Shown: positions 1 to 64,000 of the stretch, one piece after another
Numbering within the stretch: the first letter of the stretch is position 1
Layout of the letters: each line of letters opens with the position of its first letter
Source of the DNA: Planctomycetota bacterium
Lineage (GTDB): Bacteria; Planctomycetota; B15-G4; SIAN01
Assembly: GCA_031409275.1 (NCBI GenBank)
Contig: JANNXA010000018.1
Coordinates: forward strand, 59,339 to 123,338
DNA length: 64,000 bases
Direction of reading: 5' to 3'
Made by a program: the position numbers and the translations under genes
Notes under the pieces: model-generated
Database searches by the model: none
What the model was told of the DNA's origin: nothing
The model's input: the letters and a program-made list of their open reading frames with translations, nothing else

Positions 1-51
1 GACTCCGATCGGGGAGTTCGCGCGCGCGATCGTTGCGCGGTGGCGGTGCAT
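1..51 (-). CDS. Partial CDS running off the window edge (MHRHRATIARANSPIGV...), possibly the next heme gene such as ferrochelatase
   Basis: ATG at 51 preceded by AGGA, just after the hemN stop; only 17 codons visible, so the product is a guess from context. Confidence 0.25.
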   Translation of the reverse strand, partial: MHRHRATIARANSPIGV

Positions 52-57
52 CGTTTC

Positions 58-1461
58 CTAGACCGTCTGGGAGAAGCGCGGGCCGCTGCCGGCGGACGCA
101 CTCTCGACGAAGGTGTCGAATCGCATTGCCACGTTGCGAGCGAGGTATCTGCCGGGGCCGGTCAGTTCGAGCGTGGCGCCCTCGATCACCAGCAGTCCGT
201 CAGCGACGAACGGCGCCAGTTGCTCGAACTCCCGCGCGAAGTGGGCGGCGAAGTCGACACCGTGGCGCGCACCGATCGCCGCGCCGTCGACGCGCAGCAG
301 GCAGAGCAGCGAGCGGATCACGTCGCGCCGCAGCGCGTCCTCCTGCGAAAGCGCAAACCCGCGCCGCGTGGCGAGTCCGTGCTGCCGGATCGCTGCGGTC
401 CACTCGGGAAGCGTCTCGTGGTTCTGCGCGTACAGGCGGTCGAGCTCGCCGATCGCGGAGGGGCCGAGGCCCACGGCGTGGTCGGCGTGGCGCACCGCGA
501 AGCCCATGAAGTTGCGTGTCAGCGTCCCGTTGGCTCGCGCGGCGAAGAGCGGATCGGTCGGCCGCGCGAAGTGGTCGAAGCCGATCGATGCGTAGCCGGC
601 CGCTTCGAGGCGTTCGACGGCGAGCTCGTACAGGTCGCGCCGCAGCGGAGGCGCAGGGAGCGTCGCCTCGTCGATCGACCGCTGCTGCTTCTTCAGCCAC
701 GGAACATGGGCGTAGCCGTAGACCGCGAGGCGATCGGGCCCCATCGCGATCACCTGGTCGAGCGTGCGCGCGAAGCCGGCAAGCGTCTGCCTGGGCAGTC
801 CGTAGATGAGGTCGACGTTGATGCTGCCGAAGCCGCGCGTGCGCGCGTGCGCAAAGAGACTCGCGGTTTCCTCGTGGGTCTGGAAGCGATGGATGGCCGC
901 CTGCACCTCGGGTGAGAGATCCTGCACGCCCATCGAGAGGCGCGTGAAGCCGCGCTCCGCGAGCAGGTCGAGCTGTGCCGGGCGCGTCACGTGCGGATGG
1001 ACTTCGAGGCCCTTCTCGCGGCAGTCCGCGAAGTCGAAGCGCGCCTCGAGCAGATCGAGCAGTTGAGCGAGCTGCGCCTCGTCGAGGTGGGTCGGCGTGC
1101 CGCCGCCGAGGTGGAGCGCCCCGATTGTGAGCGGCCGGCCGGCGGCGCGCGCGACCGCGTCGACCTCGCGCGAGAGCGTCGCGAGGTAGTCGACCACTGG
1201 CTCGCGCTTCTTCGTGATGAAGGTGTGGCAGCCGCAGAAGGTGCAGAGCTGCTCGCAGAACGGCAGGTGCACGTAGATCTCGCCGTCGGCGCGTCCGGCG
1301 ACGGCGTGCGCGCGCCCGAGTGCTGCGAGCTCGTCGGCGAGCTGCCGCGGCCCGATCGCGTCGCTCCAGCTCGGGACGGGCGGATAGCTCGTGTAGCGCG
1401 GACCGTTCTTGCCGTACTTGACCAGCAACTCGTCGGCGACGCGCGGCGGAGCGAGGCTCAT
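58..1461 (-). CDS. hemN: Oxygen-independent coproporphyrinogen III oxidase (radical SAM)
   Basis: GPRYTSYP, YVHLPFCEQLCTFCGC (CxxxCxxC), GGGTPT, RNFMGF, C-terminal RFSQTV; ATG at 1461 overlaps the hemE stop (ATGA). Confidence 0.95.
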   Translation of the reverse strand: MSLAPPRVADELLVKYGKNGPRYTSYPPVPSWSDAIGPRQLADELAALGRAHAVAGRADGEIYVHLPFCEQLCTFCGCHTFITKKREPVVDYLATLSREVDAVARAAGRPLTIGALHLGGGTPTHLDEAQLAQLLDLLEARFDFADCREKGLEVHPHVTRPAQLDLLAERGFTRLSMGVQDLSPEVQAAIHRFQTHEETASLFAHARTRGFGSINVDLIYGLPRQTLAGFARTLDQVIAMGPDRLAVYGYAHVPWLKKQQRSIDEATLPAPPLRRDLYELAVERLEAAGYASIGFDHFARPTDPLFAARANGTLTRNFMGFAVRHADHAVGLGPSAIGELDRLYAQNHETLPEWTAAIRQHGLATRRGFALSQEDALRRDVIRSLLCLLRVDGAAIGARHGVDFAAHFAREFEQLAPFVADGLLVIEGATLELTGPGRYLARNVAMRFDTFVESASAGSGPRFSQTV

Positions 1462-2525
1462 GGCGACACCAACGCGTCGACCAGTGCGGCGACGCAATCG
1501 GGCTTCGCCTCGGGCGTGATGCCGTGGCCGAGGTTGGCGATGAAGCGCGAGCGCGGCGCCATCGCGCGGCGCAGCGCGAGGGCCGCCGCAGCCGCCTGTT
1601 CGGGTGCGCCGAGCAGCAGCGCCGGGTCGAGGTTGCCCTGCACGGTCACGTGCGCCGGTACGCTCGCCGCGAACTCCGGGAGGTCGATGGTCCAGTCGAC
1701 CGCGATGCCATCCGCGCCCGTCTCGAGCGCGAGCCGTGCGTGGTCGGCCGAGCCGCGCAGAAACCAGAGGACGGGCACGCCGAGCGATCGCACCCGCGTG
1801 ACGAGATGGCGCGCTGCCGGCAACACGAGGCGGCGCCACTGCGATGGCGGCAGCAGCCCGCCCCAGCTGTCGAAGAGCTGCACCGCTTGCGCGCCCCCTT
1901 CGACCTGCAGCGCGAGGTAGCTCGCCACGCCATCGGCGAGCTTCTCCAGCAGCGCAGCGAAGCTCGCCTCGTCGGCGTTCGCCAGCGCGCGCGCCTTCTC
2001 GAAGCCCTTGGCTCCCTTGCCTTGCAGCAGGTAGAGCGCCAGCGTGAGCGGCGCGCCGGAGAAGCCGATGCGCGCGACGTGGAGCGGCAGTTCGCGCTCG
2101 AGCAGTCGCAGCGTGCGCGCCGGCGCCGTCACGGCATCGTTCGGCTCGAACCGCGCGGGCGTCGCCGCCGCTTTCGCGTCGCGTGGGCCGTCGATCACTT
2201 CAGGGCCGTGGTCGCCGTAGCGGACGGTCCAGCCGAGTCCCTCGAACGGCACCAGCAGGTCGGAGAAGACGATCGCCGCGTCGAGCGCGAATCGGCGAAT
2301 CGGCTGCAGCGTCACCTCGCATGCGGCGGCCGGATCGGCGCAGAGGTCGCCAAACGCGATCTTCTCGCGCAGCGCGCGGTACTCCGGCAGGTAGCGACCC
2401 GCCTGGCGATAGAGCCACGTCGGCGGATGGTCGACCGGCTCGCCGGCGAGCGCGCGCAACAGCAACGGCCGGGTGGCGGGACGCGGGGCGGTGAGCGGGG
2501 TGGCGAGCGGGATCGCAGGGGTCAC
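1458..2525 (-). CDS. hemE: Uroporphyrinogen decarboxylase
   Basis: WLYRQAGRYLPEY, DAAIVFSDLL, QLFDSW, VQGNLDP, NLGHGI; GTG start overlapping the regulator stop. Confidence 0.95.
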   Translation of the reverse strand: MTPAIPLATPLTAPRPATRPLLLRALAGEPVDHPPTWLYRQAGRYLPEYRALREKIAFGDLCADPAAACEVTLQPIRRFALDAAIVFSDLLVPFEGLGWTVRYGDHGPEVIDGPRDAKAAATPARFEPNDAVTAPARTLRLLERELPLHVARIGFSGAPLTLALYLLQGKGAKGFEKARALANADEASFAALLEKLADGVASYLALQVEGGAQAVQLFDSWGGLLPPSQWRRLVLPAARHLVTRVRSLGVPVLWFLRGSADHARLALETGADGIAVDWTIDLPEFAASVPAHVTVQGNLDPALLLGAPEQAAAAALALRRAMAPRSRFIANLGHGITPEAKPDCVAALVDALVSP

Positions 2526-3250
2526 GGCGGGCTCCTCGGTTCGGGCGTCACGGCGAGCCGATAGCCGATGCCGCGATGGGTGTGCAGCCACTGCGGATGG
2601 CTCGCGTCGGCCTCGATCACGCGGCGCAGCTTCATCACGAAGTTGTCGACGGTGCGCTCGGTCGGGTCGGCCTGCGGCCCCCAGACCTTGTCGAGCAGTT
2701 CGCCGCGTCGCACCACCTGCCCGCGCCGCTCGGCGAGGTAGCGCAGGAGGTCGAACTCCTTGCCGCTCAGCCGATGGACCGCTCCGTCGATCTCGACCTC
2801 GCCGCTTTTCAGGTTGATGCGCGCGGTGCCGAGTCGCAGCACGCTGCGGCCGTAGACCGGCGATGCGGAGCGCTCGCGGCGGCGCAGCAGCGCGGCGACG
2901 CGCGCCAGGAGTTCGCGCAGGTCGAACGGCTTGGCGAGGTAGTCGTCGCCGCCCGCCTGCAGGCCGCGCACGCGCTCGGCCGTCGAGCCGAGCGCGGAAA
3001 GGAACAGGATCGGGGTGTCGGCGTCGACGGCGCGCAGCCGCGCGCAGAACTCGAATCCGTCGAGGCCGGGCAGCATCACGTCGAGCACGACGAGGTCGAT
3101 GCCGCCCACCTCGGCCAGCGCGAGCGCCTGCGCACCGTCGCCGCAAACCTGCACCAGGTGCCCTTCGTGGGCAAGGTTGATGCGGAGCGCCTCGGCGATG
3201 CCGGAGTCGTCCTCGACGACGAGCAGACGGGCGGCGAGCGCCGTGCTCAT
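2522..3250 (-). CDS. OmpR-family response regulator
   Basis: LLVVEDD, LDVMLPGLDG, GGDDYLAKPF, winged-helix RTVDNFVMKLRR...RGIGYR. Confidence 0.95.
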   Translation of the reverse strand: MSTALAARLLVVEDDSGIAEALRINLAHEGHLVQVCGDGAQALALAEVGGIDLVVLDVMLPGLDGFEFCARLRAVDADTPILFLSALGSTAERVRGLQAGGDDYLAKPFDLRELLARVAALLRRRERSASPVYGRSVLRLGTARINLKSGEVEIDGAVHRLSGKEFDLLRYLAERRGQVVRRGELLDKVWGPQADPTERTVDNFVMKLRRVIEADASHPQWLHTHRGIGYRLAVTPEPRSPP

Positions 3251-4251
3251 GCGCGTGCCTCCAGCAGCGGCAAGGTGAAGGCGAACGTGGCCCCGCAGTT
3301 GGCGCCAGCGCTGTGCGCCGCGACGCTGCCGCCATGCAGCGCGACGATCTCGCGCACCAGCCACAGCCCGAGGCCCAATCCGGGGCGGCTGCGATCGGCG
3401 GGCGCGGCGCCGCGCTGGAAGCGGTCGAAGAGCTCGAGCGCTTGGCTCTGCTCGAAACCGACGCCGCGGTCGATGACCGAGAGCTTGGCCGCGGCGCCGT
3501 CGCGCTCGACGGTCACGGTGAGGTGGGGCGCCTCGTGCGAGTACTTGAGCGCGTTGTCGAGCAGGTTGCCGAGCGCGCTCTGCAACAGCGATGGGTCGGC
3601 GCGAACCGAGAGGCCCGGCGCGATGCGGCGCACCAGCGTCGCGCCGCGCGATTCGAGGAGCGGAGCGCGCTGCGCGAGGCCGCGCTCCACCTCGGCGGCG
3701 AGGTCGAGGGCGATGAAGGTCGCGCGCAGCTTGCCGGCGTGGAGGCGTCCGGCGGCCAGGACGTTGTCGACGAGGTCCTCGAGGCGGCGCGCGTTGGCCA
3801 CGAGCGTCTGCGCGAGGCGGGCGCGGTCGGCGTCGCTGCCACGGTGGAGCTCGATCGATTGGGCGGCGAGCATGAGTGACGTGAGCGGGGTCTTGAAGTC
3901 ATGGCTCACGGCGGCGAGCAGCTGGTTCTGCTCGTGCTCACGCGTGAGCTCGCGGCCCATCAGCCAGTAGATGCTGACGACGCCGCCGATCAGTGCCGCC
4001 GCGAGGAACGCCCCTTCCGCCACCGCCATGCGTTCACGGCTCTTGCGGATCGACTCGGCGTGCTCGGACGTGTCGCCGAGCTGCACTGCCGCGACGACGT
4101 CGCGCCGCGCCTCACGGAGCTGGAAGTAGATCCACCAGCCGATCTGCGCCAGGCAAAGCGTGACCACCGCGAAGATGACGATGCGGGCGCGCCGAAAGCG
4201 GACGGCGCGGACGGTGTCGGCGGCGGCGGCGGCGGTCGCAGTCGCGGTCAT
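3247..4251 (-). CDS. Membrane sensor histidine kinase (two TM helices, short external loop)
   Basis: H-box SHDFKTPLT, N-box NLLDNALKYS, D-box DRGVG, G-box GLGLGL. Confidence 0.93.
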   Translation of the reverse strand: MTATATAAAAADTVRAVRFRRARIVIFAVVTLCLAQIGWWIYFQLREARRDVVAAVQLGDTSEHAESIRKSRERMAVAEGAFLAAALIGGVVSIYWLMGRELTREHEQNQLLAAVSHDFKTPLTSLMLAAQSIELHRGSDADRARLAQTLVANARRLEDLVDNVLAAGRLHAGKLRATFIALDLAAEVERGLAQRAPLLESRGATLVRRIAPGLSVRADPSLLQSALGNLLDNALKYSHEAPHLTVTVERDGAAAKLSVIDRGVGFEQSQALELFDRFQRGAAPADRSRPGLGLGLWLVREIVALHGGSVAAHSAGANCGATFAFTLPLLEARA

Positions 4252-4261
4252 GCAGGCTCCT

Positions 4262-5614
4262 TCAGCTCGGGGATCGCAACGTCGCGTCATCGGCGAGCTC
4301 GGCAAGCGACCGCGTCAGCGCCGCGGCGAACTCCTGCGCGACAGCGGGACCATGCGCGCTCGACACGAACCCGACCTCATCCTGCGCCGGCGCGAGCAGC
4401 ACGCCGTGGGCGCGCAAACGCTCGTGGAGGCGCGCGAAACGTCTTCGAACCAGTGCGTCCGCGCGGTCGGCGCGGCGTGGCGGTGCGCCGTCGCCCGTCC
4501 ACAGCCAGAACATGCTGCCGAAGAAGAGCGGCAGGAGCGAGAACGGGGCGGTGCGGCAGACCGGCGCGATCGCCGCTTCGAGGCCGGCGCTGCAGGCGTC
4601 GAGGCGGGCGCGTTCGACCGGATCGAGCGCGAGCTGAACGCTGGCGAGTCCGGCGGCCATCGCCACCGGATTGCCGCTCAGCGTGCCGGCCTGGTAGACG
4701 GGCCCGAGCGGCGCGAGCAGGTCCATGACGCGCGCCGGCCCAGCCACCGCGCCGACCGGCAGCCCACCGCCGACGATCTTGCCGAGCGTGACGAGGTCGG
4801 GCGCGACGCCGAATCGCTCGGCGGCGCCGCCGGGCGCGACGCGCAGCCCGCTGATGACCTCGTCGAAGATGAGCAGCGCGCCACACGAGTCGCAGAGCTT
4901 GCGCAGCGTGGGCAGGAACTCGGGGCGTTGCAGCAGCAGGCCCGAGTTGGCCGGCACCGGCTCGACGAGCAGCGCCGCGATCTGGTCGCCCTCGCGCGCG
5001 ATCACGTCGGCGACCGCGTCAAGATCGTCGAGCGGGACGAGGCGCGTGTCGGCGACCCGGCCGGCCGGCACCCCGGCAGAAGAGGCGTCGGGCAGCGCGT
5101 GGAGTCCCGAGCCGCCGCGCACCAGCACGGCGTCGGAGTGGCCGTGGTAGCAGCCCTCGAAGCGCAAGAGCACGTTGCGCTTCGTTGCGGCGCGGGCGAG
5201 GCGGATCGCCGTCATCACCGCTTCGGTGCCGCTGTTCACGAAGCGGACGCGCTGCGCGAACGGGAGCACGGTCAGCAGCAGCTCGGCCAGTTCGACCTCG
5301 CCGCGCGACGTCAGGCCGAAGCAGCTGCCGTCGGCCACCGCGCGTTGGACGGCCTCGACGATGCGCGGATGGGCGTGGCCGAAGAGCAGCGGGCCGAACG
5401 AGAGGATGCAATCGACGTAACGGCGCCCCTCGAGGTCCCACACGTAGGGCCCGGCGCCGCGCGCGGCCAGCAGCGGTTCTTCGCCGACGCCACGGAAGGA
5501 GCGGACCGGCGAGGAGACTCCGCCCGGCAGGACTCGACGCGCCCGCTCGACCCAGCCGCTCATGGCGACGCTCGTGGCGGTCGCAATCGAATTCGAGGTC
5601 GTCGTCGGGGTCAT
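4262..5614 (-). CDS. hemL: Glutamate-1-semialdehyde 2,1-aminomutase
   Basis: PGGVSSPVR, NSGTEA, FEGCYHGH, FDEV, LGKIVGGGLP, YQAGTLSGNP; ATG overlaps the hemB stop. Confidence 0.95.
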   Translation of the reverse strand: MTPTTTSNSIATATSVAMSGWVERARRVLPGGVSSPVRSFRGVGEEPLLAARGAGPYVWDLEGRRYVDCILSFGPLLFGHAHPRIVEAVQRAVADGSCFGLTSRGEVELAELLLTVLPFAQRVRFVNSGTEAVMTAIRLARAATKRNVLLRFEGCYHGHSDAVLVRGGSGLHALPDASSAGVPAGRVADTRLVPLDDLDAVADVIAREGDQIAALLVEPVPANSGLLLQRPEFLPTLRKLCDSCGALLIFDEVISGLRVAPGGAAERFGVAPDLVTLGKIVGGGLPVGAVAGPARVMDLLAPLGPVYQAGTLSGNPVAMAAGLASVQLALDPVERARLDACSAGLEAAIAPVCRTAPFSLLPLFFGSMFWLWTGDGAPPRRADRADALVRRRFARLHERLRAHGVLLAPAQDEVGFVSSAHGPAVAQEFAAALTRSLAELADDATLRSPS

Positions 5615-6606
5615 CGCAGCCACCCTTTCTGCAGCGCTTCACGCGCGTGGTAGGTGATGACGAGATCGGCCCCGGCGCGCGCGAAGGCGAGCAGGTTCTC
5701 GCGCACCACCGCTCCCTCGTCGATCCAGCCGCGCTCCGCGGCCGCCTTCACCTGCGCGTATTCGCCACTCACGTTGTAGGCGACCAGCGGGAGGCGGGTC
5801 GCCGCGCGCGCACGCGCCAGCACGTCGAGGTAGGCGAGCGCCGGCTTCACCATCAGCAGATCGGCGCCTTCCGCCTCATCGGCGGCGATCTCGCGCAACG
5901 CCTCGCGGCCGTTGCGCAGGTCCATCTGGTAGGTGCGGCGATCGCCGAACTGGGGCGCCGAACTCGCTGCTTCGCGGAACGGACCGTAGTAGCCCGACGC
6001 GAACTTCGCGGCATACGAGAGGATCCCGGTCGCGGTGCACTCCGCCTCGTCGAGCGCGGCGCGCAGGACGGCGACGCGGCCATCCATCATGTCGCTCGGC
6101 GCAACGAAGTCGGCGCCGGCGCGCGCGTGCGCGACCGCCATGGCCGCCAGCGCCGCGAGGCTCGCGTCGTTCACCACGCAGCCGCTCTCGACGAAACCGC
6201 AATGACCGTGCGAGGTGTAGGCGCACAAGCAGACGTCGGTGTGGATCACCAGGCTGGCGCCGAAGCGCTGGCGCAGCTCGCGGACGGCGCGCGGCACGAG
6301 CCCGTCGACATCGGCGGCGCGCCGGCCTTGTGGGTCCTTCAGCTCAGGATCGTCGATCACGCCGAAGAGCAACATGCTCGCGAGGCCGAGCGCGAGGTCG
6401 CGTTCGACGTCGCGCAGCAACTCGTCGAGGCCGACCCGATCGATGCCAGGCAGCGCGCCGATCGGCTTGCGCGTCGCTCGCGAATCGACCACGAAGTGGG
6501 GCTGGATGAGCTGCGAGGGGTGGAGGCGCGTCTCGGCGAGCGCCTCGCGCAATGCCGCGCTCGACCGCAAGCGGCGCAGGCGCACGAAAGAACTCAGCGA
6601 GCGCAT
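5611..6606 (-). CDS. hemB: Porphobilinogen synthase (Zn-type)
   Basis: RLRRLR, DVCLCAYTSHGHCG, APSDMMDGR, YGPFREA, MVKP, AYNVSGEY. Confidence 0.96.
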   Translation of the reverse strand: MRSLSSFVRLRRLRSSAALREALAETRLHPSQLIQPHFVVDSRATRKPIGALPGIDRVGLDELLRDVERDLALGLASMLLFGVIDDPELKDPQGRRAADVDGLVPRAVRELRQRFGASLVIHTDVCLCAYTSHGHCGFVESGCVVNDASLAALAAMAVAHARAGADFVAPSDMMDGRVAVLRAALDEAECTATGILSYAAKFASGYYGPFREAASSAPQFGDRRTYQMDLRNGREALREIAADEAEGADLLMVKPALAYLDVLARARAATRLPLVAYNVSGEYAQVKAAAERGWIDEGAVVRENLLAFARAGADLVITYHAREALQKGWLR

Positions 6607-8267
6607 GGCGTCTCCTTGAACGAAGCCAGTGCCGCGTCGAGTGCGGCGTGCAACGGGGCGCCGGTCGGCAGCGCCGCCGTCGTGACGTCGCATATGCCGA
6701 GCGCGGCGAGCTGCGCCGCCGTGGTCGCACCACCGGCGACGAAGCGCAGAGAGGCGGGCGCTGCCGCGAGGCGCGCCGCAACGCGCGGTCGGGCCAGCAG
6801 CGCGCGCGCCGCGCTCGGGCTCGCGAGAAGCGCGACGATCGGCGCATCGGGCAGTTCGGGGTCGTCGCTGCGGGCGACCGTCGCGTAGAGCGGGAGCGGC
6901 TGCACGAAGAAGCCGAGCGCTTCGAGCTCGCGCGCCAGCGTGCCTTCCGGCTCGAGCGGACCGGGATGGAGCACGCGCGCGCCGGTTCTCAACCGCGCGG
7001 CGAGTCGTTGCGCGAATGCGTGGCCGCCGCTGCCATCACCGATCGTGAAGGGCGTCGCGCCGTGCGCGGCGAGCGCGGCGGCAGTGGCTGGGCCGATGGC
7101 GGCGTAGCGCGGCGCCTTCCGCGTCGTGGAGGGGGGCGCGAGCGCGGGTGAGCGGAGGTGGTGGAAGTAGCTCTGCACGGCGCGCTGGCTGGTGAAGGCG
7201 ATGGCGTCCCACTCGTGCGCGCTCGGCAATGCGGCCGCGATCGTGCCTGCGGTCGGTTGCTCGACGAAGTCGATCGCCGGCTGCGCCAGATGGGCGATCT
7301 GCCGCTCGCGCAGATGCGCCACGAGCGGCGCGTCGAGGCCGGTCGGCCGCGTCAGCAGCACGATCGGCTGGCGCCGCAACGTTGCGGCCGCGAGGGTCGC
7401 CGCGGTCGCGCCGTCGGGCGCGCGCACCTCGACGCGGCGCAACTCACCGCCCATCGGATCTCCATCGAGCGCGAGGCACGCGTGGAGGACGAGGTCGCCA
7501 CCGTCGCGGCGCGCCAGCGCACCGAGCGGCAGGCTGCAGCCGCCATCGAGTCGCGCCAGCAGGAGGCGCTCGGCCTGCGAGGCATCGCGCGCGTCGGGGT
7601 CGACCAACGCGTGCACCGCGAACGCGAGTTCGGGCTCGTCGGCGCGCAGCCGCGCGGCCAGCACGCCCTGGCCGGGCGCCGGCAGGAAGCGTGGCGGATC
7701 GAGCGGGACGACGTCGAGGTCGCGAAGGTCGAGGGCGAGACGCTCGATGCCGGCAGCGGCCAGCATGATCGCGTCGTACTCACCGCGGCGCAGCTTTTCG
7801 ATGCGGGTCGGCACGTTGCCGCGCAGGTCGACCACGTCGATGCCTCGGCAAACATGCGCGAGCTGCGCGAAGCGGCGCGTCGAGCTGGTGCCGACGCGTG
7901 CCCCAGGCGGCAGCATCGGCGCGGCGCCGTGCGGTGCGGCGCGCAGGACGCCGCGGCGCGCCAGCAGGAGGTCGCGCGGATCGGCGCGCGGCAGCACCGT
8001 CAACGTGACGAGGCCGTCGGGATCGTCGGTCGGCAGATCCTTCAGCGAGTGGATCGCGAGGTCGATCGCGCGGGCGTACAGCGCCTCGTCGAGCTCCTTG
8101 GTGAAGAAGGCCTTGCCCTCGAGCTCGCGGAACGGCCGATCGCTGGCGTCGCCACGGGTGGCGATGGTCACCAGCTCGACGGCGAGGCCGGTGGCGCGCA
8201 GCCGATCGGCGACCAGACCCGACTGGCGCAGGGCCAGCGCGCTGCCGCGTGTGCCGAGCCGGATCAT
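6594..8267 (-). CDS. hemC: Fused hydroxymethylbilane synthase / uroporphyrinogen-III synthase (HemC-HemD)
   Basis: MIRLGTRGSALA, HSLKDLP, GTSSTRR, LRGNVPTR, GGCSLP; C-terminal HemD-like VLLTRP, FTSQRAV, AIGPATA, ASPSAA, GATTA. Confidence 0.9.
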   Translation of the reverse strand: MIRLGTRGSALALRQSGLVADRLRATGLAVELVTIATRGDASDRPFRELEGKAFFTKELDEALYARAIDLAIHSLKDLPTDDPDGLVTLTVLPRADPRDLLLARRGVLRAAPHGAAPMLPPGARVGTSSTRRFAQLAHVCRGIDVVDLRGNVPTRIEKLRRGEYDAIMLAAAGIERLALDLRDLDVVPLDPPRFLPAPGQGVLAARLRADEPELAFAVHALVDPDARDASQAERLLLARLDGGCSLPLGALARRDGGDLVLHACLALDGDPMGGELRRVEVRAPDGATAATLAAATLRRQPIVLLTRPTGLDAPLVAHLRERQIAHLAQPAIDFVEQPTAGTIAAALPSAHEWDAIAFTSQRAVQSYFHHLRSPALAPPSTTRKAPRYAAIGPATAAALAAHGATPFTIGDGSGGHAFAQRLAARLRTGARVLHPGPLEPEGTLARELEALGFFVQPLPLYATVARSDDPELPDAPIVALLASPSAARALLARPRVAARLAAAPASLRFVAGGATTAAQLAALGICDVTTAALPTGAPLHAALDAALASFKETPCAR

Positions 8268-9310
8268 CGATCGGCTCCACCGAGCGCGATCGTGGTGCGC
8301 GCGCGGTCGACGAAGAGGTGGCCGCGCCGCGCGATCGCCGCGTCGATCCACGCCTCGATCGTGGCGACGACGTCGGTCAGTCGCGCCGCGTGGTGGCCGG
8401 CGAGCGCGCGCAGGTCGTCAAGGTCGGCGTAGTGGAAGCGGTCGCGCGCGACCGGATCGACGTTGCGCGGCAATCCCAGATCGACGACACCGGCGGAAAG
8501 CGGCAGGCGCGTCGCCAGCCACTCGCTGCCGAAGAGCGGCTGCTCGCAAAAGGTGGCTCCGATCAGGCCACGCAACGGCGTGCGGGTGGCGAGGAAGTCG
8601 TCGCGCAGCTGCCATGCGGTTGCGTGGCGAGCGGCGAGCGCGGCGCAGCGGCGCGGGTCGCGGCCGACGACGATCCAACCGTCGCGCGCCTGCTTGGGGC
8701 AGGATGCCAGGAGGGCCTCCGCCATCGTGCCGGTCCCGACCAGCGCAAGCGGCGCCGCTCCGGGCGCCGCCATGACCTCCGCACGCAGGTGGCGCAGCGC
8801 GAGGCGCGCGAGGTCGCAGCCGAGCTGGGCGAGGTTCGTCTCGCGACGCACCTTCTTGCCGACCTGCAGGGCGAGATCGAAGGCGGAGCAGAGCGTCGAG
8901 TCGAGCGTCGCGGCGGAGCGCGCGCGCTGCAGGGCGTCGCGCACCTGGCCGAGGATCTGCTCCTCCCCGAGCGCCGCCGATTCGAGCGAACAGGCGACGC
9001 GCAGGAGGTGGCGCAGCGCGCCCTCGCCCGCCGCGGACTGCAATGCGCGCGGCGAGATCGGCGTGGGGAACGCGGCGGCGAAGGCGGCCGCGAGCATCGC
9101 CGGTTCGGGGCGCTGCGTCGTGCTGAGCGCCAATGAGACGCGATTGCACGTGACCAGTGCGACGACGCCTTGCGCGCCGACCCGATCACGCGCGCGTGAC
9201 GCCGCCGCGAGCGGGTCGCCGCCGGCCATCGCCAGCGCCGCCAGCTCGTCGAGCGGGAGCAGGTGCAGGTCGCTTCCGACGGTGGCGAAGCAGCTCATGC
9301 CGAGCTTCAT
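8264..9310 (-). CDS. hemA: Glutamyl-tRNA reductase, short form (alternative GTG start at 9337)
   Basis: TCNR catalytic motif, SLESAALGEEQILGQVR, VGKKVRRET, VGTGTMA, DLGLPRNVDP. Confidence 0.85.
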   Translation of the reverse strand: MKLGMSCFATVGSDLHLLPLDELAALAMAGGDPLAAASRARDRVGAQGVVALVTCNRVSLALSTTQRPEPAMLAAAFAAAFPTPISPRALQSAAGEGALRHLLRVACSLESAALGEEQILGQVRDALQRARSAATLDSTLCSAFDLALQVGKKVRRETNLAQLGCDLARLALRHLRAEVMAAPGAAPLALVGTGTMAEALLASCPKQARDGWIVVGRDPRRCAALAARHATAWQLRDDFLATRTPLRGLIGATFCEQPLFGSEWLATRLPLSAGVVDLGLPRNVDPVARDRFHYADLDDLRALAGHHAARLTDVVATIEAWIDAAIARRGHLFVDRARTTIALGGADR

Positions 9311-9344
9311 CGCCTGGCCGGCCACTCGCTCCGTCACCGGAGCG

Positions 9345-10064
9345 TCACGCCGCGGGGAGGCGAGTCCCTTTGCGCACCAGCACTTCCGAGCCATCGGCGA
9401 TGAACGCGGAACTGGGCGTGCCGCGCAGGAACGGCGCGAATGGAGCTCCGTAGAGCGCTGCGACGTCGACGTCGAGCTCGCACGCGGTGGCGCGCCAGAC
9501 GTTCCAGCGCGGATGCTCGACCTGGTATTCGTTGGTCGAGCCGTCGCGCTGCTGCGCGTAGCCCCAGTAGTGCTCGGTGATGAACTCCTCTTCGGAACCC
9601 GGGAGCGCGGGACTCGGCGCGCCTTCCGAAGTGGCGCTGACGCGATCCCAGCGGCCGCGATGGCGCCACGCGAAGCTCGTCCTGCCGGGCAGCGCGACCT
9701 CGTGGCGCATCGGCAGCGCGACGTAGTGCTCGCCGTAGAGCGTGTTGGCGAGCCAGGCGATCGCGCGTCGCGGGACGATCTCCTTGACGAAGACGACCGC
9801 GCGGCGCACTTCACCCGCGACCTCGCGCCGCACGTAGAAGCGCAAGTTCACTTCATCGAAGTCGGAGTGGAAGGGCACCCGTACGCCCAAGACGCGCGTG
9901 TCGAGGAAGCGGAATCCGACGACGCTCGCGAGCGTGCGGCCGTGCCAGGAGTCGAGCTCGGTCCCCGCCGGAACCAGCGGTGCCATCAGGCGCGAGTCGA
10001 CCTCGTAGTTCAGCATCACCAGCGCGCGCCACGCCGCGGAGAGGAAGACCGGGCGAGTCGCCAT
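9345..10064 (-). CDS. DUF2071/YqjF-family protein
   Basis: FLSAAWRALVMLNYEVD, FDEVNLRFYV, FITEHYWGY, YQVEHPRW, SAFIADGS. Confidence 0.85.
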   Translation of the reverse strand: MATRPVFLSAAWRALVMLNYEVDSRLMAPLVPAGTELDSWHGRTLASVVGFRFLDTRVLGVRVPFHSDFDEVNLRFYVRREVAGEVRRAVVFVKEIVPRRAIAWLANTLYGEHYVALPMRHEVALPGRTSFAWRHRGRWDRVSATSEGAPSPALPGSEEEFITEHYWGYAQQRDGSTNEYQVEHPRWNVWRATACELDVDVAALYGAPFAPFLRGTPSSAFIADGSEVLVRKGTRLPAA

Positions 10065-10108
10065 CGCATGCTCCATCGCGCCGCGGGACGCTCGCTGCAG
10101 GTTGTCGA

Positions 10109-11503
<1,395 letters not shown>

Positions 11504-11522
11504 GCGCGGCTCCGGGTCGAGG

Positions 11523-11975
11523 TCATGAGGTGGGCGTCCGCGCCATGCCGAGCAGGGTCGCGGCGACGGCGGCCGCGGCGGCGCTGTCGGAGGTGATGAC
11601 GAGGATGGTGTCGTCGCCCGCAAGCGACGCGAGGATGCCGGCGACCGGTTCGCGGTCGAGCACGACGGCGAGCGCGCCGGCGTGGCCAGGCGCGGTCTTC
11701 AACACGACGAGGTTCTGCGCCGGGATGGCCGAGAGCAGGAACTCGGCGAGAGCGGTGGGGAGTTTGCGCGCGGGCGAAGTTGCCGTCGCGTCCGGCGGGA
11801 GCTGGTAGCCCTTCGCGCCCTTCACCAGAAGAAGTTCGCGCAGATCGCGAGAGAGCGTCGACTGGTTCACTTCGAAGCCGTGCAGCCGCAACAGCGCGCG
11901 CAGCTGTTCCTGATTGGCGACACCGCCGGCGCGAACCAGCTCCACGATCTTCGAATGGCGCAGCGCCTTGCTCAT
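11523..11975 (-). CDS. argR: Arginine repressor
   Basis: NQEQL, VNQSTLSRDLREL, VVLKTAPGHAG, LAGDDTILVI. Confidence 0.93.
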   Translation of the reverse strand: MSKALRHSKIVELVRAGGVANQEQLRALLRLHGFEVNQSTLSRDLRELLLVKGAKGYQLPPDATATSPARKLPTALAEFLLSAIPAQNLVVLKTAPGHAGALAVVLDREPVAGILASLAGDDTILVITSDSAAAAAVAATLLGMARTPTS

Positions 11976-12117
11976 CGGGCGGAAGAGTTTGGCGCGAAGG
12001 GCACCGCGGTTCCACGGGCAGGACGCCGCTCGCCGAGTCCGCCACGGCCCGGAGTTCGCCTCGCGAAGCGGCGGGCGGCTATGTTCCTGCGCCCGATCCC
12101 GATCCCGGAGCGCGAAC

Positions 12118-13149
12118 GTGAGCGACCCTGCGAGCAATGGTCACGGCCTCGAACTCGAGACGCTCGGCGCGGCGCCGGCGGCTGGGACCACCGGTCCGAA
12201 GATGCTGGTGCCGCTCTTCCTCGTCCCGCTCCTGATCGTGGCGGTCATCGTCGCGATCTTCATCGGGGTCGGTTCCGTGGTGGGAACCGAGAAGACCGTC
12301 GAGGAGTGGATCGCCGAGGTGGAAACCGGCGGTGTCAACGAGCGCTGGCAGGCGGCAGCGAATCTGACCGACGTCGCGCTGAAGCACCCGGAGACGCTGG
12401 CGACGCCCGAGATCCGCCGCCGTTTGCGCGACCTCTTCACGGTTGCGGGGCCGGAGGACACCCGGATCCGGCAGTGGGTGGCGGAGATCTGGAGCGCGGT
12501 CGGAGATGCTGAATCCGCACCGATGATCGTCGACGGTATCGCTCGGATGAAGGAAGTGCTGGAAACGCCCGAAGGCAGGTCCGGTCCTTCGGCGGAGCCG
12601 GCGCTACGCGAACTCATCAACTACGTGCGTGCCTTGGCGAGGGTCGGAAAGAGCACGGATGTTGCGGCGGTTCTTAGCGTCGCGACTGACCCTGACCTAG
12701 GGGTGCGGATGGCGGTTGCAGAAGCGCTGGGCTTCATGGCGCGGAAATCGATCTCCGAGGGTGGAGCGCCTTCGCCGGAGCTCGTCGAGGCACTCGTTCG
12801 TCTGCACGGCGATGCCGACGTCTGGGTTCGCATGAACGCGGCGCTCTCCTTGGCAAAGGGCGGGCGGCTCGAAGGCATGCCGACGCTCGAGACGATGCTC
12901 GATCGCGCGTGGCTCAAGTCGCAAGGATTGAGCTTCCCGGACGATGGCCACTACTCGGTTGCGCAGTTCGATCCGGCCGTCTCTCCCATCGTCTCCGCGC
13001 TCGTCGCGATCGAGGCGCTCTGGTCGCTGTCGCCGATCGAAGGCGCCAACCTCAACTCGTTGCGCGCCGCCGTCGCGACCGCTTTGAACGACCCGAATCC
13101 GCAGGTGCAGCAGCGTGCGAAGGAGTTGCTGAAGAAGGTCGGTGGCTGA
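12118..13149 (+). CDS. Membrane-anchored HEAT-repeat protein heading the respiratory cluster
   Basis: GTG after GGAG; N-terminal TM helix (LFLVPLLIVAVIVAIF); HEAT repeats DPDLGVRMAVAEALG, DADVWVRMNAALSLA, DPNPQVQQRA. Confidence 0.8.
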   Translation: MSDPASNGHGLELETLGAAPAAGTTGPKMLVPLFLVPLLIVAVIVAIFIGVGSVVGTEKTVEEWIAEVETGGVNERWQAAANLTDVALKHPETLATPEIRRRLRDLFTVAGPEDTRIRQWVAEIWSAVGDAESAPMIVDGIARMKEVLETPEGRSGPSAEPALRELINYVRALARVGKSTDVAAVLSVATDPDLGVRMAVAEALGFMARKSISEGGAPSPELVEALVRLHGDADVWVRMNAALSLAKGGRLEGMPTLETMLDRAWLKSQGLSFPDDGHYSVAQFDPAVSPIVSALVAIEALWSLSPIEGANLNSLRAAVATALNDPNPQVQQRAKELLKKVGG

Positions 13150-13357
13150 GTCGACGCGCGCGTAGAAAGTCGCGCGAGCCGCAGCTTTTCGCCTCGTTGC
13201 GACGCTTCCGCGTGCTCAGTATTGTCCGCCGCTTCTTCCCGGGCCAAGGAATGAGAGAGCGAGCGTCGCCGCGCGTCGATGGAACGCGCTTCGCCGTGCA
13301 GCTTGCGCTCGTCTCGTTCCAGTCGTCGGCCCGGTGAGATGAGGCCAGGAGAGCTCG

Positions 13358-14119
13358 ATGGCAGACGCTCCAGACAAACCGACGCCCTCCGCCGCGCCTG
13401 CGCCGGCCGCAGCGGCGGCACCGGCTGCAGCACCGGCGGCAGCACCGGCGGCAGCACCGGCGGCAGCACCGGCGGCAGCACCGGCCGCAGGCCCAGCGGC
13501 AGCGCCGGCCGCAGGCCCAGCGGCAGCGCCGGCGGCAGCCCCAGCGGCCGCCAAGCCCGCAGCGGTCGCGACTGCGCCGGCGGCTGCGAAGCCCGCTGCG
13601 CCGCGGCCCAAGGTTCAGCTCGTGTGGGAGCCAAAGGAGCTTCATCGCCGCGACTGGATGCTGATCGCGAGTTGGAGTCTCTTCGCGGTTTCGTCCGTCG
13701 TCGGCACGCTCTTCTACGTGCTGCGTTTCCTCTTCCCGAACGTGACGTACGAACCGCCGTTGCAGTTCAAGGCGGGTCTGCCCACCGAGTTCGCGCCGGG
13801 CCGCGTCGACGAGCGCTACAAGGCGGCGTTTGGCACCTGGGTCGTTCGCAACGAACTCGGGGTCTACGCGCTGTCGACGACCTGCACGCATCTCGGCTGC
13901 ACGCCGAACTGGCTCGAGGGCGAGCAGAAGTTCAAGTGCCCGTGCCACGGCTCGGGCTTCCGCAAGACAGGAATCAACTTCGAAGGCCCGGCGCCGCGTC
14001 CGCTCGAGCGCTACCGGATCGGCCTCGCCGACGACGGCCAGGTGCAGATCGACAAGAGCGTGAAGTTCCAGGGCGAGAAGGGCGAGTGGGCGAACCCGGA
14101 GTCGTTCCTCTACGTGTGA
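13358..14119 (+). CDS. Rieske 2Fe-2S subunit of a Rieske/cytochrome b complex
   Basis: CTHLGC and CPCHGS boxes, GPAPRPL, twin-Arg RRDW followed by a TM helix; Ala/Pro-rich N-terminus. Confidence 0.95.
   Translation: MADAPDKPTPSAAPAPAAAAAPAAAPAAAPAAAPAAAPAAAPAAGPAAAPAAGPAAAPAAAPAAAKPAAVATAPAAAKPAAPRPKVQLVWEPKELHRRDWMLIASWSLFAVSSVVGTLFYVLRFLFPNVTYEPPLQFKAGLPTEFAPGRVDERYKAAFGTWVVRNELGVYALSTTCTHLGCTPNWLEGEQKFKCPCHGSGFRKTGINFEGPAPRPLERYRIGLADDGQVQIDKSVKFQGEKGEWANPESFLYV
13415..13550 (+). repeat. Intragenic 12-bp tandem repeat (GCAGCACCGGCG) encoding AAAP units
   Basis: About five near-exact copies at 13427-13486 with degenerate flanking copies. Confidence 0.85.
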
Positions 14120-14175
14120 TCGACTCGTAGGCGTCGCGCGGCGATCGCCGTGGACGCCATTGCAGGAGGGCCGAG

Positions 14176-15111
14176 ATGGCCGACCAGACCCCGCAACCGC
14201 CAAGCAGCGGCGGAACGCCGAATCCTCCGACACCGGTCCCGCCGGCCGCGGCTCCCGCCGCCGTCGCTGCGGCAAAGCCGGCCGCGAAGAAGGACGACGT
14301 TCGCATCGCGCCGCCGCAGAAGACCTACGTGCCGCGGCCGGGCCTGATGGACCAGATCAAGGACAGCCAGATCTGGCGCTCGGTCTTCCGTCACGGCTAC
14401 CCGAACACGGTGCGCAACCGGTCGCTGGCCGTGTTGTCGAACGTCTTCCTGCACCTTCACCCGGTGAACGTGCGGACCTCGGGCCTGCGCCTGTCGTTCA
14501 CGTGGTGCATGGGCGGGCTGACCTTCTTCCTCTTCCTGGTCGAGGTCATCACCGGCGTCCTGCTGATGTTCTATTACCGGCCCACCGGCGAGTACGCGTA
14601 TCGCGACATCATCGCGATGGCCGAGCACGTGCCGATGGGGATCATGCGCGAGATCCATCGTTGGTCGGCGCATGCCATGGTGATCACGGTCTGGTTGCAC
14701 ATGTTCCGCGTGTTCATGACCGGCTCGTACAAACCGCCGCGCGAGTTCAACTGGAACATCGGCGTGATCCTGCTCGTGCTGACCCTGCTGCTGTCGTTCA
14801 CCGGCTACCTGCTGCCGTGGGATCAGCTCGCGATCTGGGCCATCACCGTCGGCTCGAACATGGCGCGCGCGACGCCGATCGCCGGTTACGAGGGGCCGCT
14901 CTCGTCGTTGATCACGATCGACGACGTGAAGCTGGTCCACTCGGGCGACGACATGCGCTTCGCGCTGTTGGGTGGGCGATTCGTCGGCGAAGCGACGTTG
15001 CTGCGCTTCTACGTGCTCCACTGCATCTTCATCCCGCTGGTCGCCACCATCTTGATGGCGGTCCACTTCTGGCGCATCCGCAAGGACGGCGGGATCTCGG
15101 GGCCGCTGTGA
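14176..15111 (+). CDS. Cytochrome b6-like subunit (N-terminal half of a split cytochrome b)
   Basis: WCMGG (heme ci Cys position), HRWSAH...LHMFRVF, PREFNW, TGYLLPWDQ, LH-x14-H spacing, C-terminal GISGPL. Confidence 0.95.
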   Translation: MADQTPQPPSSGGTPNPPTPVPPAAAPAAVAAAKPAAKKDDVRIAPPQKTYVPRPGLMDQIKDSQIWRSVFRHGYPNTVRNRSLAVLSNVFLHLHPVNVRTSGLRLSFTWCMGGLTFFLFLVEVITGVLLMFYYRPTGEYAYRDIIAMAEHVPMGIMREIHRWSAHAMVITVWLHMFRVFMTGSYKPPREFNWNIGVILLVLTLLLSFTGYLLPWDQLAIWAITVGSNMARATPIAGYEGPLSSLITIDDVKLVHSGDDMRFALLGGRFVGEATLLRFYVLHCIFIPLVATILMAVHFWRIRKDGGISGPL

Positions 15112-15124
15112 GGAGGACACGGGC

Positions 15125-16195
15125 TTGAAGGACTTCTTCAACGCGCTCGCGAACCCGAGCTACTTCTTCGCGATCTTCACGATCTCCGTCTTCGCGATGC
15201 TCAAGTGGCGCGAGTTCTTCACTGCGCCGAAGGTCGCGCTGTCGATCTTCGTGGCGGCGGTGATCTTCTTCGTCTGGGCGGTCCGCGACCCGGGCTTCGC
15301 CGCGAACATCAGCAAGCCGGACAACATCCCGATCATCTTCATGCTGTTCCTGGTCGGGTACTTCTCGTGGCTGTCGCTCTATCGGGCGGTGCGCAACGAT
15401 CGGCGCATCGACCGCGGCGAGTTGCCGGAGGAGGCGGTCGAGAGTCCGAAGAAGGTGCTGACCTGGCCCGACCTCGTCTACAGCGAGTTCGTCTGCATGC
15501 TGATCGGGACGGCGGTGCTCCTGATCTGGGCGCTCGTGCTGAAGGCCCCGCTCGAAGAGCCGGCCAATCCGAACAAGACGCCGAACCCGTCCAAGGCACC
15601 TTGGTACTTCCTCGGCCTGCAGGAAATGCTGGTCTATTTCGATCCGTGGCTCGCCGGCGTGATCCTGCCCGGCCTGATCGTGAACGGCCTCATGGCCATT
15701 CCGTACGTCGACACCAATCCGAAGGGCAACGGCTACTACACCTTCAAGGAACGACCGTTCGCGATCACGTCGTTCTTCTTCGGATTCGTCGTGCTGTGGG
15801 TCTCGATGATCGTGCTGATGACCTTCCTGCGCGGCCCGAACCAGGCGTTCTTCGGCCCCTTCGAGCCGTGGAACCTGCACAAGGTCGAGCCGACCGTGAA
15901 CATCCAGTTCAGCCAGATCTTCTGGGAGCAGTGGCTCGGCACGAGTCGCCCGGTCGGCTGGTTCGTCCGCGAGTTGCCCGGCATCGCCTTGGTGGTCGGC
16001 TACCTCGCCGTGACGCCGATCCTGCTGGCGAAGACCGTGTGCAAGAAGCTGGTCGTCCAGATGGGCAACGCACGCTACCTGACGATGATGATCATGTTCC
16101 TCATCATGGTCGCGATGCCCATCAAGATGGTGTTGCGTTGGGTGTTCAACTTGCAGTTCATCGTCAACATCCAAGAACTCTTCCTGAACATCTGA
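15125..16195 (+). CDS. Subunit IV-like C-terminal half of split cytochrome b, with extra TM helices
   Basis: TTG after GAGGAGG; WPDL, APLEEPANP..TPNPSKAPWYFLGLQE (PEWY-equivalent), IPYVD..ERP. Confidence 0.9.
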   Translation: MKDFFNALANPSYFFAIFTISVFAMLKWREFFTAPKVALSIFVAAVIFFVWAVRDPGFAANISKPDNIPIIFMLFLVGYFSWLSLYRAVRNDRRIDRGELPEEAVESPKKVLTWPDLVYSEFVCMLIGTAVLLIWALVLKAPLEEPANPNKTPNPSKAPWYFLGLQEMLVYFDPWLAGVILPGLIVNGLMAIPYVDTNPKGNGYYTFKERPFAITSFFFGFVVLWVSMIVLMTFLRGPNQAFFGPFEPWNLHKVEPTVNIQFSQIFWEQWLGTSRPVGWFVRELPGIALVVGYLAVTPILLAKTVCKKLVVQMGNARYLTMMIMFLIMVAMPIKMVLRWVFNLQFIVNIQELFLNI

Positions 16196-16259
16196 GCTCG
16201 GACAGCGCGGGAACCAGGCCTCAAAGCGCCGACCAAGCGCAACGACCAGGAGCGGGAAC

Positions 16260-19200
16260 GTGGCGGACGAGGGCATCAGGGACGCAGGCGCGACCTTCTT
16301 CAACCTGAAGGCGATGAACCGTTGGTTCTTCGCGTCGGTGGCCGTTCTCACGGTCGCCTACTTCTGGTCGGTCGTGCAAGACCATGACCGCGAGTTCAAG
16401 TCGTACCAGGGCCGCTTCTTCGAGATGGAGCGGCAGCTCTCGGTGCAACAGGGCAACGCGGCCTTCAACGCAGCGGGCGGCGCGACGACGATCGGCGATG
16501 GCGCCGGCAACCCGGGCGAGCTTCGCGAGGAGATCGTGCGCCTTCAGGGGATGCTCGCGGCCGACCACGACAAGCGCCCCGAGCTCGCGCTGAAGCTCCA
16601 TGACACGCAGTTCCACTTCGACGTGAAGAACGCCGAGATGAAGATGGCGAAGGCCGTCTTCGAGGCCGAGCGCTTCATCTACGAGGAACTCGCTCACCAC
16701 CTGAATGAGCACGCTCTCGAAGCGCCGCACAGCGAAGAGGCGAAGGTCGCGTACGAGAAGTACAAGGACCTGAAGCGGAAGTACGAGGAGCTCGACGAGG
16801 CCAACAAGCAGGCGGAGGCCGCTCGCGACGCCGCTCGCGACGAGCTCGCCCGTCTCGATGCCCTCGCCGGCGACGTGGCGGTCAAGCTCGAGGTGGCGGA
16901 GCGCGAGGTCGGGCGCCTCGAGAAGCGTGCCGATTCGCTTGACTCCGAGCGGCTCTTCACGAAGTTCCGCAACTCGATCTTCTTCAGCTTCATGTCGCCG
17001 ACGCTGGCGCCCAAGAAGATCGTCGTGCCCGAGATCTTCGACGACCTGAACTTCCTGTCGGTCCCGAAGGTCGACATGTGCATCTCGTGCCATCTGGCGA
17101 CCGACCGTTTCAAGGACTACCCCGCCGGCAATTCGCACGTCACCTTCGGCGACGAGAAGAACGCGCTGCAGAACGAGGACGACTCGGCGGCGTTCCGCTC
17201 TCACAGCAAACCCGAGCTCTTCTGCACGTCACTTTCGCCGCACGGACAGGAGCGCTTCGGCTGCTCCGGGTGCCACGGCGGCGGCAACCAGCGCGCGAAC
17301 TTCAAGCAGACGTGGCACACGCCGACTGACGCGCATGAGCGCGAGGTGTGGGAGGACGAACTCCATTGGCACCCGGTGCATGAGTGGGAATACCCCATGC
17401 TCGGTTCCAAGTTCCTCGACGCGTCGTGCTACAAGTGCCACCAGCAGGAAGTGCACATCCAGGGTGCGCCGACGTGGAACCGCGGTCGCGATCTCGTCGC
17501 GAAGCTCGGCTGCTTCGGCTGCCACAAGATGGCGCCGTTCGACGGCGCTCGCCGCGTCGGACCGCCGCTCGGCCATGTCGCCACCAAGTTCTCCGACCTC
17601 GACTTCATGCTGAAGTGGGTCGATGAACCGGCGTCGTTCCGTCCCTCGACGCGCATGCCGGCCTTCTTCCATCGCGAGAATCGCGCGATGGAGCCGGGCC
17701 GTGATGCCGCCGAGATCACCGCGCTCGTCGCCTACCTCTACAACCTCTCGTCGCCGCAGGCGCTGAAGAGCTACCCGGGCAATGGCGACGCGGCGAAGGG
17801 CAAGCAGCTCTTCGGCGAGTCCGGCGGCGTCGGCTGCATGGGTTGCCACGGCATCGACGACTTCCCGGAAGAGGTCAACGATCGGGTGGCCAAGCTCGAC
17901 GCCCTGCGCCACGGTCCGGAGCTCTCCGGAATCGGCAGCAAGGTCACGCCGGACTGGCTCTTCACCTGGCTCCTCGATCCCAAGAGCCTGTGGCCGCAGA
18001 CCAACATGCCGAACCTCCGGCTCACCGAGCAGGAAGCGGCGGACCTGGTCGCCTACCTGATGACGAAGCGCAACGTCGCCTTCGAGCAGCAGGTCTTCGA
18101 GAAGCCGGCCGATGACGCGCCCTTCGAGCAGATCCTCCTGGAGAAGCTCACCGAGCGAATGACCGAGGCGCGCGCCACTCTCGATATCTCGGCGATGAGC
18201 GGCCTCGAGAAGCGACGCAAGGCGGGCGAGTACCTGCTCAATCACTACGGCTGCTTCGGCTGCCATGACATTCCGGGCTACGAGGATTCGAAGCCCATCG
18301 GTGCCGAGCTGAACGGCTGGGGCAGCAAGCATCCCGATCGCCTCGACTTCGGCATGGTCGAGTTCGAGTGGAAGAACCCCGAAGTCGGCAAGTTCAACCG
18401 CGAGAGCTGGATCGATCAGAAACTGAAGAACACCCGCTTCTACGATCGCGGCAAGGACAAGAAGCCGTTCGAGAAGCTGAAGATGCCGCAGTTCTCCCAG
18501 CTGATGGAGGGCGTGCCGGACGGCGATCGTGACGCGGTGATGACCTTCGTGTTGTCGCTGGTGAAGGACAACACGGCGGAGTCGATCAAGCGGCACCTGA
18601 CGCCGGACGAGGCGGCGGTGGAGCGCGGCGCGAAGCTCGTTCGCGAGAAGAACTGCGTTGGCTGCCATCTGCTCTACGGCGAGGGTGGCGAGATTCGCCA
18701 CTTCCAGTTCGGCGAGGCGGGCAAGGCGTTCTATCCGCCGATCCTCGATGGGCAGGGCGCGCGCACGCAGCCAGAGTGGCTGACGCACTTCCTCGCCGAT
18801 CCGGTGTTCGGCAAGGGTGCCGGTGCGAAGGCGCATCTGCGTCCTTGGATGAAGGCGCGCATGCCGACGTTCGGCTTCGACCAGTCGCAGCTGAACGACA
18901 TCGTGGCCTACTTCGCGCACGAGAAGGTCTGGCACACCTCCACCGATCGAACCCTGTGGGACTCGATCGCCACGAAGTTCCGCAAGGACTTCCTGGGCTA
19001 CGAGGAGGCGCAGCTGCGCAAGGCCGACCACACCAAGGTCAAGCTCTTCCACGACCTGGTCGCGCGCACCTACGAGAAGCAGGGCGGCGGCTTCGTCTTC
19101 AAGTCGGACTACCCGTACATGGAGAAGCCGGCCGAGCTGGCCGGCGGCGATCTCGACAAGGCGCGCAATCTCTTCGAGAAGTTGCAGTGCGTCCTCTGCC

Positions 19201-19499
19201 ACATGCCGGGCGGCGTCGTCCCGACGGGCAAGTCGGCCGCGGACATGGCGCCGGACCTGAGCTACGCCAGGGAGCGCCTGTCGCCGAGCTGGGTGCGCCA
19301 CTGGCTCGAAGTTCCCGAGGTCTACCAGCCGGGCACGCGCATGCCGCCGTTCTGGAAGGTGGAGGGCGGCGTCCGGCCGAGCGTCGATCCCGACATCAAC
19401 GACCCCGAACGCGAGATGTCGCTGTTGCGCGACTACCTTTTCTCCTCGCAGTTTGCTGCCGACTACGAGCGCGTCGCCAAGAAGGCGCGGGGCGAGTGA
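16260..19499 (+). CDS. Large membrane-anchored multiheme cytochrome c (8 CxxCH)
   Basis: CISCH, CSGCH, CYKCH, CFGCH, CMGCH, CFGCH, CVGCH, CVLCH; N-terminal TM followed by a long coiled-coil; repeated GP/AP-xL...MP class I modules. Confidence 0.93.
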   Translation: MADEGIRDAGATFFNLKAMNRWFFASVAVLTVAYFWSVVQDHDREFKSYQGRFFEMERQLSVQQGNAAFNAAGGATTIGDGAGNPGELREEIVRLQGMLAADHDKRPELALKLHDTQFHFDVKNAEMKMAKAVFEAERFIYEELAHHLNEHALEAPHSEEAKVAYEKYKDLKRKYEELDEANKQAEAARDAARDELARLDALAGDVAVKLEVAEREVGRLEKRADSLDSERLFTKFRNSIFFSFMSPTLAPKKIVVPEIFDDLNFLSVPKVDMCISCHLATDRFKDYPAGNSHVTFGDEKNALQNEDDSAAFRSHSKPELFCTSLSPHGQERFGCSGCHGGGNQRANFKQTWHTPTDAHEREVWEDELHWHPVHEWEYPMLGSKFLDASCYKCHQQEVHIQGAPTWNRGRDLVAKLGCFGCHKMAPFDGARRVGPPLGHVATKFSDLDFMLKWVDEPASFRPSTRMPAFFHRENRAMEPGRDAAEITALVAYLYNLSSPQALKSYPGNGDAAKGKQLFGESGGVGCMGCHGIDDFPEEVNDRVAKLDALRHGPELSGIGSKVTPDWLFTWLLDPKSLWPQTNMPNLRLTEQEAADLVAYLMTKRNVAFEQQVFEKPADDAPFEQILLEKLTERMTEARATLDISAMSGLEKRRKAGEYLLNHYGCFGCHDIPGYEDSKPIGAELNGWGSKHPDRLDFGMVEFEWKNPEVGKFNRESWIDQKLKNTRFYDRGKDKKPFEKLKMPQFSQLMEGVPDGDRDAVMTFVLSLVKDNTAESIKRHLTPDEAAVERGAKLVREKNCVGCHLLYGEGGEIRHFQFGEAGKAFYPPILDGQGARTQPEWLTHFLADPVFGKGAGAKAHLRPWMKARMPTFGFDQSQLNDIVAYFAHEKVWHTSTDRTLWDSIATKFRKDFLGYEEAQLRKADHTKVKLFHDLVARTYEKQGGGFVFKSDYPYMEKPAELAGGDLDKARNLFEKLQCVLCHMPGGVVPTGKSAADMAPDLSYARERLSPSWVRHWLEVPEVYQPGTRMPPFWKVEGGVRPSVDPDINDPEREMSLLRDYLFSSQFAADYERVAKKARGE

Positions 19500-19511
19500 T
19501 TTGCGGAGTGA

Positions 19512-19534
19512 TTGAGATCTGAATCAGATCTCAA
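19512..19534. promoter_or_regulatory. Perfect 11-bp inverted repeat TTGAGATCTGA-A-TCAGATCTCAA, candidate operator or RNA hairpin
   Basis: AT-rich palindrome in the short gap between the cytochrome c gene and the oxidase sub-cluster. Confidence 0.55.
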
Positions 19535-19555
19535 CTCCACGTGAGGAACCGAACC

Positions 19556-20395
19556 ATGAAGCGATCGAACGAAAAGACCCTCTGGATGCTCGCGCTCGGC
19601 ATTGCCGGCATCGCGCTGGGTGCTGCCTGCGGCGGCGGTGAGTCGCGCAGCCGCAAATCCATTCGCGGCAACGTGGAAAATTCGGCGGCGGCACCCGCGC
19701 CGGGCGCATCCGGTGGTGCGGCTACGACGCAGGCCGCCGGTGGCCCGAAGAAGGTCGATCCGGCGACGGCGGGCACGATCACCGGAATCGTCAAGTGGGA
19801 CGGTGCGCGCCCGACGCCCGAGGCGCTCGACCTGTCGGGCAACCCCGACTGCTCGAAGGCGATCAAGGAGACGGTCTACAAGGAAGACCTCGTCGTCAAC
19901 GCCGACAACACTGTGGCGTTCGCGTTCGTTTCGATCGACACCAACGATGTCTACGAGACTCCGACCGAGCCGGTCGTCATCGACCAGATCGGCTGCCACT
20001 ACGTGCCGCACGTCCTCGCTGCGATGGTCGGGCAGAAGATCAAGATCAAGAGCTCGGACGCGACGCTGCACAACGTCCACTACCTCGGAACGGTGAACAC
20101 CGACCTCGAGGACAACTTCGCGATGCCGGCTCCCGGTGTTCGCGAGCGCTCCTTCACTGCCGCCGACTGGGTGAAGTTCAAGTGCGACGTGCATCCGTGG
20201 ATGGGCGCGTGGCTCGCCGTGAGGTCGCACCCGTTCTTTGCGGTCACGGGCACGGATGGCAAGTTCACCATCGCCAGCGTCCCCGCCGGGACGCACAAGC
20301 TCGTGATGAAGCACGAGTCGCTCGGCGAGCAGTCGGTGACGGTGACGGTCGAGGCCGGCAAGACGGCCACCGCTGAGTTCACGCTGAAGAAGTGA
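19556..20395 (+). CDS. Lipoprotein with cupredoxin-like core and carboxypeptidase-regulatory-like C-terminal domain
   Basis: Lipobox LGAAC; IDQIGCHYVPHV, HNVH, KCDVHPWM, HPFFAVT.DG.F.I..VP.G. Confidence 0.8.
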   Translation: MKRSNEKTLWMLALGIAGIALGAACGGGESRSRKSIRGNVENSAAAPAPGASGGAATTQAAGGPKKVDPATAGTITGIVKWDGARPTPEALDLSGNPDCSKAIKETVYKEDLVVNADNTVAFAFVSIDTNDVYETPTEPVVIDQIGCHYVPHVLAAMVGQKIKIKSSDATLHNVHYLGTVNTDLEDNFAMPAPGVRERSFTAADWVKFKCDVHPWMGAWLAVRSHPFFAVTGTDGKFTIASVPAGTHKLVMKHESLGEQSVTVTVEAGKTATAEFTLKK

Positions 20396-20468
20396 CCGAC
20401 GTCTGTCTGGCCCGCGACGCGTGATGCGTCGCGGGCCTGCTGTTTGGAACGACGCCCCGGAGGCGCTC

Positions 20469-21314
20469 ATGCCGCAGGTTCGACCGCCCGATTTCGGCGA
20501 AGCGTGGAAGTGGTGGCTCCCGCCGCACTACTCCTCGTTCGGTGACGACATCGACTTGATGTTCCATTGGATCTTCTGGATCACGATGGTGACGTTCGTC
20601 GGTGTCGAGCTGGCGCTGCTGTACTTCTGCTTCAAGTACAAGAAGAACCCCGCCCGCAAGGCGACCTACACGCACGGCAGCCACTCGCTCGAAGTGGCGT
20701 GGACGGTGATTCCGGCGGTGATTTTGGTGGGTCTCGGCGTCGCCAGCACCAAGCTGTGGGCGACCATCAAGAACCCGACGGACTCCGACTATCCCAAGGA
20801 GTTCCAGACGACTGTCAAGATCGCCGCCAAGCAGTTCGCCTGGAACGTCACCTACCCCGGGATCGACAAGCAGTTGGGCACGGACGACGACTTCACCGAG
20901 ACGAACATCCTGAACGTCCCGTACGAGCCGATCGACGCCGAGGGCAACGCCACGACCGAGGAGAACGTCCGCGTCATGCTGACGTCGATGGACGTCATCC
21001 ACTCGTTCTTCGTGCCGGTGCTGCGCCTGAAGCAGGACGCAGTTCCCGGCTACATCGGCAACGTCTGGTTCGACGTGCAGCGAATGACCTATCCGGGCCC
21101 CGACAAGAAGCACCTGACCAACGACACCAAGCCCTCGGACGACGGGATCACTCTCGTCGACTGGGAAGAGAGCTACGAAGTGGCGTGTGCCGAGCTGTGC
21201 GGCCTGGGCCATTCGCAGATGCGCATGCAGTTGAAGGCGGTGCCGCGCGCGGACTGGGAAGCGTGGGTCGCGGTGAAGTCGGCCGCTGCCAAGCAGCGCG
21301 CCGCCTCCAAGTGA
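20469..21314 (+). CDS. coxB: Cytochrome c oxidase subunit II (CuA)
   Basis: Two TM helices, LEVAWTVIP, KQFAW, DVIHSF, KQDAVPG, CAELCGLGHSQM. Confidence 0.95.
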   Translation: MPQVRPPDFGEAWKWWLPPHYSSFGDDIDLMFHWIFWITMVTFVGVELALLYFCFKYKKNPARKATYTHGSHSLEVAWTVIPAVILVGLGVASTKLWATIKNPTDSDYPKEFQTTVKIAAKQFAWNVTYPGIDKQLGTDDDFTETNILNVPYEPIDAEGNATTEENVRVMLTSMDVIHSFFVPVLRLKQDAVPGYIGNVWFDVQRMTYPGPDKKHLTNDTKPSDDGITLVDWEESYEVACAELCGLGHSQMRMQLKAVPRADWEAWVAVKSAAAKQRAASK

Positions 21315-21383
21315 TCGCGCGACCCCGCTCGTTGCGCCCGCACTTCTGTCCAAACGATCGAATCCGGCTTGGAGCCGAATGAC

Positions 21384-23381
21384 ATGAGCACGACCGCCAC
21401 CGCCCCAGCCCACGCGGACCCTGCCGCCGGGCACGGCCATCACGAGCTCTCGTTCCTGCGCAAGTGGGTCTTCTCGACCGACCACAAGGTGATCGGGCTG
21501 CAGTACCTCTTCTGCTGCCTCTTCACGCTGATGGTCGGCGGCCTGCTCGCGCTGATGGTTCGCTGGCAGATCGCCTATCCGGCCGGCGCCAAGCCGACGC
21601 AAGAGCAGGTGCAGGAGCTGCGCGACCGTGGATTGTCGGGCGCTGAGCTCTCCGCAGAGCTCGCGAAGATCGACAACGATCGCCCGTTCCCGATCCTCGG
21701 CGAGGTTCTTTGGGGCGAGCACCTCGAACCCGAACTGGTGAACAACGGCGAGATCGGCGAGCCCGGCTTCTTCGGCAACAGCAACGGGATGATGCCGGCC
21801 GAGTGGTACAACGTCGCCTTCACCATGCACGCGTCGGTGATGATCTTCCTGGTCATCATTCCGATGCTGACCGGCGCGTTTGGCAACTGGGTCATCCCAT
21901 TGCAGCTCGGTGCCAAGGACATGGCGTTCCCGTTCTTGAACGGGTTGTCGTTCTGGACGTGGATCTGCGCGGTCCTGATCCTCTTCGCCAGCTTCTTCGT
22001 GACGCCCAACGGCGTCGGCGCTGGCGCGGGCTGGACTTCCTACCCGCCGTTGAGCGGCGTCGTGAGCCCGTCGGCCGGACCTGGCCAGACACTCTGGTGC
22101 ATCGGGGTGATCATCGGCGGAACGTCCTCGATCATGGGGGCGATGAACTACATCACCACGATCGTCAACCTGCGCGCGCCAGGGCTCACGCTCTTCCGCA
22201 TGCCGCTGACGACATGGGCGGCGTTCATCACCGCGATCCTGCAGCTCTTCGCGACGCCAGTCCTCTCCTCCGCGATGGCGATGCTGCTGTTCGACCGCCA
22301 TGCGGGAACCAGCTTCTTCCTCCCTGAAGGGCTGGTCTTCAGCGATGCGCCGGTACCCAACGCCGGCGGCGGCCAGGTGATCCTCTGGCAGCACATCTTC
22401 TGGTTCTATTCGCACCCGGCCGTCTACATCATGATCCTGCCGGCGATGGGCATCGTCTCGGACGTGATCGCGGTCTGGTCGCGCAAACCGGTCTTCGGCT
22501 ACCGGCCGATGGTCTACTCCATGTCCGCGATCGCCGGGCTCGGCTTCGTGGTGTGGGGACACCACATGTTCCAGTCGGGCATGAACCCGGTGCTCGGAAC
22601 CACCTTCATGATCTCGACGATCATGATCGCGCTGCCAAGTGCCGTGAAGGTCTTCAACTGGCTCGGAACCTTGTGGGGTGGGCAGATCACCTTCTCGCCC
22701 GCGCTCCTGTTCGCGCTTGGGTTCGTCTCGATGTTCGTGATCGGCGGCCTGTCCGGCATCTACATGGCCAACGCGCCGTTCGACATGTTCATCCACGACA
22801 CCTACTTCATCGTGGCGCACATCCACTACGTGCTCTTCACGGGCTCGGTGATGGGCATCTTCGCGGGCATCTACCACTGGTTCCCGAAGATGTTCGGGCG
22901 CCACATGAATGACGGGCTCGGCAAGCTCCACTTCTGGCTGACGTTCGTCTTCATGAACGGCGTCTTCTTCCCGATGCACATCATCGGGCTCGGCGGCTAC
23001 CCGCGCCGTTACGCGAGCTTCCGCGGCTACGACTTCCTCGCGCCGTACGAGGGCATGAACATCTTCATGACCTGGTGCGCCATCCTGCTCGGACTTTCGC
23101 AGCTCGTCTTCCTGGCGAACTTCTTCGGCGGGATCCTGTTCGGGCGCAAGACGACGAGCGACAACCCTTGGCACGCCAGTTCGCTGGAGTGGTCGACGTC
23201 GACCCCGCCGCCGCACGGCAACTGGATCGGACCAGTGCCGACCGTGTACCACGGTCCCTACGAGTACAACCACCCCAACTGCAAGGAGGACTACGCTCCG
23301 CAGTGGATGCCGATGCAGCTGAACGCTGCGGCAACGGCGCCTGCGGCGACGGCGCCGGTGGCGACGACGCCGGGTCACTGA
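21384..23381 (+). CDS. coxA: Cytochrome c oxidase subunit I, A2-type heme-copper oxidase
   Basis: STDHKVIG, TMHAS, DMAFP, GWTSYPPL, FWFYSHPAVY (YS motif), WGHHM, AHIHY, GYPRRY. Confidence 0.97.
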   Translation: MSTTATAPAHADPAAGHGHHELSFLRKWVFSTDHKVIGLQYLFCCLFTLMVGGLLALMVRWQIAYPAGAKPTQEQVQELRDRGLSGAELSAELAKIDNDRPFPILGEVLWGEHLEPELVNNGEIGEPGFFGNSNGMMPAEWYNVAFTMHASVMIFLVIIPMLTGAFGNWVIPLQLGAKDMAFPFLNGLSFWTWICAVLILFASFFVTPNGVGAGAGWTSYPPLSGVVSPSAGPGQTLWCIGVIIGGTSSIMGAMNYITTIVNLRAPGLTLFRMPLTTWAAFITAILQLFATPVLSSAMAMLLFDRHAGTSFFLPEGLVFSDAPVPNAGGGQVILWQHIFWFYSHPAVYIMILPAMGIVSDVIAVWSRKPVFGYRPMVYSMSAIAGLGFVVWGHHMFQSGMNPVLGTTFMISTIMIALPSAVKVFNWLGTLWGGQITFSPALLFALGFVSMFVIGGLSGIYMANAPFDMFIHDTYFIVAHIHYVLFTGSVMGIFAGIYHWFPKMFGRHMNDGLGKLHFWLTFVFMNGVFFPMHIIGLGGYPRRYASFRGYDFLAPYEGMNIFMTWCAILLGLSQLVFLANFFGGILFGRKTTSDNPWHASSLEWSTSTPPPHGNWIGPVPTVYHGPYEYNHPNCKEDYAPQWMPMQLNAAATAPAATAPVATTPGH

Positions 23382-23475
23382 GTTTCGCCGTCGCAGACGA
23401 ACGTCCTCGGATGAGCCCCGCTGGTTCGCGCCCGACGAGGGGGAGGCCAGAATCGGCGGGGAATGAGGTCTCGAG

Positions 23476-24441
23476 TTGTTGAACGCGAATCCCCCCGCTG
23501 CCGTGATCGAACCGAGCAGCAGCGCTGCCGCGCTCGAGCGTCCGCGCCACGCGGGGCGCCACCGATTCGCCTGTTTCCACGTCTGCGCGACGTTCTGTCT
23601 GATCGCGTTTGGCGCTTCGGTGACCAGCAATGACGCCGGTCTCGCGGTCCCCGACTGGCCGACGACCTACGGCGACCTGAATCCGATCGCGCCGTATTTG
23701 CGCGGCCTGGTCAGCGGACTGATCGCGTTGGAGCACAACCACCGCGTGATCGGGATGGTGGTCGGATTGCTGACCATCGCGCTGTGCGTCTGGATCTGGC
23801 GCACCGCGGAGACGACCCTGGTGAGACGCCTGGGAGTCATCCTCCTCGTCGCCGTCTGCGTGCAGGGCGGACTCGGCGGACTCACCGTGCACATGAAGCT
23901 GCCTGCAGCGGTCTCGATCGCGCACGGCATGCTCGCGCAGTCGTTCTTCTGCCTCTCGATCGCGACCGCCTATCTCCTCGCGGGGGAGGCCCGCGCTGCA
24001 GGCGGAAGCATCGCGCGCGGCTCGCCGACCGCCGCGGCGCGCTCGCTGCAGCGCTCGGCGGCGCACGTCTTCATCGCGGTCTTCCTGCAGCTCTTCTTCG
24101 GGGCGCTGGTGCGTCACACGGTTGCCAAGTGGCGCGTCCCGACCTTCGGCGACACGCCGGTCCTGCTGCACATGCTCTTCGCTCTGGTGGTGTTGTTGGT
24201 CGTCGGCCGCTTCGTCGCAAAGGTCACTTCCGAGTCGCCGCCGGGCTCCCGTCTTTCGGCTCCGGCGATCGCTCTCGCAGCGCTGGTCCTCGCGCAGTTG
24301 CTGCTCGGGCTGTTCGCGGTCGCGACACGGACCGATCCGCTCGTCACCGTGCTCCACGTCATCACGGGCGCCTCGATCCTCGGGACGAGCCTCTTCACGT
24401 GGTTGCGCAGCCATCGCCTGGCGGCGCGGGAGCCGGCATGA
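23476..24441 (+). CDS. ctaA: Heme A synthase (COX15/CtaA family)
   Basis: AGLAVPDWP, EHNHR, QGGLGG, AHGMLAQ, two further His (LLHM, VLHV); start codon uncertain. Confidence 0.88.
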   Translation: MLNANPPAAVIEPSSSAAALERPRHAGRHRFACFHVCATFCLIAFGASVTSNDAGLAVPDWPTTYGDLNPIAPYLRGLVSGLIALEHNHRVIGMVVGLLTIALCVWIWRTAETTLVRRLGVILLVAVCVQGGLGGLTVHMKLPAAVSIAHGMLAQSFFCLSIATAYLLAGEARAAGGSIARGSPTAAARSLQRSAAHVFIAVFLQLFFGALVRHTVAKWRVPTFGDTPVLLHMLFALVVLLVVGRFVAKVTSESPPGSRLSAPAIALAALVLAQLLLGLFAVATRTDPLVTVLHVITGASILGTSLFTWLRSHRLAAREPA

Positions 24442-25292
24442 GGCTGCCGTCGCTGCGCGATCTGGTGATGCTGACCAAGCCGCGCATCGTCGTCGCCGGT
24501 GCGATGGCAGCGCTGGCTGGGTACCTGGCGCCGCGGGATCACGTGCAGATCGGACCGCTGCTCGAAGCGCTCGCGGCGATCGGCGGCATCACGGCCGCCG
24601 CCGGAATCCTCAATCAGGTGCTCGAGCGCGATGTCGACGCCCTCATGCCGCGCACCGCGGGCCGCCCGCTTCCTGCGGGACGAGTCGACGTTTCGTTCGC
24701 GATCCTGCTCGGGTGCCTCCTCGCGGCGGCGAGCCTCGCGCTGACGGCGTGGCGCATCAACGGCCTCACCGCGGCGCTCATGCTGTTCGCCTTCGTCTCG
24801 TACCTCTTCGTCTACACGCCGCTCAAGCGCCACACGACGCTCAACACCTTCGTCGGCGCGGTGCCCGGCGCGCTGCCGCCGGTGCTCGGATGGGCCGCCG
24901 CGTGCAACGACCTCGGTCGCGGCGCCTACGCGCTGTTCGCGATCCTCTTCCTCTGGCAGTTGCCGCACTTCCTCGCCATCGCATGGCTCTATCGGCGCGA
25001 CTACGAGCTCGGCGGATTGAAGATGCTCCCGGCGCGCGATCCCGATGGGGAACTGGTGTCGCGCCAGATGTGCATGCACGCCGTGTCGCTGTGCCTCGCG
25101 GCGATGCTGCCGTTCATCTTCCGCATGGCGGGGCCGGTTTACCTCGTCGGCTCCTTGCTGCTTGGCATCAGCTTCGCGGTTCCGGCGTTCCGCTTCTGGC
25201 GCGTACGCAGCGACGTGCGCGCGCGCCAGGTGATGCGCGCCTCGTTGATCTACCTGCCCGGCATCCTCTTCCTTCTGGCGCTCAAGGCATGA
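24438..25292 (+). CDS. ctaB: Protoheme IX farnesyltransferase (heme O synthase)
   Basis: LTKPRI, NQVLERDVDALMPRT..RPLPAG, YTPLKR, GAVPGALPP, WQLPHF. Confidence 0.96.
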   Translation: MRLPSLRDLVMLTKPRIVVAGAMAALAGYLAPRDHVQIGPLLEALAAIGGITAAAGILNQVLERDVDALMPRTAGRPLPAGRVDVSFAILLGCLLAAASLALTAWRINGLTAALMLFAFVSYLFVYTPLKRHTTLNTFVGAVPGALPPVLGWAAACNDLGRGAYALFAILFLWQLPHFLAIAWLYRRDYELGGLKMLPARDPDGELVSRQMCMHAVSLCLAAMLPFIFRMAGPVYLVGSLLLGISFAVPAFRFWRVRSDVRARQVMRASLIYLPGILFLLALKA

Positions 25293-25615
25293 ACACCTCC
25301 GCCCGCGAGGAAAGCCGCGCCCCCGCGCGAACTCCACCGATCGAGCCGCCGATGGACGCGAGCCTCGACGAAGCGGTGCGCCGACGGCGACTGCGCCGCT
25401 TCGGCCTCGCGCTTGCGGCCGTCGTCGTGCTGCTCGTGCTCTTCGCGGTCGGCTACGTCAAGTTGTTCGACCGCGTGCTCGCCGATCCGTCGCGCCCGCC
25501 GACCGCCACCGCCGCACCCAATCCACGCGTCCTCACCTTCGAGTTGCTGCTCGCCGCGGCGATCGCGGTCGGTGCCACGACGTGGTGGGTGCGCCGCCAA
25601 AGGCGAACGCCATGA
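25289..25615 (+). CDS. Small two-TM hypothetical membrane protein
   Basis: ATGA overlaps with ctaB and the SCO gene; two hydrophobic segments. Confidence 0.7.
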   Translation: MNTSAREESRAPARTPPIEPPMDASLDEAVRRRRLRRFGLALAAVVVLLVLFAVGYVKLFDRVLADPSRPPTATAAPNPRVLTFELLLAAAIAVGATTWWVRRQRRTP

Positions 25616-26343
25616 CCGAACCGACCGATCCCGCGCCCCCCTCGAAGTCGACGGCGGCCGCACCGGCGCGGCCGGGCTCCTTCGCGCCGATCGCCCTCGG
25701 CATCGCGCTCATGCTTCTGATCGCGGTCGTCATCCAGCGCATGCAGCGCGGTGGCGAGCCCGTCGGAAGCGGCGCGCAGGACGTGACCGCCAAGGGCGCG
25801 AAGCTCGCGGTGTGGGGGCCGATGCCCACGCTCGAACTCGTCGACTCGTCGGGTCGTCCCTTCGCGCTGGCGGGCCAGAAGGGGCGCGTCACGGTCGTGA
25901 ACTTCTTCTTCACCGGCTGCCCGGGTCCGTGCGTCGACCTCACGCAGAAGGTGCGCACGTTGATGTCGAGCTTCCGCGCGCAGCCCGACGTCGACTTCGT
26001 CAGCATCAGCGTCGATCCCGAAGCGGACACGCCGGACCAGCTCACCACGTTCGCGCGGGTGCAAGGCGGCGAGTTCCCGCGCTGGCATTGGTTGACGGGG
26101 ACGAAGGAGCAGATCACCGCGGTCTGCCTCGGCTTCTTCGCGCCGTTCGGCGACAAGGACGATGCGGGCGACATCGTCCACTCGACCAAGCTCTACGTGG
26201 TCGATCGCGAAGGGCGCATCCGCTCGATGGTCAACACCCAGATCGATCCCGATTGGCTCGGCTCGGCTGCGCACGCCATCCGGCTGCTGATCGCCGGCGA
26301 CGCAGGCGCGGCGGATGCCGAGCTGCCGTCGAAGTCGCCCTGA
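25612..26343 (+). CDS. SCO1/SenC copper chaperone
   Basis: N-terminal TM, NFFFTGCPGPC (CxxxC), SISVDPEADTP, WHWLTG, IVHST. Confidence 0.93.
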   Translation: MTEPTDPAPPSKSTAAAPARPGSFAPIALGIALMLLIAVVIQRMQRGGEPVGSGAQDVTAKGAKLAVWGPMPTLELVDSSGRPFALAGQKGRVTVVNFFFTGCPGPCVDLTQKVRTLMSSFRAQPDVDFVSISVDPEADTPDQLTTFARVQGGEFPRWHWLTGTKEQITAVCLGFFAPFGDKDDAGDIVHSTKLYVVDREGRIRSMVNTQIDPDWLGSAAHAIRLLIAGDAGAADAELPSKSP

Positions 26344-26356
26344 GATCCACGCCCCG

Positions 26357-26806
26357 ATGTTGTTGCTCGCCTTCCATCTGCCGACGCTGAACGCCTGCCT
26401 CAACGCGCTGGCCGCGGTGCTGCTGACCTGCGGCTACATCGCCATTCGCCGCCGCGCGATCGAGGTGCACAAGCGTTGCATGCTGGCCGCGTTCGCGACC
26501 TCGACCGTCTTCCTGGTCTGCTACCTGATCCACAAGGCGACTGCCGGTCACACGTCGTTTCCAGGCAGCGGCGGCGCGAAGAAGATCTACCTCACGATCC
26601 TGCTGACTCACACCGTGCTTGCGGCGAGCGTGGTTCCGCTGGCGCTGTTGACGATTCGCGCGGCGCTCACGAAGCGCTTCGAGCGCCACAAGAAGCTGGC
26701 GCGCGTCACCTTTCCGATCTGGCTCTACGTCTCGGTGACCGGGGTCGTGATCTGGTGGTTCCTCTACTCGGGCACGTTCGATCCAGCCGTGACGACGCCG
26801 CGCTGA
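26357..26806 (+). CDS. DUF420 (CtaM-like) membrane protein
   Basis: LPTLNACLN, HKRCM, FLVCYL, ILLTHTVLA, FERHKKLAR.TFPIWLYVSVTGV. Confidence 0.92.
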   Translation: MLLLAFHLPTLNACLNALAAVLLTCGYIAIRRRAIEVHKRCMLAAFATSTVFLVCYLIHKATAGHTSFPGSGGAKKIYLTILLTHTVLAASVVPLALLTIRAALTKRFERHKKLARVTFPIWLYVSVTGVVIWWFLYSGTFDPAVTTPR

Positions 26807-26874
26807 CGGCTCGCGATGGACCCGACGCTTCGGCTTCGCGGCGGCTCGATCGACCGGCTGCTATGGTGGCGCCC

Positions 26875-27192
26875 ATGACGTCGTCCGCGAAGCCATCGCT
26901 GCGGTCCATCGCGCATCGCGCCGCCGCGTGGTGCCGGTTCGCGCTGCTCGCGGCGTTGCTGCTCGGCGGTCCGCTGCCGCGGGCGGCGGCGCAATGTTCG
27001 ATGTGAAAAGCTTCGGCCTACGATCAGGTGGATCGTGCCCAAAGTGATCGGCTCGGCTCGGCGTTCAACCTCAGCGTCTACTGGATGCTGGCGGTGCCAG
27101 GCCTGATGATCGCCGGATTGGCGACCTTGATCGCGGTGAACGTGCGCGCCCGCGTGCGCCTCGAAGCGCAGTCGACGCACGACCGCCAATGA
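26875..27192 (+). CDS. Candidate selenoprotein: signal peptide + C-S-M-U motif + C-terminal TM anchor (105 aa, in-frame TGA at 27004-27006)
   Basis: Signal-like ...LLAALLLGG..AAA|QCSM(TGA)KASAY...SAFNLSVYWMLAVPGLMIAGLATLIAV; frame stays open to TGA 27190-27192 overlapping the dapF ATG; SECIS-like hairpin follows the internal TGA. Confidence 0.72.
27010..27045 (+). promoter_or_regulatory. Putative bacterial SECIS element
   Basis: GGC-(CU bulge)-ACGAUC-[AGGUG]-GAUCGU-GCC with extendable lower stem; apical loop begins 20 nt after UGA with G at loop position 2. Confidence 0.65.
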
Positions 27193-28037
27193 GCTCGCTG
27201 CCGTTCGTCAAGCTGCATGGCTGCGCCAACGACTACGTCCTGATCGATGGCGACGTGGTCGCGTCCGCGGAACTCGGCGCGTTCGCGCGCGCGGCGTGTG
27301 ATCGGCGCCGCAGCGTCGGAGCCGATGGCGTGCTGGTGGTGCTGCCGTCGCCGGTGCCGGGCGCGTCGGCGCGCATGGCGATGATCAACCCCGACGGCAG
27401 CGAAGCGGAGATGTGCGGCAACGGGCTGCGCTGCCTCGGCAAGTTCCTCTTCGATCGCGGGCGGGTCGCGCGCGAGTTCGCCGTGGAAACTCGTGCCGGA
27501 GTCGTGCCGATGGTGGTCGAGGAGGTCGATGGCGCGGGCCACGCGACCCTTCTCACCGCGACGATCGGCGTGCCCGACTTCCGCCGCTCTGCGGTTCCGA
27601 TGGCGGGTCCACCGGAAACTCCCGCGCTCGACGAATCGTTCGCGCTGGCGGGCCGCACGCTGCGGCTCACGGCGCTGCGTCTGGGCAATCCCCATGCGGT
27701 GGTCTTCGTCGACGACGTGTTGCACTACCCGGTGCATTCGGTCGGGCCCGCGCTCGAGCACGACCCGCGCTTCCCGGCGCGGATCAACGTCGAGTTCGTC
27801 GAGGTCGTCGCGCCCGACCGACTGCGCCAGCGGACCTGGGAGCGCGGCGCCGGCGAGACGCTCGCTTGCGGCAGCGGCGCGACCGCGGCGGCCATCGCCG
27901 CGCGGAAGGTCCGCGGCTTCCCGGCGGTCGTGCGGGTGGAACTGCAAGGCGGGGAACTCACCGTGCGATGGGGCGGGGCGGGCGAGCCGGCCCATCTGAC
28001 GGGCCCGGCGATCGAGTCCTTCCGCGGCACGCTCTGA
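27189..28037 (+). CDS. dapF: Diaminopimelate epimerase
   Basis: FVKLHGCANDY, VGADG, NPDGSEAEMCGNGLRC, GNPHAV, INVEF, ERGAGETLACGSG. Confidence 0.96.
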   Translation: MSSLPFVKLHGCANDYVLIDGDVVASAELGAFARAACDRRRSVGADGVLVVLPSPVPGASARMAMINPDGSEAEMCGNGLRCLGKFLFDRGRVAREFAVETRAGVVPMVVEEVDGAGHATLLTATIGVPDFRRSAVPMAGPPETPALDESFALAGRTLRLTALRLGNPHAVVFVDDVLHYPVHSVGPALEHDPRFPARINVEFVEVVAPDRLRQRTWERGAGETLACGSGATAAAIAARKVRGFPAVVRVELQGGELTVRWGGAGEPAHLTGPAIESFRGTL

Positions 28038-28116
28038 GCTCGTGGCCGTTGCGCCATCCCCGGCACGATCGGCCGCGGGCTCCTATACTCCCGCGCCGTT
28101 CGTTGGGAGGTGTGAT

Positions 28117-29091
28117 GTGAAGCGGTCGAGAGGTGGTGGTTTCGGCGGCGCCGGCGGCACTGGCGGTGGCGGCGCGGCGAGCGGCGGCACTGGGGCGGCG
28201 GCGGCGCGGGCGCTCGAGCCATCGTTGGCGGCGAATCCCGCCGAGAGCGACGGTTGGTTCAGCGTGAGTCGCGCCGCGCAGTTGCTGTCGATGCCGCTGC
28301 CGCGGATCTTCGACGCGATTCGCGACGGCAAGTTGCAGGTCCGATTCGAGCCGGGCAAGCCCGGTGAATCGGACAAGCCGCAAGTCACGTCGCCGGAGCT
28401 GCGCCAGAAGGCGGCACTGCCCGACCTGAGCGCGACCCCAACTCCGACTTCCGCTGCGAGTTCGCCGAATGCGGCGAACGCGCCGAACGCGCCGAGTGCG
28501 GCCACGTCCCGCGCGCTGTCCGCGGCGCCCTCGATGCCCTCGCCGCCGCCGACCGAAGCGCTGCTCGAGGAGTCGCGCCGCGCGGTCACTCGCCTTGAAG
28601 CGGAGGCGAAGGAGTCGCGTGCGACCTTCGAGGCGCTCGAAGCGCAGGTCGACGCCGCACTGAAGGCGGTCTACGAACGCGACGTTCGCATCGCTCGACT
28701 CGAATCCGAGGTCGCCACCAACGTGAAGCTGCGCGAAGGCGCGGACGGCTTCATCCGTCACCTCGAATCGCGGCTCGACAAGAACGAGGAGCGCTCCGAG
28801 GAGAAGGAGAAGGAGATCCGCCGCCTGGCCGTCGGGCTCGGCGAGGCACGCGGCGAGATCCGTCTGCTGAAGCCGCCCGACGCGCCGCCTCCGTCCGCGT
28901 GGCGTCGCCACGGCCGCGACGCGCTCGTCTTCCTCGTGGCGGTGGCGGTCGGCGGCGTCGTCGGCTACTTCGCGTACAAGTTGTCGAACAGCAAGCTGAC
29001 GCTCGAAGCGAGCGTTGCGGCAGGCGCGGGAGCGTTGGCTTCATGGATCGCCGCGACGTTGGTCGAACGGTTGCGCCGAGCGAAGGGGTGA
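28117..29091 (+). CDS. Hypothetical protein: HTH-like segment, coiled coil, two C-terminal TM helices
   Basis: GTG after GGGAGG, with TATACT at 28084; WFSVSRAAQLL..IRDGKL resembles an excisionase-type HTH; heptad-rich middle. Confidence 0.7.
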   Translation: MKRSRGGGFGGAGGTGGGGAASGGTGAAAARALEPSLAANPAESDGWFSVSRAAQLLSMPLPRIFDAIRDGKLQVRFEPGKPGESDKPQVTSPELRQKAALPDLSATPTPTSAASSPNAANAPNAPSAATSRALSAAPSMPSPPPTEALLEESRRAVTRLEAEAKESRATFEALEAQVDAALKAVYERDVRIARLESEVATNVKLREGADGFIRHLESRLDKNEERSEEKEKEIRRLAVGLGEARGEIRLLKPPDAPPPSAWRRHGRDALVFLVAVAVGGVVGYFAYKLSNSKLTLEASVAAGAGALASWIAATLVERLRRAKG

Positions 29092-29972
29092 CACCCGCGT
29101 CGTACCGCGCCCAACGATCGCGGTCCGCGAGGTTCGCTGCCACGGTGCTGGGCGCGGCCCTGCTCGGATCGGTTTCGAGTTGCGGTGATTCGCCGGCGCC
29201 GTCCAAGTGGGATGGCGCCCGTCCGATGAGCTTCGCCTCGCTCGAACGAGGCGAGGCACTCTCGCTCGTCGAGGTCGAGTCGCTCGTCGCGCGTCTGGTG
29301 GAAGTGGCCGGCGGCGTCGCCCGGTGGCGTTCGCGGCACTACCGACGGATCGAGGATCTCTATCTCCTGCGTACCGGGAGCCAGCTCGGCAATCAGGTGC
29401 TCGCGACGACCTGGGTGCGTCCGGACGAGTCGGTCCGGGTTCAGCTCGACTATCGCGGCGGGGACCGCGAAGTGCGCGTGATGCTGCGCCGCGAGGAGTA
29501 CGTGCACCCACAGCTCGGGTCGCTGGCGCTGGCGACCGGCGGCACGCAGCAGCACGTCGAGTGGGATTGGGAGCTGGCGCGACTGCCGGTCAACCTGCTC
29601 GAAGCCGAGGAGTTGCGACCGCTGCGTCCGGAAGGCACCGGGAGCGAGCGTCGGATCGGCATCGCGGTGAAGCTGCGCGGCCTGAACCCGCCGTTCGAGG
29701 TGTGGATCGACCCTTCGGGGCCGGTCATCGAAGAGGTGCGGACCAAGCTGCCGGTGACGGCCGACCTCTCGTTCAAGACACTCGCCGACCACGCCCAGCG
29801 CTTCTCCGACTGGCGACGCGTCGATGGCGTGCTGCTGCCGTTCAAGCGCGAGATCTTCGCGGACGGCCGGCGCATCGGGCTGGCCGAGTGCCGTGGCTAC
29901 GACTTCGATGTCGAAGTCACCGACGCGATCCTCCTTCCCGAGCCACCGGCGCCGCCCGATCCGCCGAAGTGA
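29088..29972 (+). CDS. Putative lipoprotein, possibly LolA-like fold
   Basis: GTGA overlap; lipobox VSSC; C-terminal FSDWRRVDGVLLPF motif. Confidence 0.65.
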   Translation: MTPASYRAQRSRSARFAATVLGAALLGSVSSCGDSPAPSKWDGARPMSFASLERGEALSLVEVESLVARLVEVAGGVARWRSRHYRRIEDLYLLRTGSQLGNQVLATTWVRPDESVRVQLDYRGGDREVRVMLRREEYVHPQLGSLALATGGTQQHVEWDWELARLPVNLLEAEELRPLRPEGTGSERRIGIAVKLRGLNPPFEVWIDPSGPVIEEVRTKLPVTADLSFKTLADHAQRFSDWRRVDGVLLPFKREIFADGRRIGLAECRGYDFDVEVTDAILLPEPPAPPDPPK

Positions 29973-30026
29973 GGTGAGCCGCGGATCGCGGCCTGCGATG
30001 CGCGGCGCTTCGCGGTCGGAACGAAG

Positions 30027-30064
30027 CGGCGCGCGCCCAGGGGATCGGCCCCGGGCGCGCGCCG
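30027..30064 (-). terminator. GC-rich hairpin between convergent genes
   Basis: CGGCGCGCGCCC...GGGCGCGCGCCG 12-bp stem plus GGGG/CCCC; only a weak pyrimidine tail on the minus strand. Confidence 0.5.
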
Positions 30065-30080
30065 AAGTTCGAGCGTTCGG

Positions 30081-33000
30081 TCAGCGCGGTGTCGTGCCGG
30101 AGACCGCGTTGGTCATCGCAAAGCCGTCAGCGGCGCCCGGATCGAGCACGAGCGCCTGGAGGAAGAAGCTCTCGCCGCCCGGGATGTCATCGCTGATGCA
30201 GTCGGAGTAGCTGAGTGTGCCGTTGCCGTCCGTGAACAGACCCGAGAGAACGATGTCGGGTGCCGGCACCAGCACGCCGCCGACGAACGGCAGACAGGTC
30301 GGCGTCAGTCCGACGACGAGCCACGCCGGCGCATTCGCCAACGCGCCGGTGACGTCGGCGGTGATCAACGTGAGCGGTCGCATGTCGCCGGTCATGGTCA
30401 ACACCGGCGCACCATTGGTCCCGGCCAGTGCATGGCCGAGGTCGGCCCACGCGCCGGTCGGCTCGCTGCGGAAGCGAACCGTGCAATAGAGCTGCGTCGG
30501 GTCGACGCTGGCGGCGGTGATCGCCGCGCCGTCGCAAGGGGACGCGTCCTGGAACGAGAGGCCGCCCGTCGTGACGAGCGGTCCGTCGACGAGCGGGCCA
30601 CTGATGGCCGTCGCGCGCAGCTTGGAGACTCGCACCGCGAGGCGATAGAGCCGACCCGGAGCGAGCGTCGCATCGATCGTGTGGTAGTTGCGATCGTTGC
30701 GGACGCGAACTCCGTAGCTGCGCAGCCCGCCCTCCGCCAGCACCGGGTTCAGCGGGTCGGTCACGTCCCAGACGAAGACGTTCCCGAAGACGCCGCTGCA
30801 GTTGACGGCCGGAGCGAGCTGACCGTCGATCACGAGCTCTTCGAGGCGTTCTGCGGTGGCGGCGCCAGTCGTGTCGATCTCCATGCCGACGAACCAGTTG
30901 CTGGCGGGAGATGGACTCGGAGCGGGTAGCGGCGTGTCGATGCCGGCCAGCACGAGGCCGCCGTTCACCGTGGTCAGCGGCTCGATCGGCGCGCCGGGCA
31001 CGAAGTCGCAGCCGTCGATCCGCACGCGCCCGCTGCGGAAGACGACGATTTCGCGATCCTGCAGTTGCGCGAGGTCGAGATCTCCGAGCACCGGGTTCAC
31101 GTGGCGATCGACACGCATGGTCTTCTGCGCGGCGTTGCCTTTGAAGTCGACGATCACGCGGAAGTGGACGTCCTTGGAGGGATCGGGGTCGGGGTCGACC
31201 GGCAACGCGAAATGGAGCACGTACTCGTTCTGGTTCAGGTAGCCGGCCGAGGTCGAGACGACCTTGGTGCGGCGGTTGGTGTCGGTCGGGTGGTCGAACG
31301 GGACGATCGTGACCTGCGCGCCGAACTCCGATTCGAGCCCGTCATCGAAGCGATCGGAGTCGCGCATGACGCGCACGCGCACGTGACGCTTCTGATCGGC
31401 GGGGGTGTTGGCGTCGTAGGTGTAGTTCTCGTACAGGCGTCCCTTCTCGCCCCAGTTGCCCAGCGCCGAGTCGAGGTCGCCGTCCTTGTCGAAGTCGCCC
31501 CAGGCCGGCGTGGCGTCCGTCACGTGGCCGGCCGGGATGCTGTGGGTGGCGACCGTGAAGTGGCGATCGCCGCCGGTCTCCTGGAACTGGTTGCGGCGGA
31601 ACACTTCGCTGCTGGTCACGTCGACGTCGCCGTCGTTGTCCCAGTCCTCGAAGGAGAGGCCGAGGCACAGGCCGGTGTTGAACGAGTCGAAGAGGCTCTT
31701 GTTCTGGACCTTGAAGGTGCCGTCACCGAGGCTCTCGAACATGCGCACGCCCTTGGTGCTGTCGCAGAAGGCGAGGCAGAGGTCCATGTCCCCGTCCATG
31801 TCGTAGTCGAGGAAGCCGCCGCCCTCGTCGAGGATGTCGCTGAAGACCACTCCGGAGCCGTTCTCGGTCATCGCCTCGAAGAGCGGATTGCCGAGCGTCG
31901 AGAGGTTCCGGTAGATCGTGTTGTTCGAGTAGAGGTCGAGGTCGCCATCGAGGTCGACGTCGACCCACTCGGCCCCCTCGGGTCGGTTCACCGGTAGCGG
32001 CGGGTTGTCGAGGCCGGCCTGCGCCGAGAGTTCACGGAAGGTGTAGACGCCGTTGGCGTCGGGCCCGTCGTTGTAGAGGAAGAAGTTCCCCGGCCCGCCG
32101 ATCCACGACGGATAGACCGGGAAGAACCAGTCGAGGTTGGCGTCGCCGTCGATGTCAGCGACCGAGTTCGTCTCGCAAGGCGCGATGGGGCGCACGTCGA
32201 CGCGGTTGGGGTTGCCGCTGATCTCCTCGAAGACGTCGCCACCGAGCGCATGGAGGAAGTAGGCACCGCCGACGCGCGGCTCGTCGCAGATGTCGAGCAG
32301 CTGGTCGTTGTCGTAGTCCGCCATCGCGCAGCCGTAGCGCGTGCCCTTGCCCATGTAGACCGACAAGTCGATCTGCTTGACCCAGTCGGCACCCGCGAGG
32401 TTCCGCCAGAGCGCCTCGCCATCGGCATTCACCACGTCGATCCAACCGTCGTGGTCGTAGTCGCCGAAGCTGATGCCGAAGGTGGCGCCGAAGATCAGCC
32501 CGGAGGAGAACGAGCCGCCCTTCCAGAGCTGCAGCGGCACGTCATCGGCCGCCGGTCCGAACCGTGAACTCGTCGAGTAGCTCGTCGAGTGAAGCGCCAG
32601 CACGGCGCCTTGCGACTTGCCGACGAGGATGTTGTTGGGCATCCACGCCATGCGCCAGACGTCGTCGGGACCGGGCGGCAAAGCGGGCGCCCACTCCTCC
32701 GGGAAGGTCCCGCCGACCATCGCGTCATCGCGCCATTCGCGCGAGTAGACGACGTTGGTGATCGGCGAACGTCCGGTGTTGCGCAAGGTCACGCCGATCA
32801 CCAATGCTCCGGTGAACGGGCAGAAGGAGAAGGTGTGCTCGATCTCGAGCGCGCCGACCTTGCTGACCGTCACGGCGCCGCTCGCCGTGAAGCTGCTCGA
32901 GACGGGAGTCACCGGCGTCCGCCGGGCGTAGTCGGCGTTCGGTCCCGCGCCGACGGCGCTCACATGTCCGCCGAGCGTGTCGAACGACAATCCGAACCAC

Positions 33001-33200
33001 TCGGCCGTTCCTGGCGAGAACTCGATCTGCGGCCCATAGGTGGTGCAGAGTCCTTCGGCGGGCGGCGCCAGCATCACTCCGATCGGATCGAGACGCACCG
33101 AGTACTGCCCGTTGCTGATCGATTGCGCGGCTGCAGTCGCGCTGATCGCGGCGATCGCGGCCGGCAGCGCAACGCGCGAAAGGAAGGTGGGTGGACTCAT
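30081..33200 (-). CDS. Secreted FG-GAP/VCBS-repeat beta-propeller protein (CRTAC1/ASPIC-like), paralogue 1
   Basis: Signal peptide; repeated DxDxDGxxD motifs (GDYDHDGWID, ADIDGDANLD, GDFDKDGDLD). Confidence 0.9.
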   Translation of the reverse strand: MSPPTFLSRVALPAAIAAISATAAAQSISNGQYSVRLDPIGVMLAPPAEGLCTTYGPQIEFSPGTAEWFGLSFDTLGGHVSAVGAGPNADYARRTPVTPVSSSFTASGAVTVSKVGALEIEHTFSFCPFTGALVIGVTLRNTGRSPITNVVYSREWRDDAMVGGTFPEEWAPALPPGPDDVWRMAWMPNNILVGKSQGAVLALHSTSYSTSSRFGPAADDVPLQLWKGGSFSSGLIFGATFGISFGDYDHDGWIDVVNADGEALWRNLAGADWVKQIDLSVYMGKGTRYGCAMADYDNDQLLDICDEPRVGGAYFLHALGGDVFEEISGNPNRVDVRPIAPCETNSVADIDGDANLDWFFPVYPSWIGGPGNFFLYNDGPDANGVYTFRELSAQAGLDNPPLPVNRPEGAEWVDVDLDGDLDLYSNNTIYRNLSTLGNPLFEAMTENGSGVVFSDILDEGGGFLDYDMDGDMDLCLAFCDSTKGVRMFESLGDGTFKVQNKSLFDSFNTGLCLGLSFEDWDNDGDVDVTSSEVFRRNQFQETGGDRHFTVATHSIPAGHVTDATPAWGDFDKDGDLDSALGNWGEKGRLYENYTYDANTPADQKRHVRVRVMRDSDRFDDGLESEFGAQVTIVPFDHPTDTNRRTKVVSTSAGYLNQNEYVLHFALPVDPDPDPSKDVHFRVIVDFKGNAAQKTMRVDRHVNPVLGDLDLAQLQDREIVVFRSGRVRIDGCDFVPGAPIEPLTTVNGGLVLAGIDTPLPAPSPSPASNWFVGMEIDTTGAATAERLEELVIDGQLAPAVNCSGVFGNVFVWDVTDPLNPVLAEGGLRSYGVRVRNDRNYHTIDATLAPGRLYRLAVRVSKLRATAISGPLVDGPLVTTGGLSFQDASPCDGAAITAASVDPTQLYCTVRFRSEPTGAWADLGHALAGTNGAPVLTMTGDMRPLTLITADVTGALANAPAWLVVGLTPTCLPFVGGVLVPAPDIVLSGLFTDGNGTLSYSDCISDDIPGGESFFLQALVLDPGAADGFAMTNAVSGTTPR

Positions 33201-33312
33201 CGTTCGAAGCTCCTGGTGATGAAACGACGCACCTCTCGGCTGCCGATCCGGGCAGCTCCGTGGGCCTCTTCAGTATCCATGGCCGAGGGCGAAGTGGCCC
33301 GGACTGTTTCGT

Positions 33313-36300
33313 TCAGCGCGGCGTGGTCGCGGAAACCGCATTGGTCATCGAGAAGCCGCGCGCGGCACCCGGATCGAGGACGAGCGCCTGCAGGAAGAAG
33401 CTCTCGCCGCCGGGAAGGTCGTCACCGAGGCACTCGGAGTAGCTCATGGCGCCGTTCGCATCAGTGGACGCTCCCGACAGCACGACGTCGGGTGCGGGAA
33501 CGAGCACGCCGCCCGCGAACGGCAGGCACGTCGGCGTCAGTCCGATGACGAGCCAGATCGGGGCATTCGCCAGGGCACCATCGACGTCGGCCGTCACCAG
33601 CGACAGCGGTCGCAGATCGCCTCCCATGGTCAGCCGCGGCGTGCCTTGGGTCCCGGTCAGCGCGTGGCCGAGGTCGGCGAACGCGCCGGTCGGTTCGCTG
33701 CGGAAGCGAACCGTGCAGTAGAGCCGCGTCGGGTCGACGCTCGCGGCGCTGATCGCGGCGCCGTCGCACGGAGACGCGTCCTGGAACGAAAGGCCGCCCG
33801 TCGTGAGGAATGGCCCATCGAGGAGCGGGCCGGTGATGGTCGTGGCGCGCAGCGCCTGCACGCGCACCGCAAGTCGGTAGAGCCGGCCCGGCTCGAGTGT
33901 GGCATCGAGAGCGTAGTAGTTGCGATCGTTGCGCGGTCGGATCGCGAAGTTGCGCATTCCTCCAGCGGCCAGCATCGGATTCAGCGGATCGGTGACATCC
34001 CACACGAACGTGTTGCCGAGCAACCCGCCGCAGTCGACGCCGCTCGCGAGCTTGCCGTCGACGACCAGCTCCTCGATGCGTTGCGCCGAGGTCGCGCCGC
34101 GCGTGTCGATCTCCATGCCGATGAACCAATCGCCGGCGGGCGCCGCGATCGGCGCCGGGATCGCGGTGGTGAGGCCTGCCATCACCAGGCCGCCGTTCAC
34201 CGTCGTGAGCGGTTCGAGCGACGCGCCCGGAATGAAGTCGCAGCCGTCGATTCGCACCCGTCCGCTGCGGTAGATGACGATCTCCCGCTCCTGCAATTGC
34301 GCGAGGTCGAGGTCGCCGAGCACGGGGTTGACGTGGCGATCGACGCGGACCGTCATCTGGGCCGCGTTGCCCTTGAAGTCGACGATGACGCGGAAGTGGA
34401 CGTCCTGGTTCGGATCGGGATCGGGGTCGGTGGGCAACGCGAAGTGGAGCGTGTACTCGTTCTGGTTCAGGTAGCCACCCGACGTCGACACGACTTTCGT
34501 GCGACGGTTGACGTCGGTGGGGTGGTCGAGCGGGACGATCGTCACCTGAGCGCCGAACTCCGTCTCGAGACCGTCGTCGAAGAGGTCGGAGTCGCGCACC
34601 GGCTTCACGCGGAGATGGCGCTTCAGCTCGGGCGCGGTCGTCGCGTCGTAGGTCGTGTTGTCGTAGAGGTGACCAGTGGAGGCCCAGTTGCCGATCGCCG
34701 CGTCGACGTCGCCGTCGCGGTCGAAGTCGCCCCACGCCGGAGTCGCTTCGCTGATGTGGGTGGGATCGATCGAATGGGTGGCGATCGTGAAGTGGCGCCC
34801 CCCGTCGCTCTCGATGAACTGATTGCGCCGGAAGATCTCGCTGCTCGATACGTCGACGTCGCCGTCGTTGTCCCAATCCTCGAACGAGAGGCCGAGCGGC
34901 AAGCCGATGAAGGCGCCGTCGAAGAGCCCTCGCGACTGGACCTTGAAGTTCCCATCGCCACGGTTCTCGTACATGCGCAGGCCGACGCTGCTGTTGACAT
35001 GGAACAGGCACAGGTCGATGTCGCCATCCATGTCGTAATCGAAGAGGCCGGCACCCTCCTCCGCGTCGAGCCCGAACGACATGCCGCTTGCCGTCGGGTC
35101 GAGCAGCTCGAACGACGGCGTGCCCGCGCTCGAGACGTTGCGGTAGATCGCCACGCACGCGTAGAGGTCGAGGTCGCCGTCGAAGTCGAAGTCGGCGAAG
35201 CCGGCGCCTTCGGGCAGCTGCCCGATCGGAGGGTTCTCGAGCCCGGCTTCGGTCACCATCTCGTGGAAGGCGTAGACGCCGTTGGCGTCCGGGCCGAGGT
35301 TGTAGAGGAAGCGGTTGCCGATGCTGCCGCCGTTGATGCCGTAGATCGGGAAGAACCAATCGAGATTGCCGTCGCCGTCGACGTCGGCAACCGAGTTGGT
35401 CTCGCACATCGCGGTGCACATCGGGTCATCGACGATGGCGGGGTCGAGGGCGACGTCCTCGAAATCATCGTTGCCGAGCGAATGGAGCACGTGGACGCAG
35501 TCGCCACGCGGCTCGTTCGCGATGTCGGGTCGTTGGTCGTTGTCGTAGTCGGCGACCGCACAGCCGTAGGGGACGAAGAAGTCGTTCAGCCACGGGCTGA
35601 GGTCGACCTGTTCCACCCAGTCGACGCCGGCCAGATTGCGCCAGATCTTCTTGCCACTCGAATTCACCACATCGATCCAGCCATCGTGGTCGTAGTCGCC
35701 GAAGCTGATGCCGTTGGTGTTCCCGAAATCGAGCCCGCCTGGAAATGTGGCATTGGTCCAGAGGCGCAGCGGCAGGTCGTCGCTGGCCGGGCCGAGTTTC
35801 GAGCCGCTCGACCGTTGAGTCGGCATCAACACCAGCGAGCGTCCTTGCGACGCACCTGGCGAGAGCTCGTGCAGCTCCCACGCGAAGCGCATCACGTCCG
35901 CCGGGATCGGCGCGAGCCGCTCCGCGAGGGTTGGCGGGAACGTCGCGCCGTCGATGGAGTCACGGCGCCATTCGCGGGTGTAGACGACGTCGCGCAACGG
36001 CGCGCGTCCGGTGTTGCGGAGCGTCGCCGTGATGATGAGCGCGCCGGTGAACGGGCAGAACGAGAAGCGGTGCTCGATCTCGAGCGCGACGCCGATGCCG
36101 GCCGTGACCGAGCCGAGGGTGAGCGCGCGGTCGGGCGCGAAGAGGCTCGAACCGGAGCTCACCGGCAGGCGGTTGGCGTAGTCGGCGACCGCGCCCGCCC
36201 CGACCGCGCTCACCTCGGCGCCGAGTGCGTCGAAGGTGACGCCGAACCACTCCACCGTCCCTGGCACGAAGAGCGCTCGCGGCCCGAAGGTGGACACGAG

Positions 36301-36453
36301 ACCGGCGGCGGGAGGCGCCACCATGACGCCGATCGGATCGAGGCGGACGGTCGTGGTGCCGTCGCTGATCGATTGCGCGCCGGCATCGGCGAAGCCGACG
36401 AGGAGCGCGGCGACGGTGGCGGAGCCGCTTCGAGACGGAACGCGTGATCGCAT
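33313..36453 (-). CDS. Secreted FG-GAP/VCBS-repeat beta-propeller protein, paralogue 2
   Basis: Collinear with 30081-33200 over the full length; same repeats and C-terminal ...NAVSxTTPR. Confidence 0.9.
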   Translation of the reverse strand: MRSRVPSRSGSATVAALLVGFADAGAQSISDGTTTVRLDPIGVMVAPPAAGLVSTFGPRALFVPGTVEWFGVTFDALGAEVSAVGAGAVADYANRLPVSSGSSLFAPDRALTLGSVTAGIGVALEIEHRFSFCPFTGALIITATLRNTGRAPLRDVVYTREWRRDSIDGATFPPTLAERLAPIPADVMRFAWELHELSPGASQGRSLVLMPTQRSSGSKLGPASDDLPLRLWTNATFPGGLDFGNTNGISFGDYDHDGWIDVVNSSGKKIWRNLAGVDWVEQVDLSPWLNDFFVPYGCAVADYDNDQRPDIANEPRGDCVHVLHSLGNDDFEDVALDPAIVDDPMCTAMCETNSVADVDGDGNLDWFFPIYGINGGSIGNRFLYNLGPDANGVYAFHEMVTEAGLENPPIGQLPEGAGFADFDFDGDLDLYACVAIYRNVSSAGTPSFELLDPTASGMSFGLDAEEGAGLFDYDMDGDIDLCLFHVNSSVGLRMYENRGDGNFKVQSRGLFDGAFIGLPLGLSFEDWDNDGDVDVSSSEIFRRNQFIESDGGRHFTIATHSIDPTHISEATPAWGDFDRDGDVDAAIGNWASTGHLYDNTTYDATTAPELKRHLRVKPVRDSDLFDDGLETEFGAQVTIVPLDHPTDVNRRTKVVSTSGGYLNQNEYTLHFALPTDPDPDPNQDVHFRVIVDFKGNAAQMTVRVDRHVNPVLGDLDLAQLQEREIVIYRSGRVRIDGCDFIPGASLEPLTTVNGGLVMAGLTTAIPAPIAAPAGDWFIGMEIDTRGATSAQRIEELVVDGKLASGVDCGGLLGNTFVWDVTDPLNPMLAAGGMRNFAIRPRNDRNYYALDATLEPGRLYRLAVRVQALRATTITGPLLDGPFLTTGGLSFQDASPCDGAAISAASVDPTRLYCTVRFRSEPTGAFADLGHALTGTQGTPRLTMGGDLRPLSLVTADVDGALANAPIWLVIGLTPTCLPFAGGVLVPAPDVVLSGASTDANGAMSYSECLGDDLPGGESFFLQALVLDPGAARGFSMTNAVSATTPR

Positions 36454-36543
36454 GGCGTGAATTCCCGGAAGTGAGTCGAGTGGAACGCCGGCGACCGCGA
36501 TGTGCGCTGCGGTGAAGGTAGGTAGCCCGATGTCAGAAGGTTG

Positions 36544-37017
36544 TCACCTCCCGCGAACCCGACCGTCGATCCGCACCACCGCCCGCCCGGACTCTGCGAG
36601 CCACTCGCCGTCGCGCGTCAACGCAAGCGCGGCGATCGCACCGCCGCGCCGCTCGCCGATCGTGGAGCGTTCGTCCATCGTCAGCGCGAACGCCCCTGCC
36701 GCGATCGGCGGGTCGAACGAGCGGCGCAACCACGGCCGACGCTCACCGTCGACCCAGTCGAGCTGCAGTTGCGCCACTGCGCGCGACGCCGACCAGACGA
36801 CTCGCGTGGGCGGCTGCCCGCAGTGGCCTTGCGGCGCCAGAATTTCCACCCGCATCGAATCGTCGATCGCGTCGTACCACGCACCACGTGTGGCGGCGGC
36901 CACCGCGCAAACCGCTGCCAGCAGCGTGCGCGCGATCGCCGTTCGATCGTCGCTCCGCCCGACGCGTGCTCCTTCTTGTTGACCTGTGCGACCCCCGTAC
37001 AATGCCCACCCCTCCAC
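36544..37017 (-). CDS. Possible small hypothetical exported protein (start uncertain)
   Basis: Fills the gap before the FG-GAP genes; hydrophobic stretch TLLAAVCAVAAA; no recognised motif. Confidence 0.35.
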   Translation of the reverse strand: MEGWALYGGRTGQQEGARVGRSDDRTAIARTLLAAVCAVAAATRGAWYDAIDDSMRVEILAPQGHCGQPPTRVVWSASRAVAQLQLDWVDGERRPWLRRSFDPPIAAGAFALTMDERSTIGERRGGAIAALALTRDGEWLAESGRAVVRIDGRVRGR

Positions 37018-37183
37018 GACTCCTCGTGAGGCGCTCTTTGCTGCACTTCCGCGTCGTCGGCCAGCCTGCTGCTCGTTGGTCGCGACGATCGACTGGTTCG
37101 CCGTCCGGTCCGGCGTCCACGGCGCACCGGCGCCCGCGCTGCGTTCGGTTCAACGGGCCGGTCGCAATTGCCGAGGCCTGCAA

Positions 37184-38758
37184 ATGAAGAAGGAAGCTCG
37201 GCCGTGGCATCGATCCGTCCCGTTCGGGACGGCGGTTGCCCTGGCATCGCTCGGGTCGCCGCTCTTCGCGCAGTTCGGGCCGCCTCGCCCGCCCACCGTC
37301 ATCCGCGGAGGGACGGTGCATCTGGGCAACGGTGACGTCCTCGCCAATGGGACGGTCATCCTGCGCGGTCGCGAGATCGAAGCCGTGGGCGTCGATCTCC
37401 CGGTTCCCGAAGGGGCGGAGGTCATCGAGGCGGCGGGCAAGCACGTCTACCCCGGCTTGATCGACGTCGAGTCGACGCTGCTGCTGGACGCCGACACGCT
37501 CGAGTCGGGCGAGGGCAGCGTGAGCGGCCGCGTGGCCGATGCGCTCGACCTCTTCGATCCCGATCCGTTCGTCCAGGCGTGGAGCGGTGGCGTCACCACC
37601 ATCGGCGTCGCCTCGCGACGCGGCCTCTTCGATGGCCCGCGCGCCGTCGTGACGATGAAGCGCTCGCGAGCCGGCGACTCGCTGCTGCGCGAGGAAGGCG
37701 ATCTCGCCATCACGTTCGGTCGCAACATCGGTCGGCCGTCGATGCGTCTTCGCGAATGGAAGACCTTCTCCGAGCAGCTTGCGGCCACGCAGAAGTACAT
37801 CGAGTCGTGGGACGAGTACGCCGAGAAGCTCGAGGAGTACAAGAAGGAGATCGAGAAGTCGGCGAAGGAGGGGACCAAGCTCCCCGCCGAGAAGAAAGAG
37901 GAAGCCGCGCCGAAGCCGGAGGCGCCGGGCGGTTCAGGGCCCGGAGCCGGTGAAGGCGGCGGGCGCCGCGGGCCCGGCGGAGAAGGCCGACGACCGCGGC
38001 CGGGCCGCGCGCACGCGCACGACACGCCCTTCCTCAACTGGCTGCGGGACACCCTCGGCTGGATGTGCGACTGCGGTCTGCCGACTCATGAGGGCGGCCA
38101 CGCCGACCACGACCTCCATGCGCTGCTCCTCTCCGACGGCGTCTCCTACGCGGAGGAGCCGGCGAAGCCCGAGGGCGGCGACGCGAAGAAGGAAGAGCCC
38201 AAGAAGCCGGCCCGTCCCAATCGCGAGGAATCGCGCGAAGTGCTGCGGAAGGTGCTCGAAGGCAAGATCGGCGTGAACGTCTACTTCGGCGCCGCGGCCG
38301 ATCTGCAGAACCTGCTCGATCTCCTTGCGACCTATCCGCTGAAGGTGGTCGTGACCGGTGGCGGCGAATCGGCCGAACTCGCCGACGAACTCGCCGCGCG
38401 CCAGATCCCGACCGTGGTCGTGCAGCCGCACGACTTGAACAGCGCCACGCTCGGGGCGGCCGCGAAGCTCGAAGCTGCCGGCGTCGACGTCGTGTTGACG
38501 ACCGCCGGCGCGACGCCGGGTGCGACTCGTCACCTGTCGCTGAGCGCGGCGGCCGCGATCGCCGGTGGTCTGACGCCGGAGCAGGCGCTGGCCGCCATCA
38601 CCTCGCGCGCGGCAGCGCTGCTCGGCGTCGGCGACAAGGTCGGAACCCTCAAGGCGGGCATGCACGGCGACGTCGTCATCACGCGCGGCGAGCTGTTCTC
38701 GTCGACCGCGGTCATTGAACGGGTCTTCGTCGAGGGGGCGAGCGTACTGCAGCGTTGA
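37184..38758 (+). CDS. Exported amidohydrolase-fold protein 1 (degenerate metal motif; His/Cys-rich insert)
   Basis: IRGGTVHLG, GKHVYPGLIDVEST, GGVTT, ALAAITSRAAALLG..GTLKAGMHGD. Confidence 0.88.
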   Translation: MKKEARPWHRSVPFGTAVALASLGSPLFAQFGPPRPPTVIRGGTVHLGNGDVLANGTVILRGREIEAVGVDLPVPEGAEVIEAAGKHVYPGLIDVESTLLLDADTLESGEGSVSGRVADALDLFDPDPFVQAWSGGVTTIGVASRRGLFDGPRAVVTMKRSRAGDSLLREEGDLAITFGRNIGRPSMRLREWKTFSEQLAATQKYIESWDEYAEKLEEYKKEIEKSAKEGTKLPAEKKEEAAPKPEAPGGSGPGAGEGGGRRGPGGEGRRPRPGRAHAHDTPFLNWLRDTLGWMCDCGLPTHEGGHADHDLHALLLSDGVSYAEEPAKPEGGDAKKEEPKKPARPNREESREVLRKVLEGKIGVNVYFGAAADLQNLLDLLATYPLKVVVTGGGESAELADELAARQIPTVVVQPHDLNSATLGAAAKLEAAGVDVVLTTAGATPGATRHLSLSAAAAIAGGLTPEQALAAITSRAAALLGVGDKVGTLKAGMHGDVVITRGELFSSTAVIERVFVEGASVLQR

Positions 38759-38802
38759 GCGCCGCGGTCCGACCTCCCACGCCAGGAGCACCGAAGAGAA
38801 CC

Positions 38803-39897
38803 ATGCTCGCGATTCCCCTCATTGCCGCGCTTTCGATCGCTTCGGGCCCTCCCGCGTCGGCGCCGCCGCGGCAGCCGGCTCCAGTCGCCATCCGTGTCGA
38901 CGGCGTCGTCCAGACCGACGGCGCGATCGGGCCCGGCGGCTGGATCATCGTTCGCAACGGCCGCATCGAATCGATCGGAACGGCCGCGCCGCCGCCGGGA
39001 GCTGCGACCTTCGAGTTCGTCGGCGGCATCGCGTGCGCCGGCATGGTCGATGTGGCGACGCAGCTCGGCGCGCCCGGCCAGTTCAGCGAACCGTCGCGCG
39101 CCTTCACTCCTGACGTTGCCGCGGCAGACGCCTTCGAGCCCGACCACTCGAGCTTCCTTGCGGCCGCGCGCTCCGGCGTGACGACGGTGGCGCTCACGCC
39201 TGGCAGCGACAACATCGTCGGCGGGAGGCTCGCGCTCATCCGCACGCGCGACGACCACGATCGCGCTGCGCAGTTCGTCGGTCCCGGTCCGTTGCGCTTC
39301 ACGTGGAGCGATGCGGCGTTCCCCGAGGATCGACTGCCCTCGTCGCGAATGGGCGCGATGGCGCGACTGCGCGAGCTGCTGGCGAACGACACCGCCAAGA
39401 CTGCCGGCGCCAGCCTCGTGTCGGCGCAGACTTCCGACCAGATCCGAACGGCGCTCGACGCGTTCACTGCGTCGAATCGCCCGTTGGCGCTGCTGCAGCC
39501 GTTCCATGCCGAGGAGGCGCTCGCGCTGTTGCCGGGCCGTGCGCAAGGCGTGGTGGTCGGCCCCTTCAACCTCGATACGGCGGAACGCGAGACGCGGCTA
39601 CCGAAGCAGCTGGCCGATCTTGCGGTGGCGGTCGCGTTCACCGCGAACGGCGACGGCGCCGCGCTGCGCCTGACCGCTGCGATCGCCGTGCGATCCGGAC
39701 TCGACCCGAAGTCGGCGCGGCTCGGCTTGACCTCGGTGCCGGCGCGTCTGCTCGGCATCGATGGCGACGCCGGCACGCTCGAACCGGGCAAGCGCGCTGA
39801 CCTCGTCATCTACGGCGGTGATCCGCTCGACCTTGCCGTCTCGATCCAGATGGTCCTCGTCGGCGGCGGTGCAGTCGCCAAGAAGGAGACGCCATGA
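38803..39897 (+). CDS. Exported amidohydrolase-fold protein 2 (degenerate)
   Basis: Signal peptide; AGMVDVATQ, SGVTT, PARLLG..GTLEPGKRADLV. Confidence 0.88.
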   Translation: MLAIPLIAALSIASGPPASAPPRQPAPVAIRVDGVVQTDGAIGPGGWIIVRNGRIESIGTAAPPPGAATFEFVGGIACAGMVDVATQLGAPGQFSEPSRAFTPDVAAADAFEPDHSSFLAAARSGVTTVALTPGSDNIVGGRLALIRTRDDHDRAAQFVGPGPLRFTWSDAAFPEDRLPSSRMGAMARLRELLANDTAKTAGASLVSAQTSDQIRTALDAFTASNRPLALLQPFHAEEALALLPGRAQGVVVGPFNLDTAERETRLPKQLADLAVAVAFTANGDGAALRLTAAIAVRSGLDPKSARLGLTSVPARLLGIDGDAGTLEPGKRADLVIYGGDPLDLAVSIQMVLVGGGAVAKKETP

Positions 39898-41168
39898 TTC
39901 CGGCGCTCTGCGCCCTCGTGCTGGCGGCCGCGGATGCGGCGCCGGCAGCCTCCGCGCCGCAACGACTGCGCGGCGACGTGATCGTGCTGCAAGCGGCCGA
40001 AGTGCATGTCGGCGACGGCACCGTCTTCAAGCCGGGTCTCGTGATCGTCCAGGACGGCAAGCTCGTCGCGGCGGGCCAGTCGATGCCGCTGCCAGCCGGC
40101 GCCAACGTGATCGACTGCGGCAGCGCGACGATCACGCCGGGGCTCGTCGATGCCGCCTGCCAGCTCGGCACGTCTGCGCTCTTCGGCGCGGCCGAGCAAG
40201 GCTCCGAGGTCATCCCGCAGCTCGACATGTGGGACGCGCTCGACCTCTATTCGCGCGACTTCGAGCAGCTCGTCGCCGATGGCGTGACGACCGTCTTCGT
40301 GACGGGCGAAGCGTCGTCGGTGATCTCCGCGAAGGGCGCCGCGCTCAAGACCGGCGGGCCGATTGCGGATCGTCGCCTTCCTGCCAAGCCCATCGTGAAA
40401 CTGACGCTCGGTCCCGAAAGCTCGGGGCGCGGCGCCAGCAACCGAGGACCGAGCCGCTTCGGCGGAGTTTCCTATTCGACGCGCCGCCCGACCACTCGCA
40501 TGGGCTCGGCCTGGGTCTTCCGCAAGGCGATGCACGATTCGATCGCGTTCCGCGACGCGGGCCGCGCCAGCAACGAGGATCTCGAGCCCGATGCGATGCG
40601 AGCGCTCGCCGACGTGCTCGCCGGAAAGACGGCGTTGCGAGTGCAGGCGCGCGAAGCGCTCGACTTCTTCACCGCGGTGAAGCTGGCCGACGAGTTCGGC
40701 CTCTCGTTCAGCTACGAGTACGCCACCGAAGCGGCGCAATGCCTCGACCTCCTCGCCGCGCGCAAGATCCCGGTGATCTTCGGTCCGGTGCGGAGCAGCG
40801 ACTCGATCTTCGAGGGTTTCGAGGGGGCGATGCCGGCGCTCGAGACGCCGCGACTGCTGGCGGCGAAGGGGATCCACTTCTGCCTCACCGCATCGGATGG
40901 CAGCGGCGAAGGCGGGCTCGGTCGTCAGGCCGGTCTCGCCATCCGTTTCGGTCTCGACCGCGCGCAGGCGCTGCGATCGGTCACCTCCGATCCGGCACAG
41001 ATGGTGGGGCTCGACGGCCGCGTCGGTCGTCTCGTTCCCGGACTCGATGCTGACCTCGTCGTCTGGAACGGCGCGCCGTTCGACGACACCGCGAAACCCG
41101 TGCTCGTGCTGATCCAAGGCCGGCCCGTCCTCGACCTGCAAGGCAAGTTCCGCAAGGAGAACTCGTGA
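39894..41168 (+). CDS. Exported amidohydrolase-fold protein 3 (degenerate)
   Basis: Signal peptide; TPGLVDAACQ, GVTT, PTTRMG, PAQMVG..GRLVPGLDADLV. Confidence 0.88.
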   Translation: MIPALCALVLAAADAAPAASAPQRLRGDVIVLQAAEVHVGDGTVFKPGLVIVQDGKLVAAGQSMPLPAGANVIDCGSATITPGLVDAACQLGTSALFGAAEQGSEVIPQLDMWDALDLYSRDFEQLVADGVTTVFVTGEASSVISAKGAALKTGGPIADRRLPAKPIVKLTLGPESSGRGASNRGPSRFGGVSYSTRRPTTRMGSAWVFRKAMHDSIAFRDAGRASNEDLEPDAMRALADVLAGKTALRVQAREALDFFTAVKLADEFGLSFSYEYATEAAQCLDLLAARKIPVIFGPVRSSDSIFEGFEGAMPALETPRLLAAKGIHFCLTASDGSGEGGLGRQAGLAIRFGLDRAQALRSVTSDPAQMVGLDGRVGRLVPGLDADLVVWNGAPFDDTAKPVLVLIQGRPVLDLQGKFRKENS

Positions 41169-42496
41169 TGGTCCTCTCGTCGCTTCTGGTCGCCGGACTC
41201 CTCGCGGCGGCCTCGTCGATCGGTGACGCGGCCGCGGTGCGCGGCGGAACGATCGTGAACCCGGACGGGTCGCGCGTCGAGAAGGGCGTGGTCGTCATCC
41301 AGGGCGGCAAGATCACGGCGGTGGGTGGACCGGAGACGCCGATCCCCGCCGACGCCACCGTCTACGAAGCGGACGGCAAGGTGGTCTTCCCGGGGATGAT
41401 CCTCGCCCACACGCAAGTCGGGCTCGACATCCCCAACGAGAACATGCCGGTCGCCCCGTTCGTGAACGTCTACGACTCGATCGAGCCGAACTCGGCCGAG
41501 TACGAAGAGTGCCTCCGCACTGGCATCACGACGGTGCACGCGATCCAGGGCAACAACACCGTGATCGGCGGCCTCTCGCGCGTGATCCGGCCGCTCGGCG
41601 ACATGGTCGAGTACATGACCGTGCGCCCCGACTACGCCATGAAGATCTCCATCACGCCGCGCAGTGGCTTCAACCGGATGACGCAGATGGCGGAGCTCCG
41701 CCGCGCGTTCGCCGACCTGAAGGCGCACGTCGAGGCGGTCGCCGAGCGTCGCTACGAGGAAGAGCAGAAGAAGAAAGAGGAGAAGGTCCTCGTGGTCCCC
41801 GACGAGGCGGTGAAGCTCGGCATGGAGAAGGTGACGATCGACGACCTCGATGCGCGCTGGCGGACGCTGTGGCGGGCCAGCAAGGGCGAGGTGCCGCTCT
41901 TCGTCCACTGCGACCGTGCGATGGATGTCGCGAACGGCATCGCGTGGTTGCGCGAAGCGAAGCTGCTGGAGAAGGCGGTCTTCGTGGTCGGCACCGAGGC
42001 CTACAAGTCGGTCGGTGCGCTGAAGCAGGCCGGGCGTCCGGTGATCCTCTCGGGCACGCTCGTCCACAAGGACGTCGACCTCCTCACCGGCAAGGAGACG
42101 GAGATCTTCGTCCCGAAGGTCTTCGCGGACGCGGGGGTCCACTTCGTGCTGCAGCCCAACGGCTTCGCCTTCAACGCCGACGGGCTGCTCTGGTACCAGG
42201 CGGCGCGCTGCGTGCGTGAGGGCATCGCTCGCGATGTGGCCTTCAATGCCGTGACGCAATGGGCGGCGGAGGCCATCGGCATGGGCGACACGCTCGGTTC
42301 GATCAGCACCGGCAAGTGGGGCAACGTCGTCATCTTCTCGGGCGATCCGCTCGATCAGGCGACCGTCGTCGAGAAGCTGCTGCTCGAAGGTCGCCTCGCC
42401 TACGACCGCTCCACCGATCGCCGGTTGAAGGAACTATCGACGGGTCAGGATCTGGCCGCTCCGTCGGCAGTGCCCGCCGCGACCGCAGGCAAGTGA
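41165..42496 (+). CDS. Exported amidohydrolase-fold protein 4 (partial motif)
   Basis: Signal peptide; FPGMILAHTQ, GITT, VHC, AAEAIG..GSISTGKWGN. Confidence 0.88.
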   Translation: MMVLSSLLVAGLLAAASSIGDAAAVRGGTIVNPDGSRVEKGVVVIQGGKITAVGGPETPIPADATVYEADGKVVFPGMILAHTQVGLDIPNENMPVAPFVNVYDSIEPNSAEYEECLRTGITTVHAIQGNNTVIGGLSRVIRPLGDMVEYMTVRPDYAMKISITPRSGFNRMTQMAELRRAFADLKAHVEAVAERRYEEEQKKKEEKVLVVPDEAVKLGMEKVTIDDLDARWRTLWRASKGEVPLFVHCDRAMDVANGIAWLREAKLLEKAVFVVGTEAYKSVGALKQAGRPVILSGTLVHKDVDLLTGKETEIFVPKVFADAGVHFVLQPNGFAFNADGLLWYQAARCVREGIARDVAFNAVTQWAAEAIGMGDTLGSISTGKWGNVVIFSGDPLDQATVVEKLLLEGRLAYDRSTDRRLKELSTGQDLAAPSAVPAATAGK

Positions 42497-42529
42497 CGCG
42501 CGTTCGCGTGCCGCAAGGAGAGTCCTGAC

Positions 42530-45500
42530 ATGGTGCATCGCACCGCTCCCATCCTGGCTGCCACCGCTGCGCTCCTTGGCGCCGCGCTGTTGCCCACGTC
42601 GACGCGCGCGGCGCAACCGCTGCGCGTCGGTGATCCGCCGGCCAAGCTCTTCGTCAAGGCGGGACGGCTGTGGACCGGCGCGCCGGAAGGCGCGCAGGTC
42701 CCGACCTACCTCTCGCCCGGCGCGATGCTGATCGTCGATGGCAAGATCGTCGAGGTCGCCGCCACGCTCGAAGCGCCAGCCGACGCAGTCGTCGTCGATC
42801 TCGGCGACGCTTCGGTGATGCCGGGTCTCGTCGATGCCAGCACGAGCCTCGCCGGCACTTCCGAGTTCCTCGCGAACTCGGTCTGGAAGGATGAGGCGGT
42901 CGCGGCGCAGTTCGACCCAGCCGACTCGTTCGACACCTTCGCCGACTGGCGACCGGCGCTGCTCGGCGGCGTGACGACGGTCTACCTTTCCTGCGGTGAA
43001 CGCCGCCTCGTCAGCGGACAGGGCGCCGTCGCCAAGCTCTCTTCGCGCGGCGGCGGTTCGACGATCCTCGTCCGCCAGTCGGCGCTCGAGATCAACCTCG
43101 GCCCGAGCAGCCTCAACCCGCCACCGAAGATCGATCCACCGGTCCCCGCGGCGGCCGATCAGCCGATTCGACCGGCGCAACGCCAGCTGCCCACCACCCG
43201 AGTGGGGCAGCTGATGGGCGTACGCGAAGCCTTCGCTCTCGCGCGTGGCACGATCGAAGCGGGCGACCTCTCGACGCTCGCGCTGGCGGCCGCCGTGCAG
43301 GCACGCCGTCCGTTGCGCATCAGCGCGGACGAGGCGTCCGATCTGCTGCGGGCCACGCAACTCGCGCGTGAGCTCGGCCACCCGGCGGTGATCGTCGGCG
43401 GCGCCGAGGCCTCGCTGGTCGCGGATCAACTCGCCGCCGCGCGCTATCCGGTGGTGGTCGAGATCGGCCTGTCGCTCGAACGTCCACCCGCCGAGCGTGG
43501 AGCGCTGGACGTCGACGCGCCGCGCCTGCGGCCGGAGTCGGCTGCGGAACTCGTCCGGCGCGGGGTGAAGGTCGCGCTGGCGACGCCGCCCGGCTCCTCT
43601 CCCGCCGATCTGCTGCTGGCCGGCGCGATCGCCGTGCGCGGCGGTCTCACCACGGAGCAGGCGGTCGCGGCACTGACGCGAGTGCCCGCCGAGATCCTCG
43701 GCGTCGGCCATCGCCTCGGCTGCCTCATGCCGGGGAAGGACGCCGACTTCATCGCGCTGTCCGGCGAGCCGTTCCTGCGCAGCTCTTACGTGCAGAAGGT
43801 CTTCGTCGAGGGACGCCTGGCGGCGGAGCCGACTCCGGTCGCGCGCTCGAGTGCGACGGGAACGAGTGGCGGAACGGTCGTGATTCGCGGTGGCACGCTG
43901 ATGAGCGGTGTCGGAGAGCCGATCCGCGGTGGCGCGGTCGCGATTCGCAATGGCCGCATCGTGGCGGTGGGCGCCGACGTTGCCGTGCCGCAAGGGGCGC
44001 GCATTATCGACGTCGGACCCGGCACCGTGATCACGCCGGGATTCCTCGACGCGAACTCGCATCTGGAGTACGGCGAGGATCGCACCAACCTGAGCCTCGA
44101 CTTCGATCTGGTGCAGGCGGTGGCCGGAGCCGACGCGGCGGCGCTCGAAGTCGCGCGCCACGGCGTGACGACCGCGCTGGTGCAGACGTGGCAGGCGAAC
44201 CAGGGCGGATCGCGCATCGTCGCGTTGAAGACGGCGGGCACGACGCGCGCGGCGCGTCTGGTCGATGCGCTGGCGGGCGTCAAGATGTTCTGGCGCGGGC
44301 CGTTCGATCCGTTGCTCACCGCGGAGCGCTACCGCGGCCAGCTCGGCGAGGCGAAGCGCTACGCCGAGGCGTGGACGAAGTACGCCGAGGAGCTCGCCAA
44401 GTGGAACGAGGAACAGAAGAAGAAGAGCGCGGAGCAGGCTGCCGCCGACCTTGCGAAGGCCGCTGAACCGAAGAAAGAGGAAGCGCCGGCGGAGGTCGCC
44501 AAGGAGAAGAAGGCCGATCCGCTGACCGGCAAGTGGTCGGTGACTGTTTCGGGCGGCCCGATGCCGGAACCGATGAACGGCACCATGAGCCTGAAGCTCG
44601 ACGGCGAGAAGGTCACGGGCACCTTCGCCGCGCTGTTCGGCGACGAGGAAGATCCGCGCAACGTGTCGGGCACGCTGTCGGGGAAGACGCTCTCGCTCGA
44701 GATCGACGTCGAGATCCCGATCGGCAAGCCGCGTCTCGAGACGGAGCTCGACGCCGACGACCACATGGCCGGCAAGCTGAAGCTCGGCGATCGCTTCGCC
44801 TTCGACTTCAGCGCGACGCGCACCGACAAGACCTTCGTCGAAGTGGTGACGGTCGCCAAGGGCAAGAAGAAGAGCGCGGACGGCAAGCCGACGGCGCCCG
44901 ACCTGAAGCCCGAGCTCGAGCCGTTCCGCCGCGTCTTCGCCGGCGAGATTCCGATCGTGCTGGAGTGCGATTCGGCGGTGGGGATCAAGCAGGCGCTGAA
45001 GGTCTTCGCCGAGTTCAAGGTCGAGGTCGTCCTGCTCGGTGCCGACGAGCTGCACCGCCTTCCGCTCGCCGAGTGGAAGGGAGTGGTGAAAGGGATCATC
45101 GTCCCGGAGGCGATCGAGGTGCCGCGGACGGTGGCGATGACGCCCGGCGCGGCGCCCGTCGAGAGTGACGGTCCGCGACGTCGTCCGCCGCAAGGCGACG
45201 CACCCGCGGTCGGACGCCCCGTCGAGAGCAGCGCGTCGCGCGAGCGCTTCGTCCCGGCGGCGGAGTACTCGGCGCTCGGCGTGCCGGTCGCCTTCCAGAG
45301 CAACGGCATCACGACCGCGCGCGGCTTGAGCCTCAACGCCGCGTACGCGGTGCGGCTCGGGATGGACCCGCGCGCCGCGTTGCGCGCGCTGACCATCGAG
45401 CCGGCGCGCATGTTCCACATCGACGACCAGGTTGGCTCGCTCGAGCCGGGCAAGCAGGGCGACGTCCTGGTCTTCTCGGGTGACCCTTTCGAGTTCTCGT

Positions 45501-45559
45501 CGCGCCTGCTGAAGGTCTTCGTCTCGGGCGAAGAGATCGCGCTGGAGCTGAAGCCATGA
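42530..45559 (+). CDS. Exported double-domain amidohydrolase-fold protein 5
   Basis: Two complete repeats (PGLVDASTS...GKDAD; PGFLDANSH...GKQGD) with a beta-rich insert in the second. Confidence 0.9.
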   Translation: MVHRTAPILAATAALLGAALLPTSTRAAQPLRVGDPPAKLFVKAGRLWTGAPEGAQVPTYLSPGAMLIVDGKIVEVAATLEAPADAVVVDLGDASVMPGLVDASTSLAGTSEFLANSVWKDEAVAAQFDPADSFDTFADWRPALLGGVTTVYLSCGERRLVSGQGAVAKLSSRGGGSTILVRQSALEINLGPSSLNPPPKIDPPVPAAADQPIRPAQRQLPTTRVGQLMGVREAFALARGTIEAGDLSTLALAAAVQARRPLRISADEASDLLRATQLARELGHPAVIVGGAEASLVADQLAAARYPVVVEIGLSLERPPAERGALDVDAPRLRPESAAELVRRGVKVALATPPGSSPADLLLAGAIAVRGGLTTEQAVAALTRVPAEILGVGHRLGCLMPGKDADFIALSGEPFLRSSYVQKVFVEGRLAAEPTPVARSSATGTSGGTVVIRGGTLMSGVGEPIRGGAVAIRNGRIVAVGADVAVPQGARIIDVGPGTVITPGFLDANSHLEYGEDRTNLSLDFDLVQAVAGADAAALEVARHGVTTALVQTWQANQGGSRIVALKTAGTTRAARLVDALAGVKMFWRGPFDPLLTAERYRGQLGEAKRYAEAWTKYAEELAKWNEEQKKKSAEQAAADLAKAAEPKKEEAPAEVAKEKKADPLTGKWSVTVSGGPMPEPMNGTMSLKLDGEKVTGTFAALFGDEEDPRNVSGTLSGKTLSLEIDVEIPIGKPRLETELDADDHMAGKLKLGDRFAFDFSATRTDKTFVEVVTVAKGKKKSADGKPTAPDLKPELEPFRRVFAGEIPIVLECDSAVGIKQALKVFAEFKVEVVLLGADELHRLPLAEWKGVVKGIIVPEAIEVPRTVAMTPGAAPVESDGPRRRPPQGDAPAVGRPVESSASRERFVPAAEYSALGVPVAFQSNGITTARGLSLNAAYAVRLGMDPRAALRALTIEPARMFHIDDQVGSLEPGKQGDVLVFSGDPFEFSSRLLKVFVSGEEIALELKP

Positions 45560-46833
45560 GCCTCGGATCTCCCCTTCTGTTGGCCCTCCTCTCACCGCTG
45601 CTGGCCGCAGGCGGAGAAGCGACGCTGGTGGCCCCAGCTGCCGCGCCACGTGCGCCGGAACCGGCGCCACGGCTCGCGATCGTCGTGACGAAGGCGTGCA
45701 CCGTCTCCGAGAGCGATGCGATCGTCGACAACGCCGTGATCCTGGTGAAGGACGGCCGCATCGAGAAGATCGGCCGCCAGTCGGAAGTCGCCATTCCCGA
45801 GGGCTACCAGCTCATCGACGGCAAGGGGATGTGGGCGGTGCCCGGCTTCGTCGACTGCCACGACCACGTCGGCGGCGGGCTCTCCGACCTGAACGACGGC
45901 GTGTACCTCAGCAACCCCGGCCTCAATTCGCTGCACACGATCGATCCCGAGAACGACAACGTGAAGAACGCGTTGGCGGGCGGCGTGACGACGGTGCTGG
46001 TGATCCCTGGCTCCGGCAACAACATGTCGGGCTTCGGCACCGTCATCAAGACGTGGGGCCACACGATCGACGACGTCGTGGTGCGCTCGCCGGGCTCGCT
46101 CAAGATCGCCCAGTCGGGCAACCCCGAGCGCTACTGGTACGGCATCGGCCGCTCGTTCATGAACTTCAACACGCGCGACACGCTCCTGCGCGCCAAGAAG
46201 TACCACTCGGCGTGGAAGGCCTTCGAAGAGGGCAGCGGCGCGAAGCCGGACTACAGCCCCTACTTCCACGAGTTCCGCGGGCTGATCGACAAGAAGTTCC
46301 CCGTCACGGTCCACACGCAGATCTATCAGGTCGTCGCTGAGACGATCCAGATGCTGCACGACGAACTCGGGCTCTGGGCCGTGCTCGACCACTCGGAGTT
46401 CGATGCCTGCGAGCTCGGCGCCGAGACCAGCAAGCGCGACATGTTCGTCATCGTCGGGCCGCGCGCGATCCACTACGACCGGCGCGATCGCGAGATCGTC
46501 GGACTGTGCGCCGAATGGCTGCGCACCGGCAACGGCAAGCAGAAGCTCGGCGTGAACACCGACGCGCCAGTGCAGCCGCAGGAAGACCTTTCGATGCAGG
46601 CGACCTATGCGGTGCGCTTCGGCCTGCCGCGCGAGCGCGGCCTGTCGGCGCTGACGCGCGTGCCGGCGCAGGCGCTCGGCATCTTCGACCGCCTCGGCTC
46701 GCTCGAGGCGGGCAAGGATGCGGACCTCGGCCTGTGGACCGGCGATCCGATCGATCCGGCCAGCTCTTGCCTGTTGACCATCGTGAACGGCCGCATCGCG
46801 TACGACTCGAAGACCATGGGCCGGCGCTATTGA
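45556..46833 (+). CDS. Exported metal-dependent amidohydrolase 6 (intact ligands)
   Basis: PGFVDCHDH, SLKIA, VHTQ, LDHS, NTDAP, GSLEAGKDAD. Confidence 0.92.
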   Translation: MSLGSPLLLALLSPLLAAGGEATLVAPAAAPRAPEPAPRLAIVVTKACTVSESDAIVDNAVILVKDGRIEKIGRQSEVAIPEGYQLIDGKGMWAVPGFVDCHDHVGGGLSDLNDGVYLSNPGLNSLHTIDPENDNVKNALAGGVTTVLVIPGSGNNMSGFGTVIKTWGHTIDDVVVRSPGSLKIAQSGNPERYWYGIGRSFMNFNTRDTLLRAKKYHSAWKAFEEGSGAKPDYSPYFHEFRGLIDKKFPVTVHTQIYQVVAETIQMLHDELGLWAVLDHSEFDACELGAETSKRDMFVIVGPRAIHYDRRDREIVGLCAEWLRTGNGKQKLGVNTDAPVQPQEDLSMQATYAVRFGLPRERGLSALTRVPAQALGIFDRLGSLEAGKDADLGLWTGDPIDPASSCLLTIVNGRIAYDSKTMGRRY

Positions 46834-46852
46834 GCCGCGGCGAGGAACGTCC

Positions 46853-48283
46853 ATGCGCACCCTGACTCGAAAGCTCTCCGTCGTCCTGCTGCTTGCGCTG
46901 GCCACGGGCCGGCTGCCCGCAGCGGCTGCCGACGCCGGCGATCGCTACGTCGCGATCCGTTGCGGAAAACTCATCACCGGCACCGGCGAGGAGAAGAGCA
47001 ACGTCACGCTCCTCGTGAAGAACGGCAAGGTCGAGCTCATCGGGGAGAAGGTCGAGCTGCCCTATCCGTGCGAGGTGATCGACGCCAGCAACATGGTCGT
47101 GATGCCGGGCCACGTTCACGCGCACAGCCGCCTCTCGCTGCTCGACTACCAGCGGCAGGGAATGCGAGCGGACGTGAAGGTGGCCGACGAGTTCCTGCCG
47201 GGACCGGGCGCGTTCGATGCCGCGCTGGCGGCGGGCTTCACGACGCTGCAGTTGGTGGCCCCCGGTGCGATCGGCATCCCCGGTCGTTGCATGGTGGTGC
47301 GCACTGCCGACGTCGGCGATGGCTTCGTGATCGACGATGACGGCGCCATCAAGACGAACCTGGTCAACCCGGCTCAGGACCGCCGCATCCTCACCGAGGC
47401 GCTGAACGGCGCCAAGCGCGAGATCGAGAAAGCCGAGAAGGCGCGCGCCGAGTTCGACGCCAAGAAGGAGGCCGCCGAGGAGCAGAAGAAGAAGGAAGAG
47501 GAGGCGAAGAAGCAGCAGGCGCAGGCACCGGCCGGTGGCGCGCCTGCGACCCCGCCCAACGCTCCTCCCAATGCGCCGCCGTCGGGCCCCAAGGCGGGCG
47601 ATCCGCCGAAGCCGGACGAGAAGAAGCCGGAAGAGAAGAAGGAAGAGGTCTTCCAGCCGCCGCCGATCGCGCCGCAGTTGCAGCCGTTCGTCGACCTGGT
47701 GCAGAAGAAGGCGGGCACCTCGCTCTTCGTCAAGCTCGGCGGTGCCACCACCTACCTGCATTGGCTCGAGGCGACCAAGGAGTTCGAGGTCGCGCACGTC
47801 CTCTACCCGGAGGTGTCGCGCGCCTTCAACTGGCCGCAGGCGTTCTCCGGAGTGCCGGGCACCGACCTTCACTGGGTCGCCAAGCAGTTCGGCGAGCACC
47901 ATGAACTGGTCGTCCTGGCGCCTTGGATCTCCTACATCCAGGGCAGCATCGACCTCGTCAACGTGCCGGCGAAGTTCGCCGAGGCGGGGGCGCGGGTCGC
48001 GCTGACGCCGTCGTCGGACGCCGCCGAGGCGTTGGCGGGCTATCGCTTCCAGGTCGCTGAGCTGGTGAAGCAGGGGCTGAAGCGCGCCGACGCGATCGCC
48101 GCGATGACGAAGAATGCGGCGGAGGCGGTCGGTGCAGGAGCAGAACTCGGCACGCTCGAGCCGGGCAAGCGCGCGAACCTCATCGTGCTGAGCGCGGACC
48201 CGTTCGATGCGCAGGCCGCGCTCGACCGCGTGCTGATCGACGGTCGCGTGGCGTGGACTCGCACGCGCAAGAGCCGGAGCTGA
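46853..48283 (+). CDS. Exported amidohydrolase-fold protein 7
   Basis: Signal peptide; MPGHVHAHSR, GFTT, AAEAVG..GTLEPGKRAN. Confidence 0.88.
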   Translation: MRTLTRKLSVVLLLALATGRLPAAAADAGDRYVAIRCGKLITGTGEEKSNVTLLVKNGKVELIGEKVELPYPCEVIDASNMVVMPGHVHAHSRLSLLDYQRQGMRADVKVADEFLPGPGAFDAALAAGFTTLQLVAPGAIGIPGRCMVVRTADVGDGFVIDDDGAIKTNLVNPAQDRRILTEALNGAKREIEKAEKARAEFDAKKEAAEEQKKKEEEAKKQQAQAPAGGAPATPPNAPPNAPPSGPKAGDPPKPDEKKPEEKKEEVFQPPPIAPQLQPFVDLVQKKAGTSLFVKLGGATTYLHWLEATKEFEVAHVLYPEVSRAFNWPQAFSGVPGTDLHWVAKQFGEHHELVVLAPWISYIQGSIDLVNVPAKFAEAGARVALTPSSDAAEALAGYRFQVAELVKQGLKRADAIAAMTKNAAEAVGAGAELGTLEPGKRANLIVLSADPFDAQAALDRVLIDGRVAWTRTRKSRS

Positions 48284-48288
48284 ACCCC

Positions 48289-49734
48289 ATGCGATCCCCG
48301 CTGAGAATGCTGATCGCGCTGTGCGCCGCCGCAACACTGGCGTTGCCGGCGCCGGCTCAGGGCGCGTTCCTCGACGACGCCCCGAAGAAGCCGGACGGCA
48401 GCGCGAAGCCCGACGACAAGAAGCCTCCGGAGGCCAAGCCGGAGGAGAAGAAAGACGAGAAGAAGAAGGACGAGAAGAAGAAGGACGAGAAGAAGGACCG
48501 CTGGCTGGCGATCCTGAACGGCGACGTCCACACGATCTCCGATGGCGTGCTGCGCGGCGCGACGCTGCTGTGCAAGAACGACAAGATCCACGCGATCGGC
48601 TACGGCATCGAGGTGCCCAAGGAAGCGGCGACGATCGATGCTGCCGGGCTGCACCTCTATCCGGGATTGATCGCGGTCAACTCGTCGCAGGTCATCGGGA
48701 GCGAGCCGCTCGAGTTCACCACCGACGTCTTCTCCTACAACATGACGTTCGCGCTCGCCTGCGGATGGACGACGCTCGTCTCGGGCAACAGCGCCGGCAA
48801 GCTCACCTACGGCACGCTCGATGGGCTGCTCCTGCGCGCCAACCTGCTGATGCGCATGAGCTACATGAGCGGTGACGAGCGCCGTCGCATGCGCGAGGAC
48901 CTCGAGACTGCGCGCGAGTACCTGCGCAAGCGCAAGCTCTTCGAGCAGCAGAAGGCGACCAACCCGGCGGCCGAGGAGCCGAAGCCGGAGGGCGTGAACC
49001 AGGAATACTTGAAGCTGATCGGCGGCGATGTGATCGCTCGGTTCGACGCCGCCACCGCCGAAGACCTGCGCGCGATCGCCAAGCTCGCGACGGAGTACGG
49101 CTTCAAGGCGGTGATCTTCGGCGCCACCGAAGGGTGGATCGTCGCCGAGGAACTCGGTCGCGCCGGCATCTCCTGCGTCATCACGCCGAACACGCCGCGC
49201 GTCGAGCGCGATGCGCGCCTCAATCGCGCCAATGGCGCCACGATCGAGAACGCGGCGCTGCTCTGGAAGGGCGGCGTCAAGGTCGCGGTGATTCCCGGCA
49301 GCGCGCGACTTGGCAACGACGGCCTCGTCGATCGCGACCTGCGCACGCCGACGCTCGAAGCGGCGCTGGCGGTGCGAGGCGGTCTGCCGCGCGATGCCGC
49401 CGAGGCGGCGCTCACCATCAACGCGGCGCGCGTGCTGGGCATCGACGATCGCGTCGGTTCGCTCGAAGTCGGCAAGGACGCCGACATCATCCTCGTCGAC
49501 GGTGAACTGCTCGACTACCAGAGCTTCGTCTACTACTCGATCGTGAACGGCCGCCTCGCCTACGACAAGGCGAAGGAGTCGCTCTTCCGCGATCTCCGTC
49601 CTCGCCCCTCCACCTACCAGGAGCCCAAGCCGCCGGAGCCTCCGAAGGAGGAGCCGAAGCCGGAGGAGGCGAAGAAGGAGGAGCCGAAGCCGGAGGAGAA
49701 GAAGGAAGAGGGGGCGAAGCCGGAAGAGAAGTAA
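48289..49734 (+). CDS. Exported amidohydrolase-fold protein 8 (degenerate; K/E/P-rich tails)
   Basis: Signal peptide; YPGLIAVNSS, GWTT, AARVLG..GSLEVGKDAD. Confidence 0.88.
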   Translation: MRSPLRMLIALCAAATLALPAPAQGAFLDDAPKKPDGSAKPDDKKPPEAKPEEKKDEKKKDEKKKDEKKDRWLAILNGDVHTISDGVLRGATLLCKNDKIHAIGYGIEVPKEAATIDAAGLHLYPGLIAVNSSQVIGSEPLEFTTDVFSYNMTFALACGWTTLVSGNSAGKLTYGTLDGLLLRANLLMRMSYMSGDERRRMREDLETAREYLRKRKLFEQQKATNPAAEEPKPEGVNQEYLKLIGGDVIARFDAATAEDLRAIAKLATEYGFKAVIFGATEGWIVAEELGRAGISCVITPNTPRVERDARLNRANGATIENAALLWKGGVKVAVIPGSARLGNDGLVDRDLRTPTLEAALAVRGGLPRDAAEAALTINAARVLGIDDRVGSLEVGKDADIILVDGELLDYQSFVYYSIVNGRLAYDKAKESLFRDLRPRPSTYQEPKPPEPPKEEPKPEEAKKEEPKPEEKKEEGAKPEEK

Positions 49735-49740
49735 GCGTTG

Positions 49741-49768
49741 CTGCTGACGGGCCTTCGGCCCGCAGCAG
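49741..49768 (+). terminator. Hairpin directly after the amidohydrolase operon
   Basis: CTGCTG-A-CGGGC-CTTCG-GCCCG-CAGCAG; no U-tract. Confidence 0.45.
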
Positions 49769-49866
49769 AACGCGGCGCCGGCGAGACTGCGCGGCGCGCA
49801 GCTCGCCTCTCCGGTGTTGCAGCTGACGAGCGGCGCGGTGCGCCGACTCGCAGCTGAACCGAGGGA

Positions 49867-50158
49867 GCGGTGGTGAGGCGCGCGGCTGCGAGGACGCAGC
49901 GCGCGGCGAGAGCGGGGCGGTGGTGGGGCGCGCGGCTGCGAGGACGCAGCGCGCGGCGAGAGCGGGGCAGTGGTGAGGCGCGCGGCTGCGAGGACGCAGC
50001 GCGCGGCGAGAGCGGGGCGGTGGTGAGGCGCGCGGCTGCGAGGACGCAGCGCGCGGCGAAAGCGGGGCGGTGGTGGGGCGCGCGGCTGCGAGGACGCAGC
50101 GCGCGGCGAAAGCGGGGCGGTGGTGAGGCGCGCGGCTGCGAGGACGCAGCGCGCGGCG
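49867..50158. repeat. Intergenic 50-bp tandem repeat, about 5.8 copies, each with an internal hairpin
   Basis: Unit TGGTGRGGCGCGCGGCTGCGAGGACGCAGCGCGCGGCGARAGCGGGGCRG starting at 49871, 49921, 49971, 50021, 50071, 50121. Confidence 0.95.
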
Positions 50159-50226
50159 GTGGCGGGGAGCGGCGCTTCGCGCCGGCTCGAGAGCAAGAGG
50201 GGACCGGGAAGGGTGCCCGAAGCGGC

Positions 50227-50250
50227 ATTTAGTTGACCAGTCAAGTAAAT
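50227..50250. promoter_or_regulatory. Imperfect 24-bp palindrome ATTTAGTTGACCAGTCAAGTAAAT, likely MarR operator
   Basis: AT-rich inverted repeat ending 17 bp before the marR start. Confidence 0.65.
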
Positions 50251-50266
50251 GGGCTAGCTTGAGGGC

Positions 50267-50752
50267 ATGAAGCGCGGGACGACGACGCAGCAGGCGATCG
50301 GGCAGACACGGCCGTTCCGGTCGCGTGGGCAAGAGGCGATGGTGGCGCTGCTCCTCGCAGCCGAGGCGCTGAAGGGGCGTCTCGCGGGCGTCCTTGCGCA
50401 GCGCGAAGAGATCACGCTCCAGCAGTACAACGTGCTGCGGATCCTGCGAGGCGCCGGTCCCGATGGATTGCCGACGCTCGACATCGTCGAACGGATGATC
50501 GAGAAGACGCCCGGGATCACCCGCCTGATCGATCGCCTCAAATCAAAGCAGTTCGTCGCGCGCTACCGGCTCGAGCGCGATCGTCGCCAGGTCTGGTGCC
50601 GACTCACGCCGGCGGGGGCGACGCTCCTCGCCGACCTCGATGGGCCGATCGATGCCTTCGACGGCGCGGCGCTCGACTGCCTGTCGGCGCGCGAGCTGGT
50701 GAGCTTCATCGAACTGCTCGATCGCGTCCGCAACCATCAACCGGAGGCGTAG
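50267..50752 (+). CDS. MarR-family transcriptional regulator
   Basis: ITLQQYNVLRILRGA, RMIEKTPGITRLIDRL, DRRQV..LT..G. Confidence 0.93.
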   Translation: MKRGTTTQQAIGQTRPFRSRGQEAMVALLLAAEALKGRLAGVLAQREEITLQQYNVLRILRGAGPDGLPTLDIVERMIEKTPGITRLIDRLKSKQFVARYRLERDRRQVWCRLTPAGATLLADLDGPIDAFDGAALDCLSARELVSFIELLDRVRNHQPEA

Positions 50753-50804
50753 TCGGCGACGACCGCAACGCACTCTTCCTCGCTCCTCTTCCAAGGACAC
50801 AAAG

Positions 50805-51320
50805 ATGACTAGTCAATCAATTGCCTCGACCGCCTGCGATGCCGTCTCCCACGAGCGACTCGGCTGCCGCCTCCATCGGCTCCTCTTCGGGACGGGGTCG
50901 CATTGGAGCGGGACTCTCCTTCGCCTGACGCTGGCGCTGGTCATGTTCCCGCATGGCGCTCAGAAGGCGCTCGGGTGGTTCGGGGGCTACGGCTTCGATG
51001 GGACGATGGGCTTCCTCACGGGCACGGTGGGGTTGCCGTGGCTCGTCGCGGTGCTGGTGATCGCCATCGAGTTCCTCGGGCCGATCGCGCTGGCGTTGGG
51101 CGCGCTCACGCGGTTGGCGGCGGTCGGGATGATCGCCGTGATGGTCGGCGCGGTCGCTACGGTCCACGTCGGCAACGGCTTCTCCATGAACTGGACGGGC
51201 GCGCAGGCGGGTGAGGGGTTCGAGTACCACCTGCTGGTGATCGGCATGTCGCTGGCGCTGCTGGTCGCGGGCGGTGGGAGGCTCTCCGTCGACGGCATGC
51301 TGGCGAGCGAGCGCCGATGA
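50805..51320 (+). CDS. DoxX-family membrane protein
   Basis: LLRLTL..MFPHGAQK..GWFGG, EFLG, GF.MNW.G...GEGFEYH, GGGRLSVD. Confidence 0.93.
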   Translation: MTSQSIASTACDAVSHERLGCRLHRLLFGTGSHWSGTLLRLTLALVMFPHGAQKALGWFGGYGFDGTMGFLTGTVGLPWLVAVLVIAIEFLGPIALALGALTRLAAVGMIAVMVGAVATVHVGNGFSMNWTGAQAGEGFEYHLLVIGMSLALLVAGGGRLSVDGMLASERR

Positions 51321-51362
51321 GCGGGGGAGCGGGGGAGCGGGGGAGAGCGCGTCGGGCCGCCG

Positions 51363-52301
51363 TCAGCTCGCGAAGAGCCGGTCCATCTGCTCGGCGATCT
51401 GCTTCAGCCGCTTGCGATCGCCGCCGGCGACTTCGGCCGTCGCCCAGCGGCCGCCGGGAGCGGTCGAGTAGCCGACCTCGTCGAGCGCCTTCATCACCGC
51501 CGGCCAATCCACGCTGCCCTCGCCGAGTTCGACATCGAAACCGCGCCACAGGCCGGCGTCGTCGCGCTTCTTGCGGCTGTAGTCCTTGATGTGCAGTTTC
51601 GCGATGCGCGGGCCGAGCAGCCGGATCCACTGCTCGGGCCAGCCGTAGTTGACGACGTTGCCGATGTCGAAGTGGAACTGCAGCCACGGACTGTCGAGTT
51701 CGTCGACGTAGCGCGCCGCTTCCAGCGGCGAGAGCAGGAACTGGTTCCAGACGTTCTCGACGGCGATGACGACCCGCAGCTCCGCGGCCAGCGGGAGCAC
51801 CCCGCGGATCGCCTCCTGCGAGCGAGTCCAGGCCTGGTCGTAGGGCTGCTCGGCGCTCACCACGGCGGGCACGAGGAGGATGCTGACCGCGCCGCACGCC
51901 TTGGCATCGCGCAACGCCGCCTCGAGTCCCTCGATTCCGTTCCGGCGGACCGGTGCGTCGCTGCTGTTGAGCGGCGCACCCCAGTGGACCGAGTCGACGA
52001 CGCCGTGGATGCGCACCCCGGTTCGCTCCTGTGCCTCGAGCAGCGCGTCGAGCGGCTCGGCAGCGGGTCGGTCGATCTCGACGCCGTCGAAGCCGAGGTC
52101 GCGCAGGAGGAGGAAGCGGTCGAGCGTCGTCTTCCCCTCGCCGACCATGCCCAGCCCCACCGCCTTCTTCAGGGTGCGGCGCGCTCGCGCCGGAGCCTGG
52201 CCATGCGCCGCGCTCGGCAGCAGCAGTCCGGCGACGGCGGCGCCGGCTTGGACGAGGAAGCGTCGGCGAGCGTGGAGCTCGGATGGCACGTGGATCTTCA
52301 T
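51363..52301 (-). CDS. Tat-exported sugar phosphate isomerase/epimerase (xylose isomerase-like TIM barrel)
   Basis: RRRFL Tat motif; GFDGVE, ENVWNQFLLSP, FDIGN, LHIKD, GEGSVDW. Confidence 0.9.
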   Translation of the reverse strand: MKIHVPSELHARRRFLVQAGAAVAGLLLPSAAHGQAPARARRTLKKAVGLGMVGEGKTTLDRFLLLRDLGFDGVEIDRPAAEPLDALLEAQERTGVRIHGVVDSVHWGAPLNSSDAPVRRNGIEGLEAALRDAKACGAVSILLVPAVVSAEQPYDQAWTRSQEAIRGVLPLAAELRVVIAVENVWNQFLLSPLEAARYVDELDSPWLQFHFDIGNVVNYGWPEQWIRLLGPRIAKLHIKDYSRKKRDDAGLWRGFDVELGEGSVDWPAVMKALDEVGYSTAPGGRWATAEVAGGDRKRLKQIAEQMDRLFAS

Positions 52302-52381
52302 GCGCGGTGAAGATAGCGCGCTGCGGCAGTGGCGCGGAGCGCGCCGCACGCGATACTCGGCGCCGTCAAAGGGGGACGCCG

Positions 52382-53761
52382 ATGAAGTGGATCGAAGCGC
52401 TGTCTCTGTCGTTCTGCTTGTCGCTGACGTCCGCGCTCGCCGGACAGGTGAAGCCCGACGCAGAGGAGTCGAAGCCGCGTCCCGAGCGCAGCGTTGCTGC
52501 CGCGAAGGCTCGCGCCGCGAGCGAACAGAAGCCGATCCTCGTTCTGGTGCTCGACGATCGCGAGCCGGCCTGCCAGCGGATGATCGAGAAGGTCTACGCC
52601 GATCCGGCGGTGCGCAAGCGGTTCGAGGATTTCGTGCTGCTGGTCAGCAATCCGGGATTGCACGCGGGCGAACCGATCGAGCGCGACGGCGCGACCGTCG
52701 TGGGTTGCGCCAAGTACGAAGGGCTCATGTGCGGCGAGCACCAGGCGATCGAGCAGGAACTGCGGCCGCAGTTCGCTGCGACCGAAGCCGGGGTCATCGT
52801 GCCGCAACATCTGCTCTTCGGCAGCGATGCGACGTTGCTGCTCAAGCGGCCCTACGCGATGAAGCGCGAGGGGTTCCTCGAGTTCCTCGCGGCGGCGGCG
52901 CCGGTCGCCGGCGCCAAGGCTTCCGGTCCCGCGCTTCGTTCGCCCGCGGTCGACACGCAGGCGCAGGCGATCCTCGATGCGCGCGACCCGGCCGCGCGCG
53001 AAGTCGCCGTGCGCGCGCTCGCTTCCGACGTATCACCGGAGCGCGAGCAGGCGTTCCTCGAGGTCCTGGGAAGGCTGCGGCGCGCCGACGACCGCGGCGC
53101 GGTGCTGCGCGCGTTGGGGTACGCCGAGCACCATCCGTGGGCGCCAACGGTCGCGATGCTGCTGGATGACAAGGATCGCCACGTGCGCCAATGCGCGATC
53201 GTGACGCTCGAAGAACTCGGGGCCGACGTGGTGATCGACGATCTGCTGGCGCAATGGGCCAACGAGAAGGACGCGGGGCTGCGACAGGACCTGCTGCGCG
53301 CGCTCGGGCCGTGCGGCGACGGGAATGCGGAAGCGCGTCGCATCGTGATCGGCGAACTTGCGTCCGCGAAGGAGAGCACGCGCGTCGCCGCCGCGCTCTC
53401 GCTCGGCGCGCTGCTCGGCGATGCGCCGGAAGCGGCGGAGGTCTTCGAGGCGCGCTGGAAGAAGGAGAAGAGCGCGCGCGTGCGCGTGGCGCTGGCGTGG
53501 GGGATGGGCGCCTCCGAGGACAAGGAGCAAGAGGCGTTGCTCGATCGCGTCCTCGCGCGCGAGAAGGAGGATGACGTCCAGAAGATCGCCGTCGTCGTGC
53601 GCGAGCGACTGCATGGCAAGTCGATCGGCGCGGCGCCGAAGGCGCTGGGGAAGGGCGGCGGCAAGGAGGTGCGGCGCATCCTCGGCCCGCTCTTCGAGGA
53701 CGATGTCGTCGAGCGCAACGCGATGCGCGACGCGGATCGCAAGATCAGCGGCAAGCAGTGA
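52382..53761 (+). CDS. Exported thioredoxin-like plus HEAT-repeat protein
   Basis: Signal peptide; AKARA..KPILVLV..EPACQRM, IVPQHL; HEAT repeats LDDKDRHVRQCAIVTL. Confidence 0.75.
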   Translation: MKWIEALSLSFCLSLTSALAGQVKPDAEESKPRPERSVAAAKARAASEQKPILVLVLDDREPACQRMIEKVYADPAVRKRFEDFVLLVSNPGLHAGEPIERDGATVVGCAKYEGLMCGEHQAIEQELRPQFAATEAGVIVPQHLLFGSDATLLLKRPYAMKREGFLEFLAAAAPVAGAKASGPALRSPAVDTQAQAILDARDPAAREVAVRALASDVSPEREQAFLEVLGRLRRADDRGAVLRALGYAEHHPWAPTVAMLLDDKDRHVRQCAIVTLEELGADVVIDDLLAQWANEKDAGLRQDLLRALGPCGDGNAEARRIVIGELASAKESTRVAAALSLGALLGDAPEAAEVFEARWKKEKSARVRVALAWGMGASEDKEQEALLDRVLAREKEDDVQKIAVVVRERLHGKSIGAAPKALGKGGGKEVRRILGPLFEDDVVERNAMRDADRKISGKQ

Positions 53762-55227
53762 GCTCTTCCTTGCGACTGACCAAGATCGTCGCGACGCTCG
53801 GTCCCGCCTCGTCCTCGCCACGCGTCATCGCCGCGATGATCGCCGCCGGGCTCGACGTGGCGCGGCTCAACTTCTCGCACGGTGATGCGGCGGGCCATGC
53901 GTCGCTGGCCGCCCGCGTCCGATCGGCCGCCCGACGCGCAGGTCGCCACGTCGCGGTGCTGCAGGACCTGCAGGGGCCGCGCATCCGTCTCGGCGCGCTT
54001 CCGCCGTCCATGTGCGCCGCGGATGGCACGCTGACGCTGGTCCTCGACGCGCCGGTGCTCCTCGGCGCTCCAGCCCGCGCGGCATCGCGCCACTCTCCGA
54101 TCGCGCTGCCGACGACCTTCGCAGCGCTCGTGCGCGATGTGCGTCGCGGCCAGCGCCTGCTGCTTCGCGACGGCCGGGTCGAGCTGCGCGTCGAGGGAGT
54201 GCGCAACGGCGCCATTCGCTGCGTGGTCACGCGGGCCGGTGCGGTGCGCTCCCATTCCGGCATCAACGCGCCCGACTCGCGCCTGCGCGTGCCGGCCATC
54301 ACGGCCAAGGATCGCGCCGACCTCGCGACCGGCGCGGCCATCGGCGTCGACGCCATCGCGCTGTCGTTCGTGCGCAACGCCGCGGATGTCGACAACGCGC
54401 GCCGCGAGCTCACGCGTCTCGGCAGCAAAGCGTTGATCGTCGCGAAGATCGAGCGGCGCGAGGCGCTCGAAGAGCTCGATTCGCTGCTGCACGCTGCCGA
54501 CGGCGTGATGGTCGCGCGTGGCGACCTGGGCGTCGAACTCGGTCCCGAAACGGTGCCGTTGCTGCAGAAGGAGATCGTCAAGCGGGCGCTGCGCAGCCAC
54601 TCCTTCGCGATCACCGCGACGCAGATGCTCGAATCGATGATCAGCAGCGCGACGCCGACTCGCGCCGAGGTCTCCGACGTCGCCAACGCGATCCTCGATG
54701 GGACCGACGCGGTGATGCTGTCGGGTGAGAGCGCGAGCGGCGCCTTCCCGGTCGAGGCGGTGGCGGCGATGGATCGCATCGCGCGGCACGTCGAAGGGCG
54801 CGCGCGCGTCGACCTCCCGCCGGAAGCGCCGGTGACTGCGCCCGCGCACGATTTCGTCTTCGCACTCGCGGGTGCCGCCGTCGCGCTCGCCGACCACGCC
54901 GGCGCGCGCGCGTTGCTTCCCTTCACGATGTCGGGGCGCACTGCGGCGATCGTCGCCACCTACCGGCCGGAGCAGCCGATCCTCGCCGTCACCCCCAACG
55001 TCGCGACGGCGCGCCGACTCGCCTTCTGGCGCGGCGTGCATGCGCGCGTGTTGCCGGTGCCCAAGGACCTCGCCCGCTTGTTCGCCTCCGGCGTGCGTGC
55101 AGCGGTGGCGGCGGGGGAGCTGGCGCCGGGCGACGTCGCCGTGCTGGTCGGCGGCCATGAGCTCGCCGTCGGCGGTTCGAACACCGTGCAGGTGGTCCGT
55201 GTCGGGGCGCGGCCGCCTCGACGTTGA
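53758..55227 (+). CDS. pyk: Pyruvate kinase
   Basis: TKIVATLGPAS, RLNFSHG, DLQGP, AKIE, MVARGDLGVE, ATQMLESM, DAVMLSGE. Confidence 0.97.
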   Translation: MSSSLRLTKIVATLGPASSSPRVIAAMIAAGLDVARLNFSHGDAAGHASLAARVRSAARRAGRHVAVLQDLQGPRIRLGALPPSMCAADGTLTLVLDAPVLLGAPARAASRHSPIALPTTFAALVRDVRRGQRLLLRDGRVELRVEGVRNGAIRCVVTRAGAVRSHSGINAPDSRLRVPAITAKDRADLATGAAIGVDAIALSFVRNAADVDNARRELTRLGSKALIVAKIERREALEELDSLLHAADGVMVARGDLGVELGPETVPLLQKEIVKRALRSHSFAITATQMLESMISSATPTRAEVSDVANAILDGTDAVMLSGESASGAFPVEAVAAMDRIARHVEGRARVDLPPEAPVTAPAHDFVFALAGAAVALADHAGARALLPFTMSGRTAAIVATYRPEQPILAVTPNVATARRLAFWRGVHARVLPVPKDLARLFASGVRAAVAAGELAPGDVAVLVGGHELAVGGSNTVQVVRVGARPPRR

Positions 55228-55259
55228 CGGCACACCGGCGCGGCGCTTCCATCCTCGCC

Positions 55260-56195
55260 ATGCGAAGCACGGCGACGGGCGAAGCAGGCGAGTCGACGGG
55301 CCCTGGCGACGGCGATGGCGACGCCGCGCGCACCCTCGAGCTGTTCGTGCGCTGGCGCGGCGGTGACGACCTCGCGGCGGCGCAGCTCTTCGAGCTCCAC
55401 AAGAACTTCATCGCCGCGCATGTCGTGAGTTCGCTCGGACCGAAGTTGCGCACGAAGATCGAGGCCGACGACGTCGTGCAGGACGTCGGCATCTGCCTGT
55501 TGCGCTACCAGCCCAAGGCCGAGGACGGCGCCGTCGAGCGCTTCCGCGGCCTGCTTCGCACGATGGTCTCTCACGTGATCACCGACCATCACCGTCGCCT
55601 CTTCGGGGCGGAGAAGCGCTATCCCGGCGTCGAGCACCCGATCATCAGCGACACCGGCATGGCGCACGATCCGCCGCGCGAGCAGGCCTCGACGCCGAGC
55701 GCCGCCTTCGCGCGCCAGCAGGATGTCGCCCTCGCGCGCGTCACCTTCTGGTTCGTCGAGCCGGAGCGACGCGACCTGATCGCGCTGCGCTGGTGGTACG
55801 ACACCCCCTTCTCCGAGCTTGCGGAGCGCTTCGGCGCCGACGATGCGGCGATGCGCATGCGCCACCTGCGTGCAACGCAGGAGTTCGGACGCGTGCTGAC
55901 CAAGGTGAAGGCGGCGTTGGCGCAACTGCCGACTGCCGAAGCCGACCTGCTGGCCGAGGAGAGCTCGGGTCCGCCCGGCGCCACCGCGTCGGTCGACTCG
56001 CGCGTGCTGGCCCATTCGCGCGTGACCCGTTTCGCCAGCTTCCTCGCCGTGCTGCGCAAGGTCGCCACGCTCATCGGTGAGCCCCTGCATCCGCTGGCCG
56101 ACGGCTGGCCGCGCATCCTGCGGACGGTGCCAAGCCGCGGCGCGAAGGATCCGGAAGCGCCGCCACCCGCGCCAGGGCGCGATCGAGGTCGCTGA
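55260..56195 (+). CDS. ECF sigma-70 factor, planctomycete-like, with C-terminal extension
   Basis: LRTKIEADDVVQ, FRGLL, TPSAAFARQ, region 4 RDLIALR...FSELAER...AMRMRHLRA. Confidence 0.75.
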   Translation: MRSTATGEAGESTGPGDGDGDAARTLELFVRWRGGDDLAAAQLFELHKNFIAAHVVSSLGPKLRTKIEADDVVQDVGICLLRYQPKAEDGAVERFRGLLRTMVSHVITDHHRRLFGAEKRYPGVEHPIISDTGMAHDPPREQASTPSAAFARQQDVALARVTFWFVEPERRDLIALRWWYDTPFSELAERFGADDAAMRMRHLRATQEFGRVLTKVKAALAQLPTAEADLLAEESSGPPGATASVDSRVLAHSRVTRFASFLAVLRKVATLIGEPLHPLADGWPRILRTVPSRGAKDPEAPPPAPGRDRGR

Positions 56196-57312
56196 TCAAG
56201 TCGGCCGCGTCCTCGATCCCGACGGAGAGGCGAAGCAGACGCTCCGAGATGCCGGCCGCGGCGCGCGCCTCGGGACTCATCGACGCATGCGTCATCGTGG
56301 CCGGATGGGCGATCAGGCTCTCGACGCCGCCCAACGACTCGGCCAGCGTGAAGCACTCGAGCCCGTTCACGAAGGCGGCGACCGCGCCGGGCCGCTCGCC
56401 AAGCTCGACGCTCAGCATCGCACCGAAGCCCTCCTGCTGGCGACGCGCCAGTTCATGCCCGGGATGGCTCGCGAGCCCCGGCCAGCAGACGCGTTCCACC
56501 AGCGGGTTCGAGGCGAGGTGGTGCGCGACCGTCGCCGCGTTCTCCTCGTGGACGCGCAGTCGCGCGGCGAGCGTCCGCACGCCGCGCAGCGTGAGGTAGC
56601 TGTCGAACGGCGCGCCGGTGATGCCGAGGCAGTTGGCCCACCAGGTGAGCTCCTCGCCAAGCGACTTCTCGGCGGCCAGCACCGCGCCGCCGACGACGTC
56701 GCTGTGGCCGTTCAGGTACTTCGTCGTCGAGTGGATCACGAGGTCGGCGCCGAAGTCGAGTGGTCGCTGCAACAGCGGCGACAGGAAGGTGTTGTCGACG
56801 GCGATGCGCGCTCCGGCGGCCTTCGCCTCGCGGCAGACGGCGGCGAGATCGGTGATGCGCAGCAGCGGATTGCTCGGCGTCTCGATCCAGGCGAGCGCGG
56901 TCGGTCGCGCGAACGCGGCGGCGCGGGCCACCGGGTCGGTCAGATCGCAGAGATCGACTTCGAAGAGCCCCTTGGCAGCCAGCGCCTTCAGCAGGCGCCA
57001 GGTGCCGCCGTAGCCGTCATGCGGCGCGACCACGCGGCCGCCGCGCGGGACGAGGTGCAGCACCAGCGTCACCGCCGCCATGCCGGTCGCGGTGATCACG
57101 CCGCTCGCGGCTCCTTCCAGTTCGGCGAGCGTCTCGGCCAGCAGGTCGCGCGTCGGATTCCCGCTGCGCGTGTAGTCGTAGCGGCGGCGGCCGCCGAGTC
57201 CTTCGAAGGTGAAGTTCGACGACAAGATCAGCGGCGGCGCGACGGCGCCGTGCTGCGTGTCGCGACAGAGTCCGTGGCGGGCGGCCACCGTGGCAGGAGC
57301 GACGCGGCTCAT
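56071..57312 (-). CDS. metB: Cystathionine gamma-synthase
   Basis: YDYTRSGNPTR, ETPSNPLL, DNTFLSP, HSTTKYLNGHSD, AESLGGVESL, RLSVGIE. Confidence 0.93.
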   Translation of the reverse strand: MSRVAPATVAARHGLCRDTQHGAVAPPLILSSNFTFEGLGGRRRYDYTRSGNPTRDLLAETLAELEGAASGVITATGMAAVTLVLHLVPRGGRVVAPHDGYGGTWRLLKALAAKGLFEVDLCDLTDPVARAAAFARPTALAWIETPSNPLLRITDLAAVCREAKAAGARIAVDNTFLSPLLQRPLDFGADLVIHSTTKYLNGHSDVVGGAVLAAEKSLGEELTWWANCLGITGAPFDSYLTLRGVRTLAARLRVHEENAATVAHHLASNPLVERVCWPGLASHPGHELARRQQEGFGAMLSVELGERPGAVAAFVNGLECFTLAESLGGVESLIAHPATMTHASMSPEARAAAGISERLLRLSVGIEDAADLISDLDRALARVAALPDPSRRGLAPSAGCAASRRPADAGAHR

Positions 57313-58301
57313 CGCACGCCCTCCGCCAGCAGCTCGGCCAGCAGCGGCGCCAGCACGGCCTCCTCCTTCAGGAAGGCGTCGTGGCCGTAGCGCGAACGCA
57401 ATCGCACGAAGCGCGCCGCGCCGCCGCAGCGCGCGGCCAGCGGCTCGATCTGCGAGGCGGGCACCAGCAGGTCGGGATCGGCCGCGATGAAGGTCGTGCG
57501 CGCACGGATCGCGGCGACGTCGACTTCATGCAGGTCGATCGCCAACGACAAACGCGCCAGCGCATCGCCGTCGAAGCGCTTCGCGAAGGTGCGCCCCTTG
57601 CCGATCAGCCACGATTCGATGGCGAAGGCGCGCGGCGCGGCGAAGCGGTCATCGGTCGCGCCTGCCGACGCGGGGCCGCTGAACCGCTCGTTCAGTTCGT
57701 CCGGGCTGCGATACGAGAGCAGGCCGAGCGCACGCGCGAGGGCGACCACCTCGTGGCGCGACCCGTGGTCGCGTCCGAGCGCCAGGATCCGCCGCTGCAG
57801 CGACCGCCATCCGCTCGCGAACGGCAGCGCGCGGTCGGCCGCCGAGATCGCGACCACTCGTTCGACTCGCTTCGGGAAGAGCGCAGCGAAGCGCAACGCG
57901 ACCATGCCGCCGTAGCTCGCGCCGACGGCCGCGTGCAGGACCTCGATGCCGAGCTCATCGAGCAGGCGTGCAGTCGCGCGCGCCTGATCGCCGCTCGACA
58001 CGACCGCCGCGTCGCGTTTGCCGAGGAACTCGAGCGAGAGCACGCGATGGCGGTCGGTGTCGATCGCGCGACCGGGGCCGACCTGCGCGCTCCACCAGCC
58101 GGGCGACGGGTCCTCCGCCGTCGGCGCGACGTGCGGATCGGCCGAGATGCCGCCTTGCACCAGGACCACCGGAGCGCCCTTAGGCCCGTGCAGTTCGTAG
58201 GAGAGCACCAGTTCCGGCAGCGGCGCGTCGTGCTCCAGCGCGAAGGGCTCGGCGTGCACGAAGAGGCGCGCGCTGCGCGAAAGGGTCAACGCGGTGCTCA
58301 T
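57309..58301 (-). CDS. metX: Homoserine O-acyltransferase (MetX family; acetyl versus succinyl not determinable)
   Basis: GGISA, GWW...GPG..ID, GASYGG, SYRS, YGHDAFLKE. Confidence 0.9.
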   Translation of the reverse strand: MSTALTLSRSARLFVHAEPFALEHDAPLPELVLSYELHGPKGAPVVLVQGGISADPHVAPTAEDPSPGWWSAQVGPGRAIDTDRHRVLSLEFLGKRDAAVVSSGDQARATARLLDELGIEVLHAAVGASYGGMVALRFAALFPKRVERVVAISAADRALPFASGWRSLQRRILALGRDHGSRHEVVALARALGLLSYRSPDELNERFSGPASAGATDDRFAAPRAFAIESWLIGKGRTFAKRFDGDALARLSLAIDLHEVDVAAIRARTTFIAADPDLLVPASQIEPLAARCGGAARFVRLRSRYGHDAFLKEEAVLAPLLAELLAEGVR

Positions 58302-59335
58302 CGGCTCGCCTCCTGCTTCGCCGCGAACGTGGCGAGGTCGCCCTGCAGCGCGCGCGCCGTGCCGCTCGCGCCGACGCCGCGGCCGAGGTGCAAGCGCGTG
58401 GTGCCGTCGTTGGCAGTGAACGCGTAGCCGACGCGAGCGCACGGCAGCGCGAGGCGATCGCCGCGCGCGAGCTCCTCGTAGCGCAGGCTCGGCGTGCCGT
58501 CGGGCGCGAGGCGACCGACGAGTCGCGTGGTCGCGCCGCGTCGGCGCCGCGCCTGCAGCAGCTTCGGGTCGAGGTCGGTCAGCAAGGGGCGCTCGATCGA
58601 CTCGGGCGCCAGCGCGCGGCCGAAGGCGAGGCGTGCCGCCAGTGCGAGCTTCAGCGCCGCATCGCGACCGTCGAGGTCCTGGCTCGGATCGGCCTCGACG
58701 AGGCCGGCCGCGCGCGCCGACGCGAGCCCATCCTCGAGCGTGCCGCCGCGCTCCAGCGCCGCGATCACCTCGGTGGTGGTCGCGTTGGGGACGCAGGCGA
58801 GCGAGCGTGCGCCCTGCGGCCATTCGTCGAGTTCGGCGAGCCAGGCGCTGCCGGTGCCGCCGAAGACGGCCGCGACGCCGAGCTGGTGGCGGAACGCCTG
58901 CAACTCCTCGACGTCGAGCAGTAGCGGCGTTTTCGCCGCCAGCACCAGCTGCTTGCCGCTCTTCAGCAGTGCGCGGGTGCGCGAGAGCGCCTCGGCGCGC
59001 GCCGCGGGGGCGAAGTCGGAATCGGTCGCATCGACGACGACGTCGGCATCGGTGACGGCGAGCGCGATCGAGAGCGGCAATTCGGCCGCGAGCGCGTGGC
59101 GGGCCAGCGGCGCGCCGCTCGACTTGAACGCGACCAGCGGCGCGGTGGGCAGACCGTCCACGGCGTAGACGGTCGCGCTGCGGTCGCTGGCGGCGATCCA
59201 GCGCACCGGCGTCTCGGCTGCGAGCGCCAGCAGTTGGCGCCCGATGCGGCCGAGACCGAGCAGGTGCGCGGTGGGGGACGGCCCCGAAGAGACGGCGGCA
59301 TTCGACGAAGGCGGGGAGAGCAGCGGCGTGGTCAC
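58298..59335 (-). CDS. hom: Homoserine dehydrogenase-like protein, divergent, no ACT domain
   Basis: LLGLGRIG, VVVDAT, LAAK, NATT, GLVEADPSQDLDGRDAALKL, GRGVG..GTA; GTG after GGAG. Confidence 0.8.
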   Translation of the reverse strand: MTTPLLSPPSSNAAVSSGPSPTAHLLGLGRIGRQLLALAAETPVRWIAASDRSATVYAVDGLPTAPLVAFKSSGAPLARHALAAELPLSIALAVTDADVVVDATDSDFAPAARAEALSRTRALLKSGKQLVLAAKTPLLLDVEELQAFRHQLGVAAVFGGTGSAWLAELDEWPQGARSLACVPNATTTEVIAALERGGTLEDGLASARAAGLVEADPSQDLDGRDAALKLALAARLAFGRALAPESIERPLLTDLDPKLLQARRRRGATTRLVGRLAPDGTPSLRYEELARGDRLALPCARVGYAFTANDGTTRLHLGRGVGASGTARALQGDLATFAAKQEASR

Positions 59336-59412
59336 GATCGGCTCCAGAGTGGAGCCATCGACGGCCGGCGGAGTCCCCGCCCGATCGCGCACGCTGCGCG
59401 ACCACTGGCTTG

Positions 59413-59525
59413 GACTCATCTTCCGGCGCGCCTGATGGCGTTCCGTGGGAGTTGGCACCGATCCGCTTGCGCGGCGGTTGCCCCGGCTTCATTGGGCCCA
59501 ATCCCTCAGCCGGTCTTGATGAGTC
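59413..59525 (-). ncRNA. SAM-I (S-box) riboswitch
   Basis: P1 GACUCAUC/GAUGAGUC, AUCAAGA, GAGGGA..GGCCC.AUGAAGCC, GCAACC, GGUGCCAA; directly upstream of the met genes. Confidence 0.93.
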
Positions 59526-59597
59526 AGTCGGGCGCGGAAGCTATCGAGCGAGCGGCGGCTGTCAAGGCGGCGTGCCGCGCGCCAACATGCGGCAACG

Positions 59598-60416
59598 ATG
59601 CAACCCGCCGCGGATGACGAACTCGATCGGCCCTTCTCGCTCCCGGAGGATGCTCCGGCGCGATGCCGGCGTGATGGCTACGTGCGATTGCATCGCTTCC
59701 TGCAGGCGGGAACGTTGGCGCGCGCGCAGGTCGCCATCGATGCGGCGATCGAGCGGCGTTCGATTCCACGCAAGCCGCGCGAATTGCAGACGCCCTATGA
59801 ACGCGCCTTCCTGCAGGTGATGAACTTGTGGCGCGAGGATGCGCACGTGCGCCGCTTCATCGGCGCGCCGCGACTCGCGCAGGTCGCCGCGCAACTGCTG
59901 GGCGTCGCGCGCGTCCGCCTCTACCACGACCAGGCGCTCTACAAGGAAGCGGGCGGCGGGCCGACGCCGTGGCATGCCGACCAGTACTACTGGCCGCTGT
60001 CGAGCGACCGCTGCGGCACCTTCTGGATCCCGCTGCAGGAGACGCCGCTGTCGATGGGGCCGGTGGCGTTCTGCGTCGGGAGCCACGTCCACGACCTCGG
60101 CCGCGCGCTGCCGATCTCGGAGGAGAGCGAGGCGCGCGTGGCCGCCACGCTGCAGGCGACGCACCTGCCGCAGGACGAGCAGCCGATCGTGCTGGGCGAC
60201 GCGACGTTTCATCTCGGCTGGACGTTCCATCGCGCCGGCCCCAACACCAGCGCGCTGCCGCGCCGCGCGATGACGGTGATCGTGATCGACGCCGCGATGC
60301 GCGTGGCGACGCCGCGCAACGACCATCAGCGCAACGACCTCGCAGCGTGGTTCCCCGGCCTCGCACCCGGTGAACTCGCCGCATCGCCGCAGAATCCGCT
60401 GCTGCCGCTGGAGTAG
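59598..60416 (+). CDS. PhyH-family Fe(II)/2-oxoglutarate dioxygenase
   Basis: FLQVMNLW, YHDQALYKE, TPWHAD, WIPL, GSH, FHLGWTFH.AG.N...RR. Confidence 0.92.
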   Translation: MQPAADDELDRPFSLPEDAPARCRRDGYVRLHRFLQAGTLARAQVAIDAAIERRSIPRKPRELQTPYERAFLQVMNLWREDAHVRRFIGAPRLAQVAAQLLGVARVRLYHDQALYKEAGGGPTPWHADQYYWPLSSDRCGTFWIPLQETPLSMGPVAFCVGSHVHDLGRALPISEESEARVAATLQATHLPQDEQPIVLGDATFHLGWTFHRAGPNTSALPRRAMTVIVIDAAMRVATPRNDHQRNDLAAWFPGLAPGELAASPQNPLLPLE

Positions 60417-60424
60417 CGATGGCG

Positions 60425-60952
60425 TCACCGCGTCCCATCGTCGCCGTCGTCGCATTGGCCGAAGCAGCAGCCGACGCGCTGAGTGAGGTTGCGGAACGCG
60501 GGGTGCAACGACTCGCCAAACTCCTCGGTCAGCGTGGCGAGCGTGAAGCGGGCGTACTGCTTCTTCGAAAGCTCCGCGATGCGGCGATCAAGCGGATCGT
60601 GGTCGATGAAGCGTCCGAAGAAGCGGGCGCAGAAGGCGCGGTAGAGCTTGGTGTTCAGCACGAAGGCGTGCCACAAGCGGTCGACGGACTCGACCATCTG
60701 GATCGGCTGGCCGGGCCGCGCGAAGGGGATCGCGGAGAGCCACTGGAGCAGACCGTCGAAGTGCGACGTGGCGTCGGCTCGCGAAAGGCCGTAGTGCTGG
60801 ATGGCGGTTTCGAGCACGGGCGCGTAGTCGAAGGCGGCGAGCATCGCGGAGTGGAGCGAGCGGCCGGTCATCGACGACGGAGACATCGTGGCCGCCCCTG
60901 TCACGGCAGTCGACTCGGCGCCAGGAGCAGAAAAGCTGGCAAGTGGGGTCAT
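60425..60952 (-). CDS. Glycine-rich-domain (GRDP/DUF1399-like) family protein
   Basis: VDRLWHAFVLNTKLYRAFC...GRFIDHDP motif; Cys-rich tail GCCFGQC. Confidence 0.7.
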   Translation of the reverse strand: MTPLASFSAPGAESTAVTGAATMSPSSMTGRSLHSAMLAAFDYAPVLETAIQHYGLSRADATSHFDGLLQWLSAIPFARPGQPIQMVESVDRLWHAFVLNTKLYRAFCARFFGRFIDHDPLDRRIAELSKKQYARFTLATLTEEFGESLHPAFRNLTQRVGCCFGQCDDGDDGTR

Positions 60953-60993
60953 GCGACCTCTCCGAAACGGGTTGCGAGGAGCGAGGGGCGGCG

Positions 60994-62583
60994 TCACTGG
61001 ATGCTCACGACGAACGGGCTCGCGTCCATCAGCGGGCCGCGGCCGGTGCGATTCTGGGCGTAGCCCATCAGCGTGAACTCCATGCCGCTGACCGAGGCGT
61101 CGGCGTCGGCGCAGAGCTGGAGTTCGCCGTTGGCATCGAACGGGGCGAGCAAGAGCGGCTCGAAGAGCGGGACACCATCGATGTCCGTCAGCGCGATCAG
61201 GCCCAGCAGGGCCGGCTCTCCGTTGCGAAGGTCGACCACGATGGTCTCGCCGACCAGCGCGTCGGACGGGTCGGCCTGCAGCCAGAGGTCATTGCCGGCG
61301 AAAGCGGTGAGACGGCCACCCTTGGGTTGGGTGTTGCGAGCGGAGGGTGCGCCGATCAGCAGATCGGGAATGCCGTCGAGGGTGAGGTCGTCATTGCCGG
61401 CGACCGACCAGCCGAAGTTGCCGGCGTCGTAGCCCGGGAGGAACTGGTACAGCAAACGATGCGTGCGACCAGAGTAGAGGTAGACGCAACCTGCTTGGAC
61501 CCGGGTGTAGTGCTTGTGGGCCCAGGCGCTGATGGTGTACTCCGAGTAGCCATCGCCATCCATGTCGCCGACCACCCCCAACCCGCTACGGCCGAAGGCC
61601 GAGTATTTGACATCGGGATCGGCCACTTCGAAGAGCAGGGCGCCGGACACGGGCGAGTAGACGCGCACCGTCTCGTTCAAGCTGCTTGTCGAGTCGTAGA
61701 GGAAAGCCATCACGTCGCCCAAGCCATCGCCATCCCAGTCGCCGGCAGAGCCAAGCGCGGAGCCGAGGTTCTCCGCCTTCTTGCCGGCCCAGGACTGGAT
61801 CAGGTGGCCGTCGGCACCGGAGAAGACATCGATGCGGCCGTCATTGGAGAGAGTCGAAGTGTTCCAATGGTCGGCGTAAGTGGCGTAGTCGCGAAGTCCG
61901 TCGCCATCGACGTCGTCGAGTGCGGTGAGCGCCTGTCCGAGGTTGTCACTTGCGATTCCGTCATGGACGCGCAGCACCTGCGCCGACTTGCTGGAGACGA
62001 CATAGACGCGGCCGTAGAAGTACGTTGCGAAGTTCGGCGCGCTTACCAGCAGTTCATCGAACCCATCGCCATCGAGGTCGCCTACATTCGCCATGGCGAC
62101 GCCGAAGAAACCTCCGGGCCATTCGCCGACGAGTTGCCACAGTGGCAGACGAGTTTCGCCGGAGATCATCAAGATGCGACCGGTCCCGCTGCCGATGGTG
62201 GGTTCGTTGTATCCGAAGCCCGCGACGACCAAGTCTGGCAGTCCTCCACCGTCGATGTCTCGCACCCAGGTGACGGCGCTTCCAAAGCCCTCGTCCTTCG
62301 TGACGCCACACCACGAGCTCAGCGTGCTTCCAGCCACGCTGGAGGCGAGGATCGCCTTGCCATCGTAGGTGTTCACGCACGTGGTGCTGCGCGCACCCAC
62401 CAGCACGTCCGGTCGACCATCGCCATCCAGGTCAGGAACGAACGTACAGGCGAATCCGAGCTCTTCGGGATAGGTCTTCGACTCGATCTGCCAAACCTCC
62501 GCCTGGGCCCTCGCCTCCTGCTCCACAGCGGACCCCGCAATCAAGAAGAGCGCCGCCACCGTCACCGTGTTCTTCGACTTCAT
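60994..62583 (-). CDS. Secreted FG-GAP / integrin-alpha-repeat protein
   Basis: Signal peptide; about seven repeats such as FG..V..GDLDGDGFDELLVSAP, GRV..FSG. Confidence 0.9.
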   Translation of the reverse strand: MKSKNTVTVAALFLIAGSAVEQEARAQAEVWQIESKTYPEELGFACTFVPDLDGDGRPDVLVGARSTTCVNTYDGKAILASSVAGSTLSSWCGVTKDEGFGSAVTWVRDIDGGGLPDLVVAGFGYNEPTIGSGTGRILMISGETRLPLWQLVGEWPGGFFGVAMANVGDLDGDGFDELLVSAPNFATYFYGRVYVVSSKSAQVLRVHDGIASDNLGQALTALDDVDGDGLRDYATYADHWNTSTLSNDGRIDVFSGADGHLIQSWAGKKAENLGSALGSAGDWDGDGLGDVMAFLYDSTSSLNETVRVYSPVSGALLFEVADPDVKYSAFGRSGLGVVGDMDGDGYSEYTISAWAHKHYTRVQAGCVYLYSGRTHRLLYQFLPGYDAGNFGWSVAGNDDLTLDGIPDLLIGAPSARNTQPKGGRLTAFAGNDLWLQADPSDALVGETIVVDLRNGEPALLGLIALTDIDGVPLFEPLLLAPFDANGELQLCADADASVSGMEFTLMGYAQNRTGRGPLMDASPFVVSIQ

Positions 62584-63865
62584 GGCAGCACTCCAGGGTG
62601 GACCGCGAATTCCATGACGTACCCCACCGATGCGACGATCAGCTTCGCGGTGGTGCCATCCGCCGCCTTGATCGGGAAGAGGTTGTTGTAGGCGCCCGGG
62701 AAGTAGCCGAGGTCGCCTGATTGATGCACGCATTGGTAGACGCCATTCACGTCTTGTCGGAAGAGGTAGACGTGCAGCGCGTCGGTGCACCAAATCTCGG
62801 GTGCACCGGCTTTGTCGACGTTGTCGATGCGGATGCCGCAGATGGCGGAACTCATCCCGGTGCCGGGAGTCGCGAAGTTCGAGTCGCCATCGACGCGGAT
62901 CTGGGTGAACCTGCCGCCGGAGATTCCCTTCAGGATGTAGAGCCCGCCACGGTTCTTGTCCTTCTGCCCGTTCGCCCAATCCTGGTAGGTGCCGGTATCG
63001 ACCCAAGTCCCCGCGACGACCTCATCGGCACCGTCTCCATCGAGATCCCCGGTATCGAGTCCGATCACCATGGTCCCGAGATCGATGCTGGACCAGCTGA
63101 GGTTCGAGGTCACGGGATTCCCGGCCGTCGGCGGACTCCCCGGCTCGATGGCATAGACGTAGCCACCGAGAGTTCCGACCACGACGTGGTCGGTCACCGG
63201 ATCCTCGAACGTCTTCCTCATCCGAGCATGCTTCATCGAAGTGCCCAACTCCTGAGCGTTCACCGACTGCGACAGGCAGTCAATCTGCCCGGCAAGGAAT
63301 GCCGACGAGTTGATCAGCGGGTACCACCAGCCCTCACCGCCTCCGTGAAACGACGTGTGCATCCCCGGAATGGGGTCCGCCGGGATCGGGCTGAACGTCA
63401 GGTGATGGGCGCCGGTCAACTTCGTGCGAATTGGGCGCTCGAAGACGTGTCCGCCCCATAAATAATGGATCGGAGTACCCGGCACGGACTCCGGCAAAGC
63501 CGACGCGGTCTGGAACCGCCGGATCAATCCGCGCGCCGTGTCGTAATAGGCAGTCCCGGTCTCGTTCATGATTTCGAGGTTGGGAGTGCCGTTCCCATCG
63601 AGGTCGCGATAGATGAGTGTGCGATTGAAGTTCGGGTAGTTGACGTCCCAGTACTTGTGGTTGACCGCTTCCAGAGTATTCGTGCCGGCGACGTTCGTGA
63701 TCCAGGTGTTCGTCCCGTTGCCGATGTCGACCGCGCCGACGCGGTAGTGAGGTTCGGTGGTGGCGCCTGTGGTGACGGTCCACGCCGGCTGCGCGTACTC
63801 CGCGAAGTAGACCGTTCCCGTCCCGGTCGGGACACCGCCGGCGGTCAGGTGATCGTCCTCGTCTA
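62580..63865 (-). pseudogene. 3' part of a large FG-GAP-containing gene interrupted by an IS
   Basis: DLDGNGTPN and GDLDGDGADEVVAG repeats; no signal peptide; frame runs into the IS end at CTAG 63863-63866; stop overlaps the next ATG. Confidence 0.7.
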
Positions 63866-64000
63866 GTGTCATGAGGTAGAAGTTCGTTGAACAATGTCAC
63901 GGAGGCGTCGTACTCCTCTACAAGGAGCCGACGATGCCACGAGGACGCCCCCGCGCTGACCTGAAGCTGACGCCCGAGGAGCGCGCGACGCTCCAGGGTT
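63866..64000 (+). mobile_element. Left end of an IS630-family insertion sequence (partial)
   Basis: TA target followed by GTGTCATGAGGTAGAAGTTCGTTGA, resembling IS630 ends; transposase-like N-terminus follows. Confidence 0.75.
63934..64000 (+). CDS. IS630-family transposase N-terminus (partial)
   Basis: AAGGAG RBS; MPRGRPRADLKLTPEERATLQG matches the typical GRP..L.LT.EER..L start. Confidence 0.7.
   Translation, partial: MPRGRPRADLKLTPEERATLQG

Follow-up and report, generated by a model that had tools for sequence, protein, structure and literature searches.

In Bradyrhizobium, the Cys residues of Sco or of the apo-CuA site are maintained in the reduced state by TlpA. Copper is donated to CuA, together with Sco, by PCuAC or by CtaK of B. 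subtilis; PCuAC is described as the usual partner of Sco, and both donors hold His and Met in a folded soluble domain (PMC9145763, available text). CtaM has been proposed to be a copper exporter in the accessible part of PMC13344008, and CutF of Rhodobacter was found by its neighbourhood to a cuproenzyme and is required for that enzyme's maturation, as the available portion of PMC8456105 reports. Table 1 of PMC13188914 catalogues 119 selenoprotein families, and the same source states that, among the selenoproteins known so far, CxxU and UxxC mostly serve as redox motifs and that aerobic bacteria rarely retain selenoproteins. Its Fig. 2 legend gives the bSECIS model as a loop of 3-9 nt, a stem of 4-16 bp, a G in the first two loop positions, a spacing of 16-37 nt and an MFE <= -7.5.

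Here we analysed a window, a 64,000-nt stretch of a Planctomycetota genome (contig JANNXA010000018.1), in which a run of cytochrome oxidase and oxidase assembly genes ends in a small gene that very probably encodes a selenoprotein. The relevant features, in window coordinates, are the following.

20421..25292, + strand, cox2 (CuA ligand motif in the sequence), cox1, ctaA and ctaB, in the same co-directional cluster
25582..26343, + strand, SCO1/SenC copper chaperone (PF02630, E 9e-22)
26315..26806, + strand, DUF420 / CtaM, directly upstream of the window gene (PF04238, E 3e-43)
26875..27192, + strand, the window gene, for a predicted small membrane selenoprotein, 105 aa long when the UGA is taken as Sec (ORF reading, homologs)
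26875..26991, + strand, predicted signal peptide ending A-A-A (sequence and hydropathy; cleavage predicted before Gln40 from sequence)
26995..27006, + strand, C-S-M-U motif; the predicted Sec codon, TGA 27004-27006, is residue 44 and the only in-frame TGA
27019..27037, + strand, bSECIS-like hairpin with a 7-bp stem, loop AGGUG and a spacing of 19 nt from the UGA (fold, bSECIS model, covariation)
27070..27138, + strand, predicted single TM helix with the S-V/I-x-x-M family motif, followed by a basic tail (hydropathy, motif)
27189..28037, + strand, dapF, overlapping the stop of the window gene, an overlap common to close relatives only

The co-directional run is ordered cox2, cox1, ctaA, ctaB, a 108-aa ORF, SCO, DUF420 and the window gene. 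The 108-aa membrane ORF (25289-25615, between ctaB and SCO) has no Pfam match and is weakly conserved in close relatives. Before cox2 (15125-20395) lie genes for a protein with a cytochrome b C-terminal domain, for a multiheme cytochrome c of 1079 aa and for a protein with a carboxypeptidase-regulatory-like domain, and the cox3 genes of the source genome are on other contigs (C19, C27). Two tandem paralogs of ~1040 aa, which we take to be FG-GAP-like repeat proteins, occupy 30081-36453 on the minus strand. No promoter-like site was found in 23300-28200.

A sequence-only reading of this DNA had placed the in-frame TGA at the fourth position of a C-x-x-C pattern and had predicted a TM helix with a basic tail beyond it and a stop overlapping the dapF ATG. 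All three points were borne out: reading the ORF through the codon gives C-S-M-U in the context AAAQ-C-S-M-U-K, a hydropathy peak at about residues 65-88 precedes the basic tail, and the stop at 27190-27192 overlaps the dapF ATG at 27189 (ATGA, 27189-27192). The remaining hydropathy maximum is the signal region, and a polar linker separates the motif from the helix. By the positive-inside rule, the N-terminus of the protein is predicted to lie outside, and in most homologs an A-x-A is followed by Q-C or A-C. The start codon is ambiguous between ATG 26863, GTG 26866 and ATG 26875. As to an assembly error at the TGA, which the earlier reading had raised, contigs from 4/4 runs carry identical letters over the codon, although these runs come from one study, two of them may be the assembly source, and the agreement is not independent of the assembly.

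The source genome (G000, 93% complete) contains selA, selB, selD and tRNA-Sec (selC), the complete machinery on which the earlier interpretation had depended. TGA ends 758/909 long, high-GC3 ORFs in this genome and has therefore not been reassigned. We also observed that selD of the source genome (L016, contig C40), directly after selA, has its own in-frame TGA (C-A-G-U-A-A-K) and a hairpin. Contigs C9, C28 and C51 hold more candidates for an in-frame TGA, each followed at 22-23 nt by a hairpin, their motifs being a thioredoxin-like U-G-P-C, V-P-G-U-S-T-C, and F-T-U-I-N-C in a long ORF; the genome-wide CxxU/UxxC scan filtered out the window gene itself and is no census of selenoproteins. Within the order, 39/41 genomes (G001-G041) have selA, several in two copies.

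The TGA was present at this codon in 6/6 relatives, comprising all four congeneric genomes and the two from a sister genus (g1, g2), with an open frame and similar sequence after it; G006, the seventh family member, carries a distant Cys copy. Metagenome loci had TGA in 17/18 cases and Cys in 1/18. The 43 loci from the genome collection divided into 37 with TGT or TGC, mostly from Bacteroidota and Acidobacteriota, and 6 with TGA, all from Planctomycetota and identical to the six close relatives, so that they are not to be counted twice. Furthermore, a profile search returned 119 proteins, 109 of them with CxxC; the five best matches, P0009-P0013, are closely related Cys orthologs with E as low as 4.6e-24. 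Seven of the 10 non-CxxC proteins were fragments starting downstream of the motif, as a gene split by TGA would be called; public protein sets contain genes of this family as truncated fragments. Both expectations of the sequence-only reading held: homologs have a Cys at the position of the TGA and resemble the protein before and after it, and other genomes keep the TGA together with the hairpin. A word-seeded protein search with a single query gave 0 matches among 57 candidates. As side observations, P0103 reads C-P-S-W, where a TGA may have been translated as Trp, and P0145 reads C-S where relatives show C-U or U-U. One metagenome CxxU copy (L085, 1552-1575) has an extra in-frame TAG seven codons on, at a conserved Gln codon within the hairpin, where the stem pair persists as U-G; this copy may be a pseudogene or an assembly error.

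The hairpin of the window gene consists of UACGAUC (27019-27025), the loop AGGUG (27026-27030) and GAUCGUG (27031-27037), with an energy of about -12.1 to -12.3 kcal/mol (-12.1 in a 45-nt fold). It agrees with the bSECIS consensus (a 5-nt loop with G in second place, a 7-bp stem and a spacing of 19 nt) and it covaries, although it is not stabler than shuffles: when 62 nt were folded z was 0.03 and a different fold won. The stem paired in 97/98 cells (99%) across 14 distinct relatives, with an A-U to G-C change in 4/14 distinct sequences that is probably one event, and such a stem appeared in 11/2000 synonymous recodings of the window gene. Support for the hairpin thus comes from its conservation and from the recoding control, not from the folding z-score. 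The sequence-only reading was right about the AGGUG loop and the loop start 20 nt after the UGA, but the lower GGC/GCC stem that it had added is unconserved, the next outward pair forming in 1/14 distinct relatives.

A 73-row profile matched at least 117/401 sampled Planctomycetota genomes, a floor given that 13 candidates were scored per genome. With four additional genomes included, 128 copies were read, comprising 59 CxxC, 40 UxxC, 21 CxxU, 2 UxxU, 3 CU and 3 UU forms. The earlier proposal of a Sec form of a small CxxC protein was supported for the second Cys, but it missed Sec at the first position, at both, and in adjacent C-U and U-U pairs. Among the 117 genomes, which are kin and whose counts are not independent, 64 have TGA at the motif and selA was found in 64/64; a further 24 have selA although every copy found in them has Cys, and the remaining 29, with no or only a weak selA match, all have Cys (0/29 with TGA). 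G009 has no selA match, but has selB and tRNA-Sec. The motif TGA is therefore kept across genera and ~20 families, only where the Sec machinery exists. Copies from family f74 (L117, L160, L167, L168, L169) seemingly lack a full signal peptide and have only a very short leader ahead of the motif. Outside Planctomycetota, the phyla searched yielded no Sec form: in Acidobacteriota (the phylum of G419) 69/251 genomes matched, a tally that includes the unpublished genome G446, which was used for no other result, and the 3 matches with TGA had only terminal stops, while the phylum of G421 gave 3/251 matching genomes.

The placement of the hairpin differed between the Sec positions. A model hairpin lay 16-23 nt after the codon in 35/40 UxxC copies, compared to 7/40 when measured from their own Cys, and in 29/40 the distance from the first motif codon to the loop (mostly GGUC) was 17 nt, forcing the peptide A-V-A. 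GGT occurred at +18 to +22 in 33/40 UxxC and 15/21 CxxU copies, compared to 1-4 of 27-30 CxxC controls. Under the strict 16-23 nt model 11/21 CxxU copies passed and 10/21 failed; under the wide 16-37 nt model controls often passed too (15/30). Moreover, stems were present in 32/40 UxxC and 16/21 CxxU copies, where synonymous recoding would lead one to expect 6.6 and 5.4, and three stem pairs of the UxxC copies showed G-C/C-G/A-U swaps. The predicted hairpin thus moves with the Sec position in the family, and two positions with separately placed hairpins would therefore imply at least two Sec gains. A tree on 69 columns gave 19 Sec/Cys changes but was weakly resolved, with starred branches forcing 2-4 per group; in it, gain was indistinguishable from loss, and one UxxU copy fell within the UxxC copies.

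A profile built from six CU/UU rows matched 65/401 genomes. Thirteen new loci were read, giving 10 TGA-TGA, 1 TGC-TGA, 1 UxxC and 1 CxxC; in the 10 TGA-TGA loci the codons directly follow the signal peptide and the conserved membrane helix is in frame. In total, 13 UU and 4 CU genomes were found, each with selA or selB, and four of the 24 genomes with only Cys in the copies above (G353, G080, G317, G248) carry a UU paralog. Eleven UU copies follow cox3(-cox4), and G377 and G262 form a separate group with a Cys-Cys homolog, P0146. Many CU/UU copies have two hairpins, located ~13 nt and ~35 nt beyond the final UGA. The nearer one had a stem of >= 6 bp in 11/14 parsed copies (3 were not parsed), compared to 3.5 expected, while the wide-range hairpin model did not discriminate, with 14/14 copies matching and 10.4 expected. 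TGATGA may be a double stop, and it contains an ATG in another frame, but the homologs with CU and CC and the conservation of the frame beyond the codons argue against that reading. An assembly error was considered for the C-TGA of G009 and rejected, since the same motif occurs in other genomes.

Together, the conserved TGA, the Cys orthologs, the hairpin following the Sec position and the Sec machinery indicate that the UGA of the window gene is decoded as Sec in a SelB-dependent manner, to which we assign a probability of about 0.95.

The constant partner of the family is the oxidase operon. Family members are encoded within operons for aa3-type oxidases, where they most often follow SCO-DUF420 or cox3-cox4 and also ctaB; an oxidase or assembly gene was near 38/43 loci, and with wide flanks oxidase genes were found at 20/22 Sec loci. 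The link to SCO/DUF420 drawn by the sequence-only reading held for the 30/43 loci with DUF420 directly upstream, but it is the operon and not DUF420 that is constant. Some genomes (G064, G119, G140, G158, G112) have two paralogs in different oxidase clusters. Conversely, no family member was found within 1.5 kb of DUF420 at 23/23 loci in other genomes of the order (f2, f3, f4, G006), and the profile at E<=0.001 matched 0/33 genomes of families f2, f4 and f5. Thus, SCO-DUF420 oxidase clusters exist without the family, and its apparent absence from these relatives' clusters would count against an essential role. Neither PCuAC nor Caa3_CtaG was found in the source genome, and PCuAC was found in 1/80 family-carrying genomes, a count of carriers only; PCuAC could be scarce throughout the phylum.

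Conservation across the family is limited to the thiol/selenol pair, which directly follows the predicted cleavage site, and to the membrane motif, the latter of S-I-x-x-M type in 120/128 copies. A Met lies inside the motif in 37/59 CxxC and 18/21 CxxU copies, and in the 25 residues after the motif a further Cys occurs in 7/128 copies and a His in 8/128. From operon context and potential ligands, we lean towards a putative role of the Cys/Sec pair in binding Cu(I) and handing it off during assembly of aa3-type oxidase. Cleavage after AAA would leave Q-C-S-M-U as a free N-terminus outside the membrane, and the single-span, N-out protein would show its thiol/selenol pair, often with Met in between, at the outer membrane face. 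The metal would be bound by Cys, Sec and nearby Met, and copper from CtaM/DUF420 and Sco could be relayed to CuA or CuB by this protein, in the position that PCuAC fills elsewhere. We favour this role because CxxC and CC spacing are both tolerated, there is no thioredoxin fold, and CtaM and Sco are nearby.

Alternatively, the protein could be a minimal thiol/selenol reductant for the cysteines of Sco or apo-CuA and not a copper carrier. Sec at either motif end would suit such a function, CxxU and UxxC being the usual redox motifs in the available text of PMC13188914, and TlpA is missing in many bacteria, where other reductants are presumed according to the accessible part of PMC9145763. However, the protein has no thioredoxin domain and only ~25 residues outside the membrane, an extra Cys for recycling is not conserved, and changes between CxxC and CC spacing would be hard to fit to one redox geometry, making this function unlikely. 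Still less likely is a small accessory subunit, or a redox or oxygen sensor, that stays on the oxidase or supercomplex: the constancy of the oxidase operon as neighbour, whether the gene follows DUF420, cox3-cox4 or ctaB, the membrane motif, which suggests a membrane partner, and the paralogs in different oxidase clusters would all agree with it, but the protein matches no solved chain, oxidase subunits included, and is undetected in many oxidase-bearing relatives. Finally, a true stop at the window TGA (pseudogene, nonsense mutation or assembly error), or its decoding as another residue, is very improbable, since the z-score of the hairpin and the further TAG of L085 that could speak for it are set against a TGA kept across families only with Sec machinery, an open and conserved downstream frame, agreeing run contigs, the use of TGA as the main stop in the source genome, a hairpin that shifts with the TGA and, for the U-U form, the Cys-Cys homolog P0146.

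Returning to copper hand-off as the favoured function, we tentatively suggest, at a little under even odds, that Planctomycetota have repeatedly put Sec into an unnamed assembly factor of oxygen-reducing heme-copper oxidases, which would be a selenium-based copper chaperone, and that one subfamily decodes UGA-UGA as a Sec-Sec N-terminus (a vicinal diselenol) with two tandem hairpins. The family brings a widespread group of selenoproteins into aerobic respiration, a setting in which such proteins are described as uncommon, and it suggests that the cytochrome oxidase operons of bacteria contain a component that has been overlooked; other oxidase assembly factors, too, have no function assigned. 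Since CxxC, UxxC, CxxU, UxxU, CC, CU and UU occur in one synthesisable scaffold of ~60 residues, the question of selenium versus sulfur is directly testable. Moreover, adjacent UGA-UGA would, if true, be a test case for SelB and coding-region SECIS in back-to-back recoding.

The family is probably undescribed. Pfam placed 0/11 members over cut-off, NCBIfam (June 2026) 0/14 and 0/26 Sec or Cys members, and the sequences of the PDB, oxidase subunits included, gave no match (best E 0.063, unrelated). In the ESM Atlas no named family was found, neighbours and database names being 'hypothetical protein', and P0146 carries one unrelated-looking JGI label. The full-text literature covered, including the available parts of PMC13326102 and PMC12013277, gave no description, and supplements beyond this coverage could contain the family. 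The available Table 1 of PMC13188914 lists no family of oxidase operons with a signal peptide, a Cys/Sec pair and a single TM helix, and its motif column has UxxU, UxxxxU and CU and no adjacent UU.

The family shares with SelB/bSECIS selenoproteins an in-frame UGA at a conserved Cys, a hairpin with a loop G 16-37 nt away, and selABCD, and differs from the families of that catalogue, as far as its accessible part extends, in being a signal-peptide, Cys/Sec-pair, single-TM protein of oxidase operons. Like TlpA-type periplasmic thioredoxins, it would present a membrane-anchored CxxC outside the membrane and is linked to Sco/CuA, in their case to reduction, but it is far smaller and has no thioredoxin domain in Pfam and PDB sequence searches. 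PCuAC and CtaK are likewise small, exported and linked to oxidase assembly, whereas the window protein carries a Cys/Sec pair on a short segment with a TM anchor and has no PF04314 match. CutF (DUF2946), which acts for a multicopper oxidase, has a CxxxC motif and ends in PP (PMC8456105), in contrast to the window protein with its TM helix and basic tail, no terminal PP and no DUF2946 (PF11162) match. CutF is nevertheless a small, poorly conserved protein with a signal peptide and a Cys motif, and by analogy it would be the best functional analogue of the family described here.

Follow-up and report, generated by a model that had tools for sequence, protein, structure and literature searches.

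Why should a bacterium keep side by side eight genes for amidohydrolase-like proteins with signal-like N-termini, when the catalytic metal ligands are complete in only one of them? The question is raised by positions 37184–49734 of a 64,000-nucleotide stretch of a Planctomycetota genome (contig JANNXA010000018.1), hereafter the window. An initial annotation, made from the sequence alone, proposed a periplasmic hetero-oligomeric machine with one active subunit and many pseudoenzyme subunits. The array shows the enzyme–pseudoenzyme pattern of adjacent, co-inherited paralogues, one with and the others without catalytic residues. The explanation that we favour as the probable one is a single periplasmic hetero-oligomeric amide hydrolase, in which pseudoenzymes form the scaffold and the active subunits can be swapped; its assembly, export, activity and substrate are what we infer from the data below.

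Layout, family and export of the array

The eight ORFs lie consecutively on the same strand and are tightly packed, as originally described (Table 1), with gaps between successive ORFs of −4, −4, −4, 33, −4, 19 and 5 nt when gene 2 is started at TTG 38755 and gene 8 at ATG 48289. They encode nine modules resembling the amidohydrolase of PDB entry 3OOQ, gene 5 being double. Equally in agreement with the initial annotation, the paralogues are diverged yet intact (23–30% pairwise identity among the window modules, frames unbroken), and no transporter or pathway gene occurs inside the array. Neither a sigma-70 promoter nor a plus-strand terminator was found, and the search of Rfam returned a single match far under its gathering score. 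The same arrangement was found at over 100 loci and is therefore not a product of chance; recent tandem amplification or decay is rejected on the low identity, the intact frames and the slot-specific lineages described below.

Table 1. Genes of the amidohydrolase array, in coordinates of the window
Gene	Position	Strand	Length	Features
gene 1	37184..38758	+	524 aa	degenerate amidohydrolase module, 0/6 ligands; signal-like N-terminus
gene 2	38755..39897	+	380 aa from TTG	alternative ATG 38803; degenerate, 0/6 ligands
gene 3	39894..41168	+	424 aa	degenerate; K169 and D335 retained; conserved E101/E105
gene 4	41165..42496	+	443 aa	degenerate, well conserved; H82, K160 and H248 retained; N91-E92 near-invariant
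gene 5	42530..45559	+	1009 aa	two degenerate modules fused: 5N ~42530-43846, 5C ~43847-45559
gene 6	45556..46833	+	425 aa	full binuclear ligand set; predicted catalytic subunit
gene 7	46853..48283	+	476 aa	degenerate; long charged/Pro-rich insertion
gene 8	48289..49734	+	481 aa	degenerate, 0/5 mappable ligands

All eight proteins match Pfam Amidohydro_1/3 (PF01979/PF07969), gene 5 twice. Seven of them pass the gathering cut-off, and gene 4, which falls just short (28.3 against 29.7 bits, E 1.6e-6), matches the nine-module and slot profiles. The nine-module profile retrieves 3OOQ with E 2.9e-78, the next entry reaching 3.5e-26, and the gene 6 model (pLDDT 93.8, pTM 0.93), a barrel plus beta-sandwich fold, superimposes on 3OOQ with Z 45.8 and an rmsd of 2.5 Å over 366 residues at 28% identity (next Z 25.6). 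The array modules thus belong to the 3OOQ-like subfamily, which we take to be the one labelled cd01309 in CDD. Scores against curated NCBIfam families (HutI, Xaa-Pro dipeptidase, PhnM, dihydroorotase, hydantoinase and others) were all far below the cut-offs, the best match of gene 6, NF051886, scoring 66 bits where 500 are required. The fused gene 5 model (pTM 0.69) aligned to 3OOQ with a TM of 0.80 in Foldseek, and its pTM leaves the packing of the two modules unfixed. Two features are predicted in module 5C, a helix of 49 residues and an all-beta insertion at about residues 667–766 (nt 44528–44827); the insertion had no match in Pfam and PDB sequence searches and only chance-level matches (up to 0.79) in the Atlas. 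The long insertion of gene 1 is charged and includes a patch rich in His and Cys near residues 275–312, and both the N- and C-terminal tails of gene 8 are Lys/Glu/Pro-rich.

By eye, all eight N-termini resemble Sec signal peptides, as the initial annotation held. A hydrophobicity test was passed by 62/71 orthologues of gene 1, 68/70 of gene 2, 87/91 of gene 3, 78/86 of gene 4, 75/82 of gene 5, 126/129 of gene 6, 86/93 of gene 7 and 99/104 of gene 8, that is, 87–98% per slot in a lenient test run without a negative control. Judged from their sequences, the array products are likely exported by the Sec route to the periplasm. In the lone intact relative L179, the protein begins directly at the first strand.

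Metal ligands and the gene 6 slot

The strings originally read at the HxH motif (DVEST, DVATQ, DAACQ, LAHTQ, DASTS, DANSH, DCHDH, HAHSR and AVNSS) were recovered exactly; the PG said to precede them holds in general, except in gene 2, which has AG. When gene 6 was aligned to 3OOQ (E 1.1e-41), which has the same ligands, HxH, K, H, H and D all fell in register, making gene 6 the sole module with a complete set (H102, H104, K183, H253, H279 and D336), as had been claimed. In the slot alignment, all six ligands occur in 141/141 gene-6-type rows versus 0/823 rows of the other eight slots. Profile–profile mapping, which is uncertain for the last three ligands because they fall in loops (posterior 0.2–0.9), assigned 0–3 of the six to the other eight window modules: none to genes 1, 2, 5N and 8, H72 and K146 to 5C, H91, K167 and D389 to gene 7, and those listed in Table 1 to genes 3 and 4. 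In gene 3, a Gln replaces the first late His.

In amidohydrolases, a carbamylated lysine bridges two metals and a bridging hydroxide attacks the carbonyl. By extension of this chemistry, gene 6 would contain a carbamylated Lys183 bridging two metals held by H102, H104, H253, H279 and D336. No other subunit has the binuclear site complete, and gene 6 would be the one to cleave an amide bond, while the eight degenerate (dead) modules would act as a fixed scaffold and gate.

The dead slots differ in what they retain. Genes 1, 5N and 8 hold 0–2 ligands in every row, whereas H82 and K160 of gene 4 persist in 61/68 and 64/68 rows, and HxH is found in 20/111 rows of 5C. In gene 2, HxH+K+H/D occurs in 4/95 rows, from distant orthologues; up to five ligands appear in 3/95 rows of the slot alignment, and one row, L178, may be near complete by a second alignment. 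Moreover, polar residues peculiar to each slot hardly vary around the pockets of gene 4 (H82/N91/E92/K160) and gene 3 (E101/E105/K169). Since some dead slots retain partial sites, alternative sites are possible, and the degenerate modules could act singly, as periplasmic ligand binders or mononuclear or metal-free enzymes of a co-regulated pathway in which gene 6 is the only classic hydrolase. The invariant pocket residues and the partial sites of genes 4, 2 and 5C speak for such independence, as do the CRMPs, metal-less proteins of amidohydrolase fold with functions of their own (available excerpt of PMC7325199). We nevertheless judge it improbable: the array has no conserved neighbour that is a transporter, a receptor or a downstream enzyme, the near-empty sites of genes 1, 5N and 8 do not fit it, and modules working alone would be expected to be gained or lost singly, yet the gene 6 slot alone varies.

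This slot contains one intact (live) enzyme in 17 of 31 complete arrays, two in 11, three in two and four in one. The initial proposal of one active subunit therefore stands for the genome under study, where gene 6 alone has the full ligand set, and does not extend to its relatives, which hold 1–4. Over the same 69 rows, gene 6 is the most conserved slot (mean identity 48%, against 30–42% for the dead slots), and tandem live copies are 34–69% identical. In 17/20 multi-copy arrays, one or more Q-type enzymes are followed by one A-type; gene 6 has the Q-type motif (K-I-A-Q-S-G-N-P, H253-T-Q). The two types separate on the tree across families, with SH-aLRT 95 for the Q clade and a weakly supported A-type group (SH-aLRT 40). 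The ancestral operon probably comprised two live genes, Q-type then A-type, and eight dead modules, ten in total. The gene 6 position would be a socket for interchangeable enzymes, and in the Q-type-only genome studied here gene 6 would fill both live places.

Slot lineages, order and distribution

Distinct lineages and a conserved order, on which the initial annotation had made its proposal depend, were both observed. Each position forms its own orthologue lineage: on a 182-row tree, every slot is either split off whole by a single branch or needs two changes, and the slot labels require 15 changes, when 14 is the fewest possible and shuffled labels average 138.6. The best BLAST hit matched the position for 616/642 modules, and the distance matrices of the slots correlate with that of gene 6 (r 0.78–0.87). 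Order was held in 39/39 loci labelled by independent slot profiles, two of these being lone gene 6 copies and so trivially ordered. The array is carried by 84 of the 301 sampled Planctomycetota genomes; orthologues of genes 4, 6 and 8 are all present in 79, all missing from 215 and partly present in seven, at least six of which have them at contig ends. In one genome (G182), the operon lies in two separate blocks and the set is still kept. The dead modules are single-copy in 31/31 complete, independently labelled arrays, one of them with a frameshifted 5C. Order and co-occurrence are also compatible with an ordinary co-regulated operon.

Adjacent dead modules are sometimes fused in frame: genes 1 and 2 twice, genes 1, 2 and 3 once, genes 7 and 8 once, and 5N with 5C in 107/107 loci having both. 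Two other apparent fusions are artefacts, that of genes 4 and 5 in L093 spanning an N gap and that of genes 5 and 6 in L157 resulting from a frameshifted frame, with gene 6 retaining its own leader. Counts exclude duplicates (L119, L120, L122 and L159), weak matches (L115–L118), L043 and L081, which have no full gene 6, modules under 300–340 aa, and G089 and G196, whose gene 4 and gene 8 matches are lone intact relatives; some duplicate genomes may persist in them, and related genomes are not independent. In the flanks, no gene family was common across lineages (the largest cluster, of 22 loci, comes nearly all from one lineage), and 130 ORFs beside the array ends gave scattered housekeeping matches only, some probably being non-coding frames.

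The dead modules might instead be mainly a structural polymer or envelope lattice, with gene 6 as a minor remodelling or processing subunit, which could explain the long predicted helices, charged or Pro-rich tails and all-beta insertion distributed over genes 1, 5C, 7 and 8. We regard this as very improbable. For eight distinct single-copy paralogues a polymer would be a poorer fit than a closed particle, the expansion of the live slot and the divergence between its tandem copies point to selection on catalysis, and the operon is absent from whole families of the same order (orthologue-level matches 0/12 in f2 and 0/15 in f4).

A predicted contact and known assemblies

Genes 6 and 7 were predicted to form a complex with a score of 0.63, against 0.00 for the best of three controls, which were unrelated proteins rather than paralogues, so that the score does not separate hetero- from homo-pairing. 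At least 86% of contacts agreed between runs, partner pLDDT was at least 84, and the mark attained is also reached by 116/157 solved pairs and 2/215 mismatched pairs. Gene 7 is predicted to pack on gene 6 via the helix that follows the final barrel strand, together with the GDP loop (residues 340–359 and 399–404 of gene 6; 399–414 and 451–454 of gene 7). As equivalent elements of both chains are used, the interface may be the two-fold contact of the family itself, reflecting likeness to 3OOQ. Coevolution, underpowered (Neff 54) and confounded by phylogeny, gave no support to the pair of genes 6 and 7 (p 0.64) and favoured that of genes 3 and 4.

A lone contact at a single pseudo-two-fold dimer interface could also arise from several small live–dead or dead–dead heterodimers or trimers rather than one particle. 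Within the subfamily, seven live+dead pairs and four dead–live–dead triples were found among the regions fetched, and a two-paralogue precedent exists: the metformin hydrolase MfmAB and CgdAB, cited with it, like the array combine an adjacent live gene with a ligand-lost paralogue, and the MfmAB subunits co-purify, the dead one being described as a scaffold (available excerpt of PMC10927577). The excerpt describes MfmAB as a 2:1 heterotrimer of ureohydrolase fold with nickel-delivery and transporter genes in its operon (PMC10927577), unlike the array, which has the amidohydrolase fold, eight dead paralogues and no conserved accessory genes. Small assemblies appear quite improbable here, because dead–dead dimers would have no evident job beside one live gene, because the fusions chain genes 1, 2 and 3 and 5N with 5C, and because all eight dead slots are retained together.

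A single hetero-oligomeric particle would have descended from a 3OOQ-like homo-oligomer through duplication and site loss. The entry 3OOQ, an uncharacterised amidohydrolase of Thermotoga maritima MSB8 released in 2010, is the best match in both sequence and fold; it contains ten chains, which may not equal the biological assembly. It consists of one repeated sequence, in contrast to the array, whose nine paralogous modules, eight of them degenerate, bear signal-like leaders and insertions particular to their slots; being uncharacterised, it gives no hint of a substrate. The next-best matches in sequence and fold are characterised enzymes: Cc2672 (3MTW; E 8.3e-13, Z 25.4), Xaa-Pro dipeptidases and ochratoxinases. 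Several entries of superfamily dipeptidases and carboxypeptidases have eight identical chains, but these are single-gene enzymes at about 20% identity, and the likeness offers a hint to the chemistry only. If the hetero-oligomeric explanation is right, the likeliest substrate class, which we suggest tentatively, consists of N-acyl amino acids or small peptides that enter the periplasm. As to the polymeric or envelope substrate first imagined, nothing found favours either over a small amide or peptide.

Other enzyme–pseudoenzyme systems bear a partial resemblance. The AibH1H2 heterodimer pairs a structural subunit, AibH1, with the catalytic AibH2, which is structurally homologous to the amidohydrolase-derived PtmU3; it is a Mn/Fe hydroxylase of two subunits that has redox partners, unlike a nine-module array with signal-like leaders (available part of PMC12141560). 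Together with MfmAB, it sets a precedent for complexes of live and dead paralogues and so speaks for the favoured explanation. CRMP1–5, dihydropyrimidinase-like pseudoenzymes, have lost the zinc-binding histidines and prefer hetero-oligomers; they are eukaryotic cytosolic tetramers of another subfamily, for which the excerpt describes no live dihydropyrimidinase subunit (PMC7325199). Such structures are distant PDB matches to the array profile. Textbook examples of complexes whose many paralogous subunits are mostly inactive come from eukaryotes and archaea: in the 20S proteasome and immunoproteasome and in the RNA exosome core, a homo-oligomer diversified into many paralogues, mostly catalytically dead, with exchangeable active subunits. 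The comparison is an analogy only, since the folds are unrelated and those particles are cytosolic or nuclear and mostly eukaryotic and archaeal. In its boldest form, which we consider rather unlikely as a whole, the array would encode a proteasome-like periplasmic machine, a cage of about ten amidohydrolase modules with eight pseudoenzyme modules and two catalytic sockets, where 1–4 interchangeable enzymes, plus unlinked ones, would retune cleavage and Cys/His-rich patches of the dead subunits would aid in holding or delivering metal.

A literature search of titles and abstract openings found the array described nowhere, and subscription papers and supplements on the 3OOQ family may bear on it; the bacterial enzyme–pseudoenzyme complexes compared here have two paralogues in the available parts of their sources (PMC10927577, PMC12141560). 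If the favoured explanation is true, an exported assembly whose eight dead modules are fixed and whose live slot varies would represent a large unexplored piece of Planctomycetota cell biology. Extant versions with 1, 2, 3, 9 and 10–12 modules allow the route from a homo-oligomer to a many-subunit machine to be tested directly, and also bear on whether extra subunits add function or merely became obligatory. One of the dead–live–dead triples sits in this same genome.

Organization of the array and its candidate catalytic subunit

Eight ORFs lie consecutively on one strand, with spacings of −4, −4, −4, 33, −4, 19 and 5 nt from gene 1 to gene 8, and all eight proteins match Pfam Amidohydro_1/3, gene 5 comprising two modules (5N and 5C). 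The initial annotation had described packed genes with signal-like N-termini encoding highly diverged paralogues, and this picture was borne out: the nine modules share 23–30% identity and every protein begins like a Sec signal peptide. Its nine motif strings were reproduced as written, and the PG that it placed before them is present everywhere except in gene 2, which reads AG. From 87 to 98% of the orthologues of each slot (position in the array) passed a lenient hydrophobicity test, and export is graded as likely and no more because that test had no negative control. The array proteins belong to the amidohydrolase superfamily and to an uncharacterised subfamily resembling PDB 3OOQ, and to no named functional family, as none of the family matches to them reached the NCBIfam cut-offs.

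Residues H102, H104, K183, H253, H279 and D336 of gene 6 align in register with 3OOQ, an uncharacterised amidohydrolase of Thermotoga maritima MSB8. The AlphaFold2 model of gene 6 (pLDDT 93.8, pTM 0.93) matches this structure with Z 45.8 and an rmsd of 2.5 Å over 366 residues, the next entry scoring Z 25.6. All six ligands occur in 141/141 gene-6-type rows (module sequences) versus 0/823 rows from the other slots, and by profile alignment the other eight window modules keep none to three of them.

Features of the array and its surroundings (window coordinates)
Feature	Position	Strand	Remarks
Two tandem similar proteins, about 1040 aa	30081–33200, 33313–36453	minus	FG-GAP-like repeats, weak ASPIC/UnbV match
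Amidohydrolase array, genes 1–8	37184–49734	plus	eight ORFs
Cys/His-rich patch of gene 1	38006–38119		residues about 275–312
50-bp tandem repeat	49867–50158		5.8 copies, 97% identity; between gene 8 and MarR gene
MarR-family regulator and DoxX membrane protein	50267–51320	plus	530-nt gap after the operon
Presumed pyruvate kinase-like ORF	53758–55227	minus	assigned by eye; no Pfam match, coordinates probably out of register

Conservation of slots and gene order

Gene 6, scanned against GTDB genomes, matched 78 loci, 74 of them strong (41–89% identity), whose record titles are mostly Planctomycetota (Phycisphaerae, Pirellulales, unclassified), others being named only 'bacterium'; single records titled Acidobacteriota, Gemmatimonadota and Bacillota may be mis-binned. 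A complete chromosome titled Gemmatimonadota (G325, locus L067) carries only genes 4–8 in its array, with no genes 1–3 within about 6 kb upstream. The run of modules was identical in every sufficiently long locus of the scan and of nine array regions from relatives, although modules of this first set were labelled by their place with respect to gene 6, which fixes their order by construction. Independently of those labels, the best BLAST match to the window modules agreed with position in 616/642 cases, and a 182-row FastTree phylogeny of 15 groups could be explained with 15 label changes, where at least 14 are necessary and shuffled labels need 138.6 on average; two long-branch rows from one locus were the exceptions. 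A second set of 40 regions, picked out of an evenly drawn sample of the phylum, 20 mostly for multiple gene-6 matches and 20 for long contigs, was labelled with slot profiles derived from the first set; after one duplicate was dropped, order held in 39/39 loci, 31 of them complete and two being lone gene-6 copies. Two of the checks that had been proposed, a separate orthologue clade for each position and a conserved order among relatives, came out in favour of the initial annotation.

Among 301 Planctomycetota genomes, orthologues of gene 6 were found in 84, of gene 4 in 84 and of gene 8 in 82, the last two counts being made after removal of two lone intact relatives. All three occur in 79 genomes, none in 215 and some in seven, the array being cut by a contig end in six of these (the seventh is G080). 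Within the same order, orthologues are present in 7/7 and 5/5 genomes of families f1 and f5 and in 0/12 and 0/15 of f2 and f4; these co-occurrence counts are descriptive and claim no statistic, kin genomes not being independent. One genome (G182) holds the operon in two blocks, genes 1–5 and 6–8, with all modules retained, and another (G076) has gene 8 elsewhere. No flanking gene was common to the arrays across lineages. Genome G126 contains two complete divergent operon copies (L154 and L186), which its 5% contamination could make a binning artefact. The array is real and conserved, and it is undescribed in a listing-level search of the literature.

Asymmetry between the enzyme slot and the degenerate slots

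The decisive asymmetry lies in copy number. In the second set, every one of the 31 complete arrays has the eight degenerate modules in single copy, whereas the gene-6 slot holds one intact enzyme in 17, two in 11, three in two and four in one, frequencies biased upward because half of the set was picked mostly for multiple gene-6 matches. The single catalytic-looking module first noticed is therefore lineage-specific, relatives carrying one to four. That the array products build a structural lattice is very improbable.

Tandem copies in the gene-6 slot are 34–69% identical and fall into two motif types, Q (H253-T-Q) and A (H253-T/S/C-A), one or more Q-types being followed by one A-type in 17/20 multi-copy arrays. 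A 38-row IQ-TREE phylogeny groups the Q-types in one clade (SH-aLRT 95) and sets the A-types (support 40) outside it, and both types occur in at least five lineages. We infer from these sequences an ancestral operon of ten modules, eight degenerate and two live, with loss of the A-type in the lineage of the window; the alternative is that repeated transfer produced the same distribution. The 3OOQ entry has ten chains, equal to this ancestral number, a count of the entry that may not be the biological assembly. Two operon-bearing genomes also encode, well away from the operon, a lone intact gene-6-type gene (L151 in G261, L153 in G128) that might provide an alternative subunit in trans.

Mean identity is 30–42% in the degenerate slots versus 48% for gene 6, and their distance matrices correlate with that of gene 6 (r 0.78–0.87); judged by sequence, the degenerate slots are under selection. 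Several observations count against reading them as fully dead: gene 4 usually retains the first His and the Lys, with a near-invariant N91-E92; gene 3 retains the Lys and two Glu; HxH occurs in 20/111 5C rows; and HxH plus Lys occurs in 4/95 gene-2 rows, three of these with five ligands. Such remnants would suit degenerate modules acting as independent binding proteins or non-canonical enzymes, a reading that we consider unlikely. Cys/His-rich patches (at least six His plus Cys per 30 residues, at least two of each) were also found in gene 1 of the window and of L110, in gene 8 of L124 and L172, and in 40/99 gene-3 rows at two different positions, at least one being present in 34/83 complete arrays. 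Such patches seem to have arisen several times independently, and metal binding or delivery is a possible role.

Probable assembly, candidate substrates and simpler relatives

Every locus with both 5N and 5C has them fused (107/107), and in-frame fusions that are clean and lack an internal leader join genes 1–2 (L154, L168), 1–2–3 (L163) and 7–8 (L156). No genuine fusion among the loci screened includes gene 6, which fits an exchangeable subunit. The predicted complex of genes 6 and 7 scored 0.63 against 0.00 for the best of three controls, with at least 86% contact agreement between runs and a partner pLDDT of at least 84; the mark used is reached by 116/157 solved complexes and 2/215 mismatched pairs, a rough calibration since our own alignments were used. 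The predicted contact is formed by corresponding helix and loop elements of the two chains, so that the pass may reflect likeness to the solved homo-oligomer 3OOQ, and the model leaves hetero- and homo-pairing unseparated. Coevolution gave no support to genes 6 and 7 (p 0.64) at an uninformative depth (Neff 54), genes 3 and 4 ranking first, and the fused gene-5 model (pLDDT 87.6, pTM 0.69) does not fix the inter-module packing.

The chains probably assemble in the periplasm as a single 3OOQ-like particle with gene 6 as its catalytic subunit, an assembly for which the proteasome and the exosome offer an analogy. Each chain would cross through Sec unfolded before assembly. Amide hydrolysis by two metals and a bridging hydroxide is established superfamily chemistry; in gene 6 the six ligands, with K183 carbamylated, would hold two metals, and the bridging hydroxide would hydrolyse an amide bond. 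The degenerate modules would shape access to this site and stabilise gene 6, as MfmB is reported to stabilise MfmA (PMC10927577). Long helices, an all-beta insertion in 5C and the Cys/His-rich patches would serve as accessories in capture, anchoring or the handling of metal. How such a particle arose could be explained by neutral entrenchment of its subunits, which is compatible with it. Several small heteromers in its place would agree with the simpler family members, which comprise lone intact genes, live–degenerate pairs and degenerate–live–degenerate triples; given the joint retention of all slots, we regard this as quite unlikely.

Peptide and N-acyl amide hydrolases are the closest characterised relatives of gene 6, at about 20% identity. 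Small peptides or N-acyl amino acids are tentatively favoured as substrates of the single particle, since these relatives hydrolyse such bonds and the live slot diversifies in a scavenger-like manner; no evidence was found for the envelope polymer that the initial annotation had entertained.

The array can be likened to MfmAB (PMC10927577) and AibH1H2 (PMC12141560) as a live-plus-degenerate paralogue system and, for its putative hetero-oligomers, to the degenerate amidohydrolase hetero-oligomers of the CRMPs (PMC7325199). What sets it apart is that it has eight distinct degenerate paralogues, is probably exported and contains a live slot that varies, and it would represent the enzyme–pseudoenzyme kind at unusual scale.

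The window's own genome also encodes a three-module relative (L134, G000:C22:128485-133205), a degenerate gene followed by a fused live–degenerate gene, and L128 and L130 carry the same triple as one three-domain protein. Two-gene live–degenerate pairs (L129, L131, L133, L135–L138), each partner in its own clade, are present in many relatives without the nine-module operon. Beside the array, the tandem FG-GAP-like pair sits just upstream on the opposite strand, and the MarR and DoxX neighbours are not conserved in other loci. The same genome has sequences related to the 50-bp repeat on at least eight further contigs.
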